Positions 1-64,000 of a stretch of 64,000 nt of DNA are shown here, piece by piece (the first letter of the stretch is position 1; each line of letters begins with the position of its first letter). The notes under the pieces are model-generated. The model was given only the letters and a program-made list of their open reading frames with translations. It was not told the DNA's origin and did no database searches. The stretch lies in NCBI GenBank assembly GCA_046705025.1, contig JBJKQU010000030.1, positions 181-64,180 on the forward strand, given 5' to 3'. The DNA comes from Candidatus Kryptoniota bacterium (GTDB lineage: Bacteria > Bacteroidota > Ignavibacteria > Kryptoniales > JAKASW01). A program made the position numbers and the translations under genes.

Positions 1-96
1 CGCATTCTTAATGGCGGTTTGAAAAGCACTGGAAACGAATGGCTGCCCACCGTAAGGGAGTCCGGCATTTAGCGAAGTCCCGTTCCCGATGGCGAC

Positions 97-438
97 TCAA
101 TCCGTCCCATTTATTCCGCTTATCGTCGCGAGCTGAGTTAGCTTAAGCGTATAGCTTCCTGTATTCCCGTTTCCATACGACACAATCACCGAATCAATCG
201 ATATTACATTCGATGGAATCGAACTAAGACTAATATTCCAGTAAGTCCTGTACACATTAGTATCACTCCCGACGACATTACAGCCTATGGCATCAGTCTG
301 ATTTCCCTCGTAAGAAGATCCGTTTATTCTCGCGATTTGAGTGGCGGACCCGATGAGGATGGTACTCCCTTTTTTCGTTACTGCTAGGGAGGCCGAGGCC
401 GTGCTGAGGATGAAAATAAAAAGGATAAACCTCTTCAT
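97..438 (-). CDS. small secreted hypothetical protein
   Basis: 113-aa ORF with a signal-peptide-like N-terminus (MKRFILFIFILSTASASLA) and an N/S/T/G-rich mature part. No family recognised. It stops at TGA 97-99, but the same frame stays open to the window edge. Confidence 0.4.
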   Translation of the reverse strand: MKRFILFIFILSTASASLAVTKKGSTILIGSATQIARINGSSYEGNQTDAIGCNVVGSDTNVYRTYWNISLSSIPSNVISIDSVIVSYGNGNTGSYTLKLTQLATISGINGTD

Positions 439-543
439 GATAGTTCTCCTTTTGTCAAGATTTGTTAACTTTAAGAAGAGAATAGCCGCAGCAGTAGAAC
501 TGCGTAATAGGGCGCTAACCTATGGCGGTCGTTCCCGGAATAT

Positions 544-579
544 GGAGGGCAGCGTGTCAGCGTTGCCCTCCTTTGTTTT
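544..579 (+). terminator. intrinsic-terminator-like hairpin plus T-tract with plus-strand polarity
   Basis: 8-bp stem ggagggca (544-551) / tgccctcc (564-571), 12-nt loop, then tttgtttt (572-579). Both neighbouring genes are on the minus strand and no plus-strand CDS lies upstream. Confidence 0.45.
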
Positions 580-606
580 AGACTGTTCTTTAGCTCTTTT
601 TCTCCT

Positions 607-1701
607 TCATTGTTTTAAAGTACCGTGCAGGATATAGTTTGTCCACCCATCGTACAGAGAGAAGAACACGTCTTTGCCAAATACAGCTGAGTTAAGAGTA
701 AAGTAGGTCTTGCCGGGTGCCCATTTGTATATGTACTGAATATCGGTTCCGTTGAAAAGTGCCACTCCATCCCACATGTTCAAAAATATGTCATTGCCGT
801 TTCGACCTGAGACGTGCTGAATCCAATTCGGGTTATCAACGGAGAACTGTTTGATAAATGCCCCGTTTGTATACGTGTATACGTCGTTGCCAAATGGGAA
901 ATACACTTCTCCGCCGATGCGGTTCATGGTACTATTTAAGGTATAACCGATATAGGAATACATCTTGTCCAGTTTATTGCCGTCTACTTTGTATATGACT
1001 GTTTCAGCGCTATCGTCCCTAATGTCATTCCCACGGTATTCCTGAACAAAGATATTGCCGCCCTGCCCTTTTATGTCCACGAACTGGTACTGGTAACCGG
1101 AATCTCCCCTGCAGACCTCCCTCCACGATGTTCCGTCATACTGAAGGAGAAATCCTCTGGCCGAGGTACCCTGGGGGACTAGTTCAAGGGAGTAAGGCGT
1201 TAACCCACAAGCATATATATCATCAGCCTGAGTTCCCCAAATGTCGGTTACCAGAGCACCACTGAAACTATCCGGTTGCGGATTATAAACAAAATATTGT
1301 CCCCACCCATTACCGTTCCAATGACACAATCCAGCACCTGGATCCCCAAAAGACTGCCCGCCTATCCAAACGTCGTTTGAGTCGAAGCCAAAGATGGCGC
1401 TGGCACTACAATACGCAAGTCCCTTGCTCCCCCCGTAAGTGGCGTACCACGGTATCCATTTTGTGCCGTCATAGTGCCACAGGAAATCCGCTTCGGTTCC
1501 TCCAGCCCCACCGGCCCATACATTAGTCGCTGATGCCCCCCAAAGCCCGGTTATCGTATTGAAAAGTGTATGAAGTGTGTCCAGTGTCCATACGTAATCC
1601 GTTGCCCCCGGTTGTATTACAGGGCTGACCGGGTTGTGCTGACAGGAGCTTAGTACCACTGCGATGCATGCTGCCACTTTAAGAAGCACATATTTGTTCA
1701 T
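607..1701 (-). CDS. lipoprotein with beta-propeller-like repeats (family unknown)
   Basis: Track ORF is 607..1734. The likely start is M12 (ATG at 1701), giving the lipoprotein signal MNKYVLLKVAACIAVVLSSC. Recurrent blade-like motifs are present (NVWAGG, DVWIGG, DIYACG, GNIFVQ, NDVYTY, NDIFLN, KDVFFS). Confidence 0.6.
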   Translation of the reverse strand: MNKYVLLKVAACIAVVLSSCQHNPVSPVIQPGATDYVWTLDTLHTLFNTITGLWGASATNVWAGGAGGTEADFLWHYDGTKWIPWYATYGGSKGLAYCSASAIFGFDSNDVWIGGQSFGDPGAGLCHWNGNGWGQYFVYNPQPDSFSGALVTDIWGTQADDIYACGLTPYSLELVPQGTSARGFLLQYDGTSWREVCRGDSGYQYQFVDIKGQGGNIFVQEYRGNDIRDDSAETVIYKVDGNKLDKMYSYIGYTLNSTMNRIGGEVYFPFGNDVYTYTNGAFIKQFSVDNPNWIQHVSGRNGNDIFLNMWDGVALFNGTDIQYIYKWAPGKTYFTLNSAVFGKDVFFSLYDGWTNYILHGTLKQ

Positions 1702-2099
1702 CAGCAAATTCCCTATGCTACCCTCATTTGACATTTACTTTAACCCCTCGAAAGTCAGAGCTTGAGAAGCACTTGATCAAAGCTTTAGTCGGCATAAGTT
1801 AACATATTCCAGTTTTGTTCCGCAATCGCCCAAAAGGGTGCTATATAATGCTTTGAGAGCGAATTCTGAAGCAGTCCCATCGCGTTATCCTCCTGACTGT
1901 GCTTGCGCATAACCTGACCGTTCATCCGATAATCCGTAACGTGCAAGAGAGAACGGTCGTTTGTCTGGTCAATTGTCCACAAGTGCCGCGCCGGACGTTG
2001 CCACCTGGATATCGTTGAAATTCTGCCGTTTTCAATAGTCTGAATACTCCGAGCACAGCATAGCGTGCGGTCTTGCTACATTCGCTGTTCGGTTTTGAT

Positions 2100-2620
2100 A
2101 CAGACGGACGGGCCGCTCCTGGCGGAGCTAAGGATTCTCGGTTAGGGGACATTTCTACAAACAGCACGCTCCTAAAGGAGCTGGTTCAATCTGGATGGAA
2201 GAGCACCTTGACGCGGACGCGACAACTCCTGCGCAGCTTTGGGAAGTGCTTCTGAGGGACCGGGGGCGCGGGAGCTGGGCTCCCTTTGAACATTATGGGA
2301 AGGTGGTCATCTATCATGACCCGTTTCTGAGACCCGCCTTAGTCCCGTCAGGGACGGGCCGTTTATAGAGATCGCACATAAAACCCCACGAAGCTCCGTA
2401 GGAGCGACCTGTAAAATGTGATATCCAGTCTGCTACGGGCCGCTACCCCACCTTGCAAGGGACCCGGTTCGTCCCAAAGCGATGAGCCCCACGAAGCGGA
2501 CGCTGTAGCTCCTGCGCAACTCGCCGAGCGCCTACCACCTTCTACCTACTTCTTACTGCCCCCTGCTTTTTAGTTCCCGCAGGGATACTACGGGAGACTT
2601 CTGCTTTCGGATACTCGTCT
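2100..2620. repeat. cluster of short GC-rich hairpin repeats (REP-like), both orientations
   Basis: Non-coding stretch. Small hairpins: gctcc-tggc-ggagc (2115-2128), gctcc-taaa-ggagc (2168-2181), gggagc-tgg-gctccc (2270-2284), cccgtc-agg-gacggg (2344-2358), gctcc-gta-ggagc (2393-2405). Repeated flanks: ccccacgaagc (2384-2394 and 2487-2497) and ctcctgcgca (2226-2235 and 2509-2518). Confidence 0.55.
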
Positions 2621-2622
2621 GA

Positions 2623-4539
2623 CTAGTCGACGACGTAGTTCAATTCTACGCTGAAGGTGGTGAGGCCGGGAACTATCCTTGACGACGATTTCACCGCGAT
2701 CTCCCTGTCTTCGTGGAAAATGTCTCTGGATACTTTACCTCCCATTGATAAACAACCGTTTATTCTGAGACTCGTCGACAATGAAACTCTGGCCCCTTCC
2801 CCATACAAAATGGAAAACAGTGCAATCCCGGGCAGGTCCCCTTCCACTACGTAGAATGCGGAATTATACGAATTGGTGCTGTAAAAGCAGGCTCTGGGGC
2901 TCAACGAAAGGCGGTTCGCCCTCAGAGAACAGTCGAAGACGAACATTTCCCCTTTTTCGCCCGTTGAGAGGAAGTTCTTTTCGAATCGCGTCCGAAGTGA
3001 AAAGGCGCCGGAAAACCTATGCCTCAATTCCACTCTGAAGCTCTGTTTGGAGCCTGCAAGCGTCGATTGAGCTACCGGAAAATCGCTCTCGGGCAGGTAG
3101 TAATCTTCTTTCGTTTTATACCTGTAACGCAGATAGACGAGCGTACCGGAACCGTCGAATAATTTGTACCGCGAAAGTGACAGGTAGCAATCGGCAAATA
3201 TTTCCTCCCCGTTCCTATCGGGATCGCCGGTAATGGAGACGATCCTGAACCTGTCATAATAGCAGCCCACTTTTGCGATATCAGCTGCTCTGAGAGATGC
3301 ACCGAAATAAATTCCCTGTTCCGGCGATGTCGGAAAACTCTCCGACAAGACTCCGCCGTAGTTCGATACTATTCCCGATCTGAGACTGCGCAAGCCGACG
3401 GCAAATCGGGCCTGATCGTAGTCGATTCCTAGGTTCGATGTAAAGGAGAAGAATTTGTCGATCATGACTTCACCGGAGAATGCCAGCCTCTCGGAGTGTG
3501 CACGCAGGAACGTATTGACTGCAAGCTGCTTATGCTTGTAGTAGTTGGAGAAGCGACGGTCATACGACAAATAGGCACCGGAGACCCCCCAGGATCCCCA
3601 GGTCCCATCGTAATGGAGCAGTCCACCTGCAATTGTCTCATAGAGCTTTTTGCCCGACGTCGTGCTGCTCGGCGGTAAATTGAGGCCACTATAATCTATA
3701 GACGTCACTCTTTGAAGGCTGTCGAGATGAACGCTGAATTCCTTTGCCGAGGCAAACCCGGTCAGCATCCAGTGCCCAAGTGGAATCTCGAATGCAGCTC
3801 CTCTTAGATACCTGGTCTCAGCCCTTGACTTGTACGGCTTGAGTGAGTACGGGCTCCGGTTGAAGAGCGGGGTGACCGCCTCGGCCGCCTTCGACACGAC
3901 GCCTCCGCTCGAAAAGAGCAACCCGTTTCCCATACTCAGCCTGTAGTTACCCACATTGATCGCGGAAAATATCGAGACGCCTTTTACGGCGGCAGCAAGG
4001 GAGTAGAAATCAAGGAAGTTCCTTTCTCCGGGGTCTTTGTCCGTTACGAGACAGATTTCATAGTTGCGAAAAGTCAGATCTAGTCGTTGAAAGTTCCTGG
4101 TGCCGTTTTCGCCACAGGCCTCCTGATACAGCGGCAAGGCCTGAGGCGAGATGCTGGAGTAGGACCTTGCCTCGACCCTGAAATTATCTCCTTCCACGAT
4201 CCGGACCCGCCGTCTTAGCGCCGCCAGCGCATCGGACGTCGCTCCATCGAGTCGGGATAATTCATCAATCCTGTGAATGAACCGAACCCTTCTGCGGTAT
4301 TCTACAATCGAGGAAGCAAACTTCTCGTCCACCCAGGCAACGGTAAGCAGGTCATCACTTGACGCCTTGTTCAAATCCATCGTCTCGAATATCTCCGGCA
4401 CATCGTCCGCGGAAGTGAGCACCGCCTCAAGGAAATTCTCCTCTCTGATCTCCTCTTCGGACGATTGTGAAAACACAAGGCCGGGCTCGAAAAGCCAAAC
4501 GAGGCTCCACGCAGCGATGATTGCTGTGATAAGCTTCAT
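2623..4539 (-). CDS. outer-membrane beta-barrel protein with N-terminal ComEA-like helix-hairpin-helix domain
   Basis: Track ORF is 2623..4590. The likely start is ATG 4539, giving the signal peptide MKLITAIIAAWSLVWLF..VFSQ. The segment MDLNKASSDDLLTVAWVDEKFASSIVEYRRRVRFIHRIDELSRLDGATSDALAALRRRV resembles the ComEA HhH pattern, although the GIG hairpins are degenerate. About 520 aa of alternating hydrophobic/aromatic strands typical of an OM barrel follow. Confidence 0.6.
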   Translation of the reverse strand: MKLITAIIAAWSLVWLFEPGLVFSQSSEEEIREENFLEAVLTSADDVPEIFETMDLNKASSDDLLTVAWVDEKFASSIVEYRRRVRFIHRIDELSRLDGATSDALAALRRRVRIVEGDNFRVEARSYSSISPQALPLYQEACGENGTRNFQRLDLTFRNYEICLVTDKDPGERNFLDFYSLAAAVKGVSIFSAINVGNYRLSMGNGLLFSSGGVVSKAAEAVTPLFNRSPYSLKPYKSRAETRYLRGAAFEIPLGHWMLTGFASAKEFSVHLDSLQRVTSIDYSGLNLPPSSTTSGKKLYETIAGGLLHYDGTWGSWGVSGAYLSYDRRFSNYYKHKQLAVNTFLRAHSERLAFSGEVMIDKFFSFTSNLGIDYDQARFAVGLRSLRSGIVSNYGGVLSESFPTSPEQGIYFGASLRAADIAKVGCYYDRFRIVSITGDPDRNGEEIFADCYLSLSRYKLFDGSGTLVYLRYRYKTKEDYYLPESDFPVAQSTLAGSKQSFRVELRHRFSGAFSLRTRFEKNFLSTGEKGEMFVFDCSLRANRLSLSPRACFYSTNSYNSAFYVVEGDLPGIALFSILYGEGARVSLSTSLRINGCLSMGGKVSRDIFHEDREIAVKSSSRIVPGLTTFSVELNYVVD

Positions 4540-4617
4540 ACAAGAAGTCTTCAGCCGTCCTCCGACGATGCGGTTTGTCGGCCGCATCATATTTCAGAAC
4601 GAACGGTCATTTCCGCT

Positions 4618-5454
4618 CTATCCCCCGCTCCAGATTATGAAGGACACGCCGAAGGAGTGGGTGATTCCGAGGACTTGATGAAAGGCCGCACCATACTCGA
4701 TCATGAAAGACATAAACCGGAATGCGGCCCCGGCGTTGAATGAATTCGTCCCGCTTGCCGTGCCTGCTCTGACCGTCATGAATTGGACGGGAGAGTATTC
4801 AGCTGCGACCCGGATCGCCGACGGAAAACCTATCTCTTTGAAGTACTCGACACCAAGATTGAATCCGTCGGACATGTAGCCGATTCCGGCGGTGAAGGTT
4901 TGAGGGAGCCTGTCGCGGGATAGGGTCATCGACGCCGAATTCAGGTTACTTACGCTGAATGCCACCCTGTAGTTGTCGGAGAGAAGCATCTTTATACCGG
5001 CATCTATACTGATATCCGCGTCGGTTCCATAATCCTTGATGAAAAGATGGTTGACGTTCACGTTCGAGCCGAGGAACAGGAAATCGTAGATGGACCTGGA
5101 GAGGTTAAGAGTAAATACGTTCTCACGGTACAAATCGAAGCCGAAACTATGGGCGGCGATCCCGAAATCGAACCCCAGCGTGTGGTCTCGAAATGACACT
5201 CCCTCCGCCCTGACTTCCTGCAAACCCAGAACGGAAGGAGCGTAAAACGAGCTAATTTTCCCTGTCTCGGTGAAGTGTGCAGGGTTGTAGTAAAAGGACC
5301 ACGCATCTTCCCCGAAAGCACATAAAGCACCGGCTGTGCCGAGAGCGCGTGACCCGATAAACCTGCGCTCAAAGCCGCCGTAGGCTTCCTCCGCTTCCAG
5401 GAGGAACAGCAGCATGACTGCGCTCAGACGGACCGTACGACCCGCAATTATCAC
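4618..5454 (-). CDS. PorV/PorQ-like (FadL-like) small outer-membrane beta-barrel
   Basis: Signal peptide, then GSRALGTAGALCAFGEDAWSFYYNPAHF. This aligns without gaps to GARANAMAESFAAVANDAYALFYNPAGI of the 57375..58355 product. The rest has a beta-strand pattern. Confidence 0.5.
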   Translation of the reverse strand: MIIAGRTVRLSAVMLLFLLEAEEAYGGFERRFIGSRALGTAGALCAFGEDAWSFYYNPAHFTETGKISSFYAPSVLGLQEVRAEGVSFRDHTLGFDFGIAAHSFGFDLYRENVFTLNLSRSIYDFLFLGSNVNVNHLFIKDYGTDADISIDAGIKMLLSDNYRVAFSVSNLNSASMTLSRDRLPQTFTAGIGYMSDGFNLGVEYFKEIGFPSAIRVAAEYSPVQFMTVRAGTASGTNSFNAGAAFRFMSFMIEYGAAFHQVLGITHSFGVSFIIWSGG

Positions 5455-5647
5455 CTAAACACCCTTTCAAAATATTATGATCGAGTCGTTCAGGAGGCAG
5501 CGCTGACTCAGGAAAGTATTCCTGCAAGAGGTGCGTGCTGGAAGAGCAACTTGAACGCTGTCAGGGGTTAGGCTCCCGACACAAAAGGCATTGATGTACT
5601 CCTCAAGTGCCTCTCTATGCCTACCGCTTTGCCCCCGGCAAGGGTTG

Positions 5648-6532
5648 TCAGTTCATGTACTTTTCGTAGGTATTTTGGTGTGCCTGATCAACCACCGACA
5701 GCTTTTGTAGAATCGCCTTGGCCCCCGAATAGCCCTGGAGAGACTGAGCGATTTCCATGTACTTCGCATCGAAGAACACCTTGATCAAAGTACTTCTCGT
5801 TCCGGACTGTATTACAAGGTTTGCAATTTGGTCCAACGAACTCGCTATAGTGGCCTGGGCCGTGTCTTTCTCAGTTGAGAGTAAATCCATTCCGTTGTAT
5901 TCGTATTCGTAAAATGCCTTTCTGAAGGGGTCATACTTCCCTGAAAGGATATCGTTCACCAGCGAGTATCTGGAATAGTTCCCCGAACCTCCGGGCTGCC
6001 ATCCCTGTGCAAAATTCCCGTTCTGAGCAAGGGTCACAATGTTCGAGGCGTCCTGGAAATACTTCGTTCCGCCGAGCGGGTCGTAAGAATCATAGTCAAA
6101 GCCGAGGACGATGTACATGTAATAGTCTATGAATCCGGTGAGGGAATTGAAATGATAGTCGTCGTGATACAACGCCTGATCCTTCGTGTAACTAAACTGC
6201 CAGGAGTTGTCAAGAATCCGTACCATCGGCGAGGTGTTGGTGGACTTGTAAATCGGGCGCTGACTGCCGATGAAGGCCTGAGCGTTATATACCCCGCCCG
6301 ATGCCGACAGGAGATAAATGTCCAGAGTAACCTGGATTTTCGGACCCTTGAAGTCGGTCCCCGTCCATCTGTAGCTGTTGACATAGTTCTGAATGGCCGG
6401 CCCGAGGTTCTTCACGTTCTCCCGGTCCGTGCCGTTGAGCTTGTCGTAGTTCAGAGTAACGGTGCAATTGATTTCCTGCGCCATTGCAGAAGAGAATGCG
6501 ACAAACAAGAATACCGATATGAGCCATTTCAT
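5648..6532 (-). CDS. DUF4835-like secreted protein
   Basis: Track ORF is 5648..6580. The ATG at 6532 is preceded by GGAGG and gives the signal peptide MKWLISVFLFVAFSSAMAQ. The mature start EINCTVTLNYDKL.. and overall composition match my recollection of the DUF4835 family of Bacteroidota. Confidence 0.55.
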   Translation of the reverse strand: MKWLISVFLFVAFSSAMAQEINCTVTLNYDKLNGTDRENVKNLGPAIQNYVNSYRWTGTDFKGPKIQVTLDIYLLSASGGVYNAQAFIGSQRPIYKSTNTSPMVRILDNSWQFSYTKDQALYHDDYHFNSLTGFIDYYMYIVLGFDYDSYDPLGGTKYFQDASNIVTLAQNGNFAQGWQPGGSGNYSRYSLVNDILSGKYDPFRKAFYEYEYNGMDLLSTEKDTAQATIASSLDQIANLVIQSGTRSTLIKVFFDAKYMEIAQSLQGYSGAKAILQKLSVVDQAHQNTYEKYMN

Positions 6533-6850
6533 GCTTTTTTCCTCCGGGTCAAATTTAGCTGTCGGTTTAATACAAGGCAACTACTATAAATGACGGTCAC
6601 GCGACGTCGGCAGGGAGGACAGCATGTATCCCGCTTCGGAATCCTGAGCGGCCCGTTAGTTGACGATTCTTGCGATTGATGCCTTAATGAGAGCAAATGC
6701 GTCCACCCAGAAACAGGTTCGGTGTCCGGCAAGAACATGGCACCTCCCGGGCACGGCAGCGAACGAAAAGGTCCCCGAGATCGGCTCCTTGAGGGACCCC
6801 GAGCCGGGGGGCGTATCCGTATGAATTGTCGGACACGCCGCTCTATCGGG

Positions 6851-7618
6851 CTACTTTTTCGCCTCCGCTTTCTTCTCCAGGAACGGTGCGAGAATATCGA
6901 TAGGCACAGGGAAGAAGGTAGTCGAGTTGTTGCTCGTGCCGATTTCCGACATGGTTTGCAGGAACCGCAGCTGAATCGCCGCCGGGAATTCCCCTATTAC
7001 TTTTGCCGCCTCCGCGAGCTTTTGCGACGCCTGGAACTCACCTTCGGCGTTGATGACCTTTGCACGGCGGTTCCGTTCAGCCTCGGCCTGACGCGCCATC
7101 GCGCTCTGCATCTCCACAGGCAGGTCGATTTGTTTCACCTCGACATTCGATACTTTGATCCCCCAGGGTTCAGTATGGCTGTCGATTATGGTCTGCACTT
7201 CTTTGTTGATCTTCTCACGCTCGGCGAGGAGCTCGTCCAGTTCCGACTGCCCGACAATGCTGCGAAGGGTAGTCTGGGACATCTGGCTGGTGGCGAACAG
7301 ATAATCCTGAACCTCCACGACCGCCTTCCTCGAGTCGAGGACCCTGAAGTATATCACTGCACTGACTTTGATGGAAACGTTGTCGCGTGTGATTATGTCC
7401 TGGGGCGGGACGTCGAGCGCTACCGTCCTCAGGCTGATGCGCACCATCTTGTCGATAATGGGAATAAGAATGATTAAACCGGGTCCCTTTGTATTGATCA
7501 GCCTCCCCAGCCTGAATATTACCGCTCTCTCATATTCCCTGAGAATTCTGATGGCACTTGCCAGAAAAAAGATCAAGAATATTATGATTATAACGAAAAG
7601 ACTGAAAGATGTGTCCAT
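6851..7618 (-). CDS. SPFH/band-7 (stomatin-like) membrane protein
   Basis: N-terminal TM segment, then [16 protein letters not shown] and a coiled A/E/R-rich C-terminal region. This is the classic stomatin/slipin pattern, and it is paired with NfeD upstream. Confidence 0.9.
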
Positions 7619-7626
7619 GAGTTCAC

Positions 7627-8910
7627 CTATTGCTTAGTTTTAACTTTCAAAACCCAGTTCGAAACCGATTCCACCACAATCTTGTCCCCCGGCTTGAGGC
7701 TCTCATCCGACGTCGCTCTCCAGATCTCTCCGTGAACAGTGACCTGTCCGACCGAGCCTGCAGCGATCTCAGACATCGTCGAACCCGTCTCCCCGATCAT
7801 TCCTTCCAACCCGGTTTCTGTCTTCCGAGTCTGAGCCCGCAGCCCCATACCGATGATCCAGAGGAAGAATACCGTCGCAACGAGAACGGTGCTGATAATG
7901 ACACTCAGCGAAATAGTCACAAATTGGCTCGGCGAATGAATCAGCATCATAGATCCCAGGAACAGCGAAATTACCCCGCCGATTGCGAGAATGCCGTGAC
8001 TGACGATCTTGATTTCCGCAATGAACAGAATCACCCCGAATATTATCAAAGCGAGTCCGGCATAGTTTACCGGCAGGGTCTGAAATGCATAGAATGCGAG
8101 TATCAGTGAAATTGCCCCGACAACTCCCGGGAGTATGGCTCCGGGATTGAACAGCTCGAACATGATGCCGAAGATCCCGATCATCATGAGAATGTAGGTT
8201 ATGTTGGGATCACTGATAACACCGAGAAATTCCTCGCGCCAATTCATCGGAACAAACTCTACATCCGCATCGGCCGTCTTCAAGACTTCCTTTCCCTTGC
8301 TGGTTTCTACGGTCTTCCCGTTTACCTGAATCAACAGGGAGTCCAGGTTAGGCGAGATGAGATTGATCACGCCATCCTTGAGCGCTTCGACTTCGGAATT
8401 CGATATACTTCGGCGAACCGCATCTTCAGCCCACCTCACATTACGATGCCTTCTCTCGGCAATCGCACGAATGAATGCGGCGGCATCGTTAGTAATCTTG
8501 ACTGCTTCCACAGACGTAGTGTCGTGTCCGATTCCACCCCCGACCGGGTGTGCTGCACCTATATTCGTTCCCGGGGCCATCGCCGCTATATTTGCCGCAA
8601 GGGTGATGAAAACACCCGCAGAACCGGCCCGCGAACCGCTTGGATACACGTACACTATCACGGGAACCGACGAGCTCAGAATACGCTGGACGATCTGCCT
8701 CATGGATTCCAGCAAGCCGCCGGGTGTGTTCATCTCGATAACAATAGCGGCCGCATTTGCCTTCTCGGCGACATCGATGGAGCTGACTATGTAGTCTGCA
8801 GTCGCCGGATTGATGGTCCCATCAACACGAATCAGGATGACTTTTTCGGTCGCATACAGCCTCGCTCCCGTGAACAGCACCAATGCAAAAAGAATCAGCT
8901 TCGCTTTCAC
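7627..8910 (-). CDS. NfeD-family membrane-bound serine protease (ClpP class)
   Basis: Signal peptide, then a ClpP-like domain ([18 protein letters not shown]), several TM helices and a C-terminal OB-like NfeD domain ([22 protein letters not shown]). It ends 9 nt before the stomatin gene. Confidence 0.85.
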
Positions 8911-8987
8911 GCCAGTATCTTAACACAAACCTTTTCAATTATCAATCGCAACGTTTTCTGGCAAAGATTCACTAAATTGGACCAGCA

Positions 8988-9638
8988 ATGAAGAAATCCC
9001 CTACTCTCGAACTCGAAGGCATGCTTCTTCGCGAAGGGATGGAATTTGTAGCGGGTGTAGATGAGGCAGGCAGAGGACCCGTCGCCGGACCGGTAACCGC
9101 AGCTGCCGTTCTCCTGCCGATTCGAACTCTAATCGAGGAATCGTTTAACGCAGGCCGGGAAGGCCGGAGCGTTCCGTCGCTGCCACTGGTCCGGGACTCG
9201 AAGGCCCTTTCTGAGAACCAGAGAGAACTTGCCGCAGGGGCTCTCAAGGAAAAGGCGCTCGACTTCGCTGTGGCACACGTTCCCAATGAAACGATAGATA
9301 AAATCAATATCCTGAACGCGACCAGGCTGGCCGTAATGCAGGCCGTCGAATCTCTGGAAATAAAACCGTCCGTTATCCTGATAGACGGAAAATTTCTGAA
9401 CCTGAAAGACAGGACCTGCATTTCGATTGTCAAGGGAGACTCGGCCGTCTTCTCGATTTCTGCCGCGTCGATCCTGGCAAAGACTTCCCGTGATGCTCTG
9501 ATGCGGCAGTATGCAGAGGAGTTTCCACTGTATGCTTTCCAGAGGAACAAGGGATACCTCACGGAGGAACATCTGGAAGCTGTCCGCAGTCACGGCCTTT
9601 CCTCCATCCACCGCAGAAGCTTCACAATATCTATCTGA
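8988..9638 (+). CDS. rnhB: ribonuclease HII
   Basis: GVDEAGRGPVAGPVTAAAV catalytic motif, ..DSK.LS.., and length about 216 aa. Confidence 0.9.
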   Translation: MKKSPTLELEGMLLREGMEFVAGVDEAGRGPVAGPVTAAAVLLPIRTLIEESFNAGREGRSVPSLPLVRDSKALSENQRELAAGALKEKALDFAVAHVPNETIDKINILNATRLAVMQAVESLEIKPSVILIDGKFLNLKDRTCISIVKGDSAVFSISAASILAKTSRDALMRQYAEEFPLYAFQRNKGYLTEEHLEAVRSHGLSSIHRRSFTISI

Positions 9639-9643
9639 ACAAG

Positions 9644-9997
9644 ATGTCTCTAAACAAAGTGCTCGGCGCCAGAGGCGAGCGGCTCGCGGCCGAATTCCTC
9701 AACCGGAGAGGCTTCGAGATCGTCGAAAGGAATTTCAGGTACGGCCGCGGCGAAATCGATGTGATAGCCCGGAAGGGGAATCTAATAGTATTCTGTGAAG
9801 TAAAGACGAGAAAGAGCTCCGCTTTCGGTGCAGGAGAAGATGCCGTGGATGTCAGGAAGCAGGCACAGATCCGCAAAGTCGCGGAAGGGTACATCTCCAA
9901 ACCGGGTTTGGAAGAAGCAGAATTCAGGTTCGACGTGATCGTGATAGAAGTGCGGGGCAAGTCCACCAGGATCAGGAGCATAGAGAACGCTTTCTGA
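9644..9997 (+). CDS. yraN: YraN-family (UPF0102) endonuclease
   Basis: GARGERLAAEFLNRRGFEIVERNFRYGRGEIDVIARKGNLIVFCEVKTR. It sits in the conserved position directly after rnhB. Confidence 0.85.
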   Translation: MSLNKVLGARGERLAAEFLNRRGFEIVERNFRYGRGEIDVIARKGNLIVFCEVKTRKSSAFGAGEDAVDVRKQAQIRKVAEGYISKPGLEEAEFRFDVIVIEVRGKSTRIRSIENAF

Positions 9998-10457
9998 AAT
10001 GCAGATAATAAGGCCGGAGGCTATGGTCGGCCTGTAGTAAAATAGGGTCATAGTTAAGGGCCAGGATAAGATTCACGTATACTTTCTCGAAATCCTCTCC
10101 TTCGTAGGGGAGCAGATTGTCGTTCAGCACCGGGGAGCCAATCATTGGTTTGAACCTCGGGGCAAGCCCCGAACCCTGTTCTGCCGCCACGAATGTGGTC
10201 CTGCGGAGAAGCGGCGGGGAATCAGACCCGAGCCTCCCGTCCGCCGGAGTCCGCCTCGGCGGACGAAGGCGGATTGAAAGCTCTTTTACGGCGGCCTCTG
10301 CAACTGACCCGGAATCGGCATCGTTCCAATTGCCGCTCAGATCGGTAACTGTGTCCGCATCGATCCGGGCAACCTGCCCGGAAGAACTGCATCCTGCCGG
10401 AACAAACAGAAAGAGGGAGAGCGCGAGGACGAGAGTGAAAGTCCGTTCAGAACTCAA
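9972..10457 (-). pseudogene. probable remnant: lipoprotein N-terminus fused to unrelated sequence across a hairpin insertion
   Basis: Lipoprotein signal (LFLFVPAGCSS) plus DLSGNWNDADSGSVAEAAVKE, which is LpoB-like from memory. Pro/Arg-rich nonsense follows across the 9-bp-stem hairpin at 10238-10265, then an unrelated-looking PYEGEDFEKVYVNLILALNY. The ORF overlaps the yraN 3' end. Confidence 0.3.
10238..10265. repeat. GC-rich hairpin (9-bp stem) inside the 9972..10457 ORF
   Basis: cgtccgccg (10238-10246) / cggcggacg (10257-10265) with a 10-nt loop. Confidence 0.6.
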
Positions 10458-10556
10458 ACCGCGAAGTCCCCTGTATGGATATGGGTATGGCGCCCCAGTC
10501 CACTTGCAACCCGCCCGGCCTAATGGTTAACTTGATTCAATCAAAAATGCTGCAGG

Positions 10557-12182
10557 ATGATCAATAACCACTTTACGTTAGCCGCACTTGCCGCGGAAAT
10601 CAGACAGGAGATAGAATCGTGCGAAATATGCGCATGCGTAACCAACACCTCTAACGTGCTTGAAATTATCCTCGGTAAACCCGATGAAAGCCGGATGAGT
10701 CTCGTTGTCTCTTGCGACCCGCGCATGAATTATGTATTCCTCGACAGAGGCGCGAAGAAGAGGCTCCGCGGTGCAAATGTCCTCTCTGAAGCGGTGGGGA
10801 CAAGGATAAGCAAAGTATCCGTCCGGGAGAACGACAGGACGATTGTCCTTACGTTGTCTAGCCGGAGCTCGATCATAATAAACCTGTTCGGCACGCACGC
10901 CAATGTCCTTGTGAAAGATCCGGAGGAAAGAATCATGGGGCGCTTCCTCAAGCGTAAGACCGTGCAATCGCGGCGTCGCGACAGTACGGAAGAGAGCCCC
11001 GCGTTCCCGGCGGACGATGGCGAATTCAAGGACAGATTCCTTGCAGCGGCAGGAAGACCGAGGCAAAGGCTCTCCAGGATCATCCCAACCTTCACTACCG
11101 AGCTTGCCAGGGAAACCCTCTACAGGATGGGCCGGCGAGAAGAGGGACCACCCGCGACCGATGAGGAATCGCATTTCGATGAAACGGAGATCTCTTCTTT
11201 GTTCGACAGAATCCGTGAGATTAGGCAGGAGTTGGAGTCGCCGCAGCCCCGGATATACTTCGAGGACGGTGTACCTATCCTTATGAGCCTGATAGACATG
11301 AAGCATCTTCAAACTTACGATAAGGTGGAGTATAAGTCGGTCAACTCATGTATCCGGAATTTTGTCTCGGAATCCGAAAAGCATATCGGCAAGTCTGAAC
11401 TGAAGAATACGCTGCTAAACCGGTTGATGAGGAAGAGGGACGAACTGACAAAAACGATTTCAAAGATTGACGACGATATGTCCTCGGACCGGGAGGAGAA
11501 ATACCGGCAATATGGCATGGCCCTGATGCAGCACCTAAACGAGATTGAGAAGGGACGAACCACTTTCGAGACACGTGACGGCGGTACGCCGCTTTGCATC
11601 CCTCTTGACGCGAGACTGGCTCCGGTGAGGAACGCGCAACAGTATTTTGAAAAGTCGAAAAAGGCCCGCGAGTCAAAGCGTCAGGCTATCACCAGAAGAC
11701 AAAAACTGAAAGAACAGTTGTGCAAGATTGAGGAAGACCTGAAGCGAGTGGAGACGGAAACGGACTTTAGGGCGTTGGGGTTTATCGAGAAAAAGGAGAG
11801 GACGGAGAGTCAGCCGCAAACTCCCTTTCGTCACTTTGAAATCGGCGGATACAACATATTCGTTGGAAAGGATGCCGCCAACAACGATGAACTGACATTC
11901 GGTTTTTCGAAACCGAACGACGTCTTTCTTCACGCTCGCGGAGTATCCGGATCACACGTCATCATTAGAAACAAGTCCCGTGAGTATCCCCAGAAACACG
12001 TGTTGCTGTCCGCCGCCGGCATTGCCGCATATTACAGCAAGGCAAGAGCCAGCAAGATTGTTCCTGTTTCGTATACGATGAGAAAATTCGTCAAGAAGGC
12101 AAAGGGGAAACCCGGGGCAGTTCTGCTGGACCGGGAAGAAGTCATTTTCGTCACCCCGGAAATCCCTCCGATTTCAAGGTAA
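10557..12182 (+). CDS. rqcH: NFACT-family RNA-binding protein (RqcH/FbpA-like, ribosome quality control)
   Basis: N-terminal NFACT-N with NDRTIVLTL (DR motif), a central coiled coil, and a C-terminal DUF814/NFACT-R segment GYNIFVGKDAANNDELTF..DVFLHARGVSGSHVIIRN. Confidence 0.75.
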   Translation: MINNHFTLAALAAEIRQEIESCEICACVTNTSNVLEIILGKPDESRMSLVVSCDPRMNYVFLDRGAKKRLRGANVLSEAVGTRISKVSVRENDRTIVLTLSSRSSIIINLFGTHANVLVKDPEERIMGRFLKRKTVQSRRRDSTEESPAFPADDGEFKDRFLAAAGRPRQRLSRIIPTFTTELARETLYRMGRREEGPPATDEESHFDETEISSLFDRIREIRQELESPQPRIYFEDGVPILMSLIDMKHLQTYDKVEYKSVNSCIRNFVSESEKHIGKSELKNTLLNRLMRKRDELTKTISKIDDDMSSDREEKYRQYGMALMQHLNEIEKGRTTFETRDGGTPLCIPLDARLAPVRNAQQYFEKSKKARESKRQAITRRQKLKEQLCKIEEDLKRVETETDFRALGFIEKKERTESQPQTPFRHFEIGGYNIFVGKDAANNDELTFGFSKPNDVFLHARGVSGSHVIIRNKSREYPQKHVLLSAAGIAAYYSKARASKIVPVSYTMRKFVKKAKGKPGAVLLDREEVIFVTPEIPPISR

Positions 12183-12360
12183 ATATTTCAAAGCTTCTAG
12201 TAATCTTTACACGCTCCATCCCACATCGTCCCCAAGAGTGTTAGCCGGCCATACCCGTAACCGACTTTGTTTCTGATGGTTACCGGCGCGGCATTACCTC
12301 CCCGCGCCATCTCCAATCGTGGCACACTTTTGCTACTCTGAACCTTGAAAGGAACGAAAG

Positions 12361-12726
12361 ATGTCTCTGGTTTGCAAAACCCTCGTATTGTTGGAGAACT
12401 CGGAAATGCGTAAGATTGTCGCAGAAGCTTTTCCGCACCCCAAATATGAGCTGGAATTTGTGGACAACCTTGAAGAGGCTACCGCACGAGCCTTTTCAAA
12501 CCAAACCGATATGTTCATCGTCGACTCGAAATTCTCGAGCGACGAGAAGGTAAACTCCATCAGGCACCATATACCGACGCTGCTGGTCGAGCAGGAATAC
12601 ATTCATGATGGTTCCGAAGAGACCGACGCGTTCAGGGAGGCCGACAGGATGAAGACCGCGGCCGAAAAACTACTTCGCAAGAACTACATCAACTGGATAA
12701 TCGACGCGCTGGAATATTCCAGCTGA
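12361..12726 (+). CDS. receiver-like small protein (atypical REC fold)
   Basis: TLVLLENSEMRKIV..DMFIVDSKF..IPTLLV follows the receiver beta-alpha pattern, but the acidic pocket is non-canonical. It lies directly upstream of a histidine kinase. Confidence 0.4.
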   Translation: MSLVCKTLVLLENSEMRKIVAEAFPHPKYELEFVDNLEEATARAFSNQTDMFIVDSKFSSDEKVNSIRHHIPTLLVEQEYIHDGSEETDAFREADRMKTAAEKLLRKNYINWIIDALEYSS

Positions 12727-12751
12727 TCCGATTACTGAGGAGGCAAGTCTT

Positions 12752-15439
12752 TTGAACGAGGCAATATTGTTTGTCGCAGCACTCTTTTCGCTTCTGCTTA
12801 CCGTTATCTATTGGGCAGCGAGGAAACAGCAGAAGCTGCAAGCGGAGGTGCGGTCAGCACGGCGTGTGGAGTCTTTGGCGGGTTTCCGGATGGCAAAGAC
12901 TTACTCGCTGGAAGAGATCCTGAGAGAGATACTGACAACGTTAATGCGCGTTTACTCGTCGCGGGGCGGAACGCTGGAATTCCACGGAAAGCTTTTCAGC
13001 GACCACTCGATCACCCTCGGAAGCAAGGATTGGAAGCCGTTTCCGTTCCTGAAAAACGAAGAGCAGGACCTGAAAGAATCCGGTCAACAATCAAAAGGTT
13101 TTCAAAGATATCCCGAGACAAAGGAAGGACATATCGCTTTCATCGTCAACGATGAAGACTTTTCCTGCCGTATTGACTTGAACGGAGGAACCGCGCCGAC
13201 TCACAGTGAATACTGGCATATACAGGAGTTGGTGAGAGAGAAAATATCGTGGATTATATATGAAAAGATCAATCGGACCGCAAAGGCAGCACTAGAGGAG
13301 ATCGAGCTCCCCTACGCCGTCCTCGACATCAACGGGAAGCAGCTCCTTAACAACGGGCTGGAAGTAGGGCTGCCCGACGTCGATGAAAGTGAGCTTTCCA
13401 AAGCCATCGGTAGTCTCTGCGCCGTCGGGAGAGAGCAGATTCTTTTTACCGCCGAAAAGAGCAAGCGCAAGGTTTTGGTCAGACGGGTCGACAGGGGGCT
13501 CTTTGCGGCCTTCTTTCCTCACGATCGCTCAGGACAAGAGCGGGGGAGTGTGGGTGCAATGGAATCTCTGCTTTATCAGGCTCTCGATGATTTCAGTATG
13601 GGGATGGTCCTTCTCAACAGGGATGAACGCAGGCAGGACACCCAATACAAAATCACAAAGATAAATACGGCCTTCTACAGAATATTCGGACTGGATGGCT
13701 CCAACTCGCAGTCCGATGAAGTGGAAGAGATTCTTACTTCTGCTATGGGCCCGGACGACATGAAGAAGTTCTCCGTCGGGGGCTCCCATTCAATCACGAA
13801 TTTTTCGTATATGCGCCGCGACGGCTTGAAGGTCAGAGCCCGGCTAACGATAGTCAAAGCTCCCGACGAATCCAGCCTTATAATTTTCGAGCCGGTCGAC
13901 AACACCCATTTTCTGACATCATCCTATCGACATCTCCTCGACGCTGCCCAGCACCTGTACGCCACGGGCGACGTGCGGCAGTACCTTAGAGAGATCAGAG
14001 ACGCGACCGGTTCCGATGGTGTTGCTCTCGCCAGGAGGACACCCGACATGCAGGGGTTCGAGCTTCGCGAAAAGGTTGGATTCATAATCAACGTACCCCA
14101 GCTCCTTCTCGAAGATTTGCCGACGCGAGATTTCATAAATGCCCAGGGTTACCTCGTCATACCTATGAAAGACGGCGATAAGGTAACGGACGCGCTGATA
14201 GCCTTAAAGCCGAGCGAAGAGGCAATCGAGATAGCGTTAGTCGGGGCAAAGATCCTCGAAGCGCATAACCTATTGCAGGGAGAGAATCACGAAGTCCATC
14301 TGCAAAACATGAGATATCTTGCCGAAGCAAAGCGGGCCGACGAGGCGACCAAGCTGAAATCCGAGTTTCTCGCCAGCATGAGTCATGAGATCCGAACCCC
14401 GCTGAATTCAATAATCGGATTTGCAGACATAATTCATACCGAAGTAAAAGACCTCCCCCGGGAGCTGATGAGTGAATTCAGCGGAAATATCGTGGCGGCC
14501 GGAAAGCACCTTTTGAGCCTCATCAACGATATCCTCGACCTGACGAAAGTGGAAACCGGGAAGATGAAACTGGACCTGCAGGAATTTTCTATCAGCGAGG
14601 TCGTCGAAAGTGTTCAAAGAATTCTCAAGCCGCTTCTCGACAAGGGACGGGTCAACCTCGAGACGAAAATCGAGGAAGGACTCGACGTTTTTATTGCGGA
14701 CACAGTGAAATTCAAACAGATTCTGTACAACCTATTGAACAATGCAATCACCTACAGCCCGCAGGGGAGCGCCGTAAGGCTGGAAATAGGGCGTTCCGCA
14801 GACGGAATCGAAATGAAGGTTGTCGACAAAGGTGTGGGGATTAAGAAGGAAGACATAGACAGGCTGTTCAAGCCATTTTCCCAGCTTAACGGAAAGGATG
14901 GCGGAAGCGGGCTTGGCCTGCTGCTGACGAGAAAACTGGCAGAACTCCACGGCGGCGCGATATGGATAGACAGCGAGTATGGAAGCGGAACGACGGTCGT
15001 CGCATATCTGCCGAATTGCCCTGCCGGGGCTGCAGAAAACAAAGTGGAACGGCCCGGAGAGAACGAAAAGGAACGGGTATTCTTCGTGACGGCGGATGGT
15101 CATCTTTTCGACCTGCTCGCCACCGTAGTAGACGGGATGGGGTTCACACTCGAACGAATTGAACCGCAGCTCGTCGGAAAACAAGTGAAAGAGGCGAACG
15201 AGGATACGGTTTGGGTGATCGATGCTTCTCCGGAAAATCTGAACGACGGTATAATCTCGGCGTGCCGGGACGCATCGAAGGTTCTGCTGCTCACCGAGCC
15301 GCAAGACATAAGAGCGGTCTCCGAACTTCTGGCCGCAGGGACACTGGGAAATGATTACGAAGGTAAAGTCAGTTTCATAGATAGAAGGAATTTTACGAAA
15401 AGCGAGCTGCTGGCAGAGTTGAATACGACCGGACATTAG
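12752..15439 (+). CDS. sensor histidine kinase with PAS-like regions and a C-terminal receiver-like extension
   Basis: TTG start 8 nt after GAGGAGG and an N-terminal TM helix. H-box ASMSHEIRTPLNSIIGF and HATPase_c motifs (NLLNNAITYS, DKGVGI, GSGLGLLLTRKLAELHGG). An approximately 140-aa tail (VFFVTADG..VWVIDASPE) is receiver-like. Confidence 0.85.
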   Translation: MNEAILFVAALFSLLLTVIYWAARKQQKLQAEVRSARRVESLAGFRMAKTYSLEEILREILTTLMRVYSSRGGTLEFHGKLFSDHSITLGSKDWKPFPFLKNEEQDLKESGQQSKGFQRYPETKEGHIAFIVNDEDFSCRIDLNGGTAPTHSEYWHIQELVREKISWIIYEKINRTAKAALEEIELPYAVLDINGKQLLNNGLEVGLPDVDESELSKAIGSLCAVGREQILFTAEKSKRKVLVRRVDRGLFAAFFPHDRSGQERGSVGAMESLLYQALDDFSMGMVLLNRDERRQDTQYKITKINTAFYRIFGLDGSNSQSDEVEEILTSAMGPDDMKKFSVGGSHSITNFSYMRRDGLKVRARLTIVKAPDESSLIIFEPVDNTHFLTSSYRHLLDAAQHLYATGDVRQYLREIRDATGSDGVALARRTPDMQGFELREKVGFIINVPQLLLEDLPTRDFINAQGYLVIPMKDGDKVTDALIALKPSEEAIEIALVGAKILEAHNLLQGENHEVHLQNMRYLAEAKRADEATKLKSEFLASMSHEIRTPLNSIIGFADIIHTEVKDLPRELMSEFSGNIVAAGKHLLSLINDILDLTKVETGKMKLDLQEFSISEVVESVQRILKPLLDKGRVNLETKIEEGLDVFIADTVKFKQILYNLLNNAITYSPQGSAVRLEIGRSADGIEMKVVDKGVGIKKEDIDRLFKPFSQLNGKDGGSGLGLLLTRKLAELHGGAIWIDSEYGSGTTVVAYLPNCPAGAAENKVERPGENEKERVFFVTADGHLFDLLATVVDGMGFTLERIEPQLVGKQVKEANEDTVWVIDASPENLNDGIISACRDASKVLLLTEPQDIRAVSELLAAGTLGNDYEGKVSFIDRRNFTKSELLAELNTTGH

Positions 15440-15461
15440 CGCGGTGACTCTATAAACAAGC

Positions 15462-16337
15462 TTATGCCCCCTCGAGCTGGTGCTGCCCGTTTGTGCGCCG
15501 GGTGGTGCCAGCTTTCCTTTTTACCAACTCTTCAACCAACTCCTCCGGACCGAAGCAATGCGCCGTCACCCCTAGCGTCGATGACATTCTTGTGTAGATA
15601 GGATACTTCACTCCGCATCCGGCCATAAATTGCTTCACGTCCCGCCTGTCAAATAATCCGTCCCGGCTGCCGAAGTACCTGATGCCTCCGTGAGAGAGCA
15701 TCAGTAACGTGTCGGCAAACGGAAGAAGAAAATTCAGATCATGCGTCACTATCACTATGGTTTTGCCATGGCTCTTCACCAGAGAAACCAGGTCGCCGAG
15801 GTAGTTTTTCTCGCGCAGGGATAGCCCGGCTGTCGGTTCATCCAGCGCGAGGACAGGTGTGTTCATCGCCGCCGATCCGCCGATTGTCACGAGCCTTCTC
15901 AGCGCGTATGTAAGCGATAGCGGATTGGAATCGAGACAGCCCTCGAGGTGAAGAATCCTTGCGACTTCCCCGACGAGCGAATCGTCTCCGGCTATATTCT
16001 CCACCCCGAACCGGAGTTCTTTCATGACGCTCGAAGCGAAAAGCTGGTCATCCGGATTCTGAAAGCTGAGTGCACAAAGCCCGGCCAGTTCGCTGACCCG
16101 CTTGTCCCCCGTCTTCACATCTCCCAGCCGTACAGCGCCCCGGGTCGGCTTCAATACCCCATTCATCAGTTTCAGGAAGGTACTCTTTCCGGAGCCGTTA
16201 TGCCCTACCACGAGCACGCTGGACCCTGACTCGATCTGGCATGAAACGTCTTTCAAAGCTTGTGTGGAATCATACGAAAATGAGACTTCACGATATTCTA
16301 TCTTCACTTGACACCTCTCAGCGCCTCGATTGCACAC
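15462..16337 (-). CDS. ECF-transporter ATPase (EcfA-type) with degenerate ABC signature
   Basis: Walker A GHNGSGKST and Walker B VLALDEPTAGL. LSLTY occupies the LSGGQ position. It overlaps the preceding ATPase gene by 34 nt. Confidence 0.8.
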   Translation of the reverse strand: MCNRGAERCQVKIEYREVSFSYDSTQALKDVSCQIESGSSVLVVGHNGSGKSTFLKLMNGVLKPTRGAVRLGDVKTGDKRVSELAGLCALSFQNPDDQLFASSVMKELRFGVENIAGDDSLVGEVARILHLEGCLDSNPLSLTYALRRLVTIGGSAAMNTPVLALDEPTAGLSLREKNYLGDLVSLVKSHGKTIVIVTHDLNFLLPFADTLLMLSHGGIRYFGSRDGLFDRRDVKQFMAGCGVKYPIYTRMSSTLGVTAHCFGPEELVEELVKRKAGTTRRTNGQHQLEGA

Positions 16338-17128
16338 TTGTAACTCAGCTCGTACCGGTGCTCCTCGGCAATATCTACGAGATGGCCTTCCCTTATTGCC
16401 TCAGAGACGCTTCTCGTCCATGCCGGTAGCTCGATATGCTCCTCGATTGCCGGATCAAGAATATTCCTGAGCGGACCGTCGGCAATAATTTCTCCACCGG
16501 ATAGAACGACGACCCTGTCTGCTAACTTCAGTGTCAGATACGGATCGTTCTCGGCGACAAGAACGGTCATTCCCGCCTTCAACTCGGCAAGTACATCCAC
16601 CAGACAGGAAGCGCTCTCAGGGTCTAGCTGGCTGAGGGGTTCATCCAGAATCAGCAAGCGAGGCTTCACAGCCAGGGCAGTCGCCAGCACCACTTTCTGC
16701 TTCTCACCGCCCGATAGCTCAAGAGGATTGCGAAAAGCCAGCTGTTCTATCCTGATTTTCTTCAGTACCTCTTCAACCCTGTGTCCGATCTCCTCCCGCG
16801 GCAGACCGAGGTTCTCACATGGAAAGGCAACCTCCTCAAAGACGGTTGACCGCAGATAAGTTATCTGAGCATAAAAGTTCTGCATGACGATTGCGATTCC
16901 GCCGGCCGCACCCGAGGTTTCCTTCCTGAAGATTTCTCCGCTCGTAACAGCGGCCGGGTACGACCTCAGGAAATCGGCAGCGGCGAAACACAGAGACGAT
17001 TTCCCTGCACCGCTCATTCCGCTTACGACGATACATTCCCTTTCGCTTATGTCCAGGTTGATGTGCTTCAAGGCAGGTGGAGCACCCTGGGCGTAGGCCA
17101 GCGTGAAATCCTTGAACGAAATAAGCAT
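16304..17128 (-). CDS. ECF-transporter ATPase (EcfA-type), canonical
   Basis: Walker A GMSGAGKSS, signature LSGGEKQKV, Walker B LLILDEPLSQLD. Confidence 0.85.
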   Translation of the reverse strand: MLISFKDFTLAYAQGAPPALKHINLDISERECIVVSGMSGAGKSSLCFAAADFLRSYPAAVTSGEIFRKETSGAAGGIAIVMQNFYAQITYLRSTVFEEVAFPCENLGLPREEIGHRVEEVLKKIRIEQLAFRNPLELSGGEKQKVVLATALAVKPRLLILDEPLSQLDPESASCLVDVLAELKAGMTVLVAENDPYLTLKLADRVVVLSGGEIIADGPLRNILDPAIEEHIELPAWTRSVSEAIREGHLVDIAEEHRYELSYKCAIEALRGVK

Positions 17129-17883
17129 CAGGCGATAAGCCTCCAGAATGAAATGGCGGCCGTCACAAGAAGGACGCCTCTGCCGAGTATCAAGCCTCCT
17201 CTGTTTACTTCAATTTCCAGGAGCGGGGTCACTTTTCTTTCCCGGATCGACCTGCTGCCCGAGAAATTCGCGGCCTGAAGCGCGATTCCGCGATCAAGGC
17301 TCTCCGCAATGTACGAATACGACAGCGGGACAAGGAGCGGCAACAGATATCGCGCGCGGGCAATGAAGTTCTTGTTAGTGTCGAGCCCGCGGGCAGACTG
17401 TGCAACATAAATTTTCTCCAGCTTGTCATGCATCAGGTGAACCATCGCGACTGAAAGTAGATATACATAAACGAATCGCCTGTCGGCACCTCTTGCCGCG
17501 AGGTACTCAGAAATCGTTTCGGTTTTTACCTTTGAAAAATAGTACCCAATAGAAATAACGATCAGTATCAAACGAACCGCCACCCGCGACGCGAACAGTA
17601 GACCTTCGTCTTTGAACTTCAAGGGTCCCAGTGAGAAGACCACGTTGCCCGTGAAGAAGATGCCGTTTATGAAGAACCCGATCAGGATCAACGGAAGAAC
17701 GAACTTCAAAAATCCGCGGTAAATTTTTCTTCTGTCCGGAGAAACAAGCGTTGCTGCTACCAGCAGAATCAAAACGGGAAGCTGCCATTCCAGTCTGAAC
17801 GCAAAGGCTGCGAGTACGATGCTCAGTGTGAGATAGTGATTCAGCGGATTGTACTCTCTCTTAAACGACTCAGGTGTTTGCAT
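17128..17883 (-). CDS. ECF-transporter transmembrane T component (EcfT/CbiQ family)
   Basis: Multi-TM protein with the two Ala-Arg-Gly-type coupling motifs (VAQSARGLD and ESLDRGIAL). Confidence 0.8.
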   Translation of the reverse strand: MQTPESFKREYNPLNHYLTLSIVLAAFAFRLEWQLPVLILLVAATLVSPDRRKIYRGFLKFVLPLILIGFFINGIFFTGNVVFSLGPLKFKDEGLLFASRVAVRLILIVISIGYYFSKVKTETISEYLAARGADRRFVYVYLLSVAMVHLMHDKLEKIYVAQSARGLDTNKNFIARARYLLPLLVPLSYSYIAESLDRGIALQAANFSGSRSIRERKVTPLLEIEVNRGGLILGRGVLLVTAAISFWRLIA

Positions 17884-18484
17884 ATCCCGGCAGGCGGAGG
17901 CGTATCGAGCGTGGAATTCTTGTCAATAAGAAATATACTATCAAGTAGCTTACGGCTTTGTCTACCGGATCGGCGGCCATGCCCTGAAGGAAGGCACTCT
18001 GTATAATCGATTTGCCTATCGCACGGAAGTACAGCACAAGGAAATCCGTCCCTCCCATGGTCACTCCGCCGAACATGAACGCGGCAATAGGCGCCGACGC
18101 GACAGCGCTGAGCACTCCCTGTACTAAACCCGCCGGCAGTGCCAGGTACCACCGCTTGAAAACGCCGAGACGCGCCACGAAACCGCTGAAGGCACCTATA
18201 ACAAGCGTCACGGGTACGAAGAAGATAAAGGCGTAATTGAAGAAGAAACCGAGAGTCAGGTTGGCGAACGCGCCGGTCAGCATGCCCGCGAGCGGGCCCA
18301 CGACACAAGCGATTAATATCGTCCCGATCGAATCGAGATACAGCGGAAGTTTGATCAGTTGGACTGCCTGCCCGACGACGATGTTGAGAGCGATTCCGAA
18401 GGCTATGAGGGGAATAGTCGTCGCATTGACTTCCCGCTCAAGCGCAGAGACCTTTTCAGCCATACATTTCCCGCATGGCGGCAC
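17870..18484 (-). CDS. ECF-transporter substrate-capture (S) component, substrate unknown
   Basis: About 200 aa with six predicted TM helices and Gly/Ala-rich packing. It sits directly upstream of the T and A components. Confidence 0.65.
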   Translation of the reverse strand: MPPCGKCMAEKVSALEREVNATTIPLIAFGIALNIVVGQAVQLIKLPLYLDSIGTILIACVVGPLAGMLTGAFANLTLGFFFNYAFIFFVPVTLVIGAFSGFVARLGVFKRWYLALPAGLVQGVLSAVASAPIAAFMFGGVTMGGTDFLVLYFRAIGKSIIQSAFLQGMAADPVDKAVSYLIVYFLLTRIPRSIRLRLPGYANT

Positions 18485-19382
18485 TTAATTTCTCGATCTC
18501 GGTATCAGGCGAAAGGCTTCCGATCTCGGTCATTAAGGCCGTGACCAACCCGGGGCGGATCTTGTCGAAATATAGATTTCTTACCTCAAATTCCGGATTG
18601 GCAAAAATCTCGTGTGCACCCTCCTCTTTGTTGACAAAAGTCTCCGCACTCTTTTCCGAGTCGTATTTCAGCACGCTCGTGATCGCATAAAACTTCTTCC
18701 CGGATGTCGCACAAGCGGCCGCAAGCGCAAATGAACCTATCTTGTTTATGAGAGTTCCGTCCGATAGGACGGCATCAGCGCCGACGAGCGCCGCGTCGAT
18801 CTGAGTTATGAATGTTCCTATGGAAGCATCGGAGACGAGGATCGGCCTGTGCCCCATCTTCTTCAGTGCACGCGCCGTTTGCCTCCCTTCAAAGAGCGGG
18901 CGCGACTCCATCACGAAGACTGTGGTGAACTTATTCTGAGCGGCTGCACGCTCAAAGGACCGCAAAACAAACTCGCTTTGACTCAACGTAGCGTACTGCC
19001 CCTCATCGGCAATGAGTCTCGATGCTTGCTCAGCCGCTTTCGGAGCGGCTTCTCCCACCTTTCGGAGCAGGACATCCAGATAGGAACACATCTCCTCGGG
19101 CTTCATTTTGTCCGATGCCGAAATCACGAGTCTGCAAATGTTCGACAAGGCGGACATTTGAGATTGCGCATTTGAAAGGGTTGTAGAAAGCGACTTCAAC
19201 TCTCTGATGAACGCCTCCGCCTTGCAATTCTCTACGCTGAAATCGTACAGCAGATCGAGAGTGTCTTTCAACACTTGCTGCGCACTCGAGATATTGTCGG
19301 TGGCAATGCGATTTGCGCGTTCGAGATATTCCGTTTTCATGGGACTGCGAAGTAGTTTAAAGTCTTCACGGTAAAATTGCAA
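18456..19382 (-). CDS. eIF-2B alpha/beta/delta-family sugar-phosphate isomerase-like protein (MtnA / ribose-1,5-bisphosphate isomerase relatives)
   Basis: VFVMESRPLFEGRQTARALKKMGHRPILVSDASIGTFI..ALVGADAVLSDGTLINKIGSFALAAAC..KKFYAITSVLKYD is the IF-2B family core. The track start is TTG at 19382; the first ATG is at 19340. Confidence 0.75.
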   Translation of the reverse strand: MQFYREDFKLLRSPMKTEYLERANRIATDNISSAQQVLKDTLDLLYDFSVENCKAEAFIRELKSLSTTLSNAQSQMSALSNICRLVISASDKMKPEEMCSYLDVLLRKVGEAAPKAAEQASRLIADEGQYATLSQSEFVLRSFERAAAQNKFTTVFVMESRPLFEGRQTARALKKMGHRPILVSDASIGTFITQIDAALVGADAVLSDGTLINKIGSFALAAACATSGKKFYAITSVLKYDSEKSAETFVNKEEGAHEIFANPEFEVRNLYFDKIRPGLVTALMTEIGSLSPDTEIEKLSAAMREMYG

Positions 19383-19528
19383 TCAACGCAGAAGGAACCA
19401 ACGCTTGTTCACCCCCGCACTCGGTCAATTCGTCCATAAAGGAGCTTCCCCGCACGGAACTTATCCGCTTGCTTTCGGTTTAGGTCTAATGACTCATCGC
19501 ACCATATTATCAACTCGGAGGAATAGAA

Positions 19529-20707
19529 ATGAGCAATTACAAATATGTAATCGCGGGCGGTGGCTTGGCCGCAGATTCTGCAGTCCAGGGAATCAGAGAA
19601 GTAGACGACTCCGGCTCCATCGCGGTTTTCAGCGAAGAGAAGGACCGGCCCTACAACCGGCCGCCGCTCTCAAAAGGACTGTGGAAAGGTGACCCCATCG
19701 AATCCGTGTGGAGGAAAGGCGAATACAGGAACACCGAGATCTTCACTTCGACGCGAATCACAGCCATCGACACTTCCGAGAAAATAGTGAGAACTCGAGA
19801 CGGGGCGACCCACCACTACGAGAAGCTCCTCCTTGCAACCGGTGGAAGGCCCAAGACTTTCCCCTTCGGCGGCGACGAAGTCATTTATTTCAGAACCCTC
19901 GAGGATTACAGAAGGCTTCGCTCGCTGACCGAGCGCGGCTCCGACTTCGTGGTCATCGGTGCAGGGTTCATAGGCTCCGAGGTGGCGGCTGCTCTCACCA
20001 TGAACGGTAAACGGGTAACCATGATATTCCCGGAGGACAAAATCGGTGCCCGCGTGTACCCGAAAGGCCTCGCGTCCTTCCTTGTCTCTTACTACATGGA
20101 AAAGGGTGTGAATATCCTTAGCGGCGAATCGGTGAAGGGAATCGAAAAGAAAGACGGGAAGATGCACGTGAAGATATCGGGAGACGAAGAGGTCCTAGCG
20201 GATGCAATCGTGGCAGGTCTCGGTATCACTCCCAATGACGCGATCGCCAGAGTAGCCGGCCTCTTAACCGAGGACGGGATTCTTGTGGACGAAATGTTGA
20301 GGACAGCTAACCAAGACATCTACGCGGCCGGTGACGCAGCAAACTTTCCTAATTATCTACTCGGCAGGCGAACTCGGGTGGAACACGAGGATAATGCAAA
20401 CATGATGGGACTGACAGCTGGTCACAATATGGCAGGCCGGTCGGAACCGTATCACCACCTTCCATTCTTCTATTCCGACCTCTTCGACCTGGGCTATGAA
20501 GCAGCCGGAGACCTCGATTCGCGGCTGGATACAATCGAAGACTGGGAAGAGGAATTCCGCAAAGGCGTAATCTACTATCTGCGGGACGGACTCGTAAGAG
20601 GGGTACTTCTCTGGAACACATGGGGAAAAGTTGATGCGGCACGGGAACTTATAGGTTCCGGAAAGAAGCATTCCAGGGAATCGCTGAAATCATTGATACG
20701 CGAGTGA
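19529..20707 (+). CDS. FAD-dependent pyridine nucleotide-disulfide oxidoreductase (ferredoxin-reductase/AIF-like)
   Basis: VIAGGGLAADSA (FAD GxGxxA), LLLATGGRP, VVIGAGFIGSEVAAAL (NAD fold), AAGDAANF. Confidence 0.8.
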   Translation: MSNYKYVIAGGGLAADSAVQGIREVDDSGSIAVFSEEKDRPYNRPPLSKGLWKGDPIESVWRKGEYRNTEIFTSTRITAIDTSEKIVRTRDGATHHYEKLLLATGGRPKTFPFGGDEVIYFRTLEDYRRLRSLTERGSDFVVIGAGFIGSEVAAALTMNGKRVTMIFPEDKIGARVYPKGLASFLVSYYMEKGVNILSGESVKGIEKKDGKMHVKISGDEEVLADAIVAGLGITPNDAIARVAGLLTEDGILVDEMLRTANQDIYAAGDAANFPNYLLGRRTRVEHEDNANMMGLTAGHNMAGRSEPYHHLPFFYSDLFDLGYEAAGDLDSRLDTIEDWEEEFRKGVIYYLRDGLVRGVLLWNTWGKVDAARELIGSGKKHSRESLKSLIRE

Positions 20708-20715
20708 GGATATAA

Positions 20716-20744
20716 AAAGAAACCCCGCCGAAGCGGGGTTTCGA
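20716..20744. terminator. bidirectional rho-independent terminator
   Basis: aaaaag-aaccccgc-cgaa-gcggggtt-tcgat lies between convergent genes. The stem is 20721-20728 / 20733-20740, and A/T tracts flank both sides. Confidence 0.75.
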
Positions 20745-20763
20745 TCAACGTATCTATTCGTAA

Positions 20764-22872
20764 TTACTTCAACAATACCATCTTCATCGTCTTATCGAAG
20801 TTCTTCGCGGATACTCTGTAGAAGTAGACTCCGCTGGCGACTTCTTCGCCTGCGTTGTTTCTCGCGTTCCACGTAAGCTGGTAAGTGCCCGGTACATAAT
20901 TAGAGTTTGTCAGCACTTTCACGAGTTCTCCGATCGAATTATAGACCGACACATTCACGATTCCCGTCTTCGGAACCGAGAAGTTGATAGTCGTTGTCGG
21001 GTTGAACGGATTCGGATAGTTCTGGTCTAGCGCGTAAGACGTAGGAACCTTGTTGCTGACTACCTTGACTCCGGTAACGATACCGAGAGCTCTCTGCAGC
21101 AGCGCAAAGGTATACTTAGCGTTATGAACACCGTAGCTGCCGTCTTTCGACACCAGTAGATAATCCCAGTAAGCACCGAGCTGATTCTGCGTCAGCTTCG
21201 CGGCTCCGCTTGCGCTGATATTGCCGTTGACCAGAGAATCCGGAAGCGAGGCGGCTAGCTTCGCAAGAAGTGCCTTCACTTCAGTCTGGACACCCGGTAT
21301 CGGGCCGCCGTTGGCGATGCCGGCATAATCATATGGTGCCGGGATCTGATCGAAGCTGGTGATCGGTCCGTGGCAGGATTGGCAGGCAGTGGTGTTGTCC
21401 ACCGTGTCTCCCAGCGCATCCGGTCCTCTCATTGCCCAGGTATGACCGCCGAGAGTCATTGCAGCATTCGCATCGAGCGTATCGGAAGCCATATGACATG
21501 TCACGCAAGCATCGGTGAGCTGAGTATGCGTGGCTAAACCGGTAATGGAGCTGTCTCCGAAATCGTAACCGTTCTGGCCCCAGAACATATCGGTCTGCGG
21601 CCCTTCATGAGGTCCAAAGTACGACTTATAACCCGCCGCAACAGCACCATTGACTGCAGAACGAGCGCGGTGGCAATTCATGCAGAGCTGACCGGCTCCG
21701 CCGCCCGGGATCTGGAATCCGTTGGTCAATGCAGGAGCAGAATATTTCCTCAACTGATATGGATTTGTTGCGTCGTGCGGATTGTGACATCCGGCGCAAG
21801 TCAGCGGCATCGCATCGTACTTTGATTGACTCAGTTGCCCGTTAATTGCATAATCGGCAAAGCCGCTGCCGGTGTGGCACTGTGCACACGGGGCGCTCAG
21901 CACGTGACCACCCTCCATACCCTGGATCGCGATCATCCCACTGTCGTGCGGGCTGCTGGTCCATTCTCTACCGATTGCATGATGAGGCGGCTCGTCATGG
22001 CACTGCATACAGACCGAAGCGCTCAGTGAAACCGAGATCTTGGAAGGATCTCCCCAGTGCTCGCTTCCCGGACCGTGGCAGCTTTCACATCCGATAGCCG
22101 CCAGCTGTGCAAGCTGGGCGGAAGTATGATACAGGTGAGCGAAGTTGGTGTCGGCAAGTGTCGATGGAAATGTCCAGCCGACTTTGTTTGCGACGGCAGC
22201 GAAATTGCCGTTGGCAGCTCCCGGATTGTAGCCCGTAGTGTGGCACTGGATACAATGAGCGCTGTATCCACTTCCAGCTGGGCCGACGCCGTTGATGTTC
22301 TCTTTGAAGAACCACGAATGTGCTGTGCCCATCCAATGAGAGTAGTCTGCCGTCGGATCGAGACCTAATCCGGTCAGGGATCCCTGGTGACAGACTCCGC
22401 ACTGCGGGACTTTAGCCGTTGCGCTGTCCAGCGTCGCGATGCCCATAGAACCGACGCCGACATAATCTGCCGAGGTGATCACGGTAGACGCCTGTGAGGC
22501 CCCTCCGGCGGTGCTAATTTGAAGATTGATTGTATATTCGCCCGTTGTGTCAACTGTGATCGTTGTGAATGGAGCAGATGCACTGTCAATCTTTGCATGT
22601 CCACCAACAGGATCAACAACCGACCAAGTTACTGACTGAATTGGACCTCCCGTAGAATCGATCGCTTGAAGATAAACTATCGTTTTCTCGCCAACGGTGT
22701 TCAAACCCGTCGTCGGGTACATCGCACTCCCGGCAGAACCGTAATGCTGATCCAAAGTGTAGGGGGTCATCCCAACTACCTGAATGCCAGCCTTCGGTGC
22801 TGCTGTTTGTGAGAAAGCCAATCCAGCTGCGAGGAATACAACCACTAAACTGGTAAGAATTTGTTTCCTCAT
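20764..22872 (-). CDS. nonaheme c-type cytochrome with T9SS C-terminal sorting domain
   Basis: The start ATG at 22872 is preceded by AAAGGAG (the track ORF extends to 22959). Signal peptide MRKQILTSLVVVFLAAGLAFSQ. Nine CXXCH motifs: CGVCH, CIQCH, CESCH, CMQCH, CAQCH, CAGCH, CMNCH, CVTCH, CQSCH. C-terminus ALDQNYPNPFNPTTTINFSVP...KMVLLK. Confidence 0.85.
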   Translation of the reverse strand: MRKQILTSLVVVFLAAGLAFSQTAAPKAGIQVVGMTPYTLDQHYGSAGSAMYPTTGLNTVGEKTIVYLQAIDSTGGPIQSVTWSVVDPVGGHAKIDSASAPFTTITVDTTGEYTINLQISTAGGASQASTVITSADYVGVGSMGIATLDSATAKVPQCGVCHQGSLTGLGLDPTADYSHWMGTAHSWFFKENINGVGPAGSGYSAHCIQCHTTGYNPGAANGNFAAVANKVGWTFPSTLADTNFAHLYHTSAQLAQLAAIGCESCHGPGSEHWGDPSKISVSLSASVCMQCHDEPPHHAIGREWTSSPHDSGMIAIQGMEGGHVLSAPCAQCHTGSGFADYAINGQLSQSKYDAMPLTCAGCHNPHDATNPYQLRKYSAPALTNGFQIPGGGAGQLCMNCHRARSAVNGAVAAGYKSYFGPHEGPQTDMFWGQNGYDFGDSSITGLATHTQLTDACVTCHMASDTLDANAAMTLGGHTWAMRGPDALGDTVDNTTACQSCHGPITSFDQIPAPYDYAGIANGGPIPGVQTEVKALLAKLAASLPDSLVNGNISASGAAKLTQNQLGAYWDYLLVSKDGSYGVHNAKYTFALLQRALGIVTGVKVVSNKVPTSYALDQNYPNPFNPTTTINFSVPKTGIVNVSVYNSIGELVKVLTNSNYVPGTYQLTWNARNNAGEEVASGVYFYRVSAKNFDKTMKMVLLK

Positions 22873-22940
22873 AGCTATTTCTCCTTTTCTAGTGCTTTTG
22901 GCATGAAACAGGAAACTCAAAGTTAAATTTCCAGACAGTA

Positions 22941-22959
22941 TGTGCAACTCGAATGCCAA
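22941..22959 (-). promoter_or_regulatory. sigma-54-type -24/-12 promoter element upstream of cytochrome 1
   Basis: The minus strand reads TTGGCATtcgagTTGCAca. GG-N10-GC spacing is exact, and the -12 GC lies about 72 nt upstream of ATG 22872. Confidence 0.45.
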
Positions 22960-23206
22960 TCGAAGAGTCTTTAACCCCTCAAGATTCGAAGAAAAACGCC
23001 ATTAAGTGCCTCTCGAAAATCTACACCCGCAGATGAAGGCAATCTTCGGCTCATCATTGCGGGCATTTTGGGACAGTTTTGTGTTCAACTCTTTCATCTA
23101 ATCCTTTCCCGGTATTCATATGAAAGTACCCGAGATCACAACTTTGCTGCGGGGGCGTGCCATGAAGAGAAGAATTCTCAACCCCTTTTCTGAAGGCCGT
23201 TGCAGG

Positions 23207-23240
23207 CAACGCAGGGCTGCGCCGCCTGCAACACCAAATG
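23207..23240 (-). terminator. long imperfect hairpin just downstream of the cytochrome 2 stop
   Basis: gttgcaggc (23207-23215) / gcctgcaac (23232-23240), with an inner cgcag/ctgcg pairing. It starts 4 nt after the stop and has no clear U-tract. Confidence 0.4.
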
Positions 23241-23243
23241 TCG

Positions 23244-25280
23244 TCATTTCATCAGCATCATCTTGCGCACCCACGCAAAGTCCCTCGACGTCATCTTGCA
23301 GAAATAAGCACCGCTGGAAACCATTAACCCTGAGGAGTTCCTTCCGTCCCAGCGCACTTTATAAGTCCCGGGAGTGAAGTAGTTGTTCACCAGCGTGTTG
23401 ACGACCTGTCCGACGGAGTTGTATATGACAACCTTGACATTTCCCGATTTCGGTACGGAGAAATTTATCATAGTCGTCGGATTGAACGGGTTCGGATAGT
23501 TCTGGTCCAGGGCGTATGACTGAGGTACCTTGTTTGTCACCATTTCAACTCCGGTAAGCGTGCCAAGTGCACGGGTCAGGATGGCAAAGGTGTACTTGGC
23601 ATTGTGCACACCGTAGCTTCCGTCGTTCACGACGAAATAATAATCATATACGGCCCCCAGATAGTTCGGATTGCCGGCGATCGATGTGGAATCCGTAGCA
23701 ACCGCCCCTGTAGCGTCTTTCGGCAATACAGCGGCGAGCTTTGCCAGCAGCCCTTTGACTTCGGTCTGCACGCCCTCAGTCTTCCCATTGCCGTCATAAT
23801 CATCAGCCGCTTGAATGTCGTCAAAGCTCGCTATCGGCCCGTGGCAACCCTGGCACACTTCGGCGTTCTCGACAATCTTCGTCCCAGAACTGTCCGGACT
23901 GCTCATATTCCATGTGTGGCCGCCGAGTAGATTAGCCATGCTTCCGGTTGCAGTCGACATGTGGCAGGTAACGCAAGCGTCTTGCAGCTGCGTATGCGTG
24001 GTATTACCCGTAATCGACTTGTCGCCGAATTGAACAGCGTTTTGCCCGAAGAACATGTCGGTCTGAGTGCCGTAGTGCGGGCTGTAATGGCTTGCCCACT
24101 TAGTCGTGTAAGTGGCTGCGTTCCTTCTTGACATGTGGCAATTCATGCAAAGCTGTCCGACCCCGCCGCTGGTTATTTTGTAGCCGTTCATCAGACTGCC
24201 TGCAGTGACCGTTCTCAATTGATGAGGATTCTGATCAGAATGGGGATCATGACATGATGCACAGCCTATCGGCATCGTTGCTTGAGTGCCCGATATCGTC
24301 TGTGATGTGGCGGAGAGATAGAAGCCCGTACCGTTATGGCACTTTGCACAAGAGGCGGCGTTTACTCCCGCATCTTCCTCCTGTACCATATTTTTTCCGT
24401 GACTGCTCGTCTCATACTGCCTGACGACCATATGATGTGTCGGAGTGTCGTGGCATTGGGCACAGACCTTCACATCGAGAGATATGCTTATCCTGTTGCT
24501 ACCCAGTTGACCGTTGTGTTCGCTTCCTGGCCCGTGACAGCTCTCGCACCCGATCGTCGCAAGCTGTGCAAGCTGGTGGGATACATTGTTCAAGTGAGTG
24601 AAATTCGTGTCGACATATGCAGAAGGAAAGGTCCATCCCGACTGAGCCTGGAGGTCATCGAATCCGCCGTTGCTAGCATTAAGATCGTATCCCGTAGTAT
24701 GGCAGGTAATACAACTAGAGCCGTAGTGTGTCTGCCTTGGATCCGTACCATTAATTGCGTTCTCGAACAATACTGCGTGAGGAGTTTGCATCCACTCCTG
24801 TACCATCGGCAGGTGGCAGAGCCCGCATTTCGGATCCTGGATTGAGGCGCCGCCTCCGCCCATGAAACCTACTCCCTGGTAGTAGGCAGAAGTAATTGTG
24901 TCTGAAGTAGTAGCAGTTCCCCCAGATGTGGTCACACTCAGTCGCACAACGTATTGCCCATTGGTGTCTACTTTCATAGTGGTGAATGCAGCGCTAACGC
25001 TATCGATGACCGTTTTCGACCCGGTCGGCTTGCTTGATAACGACCATGTGACAGCAGTGATTTGACCCCCGCCCAAATCGACCGCTGACAGATAAACGAT
25101 AGAGCCTTTACCGACTGTCGGCAACCCGGATGTAGTCGTCCTTGTCCCCTGTGATCCGTAGATCTTGGAGAATTGGTAACCAGACATCCCGACCACTTCG
25201 ATTTTCGGAGTCGGAGTCTGTGACAACGCGATGCCAGCCGTCAATAAGGCCATGGTGAAGGAGGTAAACAACTTACCCAT
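23244..25280 (-). CDS. nonaheme c-type cytochrome with T9SS C-terminal sorting domain (paralogue)
   Basis: ATG 25280 is preceded by AAGGAG. Signal peptide MGKLFTSFTMALLTAGIALSQ. Nine CXXCH motifs: CGLCH, CITCH, CESCH, CAQCH, CAKCH, CASCH, CMNCH, CVTCH, CQGCH. C-terminus ALDQNYPNPFNPTTMINFSVP...KMMLMK. Confidence 0.85.
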   Translation of the reverse strand: MGKLFTSFTMALLTAGIALSQTPTPKIEVVGMSGYQFSKIYGSQGTRTTTSGLPTVGKGSIVYLSAVDLGGGQITAVTWSLSSKPTGSKTVIDSVSAAFTTMKVDTNGQYVVRLSVTTSGGTATTSDTITSAYYQGVGFMGGGGASIQDPKCGLCHLPMVQEWMQTPHAVLFENAINGTDPRQTHYGSSCITCHTTGYDLNASNGGFDDLQAQSGWTFPSAYVDTNFTHLNNVSHQLAQLATIGCESCHGPGSEHNGQLGSNRISISLDVKVCAQCHDTPTHHMVVRQYETSSHGKNMVQEEDAGVNAASCAKCHNGTGFYLSATSQTISGTQATMPIGCASCHDPHSDQNPHQLRTVTAGSLMNGYKITSGGVGQLCMNCHMSRRNAATYTTKWASHYSPHYGTQTDMFFGQNAVQFGDKSITGNTTHTQLQDACVTCHMSTATGSMANLLGGHTWNMSSPDSSGTKIVENAEVCQGCHGPIASFDDIQAADDYDGNGKTEGVQTEVKGLLAKLAAVLPKDATGAVATDSTSIAGNPNYLGAVYDYYFVVNDGSYGVHNAKYTFAILTRALGTLTGVEMVTNKVPQSYALDQNYPNPFNPTTMINFSVPKSGNVKVVIYNSVGQVVNTLVNNYFTPGTYKVRWDGRNSSGLMVSSGAYFCKMTSRDFAWVRKMMLMK

Positions 25281-25356
25281 GGTAACATCTCCTTGTTAGT
25301 TTGCTGACTTGCGATTTTAGTTTAGAAGCTCCCTGACGTGAGCTCTAAGCGTTACC

Positions 25357-25372
25357 TGCAATTAGGATGCCG
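25357..25372 (-). promoter_or_regulatory. sigma-54-type -24/-12 promoter element upstream of cytochrome 2
   Basis: The minus strand reads cGGCATcctaaTTGCAg. GG-N10-GC spacing is exact, and the -12 GC lies about 78 nt upstream of ATG 25280. It has the same GGCAT-N5-TTGCA core as the element at 22941-22959. Confidence 0.35.
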
Positions 25373-25520
25373 CCGGCACCGAAGCAAAAGGTATGTCAGT
25401 CCGACAAATTTGCAAGGGACATGGAATTGGATTTCGGAAAGCCCGCTAAAATGTTGTTGTTTTGGCACATTTTTCCCCATCGCGGGCAATATTAGACAGG
25501 GAGCCCCATGTTTGTCCGTC

Positions 25521-25548
25521 AAAAAAACCGCAAAATTGGGCTCCCAAT
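25521..25548 (-). terminator. rho-independent terminator after pfk
   Basis: The minus strand reads attggg-ag-cccaat followed by tttgcggttttttt, immediately after the TAG stop at 25552-25554. Confidence 0.5.
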
Positions 25549-25551
25549 CGT

Positions 25552-26712
25552 CTAGTATAAAAACATCGGCTTATCGAGCAGGTGAGCTACTTTAGGTTTG
25601 TATTGTTGTTCATCGTACAACTCGCTTACATCTACTCTCTTGAGACCGCTTGCTATGGTGTCCATCGGTATATGTGTATACTTACCCTCTCTCAAGGCAA
25701 CCAATTGACCGAGCTGCTTTTTGATCACCAGGTCAGTTGCAAGATTGGCATAACTGATCGCAACCATTCTATCCAATGCATCCGGCTCACCGCTTCGCAT
25801 CAGGTAGGCAACCTGCTGGTAGATAATATCCGAGCCTGTAATCTTCTTCAAAGCTTCACCGGTAAGCGCGCCAATGCCGCCGAGTTTCTTGTGGCCGTAA
25901 GAATCGGCCTGCCCATATTCCACTATCTTGCCGCCCACCATCTGGGCACCTTCCGAGATTGTCATGATGGCGTAATCACTCGGGTTCCGTTTCTTGTCTT
26001 CGAGGAGAAGAGCCGCCAGCTTCTCGGGATCAAACGGTACCTCCGAAATGATAGCCCGGTCCACGCCGGCAAGGTAGGCGGATATGAGCGACGTCTCCCC
26101 GGAATTTCTGCCGAAGAGTTCCACCACCGCAATGCGCTCGTGCGATCCGGCCGGGGTCCTGAGCGCAGTTATAAAGTTCACACTGCGCGTGACCGCTGTG
26201 GAGAAACCGATACAATAGTCGGTTCCAAAGACGTCGTTGTCCATTGTTTTAGGGATACCGACAACCGGAAAACCTTCTTTATGAAGACGCAGTCCGTAGC
26301 TCAGCGTGTCGTCGCCGCCGATAGGCAGAAGGGCGTCGATTTTCAATTTTTCGAGGACTCTTAAAACGTGAGGCGTAAAATCCAGCGTCGCACCTTCCTC
26401 TTTCGCAGGGCTCTTGGGGTCCTTGAGAAATTCAGGTACATCTTTCGGCCTGACCTTGGACGGATTTGTTCTCGACGTGTGAAGAAACGTGCCGCCGGAT
26501 CTATCCACGGTACGTGTGTTCTGCTTGTTCAAAAGCACAACCCGATCGTCATTTCCTTCGTTAGAATCCAAGTTGTAGTACAAGAGACCGGCCCAACCGC
26601 GTCTGATTCCGACCACATCGAGACCCGCGTCTTCAGCACGATACACGGCGGCCTTTATGCAAGGGTTCAACCCCGGTACGTCACCCCCGCCCGTGAGAAT
26701 ACCAATTCGCAT
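25552..26712 (-). CDS. pfk: 6-phosphofructokinase, probably pyrophosphate-dependent
   Basis: [27 protein letters not shown] (GGDDT rather than GGDGS), [19 protein letters not shown]. Confidence 0.85.
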
Positions 26713-26793
26713 ACAGTTACTCCTTTTCGTTGAATTAGATCAAGGGAAATTTATGAAGTATAGCGGCAACTTTAAAGTTAGAGCGATATTTCG

Positions 26794-27231
26794 TCAACGG
26801 ATATTCAGGACGATCTTTCTTTCATACTCGGCCTCGAACAGAGGTGAGGAGATAAGGAAATCTGCCGAGGCTCTGTTTGAAGCGACCGGGATGTTCCATA
26901 CGACTGCGATACGAAGAAGTGCTTTGACATCGGGATCGTGAGGCTGGGGCTCGAGCGGATCCCAAAAAAATATCAGTATGTCGACTTTTCCCTCCGCTAT
27001 TTTTGCACCGATCTGCTGGTCACCGCCGATAGGACCGCTCATCATCCGTTTGATTTTTATCTTGAGTGCATCCGACAGCATTTTGCCGGTTGTCCCGGTC
27101 GAATAGAGCTCGTGATTTTTCAAAACACCCACGTTGTACTTTGCCCACTGCAGCATTTCTTCCTTCTTGTTGTCGTGCGCAACCAGGGCAATCCTTTTCT
27201 TCGGATACATCTTGATTTCTTCAGTTCTCAT
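26794..27231 (-). CDS. mgsA: methylglyoxal synthase
   Basis: [67 protein letters not shown]. Confidence 0.9.
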
Positions 27232-27452
27232 ATGCGATATACCTCATTGTGGTGGAGTCTGCTTGTGTGGAGCGGCAGCCGAAAAAGCGGAAGCTTCTCC
27301 GGCATCAAGATAAAAACATTCGATCCGGTATTCCGGAATTTACCGGTGTTTGATGGGACACTTCTAAATTCGCAAGCCCCCGCACCTGTAAACATTCGGA
27401 CGAAGCTGCGGAAAGCACGCAGGCAGCAGTGAAGTCTCCGGCGTGCAGGTAA

Positions 27453-29138
27453 CTACGACTTGAACTCTTCCGTTACATCCCGCTTCATGCCGCTCGAGTA
27501 CACCTTGAACGAGTTCACGGGAACCGTCGAGTTGGATTCCAGCTTGATTATCAGCTTGTTCTTCCACATCAGCGAAAACAAGTGGCTCGGACTGCCTTCC
27601 CGCAGGTATGAAGCAAGATAGGGATGAACCGTGAATTTCAGCACCCTGCCCCGGCCTTCCTCCTTGAACTTCCCAAGCCATCCCGAGATTTCGGTCAATA
27701 CCGTCGCACGGCTCTGAACGATTCCTGTTCCGGCGCAAACCGGGCAGGTTTCGCTGAAAGACTGCATTATGTTCTGCCGGATCCGCTGTCTTGTGATTTG
27801 TACGAGGCCGAACTCCGTCATTGGAAGCACAGTGGCCTTTGCCCTGTCCCTGCGGAATTCCTTCCGAAGCTCTTCGTATACCTTTCGTTTGTTTCTCTCG
27901 TCTTCAAGGTCTATGAAATCGACGACGATGATGCCGCCGATATCGCGGAGCCGGAGCTGCCGTATGATTTCACGAGATGCCTCGAGATTAGTCCGCAGAG
28001 AGTTTTGCTCCTGCTCTTTACTCGCCGCGTACCGGCCGCTATTGACATCTATTACCGTCATCGCTTCAGTAACGTCGATCACGAGATAACCGCCAGTCTT
28101 CAGCGGCACGCGACGACCCAACGACTCCTGCATATCCTTGGCGACACCGAACACTTCGAATATGGCTTGCTTGCCGCGATAATATTCTATTTTATCGACG
28201 AGCGTCGGAGCAAACCACTTCACGTAGGTCGTGATTTCCTTGTATAGCCTTCGCGAGTCTACGATGACCCTCTGAACGTCGTTGTTGAACAAATCCCGGA
28301 TCACGCTGGAAACAGTGGAGAGGTCCTTGTAGAGCAAAACGGGCGGCTGCTCAGTCTTCACACTCTTTTCAATCTCACGCCACGTCTTAATCAGCTGTTC
28401 GAGATCGTTTTTCAAGAGCTCTTCTTCTTTCCCCTCGGCGACGGTCCTGATGATGACCCCGAATCCTTCGGGCAGCATGCTTCTGATGATGCGGCGAAGC
28501 CTCTTCTTCTCCCTGAAATTGTACAGCTTCTTTGATACCCCTATACGGCCGTCGAAGGGAAGGAGCACAAGGTACCTTCCCGGAAGAGACACTTTGCTTG
28601 TTACACGAACCCCCTTCTTGCCGACGGGCTCCTTTGTTACCTGGACGATGATACTTTTCCCTCGCTCCAGGTGGATTTCCCTCTGAGGGAATCGCTGGGG
28701 TCGCTGTGAAAATTGTTGGCGGGAACCGTTTTGAGGCCTTCCCTCGGTAACCTTTGGATGGGCTGTCTGTGTCCCGGTCGAACCCGAATAGGAAGAATCG
28801 CGCGCGCCTGCCCCCCCTTCAGAAACCCTGGTGGGAACTTCGGTATCCTCGTCATCCTCTTCATCGATTTCAGAATCTTCCTCTCCAATCAGAGAAGAGT
28901 ATTCATCTATGTTCGGGTCGACGTCGGAAAAATGCAGGAAAGCATCCTGCTTATGACCTATGTCTATGAAGGCTGCGCGGATACCGGACATAACCCGGGC
29001 AACGCTGCCGAAGTAAATGTCCCCGACCATCCGTTCCTTACCGGGCGATTCGACGAAAATCTCCGCCAACTTTCCGTCTTCGGTAATAGCGATCCGGATC
29101 TGGTCGGCAGTCTCATTGATTATAATCTCCTTTTTCAT
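27453..29138 (-). CDS. rng: Rne/Rng-family ribonuclease (RNase G/E)
   Basis: N-terminal S1-like domain (GDIYFGSVARVMSGIRAAFIDIG). Catalytic core motifs GGYLVIDVTEAMTVIDVNSG and GGIIVVDFIDL. Zn-link-like CPVCAGTG. Confidence 0.85.
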   Translation of the reverse strand: MKKEIIINETADQIRIAITEDGKLAEIFVESPGKERMVGDIYFGSVARVMSGIRAAFIDIGHKQDAFLHFSDVDPNIDEYSSLIGEEDSEIDEEDDEDTEVPTRVSEGGAGARDSSYSGSTGTQTAHPKVTEGRPQNGSRQQFSQRPQRFPQREIHLERGKSIIVQVTKEPVGKKGVRVTSKVSLPGRYLVLLPFDGRIGVSKKLYNFREKKRLRRIIRSMLPEGFGVIIRTVAEGKEEELLKNDLEQLIKTWREIEKSVKTEQPPVLLYKDLSTVSSVIRDLFNNDVQRVIVDSRRLYKEITTYVKWFAPTLVDKIEYYRGKQAIFEVFGVAKDMQESLGRRVPLKTGGYLVIDVTEAMTVIDVNSGRYAASKEQEQNSLRTNLEASREIIRQLRLRDIGGIIVVDFIDLEDERNKRKVYEELRKEFRRDRAKATVLPMTEFGLVQITRQRIRQNIMQSFSETCPVCAGTGIVQSRATVLTEISGWLGKFKEEGRGRVLKFTVHPYLASYLREGSPSHLFSLMWKNKLIIKLESNSTVPVNSFKVYSSGMKRDVTEEFKS

Positions 29139-29739
29139 AAAGACCTGCTCTAATCTTTTTAATCGGAGAAAGATTCGGACTGCCTTCCAGAGTTTTACGC
29201 TGTATCACTAGATCCCGATTTGCCGAAAGATCGTCAGAGTGCCAATGTAAGCGGCGCCCGGGCGGGTCGTCGCCTTCCGTTGCCCTTATTGTCATCCCTT
29301 TGCAGGTTAAATTGGCTCCGTAAATGATGGGGATACGATACGAACCTGCCGCCGCAAAGATTAAAATCAGGAAGAGCGAAATGTAATCCTCTCTAATGAG
29401 CGGTTCCCCGGCCATTCTGCCGGATGAGCCCTCAGACACTCTTCCCGAAACACTCGACACACTCTTGGCAAAACCCTGGATACAGTCTTTACCGACTCCA
29501 ATAGTTTTGAAATATAGTTTTGAAATTTGATCCGACGATAGTCGGTGTAGGATTCCCGCTTCCCAAAAAGCTGAAATTGAATACCGGATAAACAGCACAG
29601 CTGCCAGCGAGCTAGCAAACACGCGCCCCAATTTGTCCTCCTCTAACTTGTGGCCCGCAGCGCTGTAAATATTTAGCACGGAACTTTCCGATAAATGATG
29701 AACACATTTCACATATGCCCTTGTTCGGCAAAGAGCCAA
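29113..29739 (-). CDS. hypothetical protein (weakly supported ORF)
   Basis: It is the only long ORF between rng and the tRNA. It has two hydrophobic segments, no recognised motifs and no obvious RBS, and overlaps the rng start by 26 nt. Confidence 0.25.
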   Translation of the reverse strand: MALCRTRAYVKCVHHLSESSVLNIYSAAGHKLEEDKLGRVFASSLAAVLFIRYSISAFWEAGILHRLSSDQISKLYFKTIGVGKDCIQGFAKSVSSVSGRVSEGSSGRMAGEPLIREDYISLFLILIFAAAGSYRIPIIYGANLTCKGMTIRATEGDDPPGRRLHWHSDDLSANRDLVIQRKTLEGSPNLSPIKKIRAGLYEKGDYNQ

Positions 29740-29929
29740 ATCCAGGCTGCTCCTCCGAACGGCAGAAATAAGGCTGTGAAAAAGATGAGGCCAAGCTTAC
29801 TGTGTCACACGGTCAGTACGCTTGCCGTTGCTTCCTTCCGGACCTGGCGGGGTTCGGCAACTTTCCGTTGCACAGGACTTGACCTCAAAAATCTATTCCT
29901 TAGCCCTCAACGATTTAAAAACTCTAACG

Positions 29930-30003
29930 TGGAGCAGAGGGGGATCGAACCCCCGACCTCCAGAGTGCGATTCTGGCGCTCTCCCAAACTGAGCTACTGC
30001 CCC
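29930..30003 (-). tRNA. tRNA-Ala (anticodon CGC)
   Basis: I folded the cloverleaf by hand. Acceptor GGGGCAG/CTGCTCC with the G3:U70 alanine identity pair. D arm GCTC-AGTTTGGGA-GAGC. Anticodon arm CCAGA-ATCGCAC-TCTGG (CGC). T arm GGGGG-TTCGATC-CCCCT. Discriminator A; CCA is not encoded. Confidence 0.9.
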
Positions 30004-30285
30004 GCACTGTCTTTGCGATATTCGGAGAACGCTTGTTTTCTGCCGAAAAACGCACAGTCTGTAGTAATTCCAATTACAATTTAACAATGTCGATAAAAGA
30101 GTGCAAATCGCAAGGGGGCAAAAGGCAACGGGGGCAAGAAGAGCACCTGTCAAACTAAACTCCCTTTATGGGGGGATCCAAGCCCGCCGGACGGCCTCCT
30201 CAGATACTTTGACCCCGGCTTTTTGGCGGTCTCGACTCCCGTTCGGTTTCCTTCAGTTCCTGCCCGCCTGCGTGCGTGCTATCAG

Positions 30286-31281
30286 TCACTCCCCCAGTCT
30301 TTTCCCCGGAACAAGGTAGTTCTTCACATAGTCCGAGACAGCTTCGTCCAGGCTCGTTATCGGCTTGGAGTAGCCCGCTTTCCTGATCTTTGAAATATCC
30401 GCTAGAGTGTGGTACTGATACTTGTCACGAATTGAGTCGGGCATCTCGACATACTCGATGTTCTTCGGTTTCCCCAGCCCGCTGAAGATTGCCGAAGCGA
30501 GTTTGTTCCACGTATTCGCGAGGCCGCTCCCGACATTGAACAGCCCGCCGACGTCGTGCTTGTCGAGGAAAAAGAGAGTCATCTCAACGGCGTCCTTCAC
30601 GTAGATGAAATCCCGGACCTGTTCGCCGTCCTTGTAATCCGCCCGGTATGATTTGAAGAGCTGCATCTTGCCCGAGGCCTTGATTTGTTCAAAGGCTTTA
30701 AGCACAACCGACCGCATGTCCGCTTTGTGATATTCGTTCGGCCCGAAGACATTAAAGAATTTGAGTCCGACTATTCTGTCGAACAGGCCATGCCATATCG
30801 CCCATTTATCGAACATCTGTTTCGAATAGCCGTACATGTTGAGCGGTCTCAACTGATCCACCTGCTTTTCGTCGTCGGTGAATCCCTTACTCCCGTCGCC
30901 GTACGTCGCAGCGCTGGAAGCATATATGAATCGCGAGCCTTCGTTGACCGCGACAGCAGCGAGCTGTTTTGTGTATTCAAAATTGTTCTGCGCAAGGTAA
31001 GTTGCATCGCGTTCCATCGTGGACGAGCAAGCTCCCATGTGTATTATGGCTTCTATCGGTTCTCTGTCGGATCTCAGCCTCGCAGCAAGCCTTTGATTTA
31101 TGGCGAGACTCAGGAATTCGTCTTTCTCCATGTAATCATGAAACTTCAAAGGAACGAGGTTCTTCCATTTCTCGTCCGTACTCAGATTGTCAACGACAAG
31201 GATATCGTCCTTGCCGAGCTGGTTCAGTCTCCAAATAATTGCGCTGCCAATGAACCCTGCGCCACCCGTTACGATAATCAT
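30286..31281 (-). CDS. hldD: ADP-L-glycero-D-manno-heptose 6-epimerase
   Basis: MIIVTGGAGFIGS..DILVVDNL, HMGACSST, YASSAATYG, YGYSK, and FNVFGPNEYHK are collinear with E. coli HldD as I recall it. Confidence 0.85.
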   Translation of the reverse strand: MIIVTGGAGFIGSAIIWRLNQLGKDDILVVDNLSTDEKWKNLVPLKFHDYMEKDEFLSLAINQRLAARLRSDREPIEAIIHMGACSSTMERDATYLAQNNFEYTKQLAAVAVNEGSRFIYASSAATYGDGSKGFTDDEKQVDQLRPLNMYGYSKQMFDKWAIWHGLFDRIVGLKFFNVFGPNEYHKADMRSVVLKAFEQIKASGKMQLFKSYRADYKDGEQVRDFIYVKDAVEMTLFFLDKHDVGGLFNVGSGLANTWNKLASAIFSGLGKPKNIEYVEMPDSIRDKYQYHTLADISKIRKAGYSKPITSLDEAVSDYVKNYLVPGKRLGE

Positions 31282-31299
31282 TTAATTAATTCCTTTTTT

Positions 31300-32475
31300 C
31301 TAATCATACCTTGTAAAATACTTACCGGGAAGCTGTTTGACAACTCCTTTCAACTCCAGGCTCAGAAGCTGCACCAAAAGGTCGGATATGGTCATGCCGC
31401 ACTTTTCTGCCAGGACATCGACATGAAACGGTTCTTCAGTGAGGACATCGAAAACCTTCTGCTCAAAAATAGTCAGCTGCACCCTCGTTTGCGGCTTTGG
31501 TGATACTTTCAATAGCGGCTTCAACTTGTAGCGAAGCTCGTCTATCACATCCGATACATCCTCGACCAGCTTTGCCTGCCCTTCTTTAATCAACTTGTTG
31601 GTACCCCGGCTCTTTCTCTCGAGCAGATTTCCCGGAACTGCGAAGACTTCCCTGTTCTGGTCGAGCGCAGTGCCGGCGGTTATCATTGCACCGCCGTTAA
31701 TATCTGTCTCGACCAGAATCGTCCCGAGTGTCATGCCGCTGATGATTCTGTTCCGCCGCGGAAAGTTCATTGCGTCCGGTTTGGCACCCATATAATACTC
31801 GGACACTAGCGCGCCCGACACGATCATCTGCTCTGCGAGCCTCCTGTTTTCACCCGGGTAAATAACGTCCACTCCGCTTCCGAGTACGGCGATCGTCCGC
31901 CCTCCGGAGCGCACCGAAGTAGAATGCGCGATAGTGTCGATTCCCCGTGCAAGTCCGGATACGACCGTGATCCCCTGTTCGGAAAGCTCGGCCGCAAACT
32001 TTTCGGCTATGCGCTTGCCGTATGTCGTAGGGTTCCTCGTTCCAACAACAGCAATCGAATATTTATCGACATTTGAGATCGCACCTCTCGTGAACAGTAA
32101 CACGGGAGGATCGTATATCCTCTTCAGGTTTTCCGGGTAATCCTTGTCCCAAAAAGTAATGAGCCGGGCCTCCGACCTGTTCAGCCTGGAGAGCTGGGTC
32201 TGTATCTCTTTCTCAAAGCCGCCCGAGGAGATTATCTTTCTAGCAGTACTATGATCAATACCTTCTACGGCAATGAGTTCACGCTCACCGGCGGCAATAA
32301 CTGACTCGGGGTCGCCGAAGTGATTCACAAGTACACGCATCCTTGTGGCACCGATACCCGGCACCATCGACAGACCCAACAGCGCCCTGACATCCATACG
32401 GTGTTTACCAGCTTCCTTCTTGATGGCCTTGCCTTCTATGATAAAACAATACTGAAGCTCTTGGAACCAGAGCAA
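31300..32475 (-). CDS. dprA: DNA-processing protein DprA (Smf)
   Basis: VVSGLARGIDTIAHS, IAVLGSGVDVIYPGENRRL, and FPRRNRIISG, with a C-terminal winged-helix-like tail. An alternative start is ATG 32397 (MDVRALLGL). Confidence 0.85.
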   Translation of the reverse strand: MLWFQELQYCFIIEGKAIKKEAGKHRMDVRALLGLSMVPGIGATRMRVLVNHFGDPESVIAAGERELIAVEGIDHSTARKIISSGGFEKEIQTQLSRLNRSEARLITFWDKDYPENLKRIYDPPVLLFTRGAISNVDKYSIAVVGTRNPTTYGKRIAEKFAAELSEQGITVVSGLARGIDTIAHSTSVRSGGRTIAVLGSGVDVIYPGENRRLAEQMIVSGALVSEYYMGAKPDAMNFPRRNRIISGMTLGTILVETDINGGAMITAGTALDQNREVFAVPGNLLERKSRGTNKLIKEGQAKLVEDVSDVIDELRYKLKPLLKVSPKPQTRVQLTIFEQKVFDVLTEEPFHVDVLAEKCGMTISDLLVQLLSLELKGVVKQLPGKYFTRYD

Positions 32476-32484
32476 CGGAGCGAG

Positions 32485-33609
32485 CTACGAGTCCCCGTGA
32501 TCGACAGGAATGACTATTGTAAATTTCGTCCCTTTCCCGAGGGTAGATTCCACGAAAACTCTGCCGCCGTGCGCCTCTACCACACGTTTGACAATCGTTA
32601 ATCCGAGTCCGGTGCCCTTTTGGCGAGTCGACCTGCCGCTTTGCACCTGCCTGTATCTGTCGAATATAAGAGGGATCTCCTCGGCTGACAGCCCGACTCC
32701 GGTGTCCTCGACGTCCATCGCTGCATAGTCTCCCTTGAGTGTCGGGAGCTCGTCGTCGAAATGCTTGACGTAAGTTCGCACCGTTACGGTTCCGTCCTTC
32801 GGGGTAAACTTGATAGCGTTGCTTACAAGGTTCGTAACGCCCTGGTCGATCTTGTCGCTGTCATACTCACACACCGGGATATCTTTACCCTCCTCCATGA
32901 CAAGAGTCACGCACTTGTCTCGGGCAAGCATTCTCAGACGAGTGACAGCACCTACAACTACCGCATTAAAATCGCCCGGCTGCTTGTTCAATTGCAGCTT
33001 CCCTGCTTCGAATTTCGCGACGTCCAGTATATTGTTTATCAAACCTAACATCTTGTGCGAGTTCTTCAACGCCGATTCGAGGAGCTCCTTCATTTCCTGC
33101 GGATGCTCGTCAAACTCGCCCTTCACTCCCAGTTCGAGGACACCGATGATCACCGACAACGGGCTGCGCAGGTCATGAACTAGCATGGATTGGAAATCGG
33201 CCTTCAACTGCTCAACCTGCTTCTCAGCTTTGACGATCCTCAGGATTGAGCGGACTCTCGCAATGAGTTCATCCTGTTCAATCGGCTTCGTCAGATACTC
33301 GTCCGCGCCCAGCGAAAATCCCTGCTCGATACTCTTGGCATCCTTGGAGTTCGCTGTAAGAATAATCACCGGGATATCCTTGGTCATCTCGTTTTCCCGG
33401 AGATGCCTGAGTGTTTCGAAGCCGTCCATCTCCGGCATGGCGACGTCCAGGATTATCAAATCCGGAAGAAGCATGCTGCTTTGGGACAGGCATTCCTTTC
33501 CGCTTGACGCACTGACGACGTCGAACCCCTGCCTCTTCAGAAGCCTGTCCAGCAAGATCAGGTTGTCGAGCGCGTCGTCTACTGCTAAGATGCGTTGTCG
33601 CTTTTCCAT
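32485..33609 (-). CDS. response-regulator receiver fused to histidine kinase (REC-HisKA-HATPase_c)
   Basis: REC domain: ILAVDDALDN..PDLIILDVAMPEMDGFE..ILTANS. H-box VHDLRSPLSVI. HATPase GTGLGLTIVKRVVEAHGG. Confidence 0.85.
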   Translation of the reverse strand: MEKRQRILAVDDALDNLILLDRLLKRQGFDVVSASSGKECLSQSSMLLPDLIILDVAMPEMDGFETLRHLRENEMTKDIPVIILTANSKDAKSIEQGFSLGADEYLTKPIEQDELIARVRSILRIVKAEKQVEQLKADFQSMLVHDLRSPLSVIIGVLELGVKGEFDEHPQEMKELLESALKNSHKMLGLINNILDVAKFEAGKLQLNKQPGDFNAVVVGAVTRLRMLARDKCVTLVMEEGKDIPVCEYDSDKIDQGVTNLVSNAIKFTPKDGTVTVRTYVKHFDDELPTLKGDYAAMDVEDTGVGLSAEEIPLIFDRYRQVQSGRSTRQKGTGLGLTIVKRVVEAHGGRVFVESTLGKGTKFTIVIPVDHGDS

Positions 33610-36600
33610 TTCTTTCTCTGAATGAATTTATTCACCTCGCGTAATATTATTTCTCTCGTCAATCCTTCTTTTCGGACAATATTTTTAATCTTTGAGGTGA
33701 TCTTCGCACGCTCGTCGGCACTTACCTCCTTCGCCGTCAGGACAACTATCGGGACTTCCCTCAGCCTCTCGTCTCCGTACATCTTCTCGACAACTTCAAA
33801 CCCGTCCATTTCGGGCATCAAAAGATCGAGAAAAACCAGAGATGGCGTGGTATTCTGGAGGACATCGATTGCTTCGAGCCCGTTTCGCGCCGTATGAATA
33901 GTGAACCGACTCCTCTCCAGAAGATTGCGAAGGAAATTCGTGAAATCTTCGTTATCATCCACAACGAGTATCTCGCCACCTTCTGTACCTGTATGCCTCC
34001 TTATGATCGTAATTATCTTCTCGGCCTCGACAGGCTTGACCAGATACGATTCGGCGCCCAGCGAAATCGCCAGAGCCTTGTTCTCGACCACCGAATGAAT
34101 AACCACGGGAATATCCTTCAGCTCCGGATCGTACTTCAGCTCCTGCAGAATCTGCCAGCCGTCCTTCTTCGGCATCATGATGTCGAGAGTGACGAGCACA
34201 GGCTTGTATCGCCTGACGATGTCGACCGCGTCGCGCGAATCGCTCACCCCGTAGAACTCGAACCCTTCTGCGACAAGATGGTTCTTCAACAGGAGGAGGA
34301 CCTCAGGGTCGTCGTCGATGCATACGACCAGGTTGCTCATTTGCGACGATACAGTAGGGGCAGGAGGAGCCGGCACCTGCTCTTTCTCACCAGATTCTTC
34401 GGAGATCCGGTAGACTGTAGGCACGGTAAGAGTGAACGTCGAGCCTTTTCCTACCCCGCTGCTGACGGTTAAGTCCCCGCCCAGCATTCTCGCCAGTCTG
34501 CGAGAAATAGCCAGCCCTAGTCCCGTTCCGCCGTGCTTCCGGGTGTTTGAACCGTCCACCTGCCTGAACTCCTCAAATACTACCTCTAGGTATTCAGATG
34601 GGATTCCCGGACCGCTGTCTTCTACTGAAAGGGAAACGAAGTTCTCATCGAGCATCCTGGCAGCTACCCTTATGTGGCCTTTCTCGGTGAACTTGGCTGC
34701 GTTGCTCAGCAGATTCAGGACGATCTGCTTTATCCTCGCGGGGTCGGAATAGAGCATCGGGATACCCGGATCAATTTCGCTCACCAGCATGACCGACTTG
34801 TCGGCTATGAGCGGCTCCACTGTTGCCAGTGTGTCCCCCACAACCATCTCGATGCCGAATTGCTCCGGGGTGATCGACAGCTTTCCGGCCTCGATCTTCG
34901 ACAAATCCAGAATATCATTTATCAGCGCAAGAAGATTCTTCGCGTTCCGCAAAACGATCTCGAGTCCCTCTTTCTGTTCTTCTGTCGGAGGATTGGTATC
35001 ATCGGTCAGAATCAAATTGGTGAACCCGATTATGGAATTAAGCGGGGTCCGCAGCTCGTGACTCATGTTGGCAAGAAACTGGCTCTTAAGACGGCTTGCC
35101 TCTTCCAGCTGCTGGTTTGCCCGCACAAGCTGAGCGTTAGCCTCCTCAACCCAGATCTTCGACATTCTCAGCTGTTCGTTGGAATCTTCAAGTTCCCGGG
35201 ATTTCTCCACAACATCAGAATAGAGAAACGCATTCTCGACTGCGGCTCCGACAACCCGCGAGATCATAAGGAAGAATTCCTTGTCGGTCTCGTTGAAAGC
35301 AACTCGCTCTTTCGAGCCGGCCAGCAGAAGGCCGTGCAGCTCTCTGCGCCCCGCAATCGGAACAATAATCACCGACCGGATCCATTCTTCGCGCAAAGCC
35401 TTGAAGAGCTTCGGCTGACGACTTGCTTCTGAAATTTCCGGGATTATGACCGGTTCGCCATATCTTAATGCGTCCGCAAAAAATTCTTCGCCTAAGGCAA
35501 GGTCTCTGACTCGTTCATCCCTCTCGAAGGACTTGCCGAAGCCGAGTGAGGAGGACAACATCAACGTTCCGGAGTCACTCTCGGAAAGGTATACGGCAGC
35601 GGCGGTAATCTCCTCGTACTCGGTCATGCTTGTCAGGCTCTTGTTCAGGATTTCCACCACATCAAGGGCATCCTTGACCGCCAGAGCGGTTCTGTTGATT
35701 ACCGAAAGCCTTCTGTTTTGTTTTCTGATCGCGAATTCATTTTCCTTTTGGCTGGTTATGTCCCGGTTGATGAATACGCTTCCCGTCGCATCTCCGTCCG
35801 AGCTTCGGACTAATGCCATCGATGAATCGATGTATAGCCGGCGACCGTCCTTTGAATAATTGACGGCTTCTCCTCGCCACAGGCTCTTTTTCTGCATCTC
35901 CACCTGCAGCATTTCCTTCGTTATTCCACTGAACCCGAACGGTATTATCTCCTCCAGTGGGAGTCCGATTACTTCATTCTCCTTCCAGCCGTACAATCTT
36001 TCAGCCGCCGGGTTCCAGGACGTTATTAGCCCGTCATGATCGGAAGCTATGATTGCATCGTTCACCTCGCTTAGCAGCATCGCTTGGTAGGCTATACGCT
36101 CGTCGCTCTTCTTCCTCTCAGTTATATCGCTGAAGATAGCCACTGCCCCGTTTATACCCCCGCCTGTTTCCAGAAGCGGTGCCGCGCTGATAGATAGGAT
36201 ACGGTCCTTTCCATATCTGGTAATGGTAAACTCAAAATTACGAACGCTCTTGCCGTCAATAGCCGACCGCCTTATCGGATTCTCGTCATCGGACAGGGGA
36301 GAACCGTCAAGCTTCCTCATGTTGAGAGTATCGGCGTACTCTTCGAATCCAACTTCCATGACTTCTCTTATCCCGAAGACTTCTTTGCCCCCTTCATTCA
36401 TCAACAATATCTTACCGTGCCTGTCTACTAGTGCAATTCCCTCTGCGGCGCTTGCAAAGATCTTTTCGAGCTGATCAGCCTGCTCGGCAACCCTCGCACC
36501 CAATTTCAGCCTTTGCATGCCCACCGCAAGCTCAGACGCCGCGGCCGAGGCCAATTCAGATTCGAACCGAGCATTGCCTCGTGAAGCGACAGATACATAC

Positions 36601-38582
36601 TGCATCGCACCGACCAGCTGCCCCGAACTGACAAGCGGAATGGTCTGCAGTCCATCGGCTTCTTTGAAAGGAGGCAACTCCGACAAGCCCGCATATTCAG
36701 TCTCCGAAAGCGACCGTGAAAAAACCGGTGTGCCGGTCTTCACGGCCCGAAGGGCGTCGGTCTCGCGATCCAGTTCGAGCCTCTGAAAGCGTGGCAGTCT
36801 GAAATCGTTCCCGCCTGCATTGTGATGTGCTACCGCCTCGAGTGTCTTGCTGCTTTCTTCATAAACGTGCAGAACGACCAGAGGAGAACTCAAGATCTCC
36901 GACAGCAGCTCAACGGTAGCCCTGGCAAGCTCAGGGACCTTCCCGCTCGAGACTGCAAGCTGGGCAACTCTATAAGCCGCCTCCTTCCTCTTTTCTTCCC
37001 ACTTCTTTTCCGTGATATCTTCGCATATGCCGACCAGTGCCAGTACATTCCCGCCGGAATCCTTTATGGAACTGGTGCTCAGCGAGATGTAGTACTCGGT
37101 CTCGTCTCTTCGCCTGTTGAGCACTTCTCCCTTCCAGCTTCCGTTGCGCATCGTCTGCAGGTAGATATCGCGTGCCTTATCATATCCGAAGGAGGGCGAC
37201 ACAAGCGCCCAAAGACTCCTGCCGGGGAGATCATTCAGGGTATACCCGAAGAGCCTTTCGGCGGCTGTATTGAGGTACGTGACATTACCCTGTGCATCGG
37301 TGAGCGCAATAGCCTCATCCGTGTTTTCAACTGCAGCGCTCAGGACTCGATTGCGATGCTCAAGTTCGTTCCTTCTCGTGATATCGCGAAAGATGGTAAT
37401 CCGGCCTATTCTCCTGCCGTTTATCAAGATCGGCGTCGAGTTCAACAGCGTTTCTATCTTGGACCCGCCCTTGGTCAGAACCGAGAGCTCGTACTCGTTC
37501 TTCAACCCCTGATCGACAAACTGTCCGTATTCCTCGGCTCTCTCCCGGTCGGCGGGGTCGTATAGATCGTACATCGTCTTCCCCTTAATTTCCGGCAGTT
37601 CATAGCCGAAGTCTCTTTCGAACGCGGGGTTCACATAAAGCGTGGAGCCGTACTCGTCGATGATCTGTACGGGGTCCGGGACCTTCTCGAGATAGACCTG
37701 ATATTTCAGAAGCTCCTGATTCGCCAGCTTCAACCCCTCGGAACTACGCACGTATTCGCCGAAGATCTGGCCGACGTCAACAAGGCTCCCTACCGCGCCG
37801 ATAGCATAAGCCGCAAGCGTCAACCCGATACGAGCCGCCGACGCCGTATCGACAAAGGATATCGAAAACGATCCGACGATCTCCGCCGCCATAAGCAGGA
37901 AGAGCGTTATGGTTATCGTGTAATTGAATAGCGTCGGATAATTCAAGTAGTTCCGGCTTACTCCGACGAAGGATATAAGGAAGAAGCCTGAAGCTGCCAA
38001 CGCCAGCAATGTCGAGCCGAGGTGAAGAATTGTACCTTTCTCAGGATTACGCCCGCCTGAAAAGAGGATCAGAATAAAAACCAAAACAGCAGCTATAACA
38101 ACTGCTGTGAAGATATCCGACACAGCGGATTTCGATCTTGGATGCAGCCAGACGATCAGGGTGCCAATCGCAAGTATCAATCCAAACAGAAGCCTTCCGC
38201 CCTGCCACATCAGAAGTTGAAAAGAGAAGGCATGCTCGGCAGATCCCAGAATTCCGAGGTCAGAAACTACGATGCCTGAAATTCTTATGAAGCCGCCGAC
38301 AAGAAAAGCGAACGCTATGAATTCAAGGAGCCTCTCTCTATAGACTATATAACGGGAGAAAGCGAAAAGGGAAATCGCTACGGAAATCATGTTGGTAATG
38401 AAAACGGAGTCGATAAAAAGGTCCGGTGTCACTGAAGCCCTAAACGTTCGCGCAAGAAGCACGATCACGAAAGCAAAAATTCCGGCCCCGCCTACTCCGA
38501 GGCTCAGAGAAAGTAGACCCTTTCTGTTTTTCACTAATCTCTCCAAAGGTTTCCGGAGGCTACTCGCCGGTGCGAGATCCAA
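33585..38582 (-). CDS. 1665-aa multidomain hybrid sensor histidine kinase (polytopic N-terminus, multiple PAS and GAF-like modules, HisKA, HATPase_c, two REC)
   Basis: About 270 aa of TM helices. Repeated PAS-type segments (..NPAFERDFGY.., ..NTAAERLFGY.., ..NPAAERLYGW..). H-box ANMSHELRTPLNSIIGF. GTGLGLAISRRLARMLGG. REC1 VVCIDDDPE..TLDIMMPKKDG. REC2 ILVVDDNED..FLDLLMPEMDG. Confidence 0.85.
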   Translation of the reverse strand: MDLAPASSLRKPLERLVKNRKGLLSLSLGVGGAGIFAFVIVLLARTFRASVTPDLFIDSVFITNMISVAISLFAFSRYIVYRERLLEFIAFAFLVGGFIRISGIVVSDLGILGSAEHAFSFQLLMWQGGRLLFGLILAIGTLIVWLHPRSKSAVSDIFTAVVIAAVLVFILILFSGGRNPEKGTILHLGSTLLALAASGFFLISFVGVSRNYLNYPTLFNYTITITLFLLMAAEIVGSFSISFVDTASAARIGLTLAAYAIGAVGSLVDVGQIFGEYVRSSEGLKLANQELLKYQVYLEKVPDPVQIIDEYGSTLYVNPAFERDFGYELPEIKGKTMYDLYDPADRERAEEYGQFVDQGLKNEYELSVLTKGGSKIETLLNSTPILINGRRIGRITIFRDITRRNELEHRNRVLSAAVENTDEAIALTDAQGNVTYLNTAAERLFGYTLNDLPGRSLWALVSPSFGYDKARDIYLQTMRNGSWKGEVLNRRRDETEYYISLSTSSIKDSGGNVLALVGICEDITEKKWEEKRKEAAYRVAQLAVSSGKVPELARATVELLSEILSSPLVVLHVYEESSKTLEAVAHHNAGGNDFRLPRFQRLELDRETDALRAVKTGTPVFSRSLSETEYAGLSELPPFKEADGLQTIPLVSSGQLVGAMQYVSVASRGNARFESELASAAASELAVGMQRLKLGARVAEQADQLEKIFASAAEGIALVDRHGKILLMNEGGKEVFGIREVMEVGFEEYADTLNMRKLDGSPLSDDENPIRRSAIDGKSVRNFEFTITRYGKDRILSISAAPLLETGGGINGAVAIFSDITERKKSDERIAYQAMLLSEVNDAIIASDHDGLITSWNPAAERLYGWKENEVIGLPLEEIIPFGFSGITKEMLQVEMQKKSLWRGEAVNYSKDGRRLYIDSSMALVRSSDGDATGSVFINRDITSQKENEFAIRKQNRRLSVINRTALAVKDALDVVEILNKSLTSMTEYEEITAAAVYLSESDSGTLMLSSSLGFGKSFERDERVRDLALGEEFFADALRYGEPVIIPEISEASRQPKLFKALREEWIRSVIIVPIAGRRELHGLLLAGSKERVAFNETDKEFFLMISRVVGAAVENAFLYSDVVEKSRELEDSNEQLRMSKIWVEEANAQLVRANQQLEEASRLKSQFLANMSHELRTPLNSIIGFTNLILTDDTNPPTEEQKEGLEIVLRNAKNLLALINDILDLSKIEAGKLSITPEQFGIEMVVGDTLATVEPLIADKSVMLVSEIDPGIPMLYSDPARIKQIVLNLLSNAAKFTEKGHIRVAARMLDENFVSLSVEDSGPGIPSEYLEVVFEEFRQVDGSNTRKHGGTGLGLAISRRLARMLGGDLTVSSGVGKGSTFTLTVPTVYRISEESGEKEQVPAPPAPTVSSQMSNLVVCIDDDPEVLLLLKNHLVAEGFEFYGVSDSRDAVDIVRRYKPVLVTLDIMMPKKDGWQILQELKYDPELKDIPVVIHSVVENKALAISLGAESYLVKPVEAEKIITIIRRHTGTEGGEILVVDDNEDFTNFLRNLLERSRFTIHTARNGLEAIDVLQNTTPSLVFLDLLMPEMDGFEVVEKMYGDERLREVPIVVLTAKEVSADERAKITSKIKNIVRKEGLTREIILREVNKFIQRKKWKSDNAS

Positions 38583-38952
38583 CGGACAGATATTTTCTCA
38601 CTAAATCGGTCAGAACAGCAGGATCAACCGGCTTGGTAATGTATTCGTCGCATCCCGCCTTCAAAGCCCTTTCCCTGTCGCCCACCATTGCTTGTGCCGT
38701 TACTGCGATTACAGGGATTCCTCCGGTCGCGTCGGTTGCTCTGATCGCTGCAGCCGTCTCAAAACCATCCATATCCGGCATCTTCATGTCGAGCAGTATC
38801 AGATCCGGAACCGCTTCTATCGCCAGATTCAAAGCGTCTCTGCCGCTGTGAGCTTCTACATATTTCAGATCAAGTCCTGAACGTTTCATTATCCTCTTTA
38901 TAAGCAGAACATTGTCGAGATTATCGTCCGCAATCAAGAGGACCTTTTGCAT
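38560..38952 (-). CDS. single-domain response regulator (CheY-like)
   Basis: VLLIADDNLDN, PDLILLDMKMPDMDGFE, VIAVTAQA, and KAGCDEYITKP. Confidence 0.85.
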   Translation of the reverse strand: MQKVLLIADDNLDNVLLIKRIMKRSGLDLKYVEAHSGRDALNLAIEAVPDLILLDMKMPDMDGFETAAAIRATDATGGIPVIAVTAQAMVGDRERALKAGCDEYITKPVDPAVLTDLVRKYLSVGSRTGE

Positions 38953-40325
38953 CAGCGCTTTTTGACTTTCGATATTTTTTTGACAAAGCTCACCACTTCC
39001 GAGGCGCGCAACTCCGCTTCTCTCTGTGAAGCGGCTTCCGCGATAACCCTGATAATGGGTTCCGTGTTCGACTTTCTCAGGTGAATCCAGAAATCCGGCG
39101 CCTCGATCTTCAACCCGTCGTCCATATTCAGGTCGTATTTGGAATATTGCTTCTTGATCGCTCCGATTATGCTCTCCGGCTTTTCCTTCCCGAGGTCTAT
39201 TCTCTTCTTGACGATTTCGAACTTGGGGAGGGAGTCTTTCAATTCCGAAAGAGTTCCGCCGAATTCAAGAAGATGCTGCAGTGCGATAACGACGCCGACC
39301 AGAGCGTCCCTGCCGTAGTGTACTTCGGGAAGGATGACGCCGCCGCTTCCTTCTCCGCCCACAACTGCACCCACAGCTTTCATCTTCTTGACGACGTTGA
39401 TTTCACCCACCGGAGACCGGAACACCTGCCCCCCAAGGCTGCGAGCTATCTCGTCTACCGCACGGGTGGTCGAAAGGTTCACTGCGGCAATCCTTTTTCC
39501 TTCGGGCATCTTCCTGAATACGAACGCCACTGCCTGTGCGACCGTATACTCCTCGCTGAAGGGTTCACCTTTCTCCGTGATCAGCACGAGACGATCCACG
39601 TCCGGATCGACAACGATCCCGAGATCCGCCTTTTCTTCCCTGACCCGCGCCATAGTCGCACCCAGATTTTCGGGGAGCGGCTCCGGGCGTCGGGTGAATC
39701 GTCCTGTTGCGTCGCAATCTACCCTGGTGACTACGCATCCCAGCTCACGCAGAAGTTCCGGCATGACTACCGACCCGGCCGCGTTGACGCAATCCACGAC
39801 TACCCTGAAATGCCTCCTTCGGATCGCTTCGACGTCTATTCCCCTTATGGCAAGGGCACGCCTGACATGATCGCGAAGAAAGTAATCGCCGTTCTCTATT
39901 GTTCCAACCGATTGGTAGGGCGAATACTGCGGCTTCTCTTCCGCGAGTTTCCATAACCTTTCGTTTTCGTCTGCGTCTAGGAAGACCCCCCTTTCGCTGA
40001 TGAACTTAAGCCCGTTCCACTCCATCGGATTATGGCTGGCGGTAACCGCTACACCTCCCGCGGCGTCCGAATGCTCCGCGGCGAGCTCAACTGTGGGCGT
40101 CGGACAAATCCCGATGTTTACCACATCGCATCCGTTCGCGGACAGGGTTCCGACAAGAACGTCGGCAAGCATCTCGCCGTGGTACCTCCCGTCTCTCCCT
40201 ACGACTATCCTCTTGCGTTTGGCATATTTCGCAAATGCATTCGCGTATTTTATGACAGTTTCAGGTGTAAGCGTATCGCCGACTATGCCGCGCAGCCCCG
40301 AGATGCTTACAATCAACTTACTCAT
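38952..40325 (-). CDS. glmM: phosphoglucosamine mutase-like alpha-D-phosphohexomutase (Bacteroidota-type GlmM)
   Basis: N-terminus LIVSISGLRGIVGDTLTP, active-site loop VTASHNPMEWNGLKF, metal loop VVDPDVDRL, and GGEGSGG. Confidence 0.7.
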   Translation of the reverse strand: MSKLIVSISGLRGIVGDTLTPETVIKYANAFAKYAKRKRIVVGRDGRYHGEMLADVLVGTLSANGCDVVNIGICPTPTVELAAEHSDAAGGVAVTASHNPMEWNGLKFISERGVFLDADENERLWKLAEEKPQYSPYQSVGTIENGDYFLRDHVRRALAIRGIDVEAIRRRHFRVVVDCVNAAGSVVMPELLRELGCVVTRVDCDATGRFTRRPEPLPENLGATMARVREEKADLGIVVDPDVDRLVLITEKGEPFSEEYTVAQAVAFVFRKMPEGKRIAAVNLSTTRAVDEIARSLGGQVFRSPVGEINVVKKMKAVGAVVGGEGSGGVILPEVHYGRDALVGVVIALQHLLEFGGTLSELKDSLPKFEIVKKRIDLGKEKPESIIGAIKKQYSKYDLNMDDGLKIEAPDFWIHLRKSNTEPIIRVIAEAASQREAELRASEVVSFVKKISKVKKR

Positions 40326-40882
40326 TTACCGCCTCTGCTTCCGATCTTTCTCGAATACTGAATCAACTTTTTGCTGGCTATATATCCCCGGCCCTTGAGA
40401 AAAGAATGCACGGCCGAGTTGTAAAGGTAAGCACTCATGAAAATATACTCGACCTTCTCCTTTTTCGCCAGTCGTTCGACTTCGTCGAGCAGGGCACCGG
40501 CAACACCACGGCGCCTCCAGGCTTTTGCAGTCACCGCGTAAGGGAGGTAAAAGTAATTTTCGGATTCATATACTGTCACGTAACCGACCACCTTTTCTTT
40601 CACTGTGGCAACAAGCATGAGTCCCCCGTACCCCTCCACAAACCCGACAAAGTCGTCTTGCTTCATCTTCTGTCCGGGATAATTTTCTATTTCTCTTACG
40701 CCCCTGCTCATCCTTACGACACTGGGCAGATCGCCCGATTTGGCACGGCGAACGACGATTTGCGGCTCTTCCGCCTTGCGGGATAATCCCGACCTGGCGT
40801 GTGACCTCCTAGATTTTTTTTCGGTTTGCTTCATAAATAATCCGCACTCCATCAAGGACAAGTGTTGGTTCGATGTAATCAA
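40322..40882 (-). CDS. GNAT-family N-acetyltransferase
   Basis: Acetyl-CoA motif RRRGVAGALLDEVERLAKK. The true start is probably internal (for example ATG 40834), because the track ORF overlaps the coaX 3' end by 74 nt. Confidence 0.75.
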   Translation of the reverse strand: MITSNQHLSLMECGLFMKQTEKKSRRSHARSGLSRKAEEPQIVVRRAKSGDLPSVVRMSRGVREIENYPGQKMKQDDFVGFVEGYGGLMLVATVKEKVVGYVTVYESENYFYLPYAVTAKAWRRRGVAGALLDEVERLAKKEKVEYIFMSAYLYNSAVHSFLKGRGYIASKKLIQYSRKIGSRGGK

Positions 40883-41582
40883 TCACGCCGGTCTTCGCAG
40901 CGATGATTCCCGTGTATCCCCCTGTTGCAATCACCCTCGTCTCAGCACCCAGCACCCCTTTCATCCTTCTGACCATCCCCTCCATGGCATCGACGGCTCC
41001 GAACATTATTCCACTTTGCATGCTTGAAACCGTTGTCCTGCCGATTATCTCGTCCGGGAAACGGAGCTCGATCCGCGGCAGCTTCGCCGCTCTCCTCTGC
41101 AGATCGGTCGCGCCGGTCTCGAGTCCGGGAGCTATGGCGCCGCCGAGATACTCGCCGTCCTTCGAAACCGCATCGAACGTGGTGGCCGTACCGAAGTCCA
41201 GGATAATCAAAGGACCGCCGTATTTCCCGTAACCCGCAACTGCGTTACAGATCCTGTCGCTGCCCACCGCCGCCGGCTCTCCATAATTTATCTTAATCCC
41301 GAGTTTCAAGCCTGCGTTTACCAGCAGCGCCCGGCAATTGAAATATTTCTCGGACATCCTTTCCAGAATGCCGGTGAGGTTGGGTACGACGGATGAGATT
41401 CCCACCCCCTCCACGTCGTCGACCCGGATCCCGTGATGCTTGAGGAGAGACAAGACGACGATCCCAATCTCATCCTCAGTCCGCACGACTTCACTGGCAA
41501 CCCGATAGTCCCTCTTTAACTCCCCGCTGTCGTAGACGCCAAACTGTGTGTGCGTGTTTCCGACATCTATACAAAGAAGCAT
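40809..41582 (-). CDS. coaX: type III pantothenate kinase
   Basis: MLLCIDVGNTHTQFGVY, ILDFGTATTFD, and GGY..I; length 257 aa. It sits downstream of birA, a conserved pairing. Confidence 0.9.
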   Translation of the reverse strand: MLLCIDVGNTHTQFGVYDSGELKRDYRVASEVVRTEDEIGIVVLSLLKHHGIRVDDVEGVGISSVVPNLTGILERMSEKYFNCRALLVNAGLKLGIKINYGEPAAVGSDRICNAVAGYGKYGGPLIILDFGTATTFDAVSKDGEYLGGAIAPGLETGATDLQRRAAKLPRIELRFPDEIIGRTTVSSMQSGIMFGAVDAMEGMVRRMKGVLGAETRVIATGGYTGIIAAKTGVIDYIEPTLVLDGVRIIYEANRKKI

Positions 41583-42529
41583 CAGCTCGTTTCTCCTATG
41601 ATTGTTATTTCTCCGGCGGTGAACACATTCGAACCTGTCCCGGTTTGAATCACTAACGCACCGTCATCCGTAACCTCGTCACAAACCCCCTCATAAACTC
41701 TGTCCGCCAACCTCAACCTGATTTTCTTGCCGAACATCTTTGACCTGTTACGCCACCTCTTCATCACGGAATAGAAATCCCTGGCACGCACCGTTTCGTA
41801 AACCGAATCAAATCTGCTCAGTATCGTCGAGAGAATTTCATTCCGATCGTATTTCCGGCCGGCAAAGAGATACAACGATGTTGCTTTGGACGCTATCTCA
41901 TCCGGAAAAGTAGTCTGGTTCACGTTCAATCCGATTCCCAGGATTACGTAATTCAGCCTGTCGGAATCGAAACTCGATTCGAGAAGTATGCCGCAGACCT
42001 TCCTTGATCCTAACAGAACGTCGTTCGGCCACTTCAACTCCGGATGGACGTGCGCAGCATCTTCAATAGCTTCGGCGACTGCTACTGCAGCGGAAAAGGT
42101 CAATACGAACACCTCATCCCTCTCCAAAAAGACCGGGCGGAGCAGGAGAGAGAACAGTAAATTCGACATCGGCTCCGATTCCCATTTCCTTCCAAAGCGG
42201 CCGCGTCCCCCGGTCTGTTCGTCGGCAACGACGACACTCCCTTCGGGGAAACCTTCATCGGCAAGCTTCAGCAAGCGGGAATTTGTCGAGTCGATCTTGT
42301 CGAAATTATATATCTCGTATTTCAAAGCTCTCGAAAAATTTAAGTGCAAAGGCCACGAAAGGCAATCACTATCAGGGTACTCAAAATCGCCCGTTTCGGG
42401 GCTCGCTCCGCGAATCGAGGAAAAGGTGGGTGACACTGAAACTATATTCCGGTTTTTCTGTTCTTTCTGTATAGGCCCATTGCTTTTCGGAGCATTACTA
42501 TAGGAGCCCGAGTCGAACCGTGCATTCAA
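41582..42529 (-). CDS. birA: biotin--[acetyl-CoA-carboxylase] ligase
   Basis: FDKIDSTNSRL, GGRGRFGRKWES, and KWPNDVL..RKVCGILLE. The first approximately 65 aa of the track ORF are low-complexity. A TTG at about 42327 (MKYEIYNFDKIDSTN) is a plausible true start. Confidence 0.8.
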   Translation of the reverse strand: MNARFDSGSYSNAPKSNGPIQKEQKNRNIVSVSPTFSSIRGASPETGDFEYPDSDCLSWPLHLNFSRALKYEIYNFDKIDSTNSRLLKLADEGFPEGSVVVADEQTGGRGRFGRKWESEPMSNLLFSLLLRPVFLERDEVFVLTFSAAVAVAEAIEDAAHVHPELKWPNDVLLGSRKVCGILLESSFDSDRLNYVILGIGLNVNQTTFPDEIASKATSLYLFAGRKYDRNEILSTILSRFDSVYETVRARDFYSVMKRWRNRSKMFGKKIRLRLADRVYEGVCDEVTDDGALVIQTGTGSNVFTAGEITIIGETS

Positions 42530-42559
42530 CCAATAAACCCAATCAAAATGGAGGCGAAA

Positions 42560-43111
42560 ATGTCATATAGACTCTTGAAAACGTTTGCTGCCATTGCCGT
42601 GGCGACATTCCTTGTGCCGCAAGCAAAAGCGCAGTTCCTGAATCAAAGGAACTACGGCGGAGTGCATCTGGGGATAGGAGCCAGCGGAGGCGCATTCGAT
42701 CTCGGATTGGACTACGAACGCGGAATAACCAGAGTAGGTGAAGCCGGACCGGGCATCATAGGAATCGGAGGAATTCTCGACTACTACTCATATTCGTACG
42801 GCTACACTTACGGCCCCGCTTTCGCGCCGGAGTCGGGAACCCTGACATACTTGGACCTGGGGGTAACCGGAATGTACCACTTCGTTCTGGACAACAAGAA
42901 GATCGACCCGTTCCTGGGACTCGTGTTGGGATATCAGTCCGTTACCTGGAGCGCACCGGGGATAGCTCCATATTCGGCTCCCTATAGTTCGGGACTCATC
43001 CTCGGGGGCAGTGCCGGAGTCCGCTATTTCTTCACCCCACGCTGGGCCGGGGAAGCAAGGATAGGCTTCGGCTTCTATACTTTTGCAGTAGGAGTTGACT
43101 ACAGCTTCTGA
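42560..43111 (+). CDS. small outer-membrane beta-barrel protein (OmpA/OmpW-like 8-strand type)
   Basis: ATG 42560 lies 5 nt after GGAGG (the track ORF starts at 42548). Signal peptide ..FLVPQAKAQ, Gly/Tyr-rich strands, and a terminal ..VGVDYSF. Confidence 0.6.
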   Translation: MSYRLLKTFAAIAVATFLVPQAKAQFLNQRNYGGVHLGIGASGGAFDLGLDYERGITRVGEAGPGIIGIGGILDYYSYSYGYTYGPAFAPESGTLTYLDLGVTGMYHFVLDNKKIDPFLGLVLGYQSVTWSAPGIAPYSAPYSSGLILGGSAGVRYFFTPRWAGEARIGFGFYTFAVGVDYSF

Positions 43112-43131
43112 ATTCTCTCCGAAGTAATCAC

Positions 43132-43161
43132 GGGGCAGCCGGCTCCCCGCAGGGCTGCCCC
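43132..43161 (+). terminator. GC-rich terminator-like hairpin (no U-tract)
   Basis: ggggcagcc (43132-43140) / ggctgcccc (43153-43161), 12-nt loop, 20 nt after the stop codon. Confidence 0.4.
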
Positions 43162-43233
43162 CTCATGGCTCATCCCTCCCAAATGCATGGAATTTTATAA
43201 GGAAACATGCAAATTGTAAAAAACGGAGAACAA

Positions 43234-44112
43234 ATGAAAATCCTTTCTGCCCTTATGGTGGTGGTCGCACTCGCCGCAGCCGCAAACGCACAAACCCTTC
43301 AGGATTCGGTAGACGCTCTTGCACGAAATTACAAGGGCGAAGCAGGCATATATGCAATCAATCTCGAGAACGGAAAGACCATTGCTTACAATGCTGACAA
43401 GATGTTCCCTACCGCAAGTGTCATAAAGATTTACGTACTCGCGAAATTGTACCAGGACATAAAAGAAGGGAAGCTGTCGATGAACGACCAGGTCGTCCTC
43501 CACGATTCCGACAAAGTACCCGGCAGCGGCATTCTGCTGTTCATGCATGACGGCTTGAAGCTCACGCTCGGGGACCTGTCCTGGCTAATGATCAATATGA
43601 GCGACAACGTAGCGGCAAATCTGCTGACCGACGAGGTCGGAGGAGTCGAAACAGTAACTCGCTTCATACGCTCCCTCGGCTTGACCCATACGGCAGAACT
43701 GGCAAGAATTTTCGACAAGAACGTCTATAGCGATTCAACCCTCAGGAAGGAGTACGGAATCGGAGTCACCACTCCCCGGGAGACAGGGATCTTCCTGACC
43801 GGGCTCTACAAGGGCGAAATAGTAAGCAGGAAGAGTTCCGAGGCGATGGTAAACCTGATGAAATATCAGTTCTATGACACGAGCATACCGCGTTTCCTTC
43901 CGACTTACGACCAGAAGATCGAAATTGCCCACAAAACGGGCGCTCTGAACGCAACGCGAAACGATTGCGCCATCATCTACACACCGAAAGTGAATTATGT
44001 CCTTTGCGTCTTCACCACACACAACGCCGATCAGCGCTGGATCACAGACAACAAGTCTGAAATCTTCATTGCCAGGATTTCCAAGCTTGTGTACGATAAT
44101 TTTGTGAAATGA
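43234..44112 (+). CDS. class A beta-lactamase-family serine hydrolase
   Basis: ATG 43234 lies after GGAG. Signal peptide MKILSALMVVVALAAAANAQ. S-x-x-K as ASVIK, SDN as MSDNVAANLL, and KTG as HKTGAL. Confidence 0.75.
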   Translation: MKILSALMVVVALAAAANAQTLQDSVDALARNYKGEAGIYAINLENGKTIAYNADKMFPTASVIKIYVLAKLYQDIKEGKLSMNDQVVLHDSDKVPGSGILLFMHDGLKLTLGDLSWLMINMSDNVAANLLTDEVGGVETVTRFIRSLGLTHTAELARIFDKNVYSDSTLRKEYGIGVTTPRETGIFLTGLYKGEIVSRKSSEAMVNLMKYQFYDTSIPRFLPTYDQKIEIAHKTGALNATRNDCAIIYTPKVNYVLCVFTTHNADQRWITDNKSEIFIARISKLVYDNFVK

Positions 44113-44999
44113 TCCTGACGGTAGTCGTTGCGCTGGCTCTGATTTTAATCGCCGCAGCCTTAGCCATATATAGCGGCCCCAAGAAGCTCCTTATGCCGGA
44201 ACGCCGAAAGCCCGAATATTACCAACAGAAGTTCGGCTTCAGCCATCCTTCTCAAATTGGACTTCAATTCGCCAATAAGACTCTTATCACACCGGAGGGC
44301 TACAAGCTTCGCTACTGGAGGGTCGATAATCCGAATTGTAACGGTACGAAGGAAGCGATCATCTATTTGCACGGGATTACGGACTCAAAAGTCAGCGGTC
44401 TAAATTATGCCAAGGCTTTTGCCGGAACCTGCCGCAGGTTCTTCCTGATAGATATGAGGCGCCACGGTGAGAGCGAAGGCAAGTACTGTACCTACGGATA
44501 TTACGAAAAGCACGATATCGTCAGACTAATCGACGAAATAGTAAGTCGCGACCCGGGAACCAGGATAACGCTTATCGGAGTTTCAATGGGGGGAGCGATC
44601 GCAATACAAACAGCCGCCATCGACAAGCGTGTGTCGCGCGTGGTCGCCGTAGCCCCGTTCTATGACCTTTTTTCCATAGCACTCGACCACGAATTCCACC
44701 AGATCGGAATCAGGAGCAGTTCGCTTCTGAAGTTCATGATGCGCCGCGCGGAGCGGATGGCGAAGTTCGAAGCTAAAGATGTTTCTCCCGCGCAGGACAT
44801 CAAGAAAGTCCAGGTGCCGGTCCTTATCGTCCACGGCGAGGAGGACAAGACCGTAAAGACAAAATACTCAGAAGAGCTGGTGAAGCTGAACGAAGGAGCT
44901 GAGCTGTTGATGGTTCCGGGAGCGGGTCACGCTGACGTTCTCGAAAAAGGGGGAGCCGACTACATGCAGAAATTGTCGGAGTTCCTGACGAGCAAATAA
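44109..44999 (+). CDS. alpha/beta-fold hydrolase, membrane-anchored
   Basis: N-terminal TM helix, HGITDS, nucleophile elbow GVSMGG, and C-terminal GAGHAD. There is a 4-nt ATGA overlap with the preceding gene. Confidence 0.75.
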   Translation: MILTVVVALALILIAAALAIYSGPKKLLMPERRKPEYYQQKFGFSHPSQIGLQFANKTLITPEGYKLRYWRVDNPNCNGTKEAIIYLHGITDSKVSGLNYAKAFAGTCRRFFLIDMRRHGESEGKYCTYGYYEKHDIVRLIDEIVSRDPGTRITLIGVSMGGAIAIQTAAIDKRVSRVVAVAPFYDLFSIALDHEFHQIGIRSSSLLKFMMRRAERMAKFEAKDVSPAQDIKKVQVPVLIVHGEEDKTVKTKYSEELVKLNEGAELLMVPGAGHADVLEKGGADYMQKLSEFLTSK

Positions 45000-45005
45000 A
45001 AATAA

Positions 45006-45028
45006 ACCCGCCCTGGGCAGGGGCGGGT
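45006..45028 (+). terminator. GC-rich terminator-like hairpin
   Basis: acccgccc-tgggcag-gggcgggt, 7 nt after the stop. An A-tract lies upstream and there is no downstream U-tract. Confidence 0.35.
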
Positions 45029-45287
45029 AGAAGGAGGCATTCTAGGTAGGTCCTTCTTTGAGTGCTGGCTACTTACTTAGACGACCCAATTTCCCGTTTG
45101 TTACAGAAGAAAGAAAAATCCTTGCAGATAACCCGCCGCGCATAGTCTCTTCCTTCTCCGACTAAACCATGATGTACATTTCGTAATCAAATAAAAGAGG
45201 CACTTCTTCGCTTTCTAGGAACGAATTTGGGCCGATTGTCATTTACAATGAAGAGAATTAAATTGAGAAGAACAAAACTGGACAGAC

Positions 45288-46385
45288 ATGCGTTGGTCGA
45301 TCCCCGTCGGCAGGCTTTTCGGCATCCCGATAAGAGTACACCTCACTTTCCTCGTCCTGCTAGGATTTATTTGGTACCTCGAATCCTCTATGAGCGGTCC
45401 GGAAGCCGGATTGCGCAGCTTGGCCTTCTGGACGCTGATTTTCATCTGTGTTCTTCTACACGAGCTCGGACATAGCCTCGTGGCAAAATCATATGGACTC
45501 ACGATCACATCCATTATCCTTCTGCCTATAGGCGGGGTCTCACAGATTTCCGAGATACCGCGCGATCCCGTCAAGGAAGTAGGGATGACTATCGCGGGGC
45601 CGATTGTCAATTTCGTGCTGGCCGGCGTTCTGCTGTTTTTCGGAAAATTGCTCGACCCCTCGCTGCAATTCTCGCAAATATCGCTCCAGAGCGGCAGCGT
45701 GATTGTCGACCTCTTCTGGGCGAACATAATGCTCGGACTTTTCAACATTATACCCGCATATCCTATGGACGGCGGCAGGATACTTCGAGGCTTCATCGCC
45801 ATGCGCAAGGAATACAGTGAAGCCACAAGGCTCGCAGCCGATATCGGAAAAATGTTTGCGATCGGGTTCATCGTGGTCGGCCTCTTTTATAACTGGTGGC
45901 TGATCCTGATTGGGATATTCATTTTTAGCGGGGCGAATTCAGAGGCGGAAGCTGCACTGGTCTCTTCAGCTCTCGAAAAAATTATGGTAAGCGAACTAAT
46001 GATCACGGACTTCAAGACGATCTCGCCCAATGAACCCTTGACCGCCGTCGTCGATAAATCACTACATACATTTCAGAACGACTTCCCCGTCATGGATAAC
46101 GGCAGGTTTGTAGGCATCCTTACCCGATCTTCCGTGATCGAGTCTCTGCACAACCACCTGCACGACAAGATGGTCGGGGAAATCGCACGGAAGAATTTCC
46201 CGGTGATATTGACGAGACAGACTGCTGCCGAAGCTCTCAGCACGATGCGGGCATCAAACGTGACCGTCGCTCCCGTCGAGGAGAACGGCGTACTTTACGG
46301 AATAATAACAATAGAAAAACTTCTTGAAGCATCGGACGTGTTCTCCGATAGGAGTCCCTCAAACAATGAAAAAACGAAGCAATAA
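45288..46385 (+). CDS. site-2 (M50) metalloprotease with tandem CBS domains
   Basis: HELGHSLVAK (HExxH) in a TM helix, NIIPAYPMDGGRIL (NxxPxxxxDG), and a C-terminal CBS pair (..FPVMDNGRFVGILTR.., ..APVEENGVLYGIITI..). Confidence 0.85.
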   Translation: MRWSIPVGRLFGIPIRVHLTFLVLLGFIWYLESSMSGPEAGLRSLAFWTLIFICVLLHELGHSLVAKSYGLTITSIILLPIGGVSQISEIPRDPVKEVGMTIAGPIVNFVLAGVLLFFGKLLDPSLQFSQISLQSGSVIVDLFWANIMLGLFNIIPAYPMDGGRILRGFIAMRKEYSEATRLAADIGKMFAIGFIVVGLFYNWWLILIGIFIFSGANSEAEAALVSSALEKIMVSELMITDFKTISPNEPLTAVVDKSLHTFQNDFPVMDNGRFVGILTRSSVIESLHNHLHDKMVGEIARKNFPVILTRQTAAEALSTMRASNVTVAPVEENGVLYGIITIEKLLEASDVFSDRSPSNNEKTKQ

Positions 46386-47652
46386 TCCGCTTTTCAAGCC
46401 TGTATTAATCGTGTCTCTGGCTCTGCTCGGAGCCTCTATTCTCGTGTCCGGATGTGCACCTGCGATGAGATCGTTTGCACCCGATCTCAAAAACACACTT
46501 TTCCCTCCCCGGTTCGGGTTCTTCATAATCAATTATCCTTCAATATCATCTGACTCGTCGAGGGGCGATCTGTACGCCAGGATCAGGTACGACGACATAG
46601 TCTTCGTGCATACGGACTCCGGTTTCGGAGCGCACTACCAGTTCTCCGTGAACATCTTTGCAGATAAAGACCTTTCGCAGCTAATGTACACGAAGATCTT
46701 CAACCGGGAGATCAACGTGCCGGCTTACGCGGAAACGAATTCGACAGCGATGTTCGACACTCTGGAGGACCAGATGACCCTTCCTCCGGGAAGGTATTAC
46801 GTCGTGCTGAAGCTGTACGATTTCAATACTAACCATTCGTCGACTCGGGAATTTGAACACACATTCAAGGATTTCCTGCGGGATCCGGTAGACATCAGCG
46901 ATGTTTTGCTCTACACCCATGTGCACCAGACCGGGGTCCCGGTCAGCAGAGTAAAGAGCGGTGTCGACAGTCTCATCGCGAGGTTTTTCGTTACGGCTAA
47001 GGACATCCCCGCAAACGTCCGGCTGGGCGTCACGGCAAGGTCTGCCGAGGTGCCGACGGCTATGGACACGACTTACGAACTCCGGCAGACGAGGAACGTC
47101 CAGCAGTACCGCCTTCCAATCGAGATTAGCGGTCTCGCGCCCGGCACATACGATTTCAGGGTGACCGTCGAAGCGAAGGGGAAGAGAAACTCGTCGGAGG
47201 CGACGTTCGAAGTATTGCGCGGCAAAGTCCCGCTGTCATCGGCGGAACTAAACCAGGCGATCACACCCCTGATATACATCGCGACTTCGGACGAGTTGGA
47301 TTCACTGAAAGAAGGAACGTTCAAGGAGCGGCAGAAGCGATTCCTTGACTTCTGGCTTTCCCGCACGGACGGAAACAAGGAAGCCGCGGAGGCTATGCGG
47401 GGCGAGTTTTACAGGAGAGTCGACTTCGCTAATGAGCACTTCAACGGCGGGCCTGAAAAGGGCTGGCGCTCTGACAGGGGAAGGATTTACGTTATTTATG
47501 GTCCGCCTGACGAAGTTGACGACCACAGCAATAACTTCAATTCACCGCCCTATCAGATATGGTATTACTATTCGCTCAGACTGGAATTTGTCTTCCTCGA
47601 CGAATTCGGGACCGGCAACTATCAGCTTGTCCAGTCGAGCGAATTGCAGTAA
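46366..47652 (+). CDS. GWxTD domain-containing lipoprotein
   Basis: ATG 46366 lies after AGGAG (the track ORF starts at 46324). Lipobox LVSGC. C-terminal GWRSDRGRIYVIYGPPDEV...YQIWYY is the GWxTD signature. Confidence 0.75.
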   Translation: MKKRSNNPLFKPVLIVSLALLGASILVSGCAPAMRSFAPDLKNTLFPPRFGFFIINYPSISSDSSRGDLYARIRYDDIVFVHTDSGFGAHYQFSVNIFADKDLSQLMYTKIFNREINVPAYAETNSTAMFDTLEDQMTLPPGRYYVVLKLYDFNTNHSSTREFEHTFKDFLRDPVDISDVLLYTHVHQTGVPVSRVKSGVDSLIARFFVTAKDIPANVRLGVTARSAEVPTAMDTTYELRQTRNVQQYRLPIEISGLAPGTYDFRVTVEAKGKRNSSEATFEVLRGKVPLSSAELNQAITPLIYIATSDELDSLKEGTFKERQKRFLDFWLSRTDGNKEAAEAMRGEFYRRVDFANEHFNGGPEKGWRSDRGRIYVIYGPPDEVDDHSNNFNSPPYQIWYYYSLRLEFVFLDEFGTGNYQLVQSSELQ

Positions 47653-47663
47653 CCCGGCTCGTG

Positions 47664-47693
47664 ATCACCCTTCCCGGTTTCGGGAAGGGTGAT
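47664..47693 (+). terminator. 13-bp-stem hairpin after the GWxTD gene
   Basis: atcacccttcccg (47664-47676) - gttt - cgggaagggtgat (47681-47693), 12 nt after the stop. Confidence 0.5.
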
Positions 47694-47859
47694 GGCACCG
47701 CATTGTTTACCCGATCCACTTCAACCATTTCACAGACAGCATCATCAGAACCGGCAGGGGGGCTGCGTCTTCGTTATATCCTTTATGCAATCAAACCAGG
47801 AACCGCATTCAGGCGTCGATTTGATTGTTGCGATTATCTTACATTACAGTAGTATTCAG

Positions 47860-49431
47860 ATGAGAATGCGGTATCTCTACTTTGTAATTCTCGCGTTGAT
47901 CACGCTTCCTGCGGGTCTCCTGGCTCAGAGTCAGGACACCGCCAAGGTGCGCCAAAATAGTCCCGTGTTCAAGGATTACAGGCCGCCGGGTCCGGGTCAG
48001 CTCGTCCGGCCATCGGATGTTGTGTACCAGCTCTGGGAGGGATTCGTTCTTGTGCGACAGGCAAACGACGGAGACCCTGCGGCCCAGAACGAGCTGGGAC
48101 TGCGTTACCTCGTGGGGAAAGGTTTTCCCGTCGACACTGCGCGTGCAGTATACTGGATACGAAGGGCCGCCGAACAAAACATGTCGATCGCGCAATACAA
48201 CCTCGGCGTCTTCCTCAACAACGGATGGGGAGTGAAATGGGACCCGTTCAAGGCATTCGATGAATTCAAGGCAGCAGCCGCGCAGCATCTTCCGGACGCT
48301 GAGTTTGCGATGGGACTTTGTTATACCGACAATCTGATAGTGGACCGGAACTGGGATACCGCTTATCATTGGCTGAAGGCGGCCGCCGATCAAAAATACG
48401 AACCTGCGCGGCAGGTACTGCTGGAGTTCGCCCGCAGGCGGATTCCCGTACCGGTTGACAGCGTTAACGCTACGGCACCTAACGCTGTCAGAGACACCTC
48501 TTCGCGCGGAGCGGTCAAGTCGTTCGAGCTTGTCTACATCAACTTCGGGTCCGACACCACGTCTCACGTCAGTGATCTGACTCTGCTGAATGAAGCCTTG
48601 CGCGAGGGGAGCAAGGAAATCAGGAAAGCGCTCGGAGTATCTACGCTGTTTGAGAAAGGCAACGAAAAAAATGCTGACGCCGTCAGCATCATTCAAAAGG
48701 CAGCCGATGTGGGAAGCCCTGAAGCGCTTGTACTTCTCGGGCGATGCTACCAGGAAGGGGTCGGCGTCCCGAAGGACAGGATACTTGCCGCTGAGGAATA
48801 CCTTCGTGCGGCACGAATGGACTCCCGTCACGCCCTCACACTTCTCCTTCACCTTGTACGCGAGGATGGGTTCCCGGAGGAAGTCGAGTCGCTGGCGAAG
48901 AAGGGAAACAACGACGCTGCATTTGTATGGGTCGGATTAACCGAGCTCGGACTCGATCAGCGAATCTCGGATAGCCAGGCGTTCCACCTCCTCGTCGGCG
49001 CAGCAGACCACGGCAACATTCCCTCGCTTATCGAGCTTGGGCGCTGCTATTACACTGGGCAGTGGACGAAACCGGATCCGGTGATGGGCAGGAAGTGCTG
49101 GCTGCACGCCGTTGCTCTTGGGAGCCGCGAGGCCAAGATCCGACTTGCCGCGGCGGCGATAATTGCCGACAGCAATTCAACAGACTCTTCTGTCGCAGAC
49201 ACAATCGGCATCCTCAGTTCTGCGTCGAACGATGGGTCGCTGTTGGCTCGAGTCGCTCTCGGCTATTGCTACCAAAACGGAATAGGAGTGCCCCAGAGCA
49301 CGCCGGAGGCGGTCAAGCTCTACCGGGAATGTGCGCAGCGTGGAAGCCAGACCGCGTATCATGCTCTCGAAGCGATGTACAACCGGCTTCGACCCAGTGG
49401 AAAAGAGTTTCAGATAACGGAACAAAACTGA
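47860..49431 (+). CDS. Sel1-like (SLR/TPR) repeat protein, secreted
   Basis: The likely start ATG 47860 gives the signal peptide MRMRYLYFVILALITLPAGLLAQ (the track ORF starts at 47689, inside the upstream hairpin). Multiple Sel1 units are present (AQNELGLRYLVGKG.., AQYNLGVFLNNGWG.., AEFAMGLCY.., LVLLGRCYQEGVGV.., RVALGYCYQNGIGV..). Confidence 0.8.
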   Translation: MRMRYLYFVILALITLPAGLLAQSQDTAKVRQNSPVFKDYRPPGPGQLVRPSDVVYQLWEGFVLVRQANDGDPAAQNELGLRYLVGKGFPVDTARAVYWIRRAAEQNMSIAQYNLGVFLNNGWGVKWDPFKAFDEFKAAAAQHLPDAEFAMGLCYTDNLIVDRNWDTAYHWLKAAADQKYEPARQVLLEFARRRIPVPVDSVNATAPNAVRDTSSRGAVKSFELVYINFGSDTTSHVSDLTLLNEALREGSKEIRKALGVSTLFEKGNEKNADAVSIIQKAADVGSPEALVLLGRCYQEGVGVPKDRILAAEEYLRAARMDSRHALTLLLHLVREDGFPEEVESLAKKGNNDAAFVWVGLTELGLDQRISDSQAFHLLVGAADHGNIPSLIELGRCYYTGQWTKPDPVMGRKCWLHAVALGSREAKIRLAAAAIIADSNSTDSSVADTIGILSSASNDGSLLARVALGYCYQNGIGVPQSTPEAVKLYRECAQRGSQTAYHALEAMYNRLRPSGKEFQITEQN

Positions 49432-49435
49432 TCCC

Positions 49436-49460
49436 CGGTCAGATTACGCGATTCTGACCG
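49436..49460 (+). terminator. terminator-like hairpin after the Sel1-repeat gene
   Basis: cggtcaga (49436-49443) / tctgaccg (49453-49460), 9-nt loop, no U-tract. Confidence 0.35.
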
Positions 49461-49626
49461 AAAGTGCCCCCCCGCCGTCTGCGTTTACGCGGAGAAGATC
49501 AAGAAAACGGCACTACCGCATCTGCTGTAAGGAAAGGATGCCCCTCGTTTCTGGACCCCGAAGCCCCAGCCCGGTTCGCCCCCTCGCACTGTCACTACCA
49601 CCGGCAAACCTGCCGGTAGAGAGCAA

Positions 49627-50181
49627 TCATTTTCCCTCGTCGACAGAAGATACCACCGAATAATGTGTCTGGACATCGCCTCGCTTTATTCTGGAGAGCC
49701 TTGGTTTGAGGAGTTGCCTCTTGACACCCGACAGGCGGTTAATGAAGAACTTCTGCTGGAGGTGATCGTATTCATGCTGGAACACGCGTGCCCACATACC
49801 CGTGAGCTCCGTCTCGATGCGCTCGAAGCTGCCATCCGTAAAGCGCACCTTTATCGAGTCGGCGCGGGTCACCTCGTCGCGGACACCGGGAACGCTCAAG
49901 CAGCCCTCTTCCATAACATATTCTCCGCTCGATTCCAGAATCTCCGGGTTAATCACGACAAGCGGTTTCTCATCCTTGTAATCGTCCATCACCGAGATAT
50001 CCATCACCGCGAGGGATATAGGAAGCCCTACCTGATTAGCTGCAAGACCGATCCCGTCCGCATTTTCCATGGTCTCAAACATATCCCGTATCAGCCCCAC
50101 GAGTTTGCCGTCGAACTTCGTGATTCTTTTCGGCGGACTGTTCCATACTCGTGTTCCATATAAGTAGATCGGCATTATCAT
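49627..50181 (-). CDS. def: peptide deformylase
   Basis: GIGLAANQVG, EGCLSVPG, and HEYDHL motifs. Confidence 0.9.
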   Translation of the reverse strand: MIMPIYLYGTRVWNSPPKRITKFDGKLVGLIRDMFETMENADGIGLAANQVGLPISLAVMDISVMDDYKDEKPLVVINPEILESSGEYVMEEGCLSVPGVRDEVTRADSIKVRFTDGSFERIETELTGMWARVFQHEYDHLQQKFFINRLSGVKRQLLKPRLSRIKRGDVQTHYSVVSSVDEGK

Positions 50182-50187
50182 AGTGAA

Positions 50188-51093
50188 TCACTCCAGCATT
50201 TCGGGTTTGACTTTAATTACCTCAACTTGATTTTCTTTGTACAGCACTCCCTCACCAGCGTAAAAAATAAGTTTTGAAACAATTCTAAGCAAAACAAAAA
50301 TCTGGCCTACAACTATTTCGAGTAAGACAGCACCCTCCGTATCTGCATGAGTATTGAAATTAAAGAAAAAGTAGGCCGCAATTACTGCCCCGCTCATAAA
50401 CATACATCCCAGATAAACACCCAGGCTGGAAAAAGGGTGCGAAACGGCAAATTCAAAACCGCTTCTTACCTTGCCCCAGTAGTAGTCGTCGTCCGTCGCG
50501 ACCGCGACTCTCACGAAGTCCGAGACGGCGCTGATCACGATGAACGCCGCCGCGACGGCTGCATACCTCCATAGATCGGCGCGCAATATCAGGTAGTCCG
50601 ACAAGACCGTCTTCGAAGCCTGTGAATTAATTGATGCCCAGATCGAATTACCCTCGTAAAGGAGGACCAAAACGCCCACTTCGGCGATCGTGATGCCAAG
50701 CAGCGGAAAGAAGGATGAAGCTCCTTTCGCAAAAAATTCCCCCGGTGTCTTTCTCTTACTGTTTGAGAAAGAGAAATAGAAACCGCCTGCGAAGAACACT
50801 TCCACCAACAAATAAAGAATAAACACAGCAACCACCTGCGGGAAAAGAGAATTGAAGAAACCGCCGTTTGCGTGAATGAATTCGACATACCACCTGTAAC
50901 TGAAGCCCTTCATCAGCTCATCTCCCAGCAGGCTTCGCGAGACATCTTCGGCAAAAATCGTCGCTATCGGAAGGGTAAGAACGGCGGCAAAAACGAAATT
51001 GAAGACATAAAATATGAGCAAAAGCCGCCAGCCCTTGACGGCCCTGACGATACCTATGCCGATAGCCTCGCGCGCGCCGGTGTTGATGGTCAA
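50188..51093 (-). CDS. polytopic membrane protein of unknown function
   Basis: Six to seven hydrophobic helices and no recognised motif. It is tightly coupled to its neighbours: a 4-nt overlap upstream and a 6-nt gap to def. Confidence 0.6.
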   Translation of the reverse strand: MTINTGAREAIGIGIVRAVKGWRLLLIFYVFNFVFAAVLTLPIATIFAEDVSRSLLGDELMKGFSYRWYVEFIHANGGFFNSLFPQVVAVFILYLLVEVFFAGGFYFSFSNSKRKTPGEFFAKGASSFFPLLGITIAEVGVLVLLYEGNSIWASINSQASKTVLSDYLILRADLWRYAAVAAAFIVISAVSDFVRVAVATDDDYYWGKVRSGFEFAVSHPFSSLGVYLGCMFMSGAVIAAYFFFNFNTHADTEGAVLLEIVVGQIFVLLRIVSKLIFYAGEGVLYKENQVEVIKVKPEMLE

Positions 51094-53111
51094 TCGAACA
51101 CTCCGATGTTAAGCAGGACATGCTGGAAATAAGTGAAGATCCTCCCAACCCATTTCAGGACCGGGGTCAGATGTTCCCTCACGGTCAGGCTGTTATTTGC
51201 GTAGTCGATGTCGATCGGAATCTTGTGAAACGGGTCGAGCTGGGCGTAACTCGGCGCGGAACTCGTTCGAAAATGGAAAGCCTGCCAGCGGCTCTGACCG
51301 TTCCATACCGTATCAACGGAGCTCCCGTCGTAAAGAGAAAGCCTGAGGTCCACGGGCATCCTTACTTCTCCGTTCCGTGCAACTACGACTGTCGTGACAA
51401 AGGTCGACGCACCGCTATTCAGGTCGGTTTCCTTGTAGTAACCGATCGACTTGACTGCAAAATCGACGACGCCGGTTCCTCGAATGAACTGGTCGAAGAA
51501 CCAATCCAGCTTTTTCCCTGATACCTCCTCGCATACCTTCTCAAAGTCCTGGCCCGCAGGATGTTTGAACCTGAACTCCTGGAAATAGGTCCGCAAAACA
51601 TTTCCCATCGTTTGGGGGCCGAGAACACCTTCGAGAGTGCTGAGGACAAGCTCGGGTTTGTTGTATGCGATCGTCCGATATGCACCGCGGTCATACGCTT
51701 TGTATCCGAACTCCGATATTGCATCCGTCCTGGCATACTGCAGATAGAGAGGAAGCCGATTATATGGCTCGTGAATCCACACCTTTCCGATGAGCGCAGC
51801 TAGGGGTACACCGGCAACTTCCCAAATCGGGTACAAATAGACCGGATACACTTCGTCAACACGATAAACGGAAGCGTTTGGTCCATAGGCCTTCTCGAGG
51901 ACTTTACCGGTCGAATAGGAATTCAACCCTTCGTCGAGCCACGCCTCCTCGAATTCGTTGCTGGCAACCATCCCGTACCAATACTGGTGACCGAACTCAT
52001 GGATGGTGACGACTTCGGGCGAGAGGAAATGCTTCAGCGTGTAATCCTCGGTACCGGCAGCAATAAGAGTCGGATATTCCATTCCACCTACACCCACAGT
52101 TCGAGGAGGATCGACGACGGTCAGAACCGGATAAGGATAAGGACCGTACCAAAGTCCGAAATACTTGATCGCGGTATCGATCGCAGCGAAATATCTGTCT
52201 TCCTGCCGCATGTGCTCGGGCTGCAGGAGGAGAATTACCTCCGTCTGCGGGAGCCCGGGACACTTGAACAATCTCCTACGATAGACAAAATCCGGAGATG
52301 CAGTCCAGGCAAAATCGTGAACGCTGTCGGCCACATAGTGATAAATCATCGTTCCATCGGGACTCATCTCCTCGCCGACTCGCACACCGGTCGCGCCGAC
52401 GATATACTGCAGAGGAGCGCTAATGTTGACGTCGTAGGTGCCGAAGTCGGCAAAGAATTCCGTAAACGCACGAAATTGATGGCAATTCCACTTTCCTCCC
52501 TCAAAAACCCCGATTTTAGGGAACCACTGTGCTGCAAAGTAGAACTGCCTCCCCGGCGCCCAGCCGCTCCTTGAGAATCCCTCGGGCAGCTGCTCATGGA
52601 ACCGAATCTTCAATTTAATTGAATCTTTCGGCGCTATCGGCTCGGTCAGCTGCACCATAAGAACCGTGCTGTCGAAAGGATTATCGTCGTCAGGTTGGAC
52701 GTACGTTGATCTGCTCAGAAGATCCTCGTCGCTTCTCATATCGGTCATCGCAAGGAGATCGATCCAGCCGCGTGCCCCGGAGGAAATCTTCCTGCCGCTT
52801 TCCTGCATGTAAGTTGTCCGGTTGCTCTTGAAGGCATTCGGGTACATGTGGAAGTAAAGTGTGCTGATGTTCTGGGTGGAGGTGTTGTGCCATGTAAGGA
52901 TCTCGCTCCCTTCGAGTGTGTGGTCATGAGGATTCAGACTTACATCGATTGCGTAGTCCGCGATCCGAGTGGCAGGGGTCTGGGAGAAAGCAACTCCAGC
53001 AAGCGCACATTCGGCGGCCAATAACATGGCTGCCAGGAATAATGGAAAGTCGGAAAAATGGAATCCGATGATGTCTGCCTGCGCGTTGCGGCTGACACGG
53101 TGCGGACTCAT
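51090..53111 (-). CDS. M1-family zinc metallopeptidase (aminopeptidase N-like)
   Basis: GGMEYPTLI (GxMEN-like) and HEFGHQYWYGMVASNEFEEAWLDEGLNSY (HExxH-X18-E). Signal/anchor N-terminus. Confidence 0.85.
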   Translation of the reverse strand: MSPHRVSRNAQADIIGFHFSDFPLFLAAMLLAAECALAGVAFSQTPATRIADYAIDVSLNPHDHTLEGSEILTWHNTSTQNISTLYFHMYPNAFKSNRTTYMQESGRKISSGARGWIDLLAMTDMRSDEDLLSRSTYVQPDDDNPFDSTVLMVQLTEPIAPKDSIKLKIRFHEQLPEGFSRSGWAPGRQFYFAAQWFPKIGVFEGGKWNCHQFRAFTEFFADFGTYDVNISAPLQYIVGATGVRVGEEMSPDGTMIYHYVADSVHDFAWTASPDFVYRRRLFKCPGLPQTEVILLLQPEHMRQEDRYFAAIDTAIKYFGLWYGPYPYPVLTVVDPPRTVGVGGMEYPTLIAAGTEDYTLKHFLSPEVVTIHEFGHQYWYGMVASNEFEEAWLDEGLNSYSTGKVLEKAYGPNASVYRVDEVYPVYLYPIWEVAGVPLAALIGKVWIHEPYNRLPLYLQYARTDAISEFGYKAYDRGAYRTIAYNKPELVLSTLEGVLGPQTMGNVLRTYFQEFRFKHPAGQDFEKVCEEVSGKKLDWFFDQFIRGTGVVDFAVKSIGYYKETDLNSGASTFVTTVVVARNGEVRMPVDLRLSLYDGSSVDTVWNGQSRWQAFHFRTSSAPSYAQLDPFHKIPIDIDYANNSLTVREHLTPVLKWVGRIFTYFQHVLLNIGVFD

Positions 53112-53599
53112 TTCTTGATCGCGTTTTCGATTTGTTGCTTCACCGCGAGGTACCCCTGATAATCTACGTTGCTCTGTAGTGCGATCGTCTCCGGGAAATC
53201 GGAGGGGATCTTGTTGCCCCCCTTGGTACTATATGGAATGAGTTTAGACGAAATTCCGATTACACTTATCAGCCTTGGCCCATACATCTGTTCGAGGGAT
53301 GAGTGGATGTGGTCGCAGAGTCCGTTATATGCGGAGTTTACCTCCGGATATTTTCCGGTCACGAGGTTGGCCGCGATGAATCCGGCATACAGATTCGTGT
53401 TCCCGCCCTTCCTGATCCCGTCCGCGAAGTCCTCCTGTGCTTTCGCGTATTGACCCGCTTTGAAGGCGTTCATTCCCAAATCATAATATTGGGCGGGCTT
53501 TTTCGAACAGGACACAATCGATATTGCCATCAATAACAATATCGGAATAATCCAATGCCCGGTATACCGGTCAGAGTTCAGAATCCGTAAGATTTCCAC
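53108..53599 (-). CDS. small lipoprotein, TPR-like helical
   Basis: Lipobox ISIVSCS, and a helical hairpin YYDLGMNAFKAGQYAKAQEDFADGI. There is a 4-nt overlap with the M1 peptidase gene. Confidence 0.55.
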   Translation of the reverse strand: MEILRILNSDRYTGHWIIPILLLMAISIVSCSKKPAQYYDLGMNAFKAGQYAKAQEDFADGIRKGGNTNLYAGFIAANLVTGKYPEVNSAYNGLCDHIHSSLEQMYGPRLISVIGISSKLIPYSTKGGNKIPSDFPETIALQSNVDYQGYLAVKQQIENAIKK

Positions 53600-55029
53600 T
53601 TCGAGTCCACCAGTCTTTTAATTTCTTCCGACATGACAATCTTGTCCGGCCAAGGACGCGTGAAACCTTCGTCCGGCCATTTGCGGGTGCCGTCGATCCC
53701 CATCTTAGTCCCGAAGCTGAAGTGCTGGGCAGAATGGTCGAGCACATCCGCGGGTCCTTTCGTGAAGATGACGTCCCGCTGCGGGTCGATGTTGTTCAGC
53801 GCGTACCACCAGGCTTCCGAAGTATTCTGAACGTTGACATCTTTGTCGACGACCACGATGACCTTTGCGAACATCATTTGTCCCATCCCCCACAAGCCGT
53901 TCATGACCTTGAACGCATGGCCCGGATACTGCTTGTCAATCGAGGCAAACACAAGGTTATGGAAGATCCCTTCAAACGGCATGTGGTAGTCGACAAGTTC
54001 CGGCATCACGAGCTTGGCGAGAGGGAGGAAAATTCTCTCGGTCGCGTATCCCATCCAATCGTCTTCCATGATCGGCTGGCCGACGACGGTAGAGACAAAC
54101 ACGGGCTTCTTCCGTGTCGTAACCGCAGTGACGTGGAAGGCCGGGTAATAGTCAGCCAGTGAGTAGAAGCCGGTATGGTCACCGAAAGGTCCCTCCAGAC
54201 GCAGCTCTTCTTCGGTATCCACATAGCCTTCCAGGACAATCTCCGACTCTGCCGGAACTTCGAGATCGACAGTCTTACACTTGACAAGCTCGACCGGGTC
54301 CTTCCTGAGAAAACCGGCAAAGAGGTACTCCTCGATACTCTCGGGCAAGGGGGCGCTTGTGCTGTACATAGTAGCGGGATCGGAGCCGACCACGACAGCG
54401 ACTTCAAGCCTCTTCATTCCCTTTTCCTTGGCCTTCCTGAAGTGCGCGGCCCCTCCCTTATGCCGCTGCCAGTGCATCGCCGTCGTGTTCCTGTCGAGCA
54501 CCTGTAGGCGGTAAAGTCCCATGTTGCGCGTGCCCGTTTCGGGGTCCCTGGTGACAACCTGCCCGAAGAGGATGTACGGCCCGCCGTCCTGCGGCCACGA
54601 AGTGGTAATCGGAAGCTTGTACAGGTCCACCTCCTTGTCGTTAATAATAACTTCCTGGCATGGGCCCTTTTTCACGAGCTTTGGCGGGAATTTAGCCATT
54701 TCCATCAGTTTCGGCATCATAGCCATTTTACCGAGCAGCGATTCCGGGACTTTCACATTCAACATCTCGGATAGTCTGTCGCCGATCTCGTCCAGGCTCT
54801 CCACTCCGAGCGCCCACGCCATCCTCTGCCTGGTGCCGAACAGGTTGATTGCCAGGGGAATGCTGCTCCCCTTCACATTCGTAAAAAGGAGGGCGGGGCC
54901 GCCGGACTTGACCACGCGGTCGACGATCTCGGTGATCTCCAGCCGAGCATCGACCTCCGTATCTATTGCTTTGAGTTCGTGCTTCTTCCTTAAGAATTGA
55001 ATAAACTCATTGAGATTATTGAAGGCCAT
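53578..55029 (-). CDS. UbiD-family (prenyl-FMN-dependent) decarboxylase, likely quinone biosynthesis
   Basis: 483 aa. N-terminus LNEFIQFLRKKHELKAIDTEVDARLEITEI, then GGPALLFTNVKGS, YRLQV.., HWQ.HKGGA, and GPFGDHTGFY. Confidence 0.8.
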   Translation of the reverse strand: MAFNNLNEFIQFLRKKHELKAIDTEVDARLEITEIVDRVVKSGGPALLFTNVKGSSIPLAINLFGTRQRMAWALGVESLDEIGDRLSEMLNVKVPESLLGKMAMMPKLMEMAKFPPKLVKKGPCQEVIINDKEVDLYKLPITTSWPQDGGPYILFGQVVTRDPETGTRNMGLYRLQVLDRNTTAMHWQRHKGGAAHFRKAKEKGMKRLEVAVVVGSDPATMYSTSAPLPESIEEYLFAGFLRKDPVELVKCKTVDLEVPAESEIVLEGYVDTEEELRLEGPFGDHTGFYSLADYYPAFHVTAVTTRKKPVFVSTVVGQPIMEDDWMGYATERIFLPLAKLVMPELVDYHMPFEGIFHNLVFASIDKQYPGHAFKVMNGLWGMGQMMFAKVIVVVDKDVNVQNTSEAWWYALNNIDPQRDVIFTKGPADVLDHSAQHFSFGTKMGIDGTRKWPDEGFTRPWPDKIVMSEEIKRLVDSKWKSYGF

Positions 55030-55696
55030 TTGAGATTCCCGTTTTAGTTAATTCCCTGGCGCCCGCATACCTGCGTTTGTAGTAAGTGCTCTCCAATGAT
55101 GATATCGTCACCCCCTCCGTCACGCTCGCGTGTGCAAAGAGGTCGTCGCCGAGATAGATGCCGACATGGCTAATCCGGCGCCCGACAGTCCTGAAGAAAA
55201 TCAGGTCCCCAACTTTGAGGTCATCCTTCGGTACTTTGCTTCCGAGCCTCGATTGTTCACGCGCTGAGTGAGGCAGTTCCATTTTGAATACCGAGTCGAA
55301 CACCACCATGGAGAAACCGGAGCAGTCCATCCCCGCGTGGCTCTCGCCGCCGATCCTGTACGGGGTCCCCATATAAGCAAGGATAACATTGAGAAGCCTG
55401 TCGCGTATCGACTGTGCAGAGTTAGCCACAGGCTGCCGTTCCATCCTGTCGATCTCCGACTTCATTTTGTTTATGCTTACCCGATGATCGTCCTCGGTCC
55501 TTGCCTCACTCCTCTCTATGTTCAGCTCTTCGGGAGTCTGATCATATGTAAATCGTGCCGAACTCGTTTTGCTTCCGTTGTTTCCGGAAGAGAATCGCGG
55601 CGAAGATCCGGCACATCCGAAAATCACAATTGATAGGATTGCAACGCATGCTGCCGGAAGGACGTTGACGAGGACGTTCGGGTTTCTTCTCTTCAT
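55016..55696 (-). CDS. NlpC/P60 (C40) peptidoglycan endopeptidase lipoprotein
   Basis: Lipobox VIFGCAG. Catalytic Cys context GMDCSGFSMVVF, and His context RISHVGIYLGDDLFAHAS. Confidence 0.85.
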   Translation of the reverse strand: MKRRNPNVLVNVLPAACVAILSIVIFGCAGSSPRFSSGNNGSKTSSARFTYDQTPEELNIERSEARTEDDHRVSINKMKSEIDRMERQPVANSAQSIRDRLLNVILAYMGTPYRIGGESHAGMDCSGFSMVVFDSVFKMELPHSAREQSRLGSKVPKDDLKVGDLIFFRTVGRRISHVGIYLGDDLFAHASVTEGVTISSLESTYYKRRYAGARELTKTGISNGLQ

Positions 55697-55857
55697 TTGA
55701 AGGTTTGTTCTGACAATATAAAAAGGCTCCGGTGCGAGAACAAGAATCGGGGAGGTTGCGGCCTATGAACGCGGACAGGTAAAAGCCGGGATGCGAAAAA
55801 GACCCGTGTGGCGTGACAGCGGCAACTGTTGCTCCGGTCACATCCACGCGCCGGCGA

Positions 55858-56184
55858 CTATTCCCCGTACACCTTCACCATGAACTTCGCGTAAATCCCG
55901 AGTACACTGTATGTGTGGAAGTCTAAGTGCTGGATTTTCGTGATACCGACGTTCTTCATCGCCGCCTCGATGCCGGCATCACCCACGGCGATCAGGCCGA
56001 AATATGATTCAGAGGAGGCTATGCCCACTTTGGAAGCTCCCTCGTTGTTCGTGGCGGTGAATCCGAACTGCATATCAGAATAGACGTAGCCCGTCACAGG
56101 CGCTACCGCACGGGCCGCACAGCCCCGCAAAACAAAGGCGGCGGACCTGACGATAAGCACCTCCGGGAACGCCAGATGTTTCAT
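55858..56184 (-). CDS. TRL-like small lipoprotein
   Basis: Lipobox LRGCA. The segment ..KVGIASSESYFGLIAVGDAGIEAAMKNVGITKIQHLDFHTYSVLGIYAKFMVKVYGE matches my recollection of the TRL family. Confidence 0.55.
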   Translation of the reverse strand: MKHLAFPEVLIVRSAAFVLRGCAARAVAPVTGYVYSDMQFGFTATNNEGASKVGIASSESYFGLIAVGDAGIEAAMKNVGITKIQHLDFHTYSVLGIYAKFMVKVYGE

Positions 56185-56224
56185 TTACAGCCTCCCTTCG
56201 CTGCTTTTGTTTTTCTGCCGACCG

Positions 56225-57373
56225 TTACCTGAAGTCGGTCGACAGTTCATACCGCAATATTCTGTTATGCCCTGTGTCGCTGATATAAACAATCTTGTTG
56301 AAATAGGTCACTCCGGAAGGGTCGGAAAGTGCTCCGCCCGTTTTCGACGGACCGAACGACTCGTGCAGCAACTTTCCTGTAAGGTCGAATTTCATGAGGC
56401 TGTCGAGGCCGCCGTCGACGACGTAAATGTTGCTCCTATCGTCTACCATAACGGCCTTTGGAGATTTGAAAATGTTCGATAACAAGTCGGGCAGCTTGCC
56501 GCCTGCATATTTAGCGGGATCAAGGCTGAGCCGCGAGCTCCAGCTCGGTGCAACGAGCTCGCTGCCGGGGCTGAAGGAAAACCATTTCACCTTGAACGCA
56601 TTGGCAGGATCCACTTGAGTCACGACGAAATCCGTTCCGTACTGCCTCATCCCGAATGTCGCTATGCCGCTGAGCTGGTTAATGGCGGCAAACCCGGTCC
56701 CGGTCGGCACGAGGCTCGGCACAAGGTCTATATAATCGCTCGAATATTGCTGGTCGTCCTTGGTGAAGTGAAGGACCATGTTATCCGGGTCCACCGGGCT
56801 GGCGTTGCTGTTTCCATGGCGGGTGACGTAGTAGCTGTTGTCGGGAAGAACCGCGACCCCTGTGTATTCCCTCCCCGATATGAGATTGCCGTTCCCGTCC
56901 CGGATGATCTGTCTCTGCACGGTCTCATGGTGAACGATCTCGACCGGGGCTGCAGATATGTTGTGCTGATAGTCGAACAGCCGTATCTTCGCGATGGCTG
57001 CAAGCGTAACGGTCTGTGAGCCGACGGTCGTGTCATACTCACACGCGATTATCAGATTGAATCTCCTGTCTTCAGTTATCGCCACAGGATCCTTCACATA
57101 TTGAGAGTGGCCCACCTTCGTGCCCGACAACTCGACCATCTCGACTCGATTGCTGTCGGGCTCCGTCACGTATAATATGTAGTCATAACCGACTCTGATT
57201 CCCTTCGGCTTATAGAAACCGCTCCAGATCGGTTGAAGTTGAACGTAACTGGTATCGCCGATTACCTGACCCTGCGAAGCTTGCGGGAGCGTCGAGGGGT
57301 CTACGATTTTCGATTTTTCGTTGCAGCCCCAAAGAAGAAGCAGCGCAACGAATATAAGTAGCCCGTTTTTCAT
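56225..57373 (-). CDS. NHL-repeat beta-propeller lipoprotein
   Basis: Lipobox LLLWGCN. NHL-like blades are present (..NIYVVDGGLDSLMKFD.., ..KIVYISDTGHNRILRYE..). Confidence 0.65.
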   Translation of the reverse strand: MKNGLLIFVALLLLWGCNEKSKIVDPSTLPQASQGQVIGDTSYVQLQPIWSGFYKPKGIRVGYDYILYVTEPDSNRVEMVELSGTKVGHSQYVKDPVAITEDRRFNLIIACEYDTTVGSQTVTLAAIAKIRLFDYQHNISAAPVEIVHHETVQRQIIRDGNGNLISGREYTGVAVLPDNSYYVTRHGNSNASPVDPDNMVLHFTKDDQQYSSDYIDLVPSLVPTGTGFAAINQLSGIATFGMRQYGTDFVVTQVDPANAFKVKWFSFSPGSELVAPSWSSRLSLDPAKYAGGKLPDLLSNIFKSPKAVMVDDRSNIYVVDGGLDSLMKFDLTGKLLHESFGPSKTGGALSDPSGVTYFNKIVYISDTGHNRILRYELSTDFR

Positions 57374-57374
57374 C

Positions 57375-58355
57375 TCAGAAACTCAACTCCACTGAAAACC
57401 TGTGAACATCGCCCAGTCGCTGATAAGGGGTAAAAGCATAGTCAAACGCAATTATCGCGAACTTCGTATTTGCCCTGACGCCGGCGCCGAGCGAATAACT
57501 CTGCTCCACCACGTTGACCTTGTAGCCGCCTCTCAGGAAGAACACGGAGGCGTAAGAATATTCGGCCCCCAGCGCCACATTCTCGGAATTATCGGCGGGG
57601 TGGTTAAGCTGCACGGATGTCGTCACCCTGTTCTGCTTGTCCTGATAGGGCTCGAACGCAAAGCCGATCCGGAAGATTGTGGGAGGAGAGAACCCCTGGA
57701 AGCTGGAGACGGTGGTACCGTCCACCAGCTGCACGGATCCTGACGGTGCCATCTGTCCGCCAAAATTGCTGACGGAAACCGCAAATCTCGTCGATCCGAT
57801 TCCGGTCCAGTAGTATGTTCCCAAATCCACAAGCACGCCCCGCATAGAGAGAGCGGCAAGCGTTTCGTCGACATACTTTACGCTGACGCCGAAGCTGAAT
57901 CTGTCGGTCATCTTCCGGGCGTAGGTGGCGGCCACGGCAAGATCGCCGTATTTGAAATATTCACCCGTGCCGTACGGCTGGAGCTCGGTGGTGACCGGCA
58001 TGTCCTCGGAACGGAGAGAGATTACAGAAATGCCGACGCTGTTCTGCTCGTCGAGATGGTAGACGCCGCCGATGAAGTCATGCTGAAGCCCGACAAACCA
58101 GGTCGAATGAGAGAAGGCGATATCATTCTTGTCGAACTCTGAAATTCCCGCCGGGTTGTAAAACAGCGCATAGGCATCGTTTGCCACTGCGGCGAAGCTT
58201 TCCGCCATAGCGTTTGCCCTGGCCCCCACACCGATCTTCAGAAACTCCGCAGTCGTTATCCCGACCCGCTGGGAGCCGAGCACGGGAAAGAGCTGTGCCT
58301 GTGAAGCGGAAGCAATCCCAAGAACGAGGAGCGCTGAAAGAATGTACTTATTCAT
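57375..58355 (-). CDS. PorV/PorQ-family outer-membrane beta-barrel
   Basis: Signal peptide ..ASASQAQ. GARANAMAESFAAVANDAYALFYNPAGI motif, a beta-strand pattern, and a terminal ..FSVELSF. Confidence 0.6.
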   Translation of the reverse strand: MNKYILSALLVLGIASASQAQLFPVLGSQRVGITTAEFLKIGVGARANAMAESFAAVANDAYALFYNPAGISEFDKNDIAFSHSTWFVGLQHDFIGGVYHLDEQNSVGISVISLRSEDMPVTTELQPYGTGEYFKYGDLAVAATYARKMTDRFSFGVSVKYVDETLAALSMRGVLVDLGTYYWTGIGSTRFAVSVSNFGGQMAPSGSVQLVDGTTVSSFQGFSPPTIFRIGFAFEPYQDKQNRVTTSVQLNHPADNSENVALGAEYSYASVFFLRGGYKVNVVEQSYSLGAGVRANTKFAIIAFDYAFTPYQRLGDVHRFSVELSF

Positions 58356-58410
58356 TCTCGATCCTCTGAAATCCTCCTTTGACCTTTTGCCTTTAGCCCT
58401 TGAACCGGGA

Positions 58411-61374
58411 TCATAGTTTGACCGATACCCCGATCTTTATATTCCGCGGTGTCAGGTATCTTGACTGGTCCAGCGGGAACGGACTTATCGGCGCGTTGAG
58501 CTCCGGGTACAAGGGGTTGTTCCAGCTGGGCGGTGTCATGTCGCCAAGTTCGTAGGCACGACCGGTTACGGGGTTTATGATGTCGGAGTTTTTGTTATTG
58601 AGAAGATTCTGGACATTGACCATCAACGTCATTTCGACTCCGCCGACCGTGAAGTACTTTTCGAAATTGAAATCCACCCAGAACCAGTTCGCACCTATCT
58701 TACCATACTGGTTGTTATTGTCAGGTGCATACAAGGGTTCACCGTTTGAAGCATAAGTTCCGGTGAAGTAATACGGCGTATATCTCTTTCCTGACTCGAA
58801 GAAGATTCTGAAGTAGGCCTCGAAATCGTCGAGTATGCCTTTGCCGAAACCGAAGATGCCGTTCTGCTTCGAATTATAAAAAGAGAAATTGCCGGAGAGC
58901 TGGAGAGGTCTGTCCCACGAAAGATAGCTCTCGTTCATCATCTCCTGGATGAGTCCCTGCACCGCGAGGACTCCCTCGTCCGCCGAACTCGATTTCCCCG
59001 TGAAGACAGAATATGAGCCGCTCACGGTTCCGCTGAACCAGTTACTTATTCTTTTTCTGTACTCGACTTCGATCCCTCTGTCGCGCGAATAATCCGAGTT
59101 GACATAGGTTATGAAGTTTTGTCCGATGAGCCCTGCCGAATATATCTGCGCCTGTTTTGTCTGGACGTAATCGAAGATGTCTTTGTAGTATGCAGTAACT
59201 GTGAGGACATCGTCGTTGGTAAACTGATTGCGGAGCCCGAGCTCGTAACTAACCGTCGTCTCGGGATTTAGGTTCGGGTTGCCGAAAGCCTGGTACGTGG
59301 ACATCGCGGTACTCGGAGCAAGTTTTGCATAAACGAACTGCGGCCTCGGCCATTTTGAAAAGTGTCCGTAGTTCAAGAACAATGTCTGGTTATCCGATAT
59401 AGGATGCGAAATTCCCAGACGCGGACTTATCCGTCCCTTCCATCGTCGGCCGAAAAAGTTGTAAGTATCCTGATAGTACTTATCGCGTATCGCTTGCGGG
59501 ATTGTGATGACCTGCGGATTATTTACTGCATCATCGACGTACTTACCGGGGAACCAGTAATCGAAGCGCAGACCGAAGTTCAGTATCATTCCGTTGGTGG
59601 TTATAGTTTCCTGCGAGTAAGCCGAACCTGTAGCCGGGAACACCTTGTAAATGTCGTTGTTGAGGCCCATAACACCGACCCACGGATCATAAATATCGAT
59701 CAGCTGCATCTCCTGGAAATTCATGTCGAAGCCGGCCTTGAACTTATTCTTCTCGGTAAAGAATGAAGTGATATCGAACTTCACCTCGTTATTGATGAAG
59801 TAGTGATCGTGCCAGGTGTCTGCATTTCCGAAATCGTAGAAGCCGTCACCCGGAATAATTCCGATCGTGTCGCTGGAGGTGTTGTAATAAGTCGGTGGAA
59901 GCGTGACGACGTCGATCGGCTGCTGATACTGTGTCCAGTAGAGTCCGTTTGCGTCGGCGCGGAGCTGCGTGAAGAAGTGGGCCAGCTTGAAATCGTAGTA
60001 TGTCTTCGTGCTCAGTGTCTGGGTGATGTCTATTTCCTGCATGATGCTGTTGTGCGTGTAGACATCCGCGCTGCCGAGAATATTCTGAAAATTATACTGG
60101 TATCCTGGGCTCGGCTCGACATACTCGAGATTCGTCTGCAACGATTGTGTGTTCTCGTTTATGCCTACACTCTGATTGTAAGAATAACTAATCTTGAGCG
60201 TCTGCATCGGTTTGTACGTGATTTTTCCGAGCCCGTACCATTCGTTGTCGAGCCGCGGCGCAAACCGCGTCCCGTAGAATATCGATGAGTTCAACCTGTT
60301 CGGAGGATTGATCTTGTACGAGACGACCTGCCCGTCCTGGTAGCGCTGGGCCCAGAGAGCTTGTCCGTCGCTGAACCCTGCCGCGAAGCTTCCGAACAGC
60401 GTGACTTCGCCGGGAATCTTTATCCCGATAGCGGGAAGGACATACTTCGTTATCGGCTCCGGTCCCCCGATGTTCGCCTGGTAGTCATCCGAGTTGAAGT
60501 TAGACGGGGAATTCTTGTTCAGTCCCCAGTGATCCGTTTTGTATTGTACAAACAGGTCATACCTGTCGCCGCCTTCCTTAGTTTTGACGTTGATGATTCC
60601 GCTTGTCGCCTGGCCGTACTCGGCATTGAACCCGCCGGTGATTATTTCCATCTGGCTCAGAGAATTCGCGCTCAGCTGCAGCCCGAACCCGGTCCCGGCG
60701 AGAGGATCCTGGATCGAGATGCCGTCCAGAAGGTACGCGTTCTCGTAAGAGCGGCCGCCCCGTATGTGGATCTCATTGTCCGATGCGACAACCCCGACCT
60801 GCTGTGAGACCACTTCCTTCACGTTTTCTACGGCAGAGATCCTTATGGCATCCGAAGAAATGGTCCTGGTGCTCTGGGTTTCAGCGACATCCATCATCGG
60901 CTTCTCGCCGATCACAACCACCTCCTGCCCCAGCGACAGCGCGGTCTCTTCCAGCTGCACATTGACAGTCGTTGCTTCTCCCTTTTCGACCTTTACGTTG
61001 GTGTGCTCGACCTCTTTGTATCCGATCAGACGGAACGAAAGCGTATATACCCCCGCGGAGACGTTCTTAATTTCATACTTCCCGTCCATGTCCGTCGTTG
61101 CGCCGTAATACGTGCCTTTGATCAGGACGTTCACTCCAACCAGGCCTTCCTTGGTCGCTGTGTCGATAACCTTACCCTGTATGCTGCCGCGCTCCTGCGC
61201 AAGTGCAGTCGAAAAGGAAAGCTCCAAAGAACAGGTTCCAAACAAAAACAAAGCACCAAATAAAAGAAAGGATAAGGATCGGCGAGTTCGCGGATGTACA
61301 TTCTTTGCCGCCGCCTGTTGCGCAGAAATTGTCCGAGGGACTCTCTCAGGATTTTGGTGTTTGTGGCCTTTCAT
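58411..61374 (-). CDS. TonB-dependent receptor with N-terminal carboxypeptidase-regulatory-like domain
   Basis: GSIQGKVIDTATKEGLVGVNVLIKGTYYGATTDMDGKYEIKNVSAGVYTLSFRLIGYK (CarboxypepD_reg). Plug motifs (IRGGRS.., LLDGISIQDP.., IITGGFNAEYGQATSGIINVKTK). A long barrel ends in ..KIGVSVKL. The start overlaps the upstream stop (TAATG). Confidence 0.8.
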   Translation of the reverse strand: MKGHKHQNPERVPRTISAQQAAAKNVHPRTRRSLSFLLFGALFLFGTCSLELSFSTALAQERGSIQGKVIDTATKEGLVGVNVLIKGTYYGATTDMDGKYEIKNVSAGVYTLSFRLIGYKEVEHTNVKVEKGEATTVNVQLEETALSLGQEVVVIGEKPMMDVAETQSTRTISSDAIRISAVENVKEVVSQQVGVVASDNEIHIRGGRSYENAYLLDGISIQDPLAGTGFGLQLSANSLSQMEIITGGFNAEYGQATSGIINVKTKEGGDRYDLFVQYKTDHWGLNKNSPSNFNSDDYQANIGGPEPITKYVLPAIGIKIPGEVTLFGSFAAGFSDGQALWAQRYQDGQVVSYKINPPNRLNSSIFYGTRFAPRLDNEWYGLGKITYKPMQTLKISYSYNQSVGINENTQSLQTNLEYVEPSPGYQYNFQNILGSADVYTHNSIMQEIDITQTLSTKTYYDFKLAHFFTQLRADANGLYWTQYQQPIDVVTLPPTYYNTSSDTIGIIPGDGFYDFGNADTWHDHYFINNEVKFDITSFFTEKNKFKAGFDMNFQEMQLIDIYDPWVGVMGLNNDIYKVFPATGSAYSQETITTNGMILNFGLRFDYWFPGKYVDDAVNNPQVITIPQAIRDKYYQDTYNFFGRRWKGRISPRLGISHPISDNQTLFLNYGHFSKWPRPQFVYAKLAPSTAMSTYQAFGNPNLNPETTVSYELGLRNQFTNDDVLTVTAYYKDIFDYVQTKQAQIYSAGLIGQNFITYVNSDYSRDRGIEVEYRKRISNWFSGTVSGSYSVFTGKSSSADEGVLAVQGLIQEMMNESYLSWDRPLQLSGNFSFYNSKQNGIFGFGKGILDDFEAYFRIFFESGKRYTPYYFTGTYASNGEPLYAPDNNNQYGKIGANWFWVDFNFEKYFTVGGVEMTLMVNVQNLLNNKNSDIINPVTGRAYELGDMTPPSWNNPLYPELNAPISPFPLDQSRYLTPRNIKIGVSVKL

Positions 61375-63089
61375 TAGAATGCTCCGAAATCCTTGAAAAC
61401 CTTATAGATCAATTGGGAGGCTCGCGTGTTCGCCGAGGGCGGTGTGTCGTTCCCGTTGAATCTGTAAAGAGGCACACCGAGCAAGAACATGGATTTGTCA
61501 CCGCTCAGGATGCCGAGGACAGGTGCAGGATTGTCGGGCCCATAGGAACCGTAAGGTTCAACGCGATAGATTACGGTTGCATCTAAACTCGGGAAGACCC
61601 CACGGAGGTTCCACACGGCCTTGCCGCCGTCTGCCGGATTTGAAGCAGGGCCGTCGCGAACAAGCTCAGGATATTGTGTGGAATCTGTCGGGACTACTGT
61701 TGCTCCCGAAAAGACAAATCCGGTCGATGTTATCGGGGGGCTTGCCGACGAAGAGCCCCGGAGAATGTCGGACATGACACTATCGACAGAGCCGGTGAAG
61801 TCGCGCAGCTGTTGCGTAAGCGATGCCCTGTCGGCAGTCGTGTCGAGGGCGTAATAACTGAAGAATATTTTTCCGCCCGCGCTCCTGTAACCGCCTATCG
61901 CCGCCTGAGCGATATCAAAATCTTTGTAGTCGGCGGAATACCAGAAGACATATTTGAAAAGCTTCAGGGTTTCCTGAAAAGACGGAACGATACAAGGCTG
62001 GACAAGGTCTCCCTTCTTCGGACTCGTGGGGACCATGCCACTCCTTATATCCCACACGTCGTACTTACCTTTCAAAGATCCGCCGTTGAGGTTGTCGAAT
62101 ATGTTTCGATAGAAGGACAGCGATCGATCCTGTGAGCCGTAATCGTTCACGATGAGAACATTTCCCCTGGGCTTCTTCACAAACCAGGTGTGCGTCGAAT
62201 CCGGCATGCGGACAGCCGGACTGTAAGCGTCTGCGACATCCTGTGCCTTTACATAAAAGACATTATCGCCGTTCAGCTTCATATTCGGTAGGGTGACCTT
62301 CAAGGGTGAATACGACATTGCCGGATATGTGTTCGCGTAGATGTCGCACGAGACAGTAGATGTATCCGTTTGCGCTTCGGAGATTCTCGCCTCGATAGTG
62401 ACGAAGCGCGCCTGCGCCGGCAGCTGCACCCAGCTTGATGGAGATACGGTGTCGTTAAGGGCGATGTAATAGTTGGTGATAGTATTGTCTCCGTCGACGT
62501 CCGAACCCTGCCAGCCGAAGGACGCAACGGTAAAAGTAGTATCGGGAATATCCGGCCGCGTCGAGAACTGACCGCTGTTCATGACGAAGATTACCTGCGG
62601 CGGAGTGTTAGCGATGGGAAATTTTATGGAAGCAGGATCAGGGTCGACGGCTCTGCCGAGAGTCGGAAAAGGCTCGCCTTTGTCCCACCTCCCGTTGCCG
62701 TTAGCGTCGGTAAATACTACTGTGTCTCCTTCATGGAGCACTCCGTCGAAGCTATTGTCGATTGCTGCAACGGTAAACGTATATGAAGTGTCTTTGCTGA
62801 AAAGGGGAAGAGAAAACGTGCTGTCGGTCTTGGCAGTACAAGTCCATGTCTTCCTGTCGAAAGTGATGATGTAATCCACTACGAGGCCGTCGCCGTCATT
62901 GGCCCACCAGTGGACCTCGAGCCGGCTGGACTGCGGGTTGAAGTTCCCCGACTCTGTCGAATCCCTGAACGGAAAAGCCGCCACAAAGGTCTTCGGTGGG
63001 AGGTTGCCGGATACCACGGAAGAGAAATGCTTCGTGCAGCCGGAGAGGGTAAGAAGGAGAAGAAGCAGAAGCATGGAGTAACGCAGCAT
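61374..63089 (-). CDS. large lipoprotein of unknown function (Ig-like N-terminal repeats plus C-terminal alpha/beta region)
   Basis: The likely start ATG 63089 gives MLRYSMLLLLLLLTLSGC (the track ORF runs to 63182 and would overlap the transposase gene). Repeated W..(N/S)D(G/V)DG....Y(I/Y)I motifs: WWANDGDGLVVDYIITF and FGWQGSDVDGDNTITNYYIAL. Confidence 0.6.
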   Translation of the reverse strand: MLRYSMLLLLLLLTLSGCTKHFSSVVSGNLPPKTFVAAFPFRDSTESGNFNPQSSRLEVHWWANDGDGLVVDYIITFDRKTWTCTAKTDSTFSLPLFSKDTSYTFTVAAIDNSFDGVLHEGDTVVFTDANGNGRWDKGEPFPTLGRAVDPDPASIKFPIANTPPQVIFVMNSGQFSTRPDIPDTTFTVASFGWQGSDVDGDNTITNYYIALNDTVSPSSWVQLPAQARFVTIEARISEAQTDTSTVSCDIYANTYPAMSYSPLKVTLPNMKLNGDNVFYVKAQDVADAYSPAVRMPDSTHTWFVKKPRGNVLIVNDYGSQDRSLSFYRNIFDNLNGGSLKGKYDVWDIRSGMVPTSPKKGDLVQPCIVPSFQETLKLFKYVFWYSADYKDFDIAQAAIGGYRSAGGKIFFSYYALDTTADRASLTQQLRDFTGSVDSVMSDILRGSSSASPPITSTGFVFSGATVVPTDSTQYPELVRDGPASNPADGGKAVWNLRGVFPSLDATVIYRVEPYGSYGPDNPAPVLGILSGDKSMFLLGVPLYRFNGNDTPPSANTRASQLIYKVFKDFGAF

Positions 63090-63169
63090 TGAGATCTCTG
63101 ACCACCGGGTTATCCCGGCTACGAGGGAGTTATACCCCCGAGTTTCAGCCCTCCCTGCTCTTTGTTTCC

Positions 63170-63709
63170 TCACTGCAAACACTCCACCTTAATAATCGAA
63201 TGATCGTCCAAGATATGATTTCTCGCGCTTGAGTACTTCCAATATTCCGGTCGTTCCGCAAAGCCTTTTCGAACCGGATTCTGATGAATGCAGTTCAGCT
63301 TTTCTAAGAAGAATGTCTCAGTCATGATTGCAATCGGATGGAATCCGGTCTGCCACACTTTATGCAAATTACCGCGACCCTCTTTCGCTGCCGCGTTACG
63401 GAATGATTCAAGAATATCGTAACAACCCATCTCATCAAGCAGCGCAACGATCCGCTGCGAAGTATACCGACCAAAGTCCCGCATAATTCCCGACAAACGC
63501 TTCGGAGGTTGGGACGACACTATGTAGTGTGCGTGAGTAGGCATAATGACATACCCGTGTGCGTGCAAGCCTTTGTTCGACATGCAATAACTCAAGCTTT
63601 CTATAATACTGTCAGACATTCTGACTGACACGAAAACGTTTTCCCATTCAACAATAGTTGTCGTAATGAAATACAAACTAACGTCGTCTATAACCTTCCA
63701 TCGACTCAC
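63170..63709 (-). CDS. REP-associated tyrosine transposase-like (RAYT / IS200-like HUH Y1 transposase)
   Basis: HGYVIMPTHAHYIV (HUH motif), ..VWQTGFH.., and ..IHQNPVRKGFAERPEYWKYSS (catalytic Tyr region). 179 aa. Confidence 0.7.
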   Translation of the reverse strand: MSRWKVIDDVSLYFITTTIVEWENVFVSVRMSDSIIESLSYCMSNKGLHAHGYVIMPTHAHYIVSSQPPKRLSGIMRDFGRYTSQRIVALLDEMGCYDILESFRNAAAKEGRGNLHKVWQTGFHPIAIMTETFFLEKLNCIHQNPVRKGFAERPEYWKYSSARNHILDDHSIIKVECLQ

Positions 63710-63937
63710 ACGGCCTCCGTAATGCAGGGGGGCTTCGGAATTCAGGAGTTCAACTCCTTCACAGCTCAGGGCTCAGGTGGGTTTGTACCCAATGGGATGT
63801 TGCCTGAGGGACTTCAGGCCGTGAAATTTCCTGTTTCGAAGCACACACCACAAAGCCCTTTCTGCAGAAGTCTGATTTCTCTTGAATCCTCTTGCTTTTT
63901 CGATGATATCCCGGTAACGCATTATACCGCTCCCGTT

Positions 63938-63963
63938 CCCCCTCTCTAATATTAGAGAGGGGG
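63938..63963. repeat. perfect 26-nt palindrome (REP-like)
   Basis: ccccctctctaat/attagagaggggg, followed by ttagggggg. It lies 229 nt upstream of the RAYT-like gene. Confidence 0.6.
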
Positions 63964-64000
63964 TTAGGGGGGTGAGTAATCCTACTTCAGCAGCAACATC

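Follow-up and report, generated by a model that had tools for sequence, protein, structure and literature searches.

OcwA-like nonahaem cytochromes with type IX secretion tails as candidate surface electron-transfer proteins of an FCB-superphylum bacterium

Results

A tandem pair of nonahaem cytochrome genes

Two adjacent minus-strand genes encoding nonahaem c-type cytochromes with type IX secretion system (T9SS) tails, here called A and B, lie in a 64-kb window (the whole stretch of DNA analysed, 64,000 nucleotides). Gene B (23244..25280, minus strand) was defined by its ORF, nine CXXCH motifs and Pfam and NCBIfam matches, and its 678-aa product is identical to database protein P0001. Its paralogue, gene A (20764..22872, minus strand), was defined by its ORF and BLASTP against B, and encodes a 702-aa protein identical to P0034. 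The ORF of A is readable from a TTG at 22959 on the minus strand; its start is likely the ATG at 22872, giving 702 aa, since AAAGGAG precedes this codon and the choice agrees with the MRKQ start of the homologues and with the database protein.

A preliminary description of this DNA had called the genes collinear paralogues with about half of their residues identical. Consistent with this, A and B are 50% identical over their full length (BLASTP, E = 0). The near-identical DNA blocks described at the same time can be aligned (21004-21138 with 23484-23618) but were overstated, being just 70-75% identical. Given these values, and a nucleotide identity of 56% between the genes overall, the duplication appears to be old rather than recent. 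A 371-nt spacer (22873..23243, minus strand) separates B from A and includes the AAAGGAG before the A start. Right behind the B stop codon is a GC-rich hairpin without a T run (23199..23232, minus strand), and an intrinsic terminator, with a 10-bp GC-rich stem and a T run behind it, lies 3' of gene A (20719..20742, minus strand). An Rfam search over the window returned the SRP RNA and one tRNA, with no other match.

Both proteins begin with a predicted signal peptide, read by eye, which ends ...GIALS/QT in B (approximately aa 1-20; 25221..25280, minus strand; a helix at residues 2-19 in the model) and ...GLAFS/QT in A (approximately aa 1-21; 22810..22872, minus strand). A PKD/Ig-like domain follows. 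In B (approximately aa 22-135; 24876..25217, minus strand) the AF2 model shows an all-beta sandwich with a pLDDT of about 90, for which PKD domains are among the Foldseek matches and Pfam gives weak PKD matches, bearing out the beta-sandwich earlier suggested for this region. In A (approximately aa 24-140; 22453..22803, minus strand) the assignment comes from a weak Pfam PKD match and alignment with the domain of B.

The haem core is homologous to OcwA

Each protein contains nine CXXCH motifs in a common order, in exact agreement with the motif pairs listed in the preliminary description. Outside these motifs A has no Cys and B has one. Within the 64 kb, A and B are the sole ORFs of at least 80 aa to bear CXXCH, and also the sole ORFs with an in-gene PNPF tail. 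The nonahaem core of B (approximately aa 147-580; 23541..24842, minus strand), delimited by profile comparison with the PDB and by Foldseek, has the OcwA-type arrangement of a c554-like tetrahaem module, an NrfA-like pentahaem module and C-terminal helices. That of A (approximately aa 153-604; 21061..22416, minus strand) was placed from domain matches, alignment and CXXCH positions.

A family profile searched against the PDB matched OcwA (6i5b, E 4e-26) and 6QVM (5e-19), an entry titled 'multiheme cytochrome cf' which we take to be OmhA; the latter match spans positions 220-584. Octahaem nitrite reductases (2.5e-8), c554 (5e-8), NrfA (1.4e-7 for 8bcx to 1e-6) and MccA (3e-5) were also matched. 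OcwA was likewise the best Foldseek match of the B model (E 4e-7, TM 0.52; pLDDT 78.8), which was built without haems and has moderate confidence in the core. Every conserved distal His or Met has its counterpart in OcwA: seven invariant or near-invariant His outside the motifs and one invariant Met line up with the same residue there, as does the HH282/283 pair. Together these data place the haem core of A and B as an OcwA homologue, not an MtrC-like protein, inside the c554/NrfA/MccA superfamily. From this homology, a continuous haem chain is predicted for both proteins.

The OcwA-like family to which A and B belong is large: clustering at 50% identity, with a single representative per cluster, gives 377 at E<=1e-30. 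The T9SS tail is present on about half of the best of these, and others end in different C-terminal tails. Of the 120 closest homologues, 94 keep the nine CXXCH motifs and 118 the tail. Homologues from outside the FCB superphylum (Fibrobacterota-Chlorobiota-Bacteroidota and allies) have the same core with other C-terminal tails, including membrane anchors, which fits an extracytoplasmic, surface-directed protein.

Type IX secretion tails and genes

The extreme C-terminus of both proteins is a T9SS type A sorting domain, closing with a conserved K-M-x-L-[LM]-K. In A (approximately aa 619-702; 20767..21018, minus strand) it scores 34.1 bits with TIGR04183 (cutoff 23) and 29.3 with PF18962 (cutoff 27). 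The domain of B (aa 595-678; 23247..23498, minus strand) scores 30.9 and 25.3, the second value falling just under its cutoff; its Foldseek matches include the C-terminal domains of PorU and PorZ and one chain of the T9SS translocon complex. The T9SS tail of about 85 aa first proposed by inspection is thus recovered by profile search. Among complete tail-bearing ORFs at 80 FCB-superphylum loci, 100 of 106 have no haem motif, indicating a modular tag that behaves as a sorting tag would. These roughly 100 haem-free proteins are unrelated, range from 142 to 2522 aa and come from many FCB genomes.

Two T9SS-related genes were seen in the window. One encodes the T9SS component PorD (DUF4835; 5648..6580, minus strand), which matches the NF052317 equivalog at 235.3 bits (cutoff 170) and also PF16119. 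The other encodes an outer-membrane protein of the PorV/PorQ family, a T9SS shuttle family (57375..58355, minus strand), with 212.3 bits for NF033709 (cutoff 90) and 43.2 for PF19572 (cutoff 27), and scores under the PorV and PorQ equivalog cutoffs. Neither core T9SS genes (sprA, porKLMN, porU) nor ccm genes were seen within the 64-kb window.

Gene neighbourhoods

In this window the genes around A and B serve housekeeping functions (PFK, methylglyoxal synthase, RNase G); none nearby encodes a respiratory partner, and no porin-cytochrome conduit was seen within the 64 kb. The family genes of the closest relatives (L001, L082) likewise sit among housekeeping genes with no adjoining respiratory partner. 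At two other loci (L086, L089) a T9SS-tagged nonahaem gene adjoins a trio resembling a porin-cytochrome complex (PCC), made up of a barrel of about 24 strands, a 14-haem periplasmic cytochrome and a lipoprotein cytochrome, and at L084 a family member adjoins cytochrome b and 9- and 18-haem cytochromes. These neighbourhoods lend no support to the earlier suggestion that the system dispenses with an Mtr/Pcc-style porin-cytochrome complex. Given the local absence here and the partners beside these relatives, the conduit partners of A and B are most likely encoded elsewhere in the genome.

Discussion

These data allow us to propose that A and B probably act in terminal electron transfer, located on the cell surface or released, displayed by the T9SS and fed by a conduit encoded elsewhere. 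Their host belongs to the FCB superphylum, and the names of the homologues suggest that it is Kryptoniota/Ignavibacteriota-like. The preliminary description had proposed T9SS-exported surface multihaem cytochromes serving as terminal reductase or conduit. Its core stands, in that these are multihaem proteins with a genuine T9SS type A domain and OcwA kinship, accompanied by T9SS genes in the window; the conduit role does not, since a protein outside the outer membrane cannot itself move electrons across that membrane.

In the proposed mechanism, A and B would be exported by Sec through their signal peptides, and in the periplasm their nine haems would be covalently attached and the proteins would fold. 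The T9SS would then recognise the type A C-terminal domain and carry the folded proteins over the outer membrane, where, as in T9SS cargo already studied, the tail would be cleaved off and the protein anchored to the surface or released. Electrons would first cross the outer membrane by a separate conduit, of the kind whose genes adjoin family members in other lineages but not A and B. Once the protein is outside, the nine haems of its OcwA-type chain, in which a c554-like tetrahaem module is joined to an NrfA-like pentahaem module, would hand respiratory electrons on to extracellular acceptors, possibly flavins, humics or minerals of Fe(III) or Mn(IV). Any haem with a free coordination position might perhaps also reduce small oxyanions. 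A T9SS tag on OcwA-like cytochromes suggests a little-studied route to surface electron carriers in this bacterial group, and our literature search found no paper joining the T9SS with multihaem cytochromes or extracellular electron transfer.

It seems unlikely that A and B are instead enzymes, secreted or at the surface, that act on soluble nitrogen or sulphur compounds (nitrite, hydroxylamine, NO, tetrathionate or sulfite) rather than minerals, with catalysis at one or two five-coordinate haems serving detoxification or respiration. Their core does belong to the superfamily of NrfA, c554, octahaem nitrite reductase and MccA, some homologues are automatically named nitrite reductase, and B matches PF02335 above cutoff; yet that match is confined to the C-terminal part of the profile, positions 237-394, which leaves out the catalytic haem, and the catalytic CXXCK motif is absent from A, B and 119 of 120 listed homologues. 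OcwA, the nearest characterised member and a surface-exposed one, can reduce both nitrite and hydroxylamine, and HH pockets lie above its open haems; the pair over haem 2 is retained in both A and B. That pair is, however, substituted in several family members, the second pocket, at haem 5, is not conserved in the profile alignment of the family, and nitrite turnover by OcwA is very slow, at about 1 per minute (PMC6703420). There is also no obvious gain in exporting an enzyme past the outer membrane for freely diffusing anions, and the relatives' neighbourhoods are PCC-like, not nrfH/nrfBCD-like.

Quite doubtful, too, is a role with the same architecture and location in which electrons flow inward, taken up from Fe(II), reduced minerals, humics or partner cells. 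Multihaem chains are reversible, nothing in the A and B sequences fixes a direction, and the Kryptonia paper writes of a 'redox transformation of iron' and likens the pathway to oxidising Mto/Pio as well as reducing Mtr systems (PMC4737851). Against this, the characterised relatives OcwA and OmhA are tied to Fe(III) and electrode reduction, the cytochrome b and multihaem modules at L084 are of a type usually read as quinol oxidation, and the window has no Cyc2-like or carbon-fixation gene. Very improbable is a third alternative, in which the tail is a FlgD/Ig-like structural or adhesion domain with no secretion use in this lineage and the cytochromes are periplasmic electron carriers or stores. 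To our knowledge, T9SS function has been shown experimentally only within the Bacteroidota; moreover, PF13860 (FlgD_ig) scores above cutoff in both tails, FlgD is among the Foldseek matches, the B tail falls short of PF18962 and just two T9SS-related genes were seen in the window. Periplasmic retention is opposed by TIGR04183 scores above cutoff in both proteins, the extreme C-terminal position and conserved ending of the tail, its presence on unrelated haem-free proteins, the PorD equivalog and PorV/PorQ-family gene, the terminal anchors that replace it in non-FCB homologues and the surface location of OcwA.

Comparison with known systems

The reading of A and B as T9SS-displayed electron-transfer proteins can be set against several known systems. 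The periplasmic multihaem enzymes of the nitrogen and sulphur cycles (NrfA, octahaem nitrite reductase, MccA and cytochrome c554) share their superfamily, whereas A and B lack CXXCK, cover the NrfA model only in part and have an additional N-domain and secretion tail. MtrC, OmcA and UndA are decahaem lipoproteins of the Shewanella outer surface that depend on type II secretion for export and receive their electrons from the MtrAB porin-cytochrome complex. The job proposed for A and B is the same, with a folded haem protein that passes the outer membrane, is presented at the cell surface and draws on a trans-membrane conduit, and A matches PF22113 above cutoff across about 100 residues. They differ in having nine haems rather than ten, a T9SS rather than a T2SS export tag and another fold, MtrC being absent from the top 50 Foldseek matches that OcwA leads. 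They also have no lipoprotein signal, and A is without any Cys beyond its haem motifs. Classical T9SS cargo includes gingipains, ChiA, SprB and many glycoside hydrolases. A and B resemble it in architecture, with passenger domains between a signal peptide and a type A C-terminal domain (TIGR04183), and PKD/Ig-like domains are common in such cargo; the passenger here is instead a cofactor-loaded respiratory cytochrome.

For 'Ca. Kryptonia', of the same lineage, iron respiration with 'extracellular cytochromes' (pfam09698, pfam14522) has been proposed (Supplementary Fig. 8 of Eloe-Fadrosh et al. 2016, PMC4737851), and 811 TIGR04183 proteins were counted across its genomes. Extracellular CXXCH cytochromes are thus predicted there as here; in the parts of that paper drawn on here they are not connected to a T9SS tail or to OcwA, and they may belong to the A and B family or to another. 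OmhA, an 11-haem secreted cytochrome of Carboxydothermus ferrireducens upregulated in ferrihydrite respiration (PMC7829351), has a homologous core but differs in its eleven haems, Gram-positive host, lack of a T9SS tail and separate clade.

The closest counterpart is the nonahaem cytochrome OcwA from the outer cell wall of Thermincola potens (PDB 6I5B; Costa et al. 2019, PMC6703420), whose grouping with Gram-negative nonahaems was already noted by Gavrilov et al. 2021. Its host is monoderm (Gram-positive), it lacks both the T9SS tail and the PKD-like N-domain, it has the second HH pocket at haem 5, and sequence identity in the structural alignment is only about 17-19%. Given its activity on nitrite and hydroxylamine, a soluble substrate is possible for A and B as well. 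OcwA nevertheless shares with them nine CXXCH, the fusion of c554-like and NrfA-like modules followed by C-terminal helices, the distal His and Met positions, the HH pair near haem 2 and a proposed role as a terminal reductase at the cell surface.

Two paralogous nonahaem cytochrome genes

The two cytochrome genes are arranged head-to-tail on the minus strand. Gene B (23244-25280) encodes 678 aa and gene A (22872-20764) encodes 702 aa from its likely start, ATG 22872. The reading frame of A is also open from TTG 22959; the ATG is the likelier start because it is preceded by AAAGGAG, yields the MRKQ start seen in homologues and agrees with the database protein for A (P0034). The genes are separated by a 371-nt spacer containing a GC-rich hairpin, and a strong intrinsic terminator lies 3' of A (20742-20719, minus strand); this terminator excepted, promoter and terminator scans returned only background-level signals. 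Both proteins contain nine CXXCH motifs in a shared order, spelled exactly as in the preliminary description, and all of their cysteines fall within these haem motifs except for one in the tail of B. Across the whole 64 kb, CXXCH was found in no other ORF of at least 80 aa.

The A and B proteins share 50% identity over their full length. The DNA blocks that had been described as near-identical proved to be 70-75% identical, and the identity of the whole genes is 56%; with 75% at best, the duplication must be old. Recent duplication or gene conversion was rejected on the basis of the 56% figure and of the separate orthologues that each paralogue type has elsewhere. B-type orthologues (69-85% identity) and A-type orthologues form the same tandem pair in other assemblies, and some relatives carry one A-type copy only, at the equivalent locus. 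By analogy with OcwA, the dimeric nonahaem surface cytochrome of Thermincola potens, a heterodimer is a candidate role for the pair, as is a division of labour between different acceptors or different potentials.

Signal peptide, N-terminal domain and sorting tail

A and B each begin with a putative Sec signal peptide, recognised by eye from a short basic start, a hydrophobic stretch and an A-x-S motif followed by Q, and conserved across homologues. Residues ~22-135 of B are predicted to form a beta-sandwich (pLDDT ~90) resembling PKD domains in structural matches and in weak Pfam matches, in agreement with an Ig- or PKD-like N-domain. At the other end, approximately the last 80-85 residues of both proteins, at the extreme C-terminus, match TIGR04183, the T9SS type A sorting domain, with 34.1 bits for A and 30.9 bits for B against a trusted cutoff of 23; the T9SS tail originally recognised by eye is thereby borne out. 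With PF18962 (Por_Secre_tail, gathering score 27) A scores 29.3 and B 25.3, the latter falling 1.7 bits short. The tail domain also matches FlgD_ig, and is structurally similar to FlgD, to the C-terminal domains of PorU and PorZ and to a chain of the T9SS translocon complex 8GL8.

When we scanned 185,579 species genomes with the family alignment, the tail pattern QNYPNPFN dominated the result. Nearly all of the 592 confirmed stretches covered only residues ~585-678, and they came from Ignavibacteria, Calditrichia, Zixibacteria, Gemmatimonadota, Cytophagia, Chitinophagaceae, Cloacimonadota and Marinimicrobia. Most represent unrelated T9SS cargo, and only about five are true cytochrome loci. Consistent with this, the haem motif is absent from 100 of 106 complete tail-bearing ORFs at the 80 FCB loci kept, whose lengths range from 142 to 2522 aa. 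Being common to many unrelated proteins, the tail is a modular tag that behaves like a sorting domain. Judged by sequence, A and B have the sorting domain, putative signal peptide and modular tag expected of T9SS type A CTD cargo.

An OcwA-type haem core

In single-sequence searches of the PDB the top match was OcwA (6I5B) for B, with an E value of 1.9e-8, and the 'multiheme cytochrome cf' structure 6QVM for A. A family profile built from 28 members matched OcwA with an E value of 4e-26 over positions 278-582 together with N-terminal segments, followed by 6QVM (5e-19), octahaem nitrite reductases (2.5e-8) and cytochrome c554 (5e-8), and more weakly by NrfA (1.4e-7 to 1e-6) and MccA (3e-5). The AlphaFold2 model of B, computed without haems, has a mean pLDDT of 78.8 (63-90 in the core). 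Its top Foldseek match in the PDB is also 6i5b (E 4e-7), a moderate fit with a TM score (target) of 0.52 over 567 aligned columns, and no MtrC-family structure occurs among its top 50 matches.

Further likeness to OcwA is found outside the haem motifs. Eight non-motif residues are invariant or near-invariant in the family (H168, H255, H294, H347, H402, H455, H559 and M441 in B numbering), and in the family alignment OcwA has the same residue at each position, marking them as putative distal haem ligands. The His-His pair over the five-coordinate haem 2 of OcwA corresponds to H282/H283 in B and to HH in A; several members of the family have other residues there. Conservation does not extend to the second pair of OcwA, at haem 5, where B has Y399/S400.

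Two other assignments were considered and rejected. Membership of NrfA was suggested by a PF02335 match in B and by some automated annotations. However, B covers only the C-terminal part of that model (profile positions 237-394 of 438), A does not match it, and CXXCK occurs in neither protein and only once among the 120 best homologues. An MtrC-like reading, prompted by PF22113 in A, fails on fold, on haem number and on the lack of a lipobox. From sequence and predicted structure, A and B are filed as OcwA-type nonahaem cytochromes within the NrfA/c554/MccA superfamily, belonging to neither NrfA nor MtrC/OmcA.

Family size and alternative C-termini

A word-indexed search recovered 657 homologues of the A/B family. 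The names, where given, are Kryptoniota or Kryptonia, Ignavibacteria, Bacteroidota, KSB1, Latescibacterota and 'T9SS type A sorting domain-containing protein'. Among the best 120 of these 657, nine CXXCH motifs are present in 94, eight in 23 and eighteen in two, several of those with eight having a CX3-4CH variant; the T9SS tail is present in 118 of the same 120. We also ran an exhaustive HMMER search of 1.84 billion sequences, each representing one 50%-identity cluster, with only the core (residues 140-590 of B) as query. It gave 2179 matches at E<=1e-3, of which 1196 reached 1e-10 and 377 reached 1e-30. A PNPF tail is present in 74 of 146 new core representatives and the others end in different recurrent C-terminal sequences or membrane anchors, indicating that one redox core has been joined to lineage-specific C-terminal modules. 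Among the homologues P0122-P0261, those lacking the T9SS tail have recurrent ends such as ...F[FY]RV[IL]..P and ...DYP..LRGPV...W.[LM]Y, or finish with a hydrophobic stretch and basic residues after it; such ends may serve as alternative signals for sorting or anchoring. Several database homologues (P0051, P0092 and P0121-P0126) are fused double or triple nonahaem modules with 15-24 CXXCH motifs and lengths of up to 1946 aa.

Genomic neighbourhood and T9SS genes

In the window the cytochrome genes are flanked on both sides by housekeeping genes. Those upstream encode phosphofructokinase, methylglyoxal synthase and RNase G, and this upstream synteny is common to the closest relatives, L001 and L082. 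Those downstream encode an AIF-like flavoprotein, an IF-2B-family protein, an ECF transporter and a histidine kinase. Both relatives conserve the gene order cytochrome, UPF0102, RNase HII, NfeD, Band7, PorD, which places PorD ~6 kb from their cytochrome genes. Compared with them, the window has ~10 kb of extra DNA between A and RNase HII (~10557-20707), with genes for an NFACT protein, an 895-aa histidine kinase, the ECF transporter, the IF-2B-family protein and the AIF-like FAD oxidoreductase.

The window itself carries a T9SS PorD equivalog (5648-6580, minus strand; NF052317, 235 bits against a cutoff of 170) and a PorV/PorQ-family outer-membrane barrel protein (57375-58355, minus strand; NF033709, 212 bits against a cutoff of 90). 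None of the T9SS core genes sprA, porKLMN and porU turned up within the 64 kb. A CarboxypepD_reg-type TonB-dependent receptor (58411-61374) adjoins the PorV/PorQ-family gene.

Elsewhere in the window, a hybrid sensor kinase of 1665 aa that combines two receiver domains with multiple PAS and GAF domains (33585-38582, minus strand) is followed by a receiver-kinase gene (32485-33609); relatives keep these two genes in synteny with the cytochrome locus. The SRP RNA and tRNA-Ala(CGC) genes lie side by side at 29786-30003 (minus strand), a GWxTD-domain protein (46324-47652, plus strand; TIGR04514, 103.8 bits against a cutoff of 28) adjoins a Sel1-repeat protein, and there is a weak match to an IS200-like Y1 transposase at the window end (63170-63709, minus strand).

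Conduit-like clusters in relatives

The preliminary description found no porin-cytochrome complex (PCC) encoded next to A and B, and this extends to the whole 64-kb window, where genes for an outer-membrane barrel with periplasmic and lipoprotein multihaem cytochromes are absent. Its further proposal, a system that works without a PCC, is not supported. A protein outside the membrane cannot span it, so a separate conduit is required, which makes the PCC-free system the weakest part of that interpretation; moreover, PCC-like genes stand beside more distant family members in two relatives.

These relatives are independent assemblies, KSB1-like by homologue names, that share the same gene order in a conserved cluster (L086, 6827-17267; L089, 10001-16619). 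A T9SS-tagged nonahaem cytochrome (922 or 931 aa) is followed by a Cys-free protein (421 or 430 aa) and then by two cytochromes, the first with 14 haems and a signal peptide, the second with 6-8 haems and a lipoprotein signal. A homologue of the Cys-free protein is predicted to be a barrel of ~24 strands (pLDDT 84) that matches usher and porin barrels. Taken with these predictions, the gene layout is that of a PCC. The barrel has no Pfam or NCBIfam family and its 71 homologues are all unnamed 'hypothetical' proteins; from the model it looks like an undescribed PCC porin. Homologues of the L086 barrel were found only in KSB1 and Calditrichaeota relatives and none in Kryptonia-like genomes. A second T9SS-tagged cytochrome is also present in L086, and a T9SS-tagged cytochrome with an EB_dh (haem-b-binding) domain was noted there.

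A different arrangement is seen in L084, where another of the more distant family members lies beside a further T9SS-tagged cytochrome with six haems, three genes for cytochrome b, cytochromes with 9 and 18 haems, and a sigma-54 regulator. In this cluster (1-9751) the cytochrome b genes (Ni_hydr_CYTB) are interleaved with the 9- and 18-haem cytochromes, which end in hydrophobic helices, and the sigma-54 protein is an activator. The cluster, adjoining two T9SS-tagged cytochromes, is a candidate inner-membrane quinol-oxidising module. No respiratory neighbours were found at other family loci examined. In two Bacteroidota-labelled genomes a 485-aa outer-membrane barrel of the FadL/Toluene_X family (L083, 8086-9543; L088, 8157-9614) lies directly upstream of the family member and is itself preceded by two small putative lipoprotein genes.

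Proposed mechanism and alternatives

The haem of c-type cytochromes is attached in the periplasm, and T9SS exports folded proteins that bear a C-terminal domain. In the T9SS species that have been studied, PorU cleaves the tail, and the cargo is either released or becomes fixed to anionic LPS. We propose that A and B would mature in the periplasm, leave it through T9SS and be displayed on the outside of the cell, where the nine-haem chain would pass electrons to extracellular acceptors after being supplied through a separate conduit across the outer membrane. From the tail and from homology we infer a cell-surface location and the reduction of Fe(III), electrodes or flavins. We rate A and B as a putative OcwA-type surface reductase adapted to diderm FCB bacteria by means of a T9SS tag; all that lies beyond their architecture and homology is prediction.

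Other, less likely readings draw on the same material. A and B could be enzymes for soluble nitrogen or sulfur compounds: nitrite reductases and MccA are among the matches of the family profile, and OcwA itself slowly reduces nitrite and hydroxylamine, as well as exchanging electrons with electrodes, iron and flavins (PMC6703420). On the other side stand the lack of CXXCK and the partial coverage of the PF02335 model. The proteins could also be retained in the periplasm; the T9SS tag and the PorD and PorV/PorQ-family genes in the window point instead to export. Electrons could also flow inwards through A and B, with the candidate quinol-oxidising module of L084 being more consistent with outward flow. 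Direct observation covers the architecture, the OcwA homology, the T9SS tag, the T9SS genes of the window and, in some lineages, the conduit-like or quinol-oxidase-like linkage, and the T9SS-exported surface reductase is the reading that we prefer.

Parts of this picture have precedents. In existing automated annotation, homologues are already marked as carrying T9SS sorting domains. The Kryptonia paper proposes 'extracellular cytochromes' in an iron-respiration pathway and counts 811 TIGR04183 proteins (PMC4737851). Enrichments on anodes and under iron-reducing conditions regularly contain bacteria of the FCB group, namely Ignavibacteria and relatives (PMC7399161, PMC11495043). In the Melioribacter multi-omics paper nothing is said of sorting domains on its cytochromes. 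A literature search, with most subscription journals outside its coverage, found no paper joining T9SS with multihaem cytochromes or extracellular electron transfer; T9SS and 'extracellular electron transfer' were co-mentioned in one unrelated review only.

Extracellular electron transfer is mechanistically understood only in a few Proteobacteria and a few Gram-positives, and the outermost electron-transfer proteins of FCB-group bacteria are so far uncharacterised. If A and B are exported by T9SS, a large and mostly uncultured section of the bacterial tree would have the outer step of its metal or electrode respiration identified, and T9SS would be seen to move a cofactor-loaded respiratory protein, widening its cargo range. 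An OcwA-type core with a TIGR04183 tail would then be a simple survey marker for surface cytochromes, and one redox core would have been reused with lineage-specific sorting tags.

Comparison with known cytochromes

OcwA is a cell-surface cytochrome of a Gram-positive bacterium in which a c554-like tetrahaem scaffold is fused to an NrfA-like pentahaem unit (PMC6703420), and it has already been grouped with nonahaem cytochromes of Gram-negative bacteria by Gavrilov et al. 2021 (PMC7829351). A and B have in common with it the nine CXXCH motifs, core homology, predicted fold and putative distal ligands. In contrast, MtrC, OmcA and UndA have ten or eleven haems, two pentahaem domains, split-barrel domains and a lipoprotein signal, whereas A and B have nine haems and no lipobox Cys, and the likeness is limited to the local PF22113 match in A.

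We tentatively suggest, as a possibility falling a little short of probable, that T9SS is the general FCB route (in Kryptoniota, Ignavibacteriota, KSB1, Calditrichota and some Bacteroidota) for bringing multihaem cytochromes, already loaded with haem, to the cell surface or beyond it, with T9SS-displayed OcwA-type nonahaems, including the fused 18- and 24-haem forms, accepting electrons from separate PCC conduits. T9SS would then be a third solution to cytochrome display, next to the anchoring in the wall used by Gram-positives and the type II secretion by which Proteobacteria export lipoprotein decahaems.
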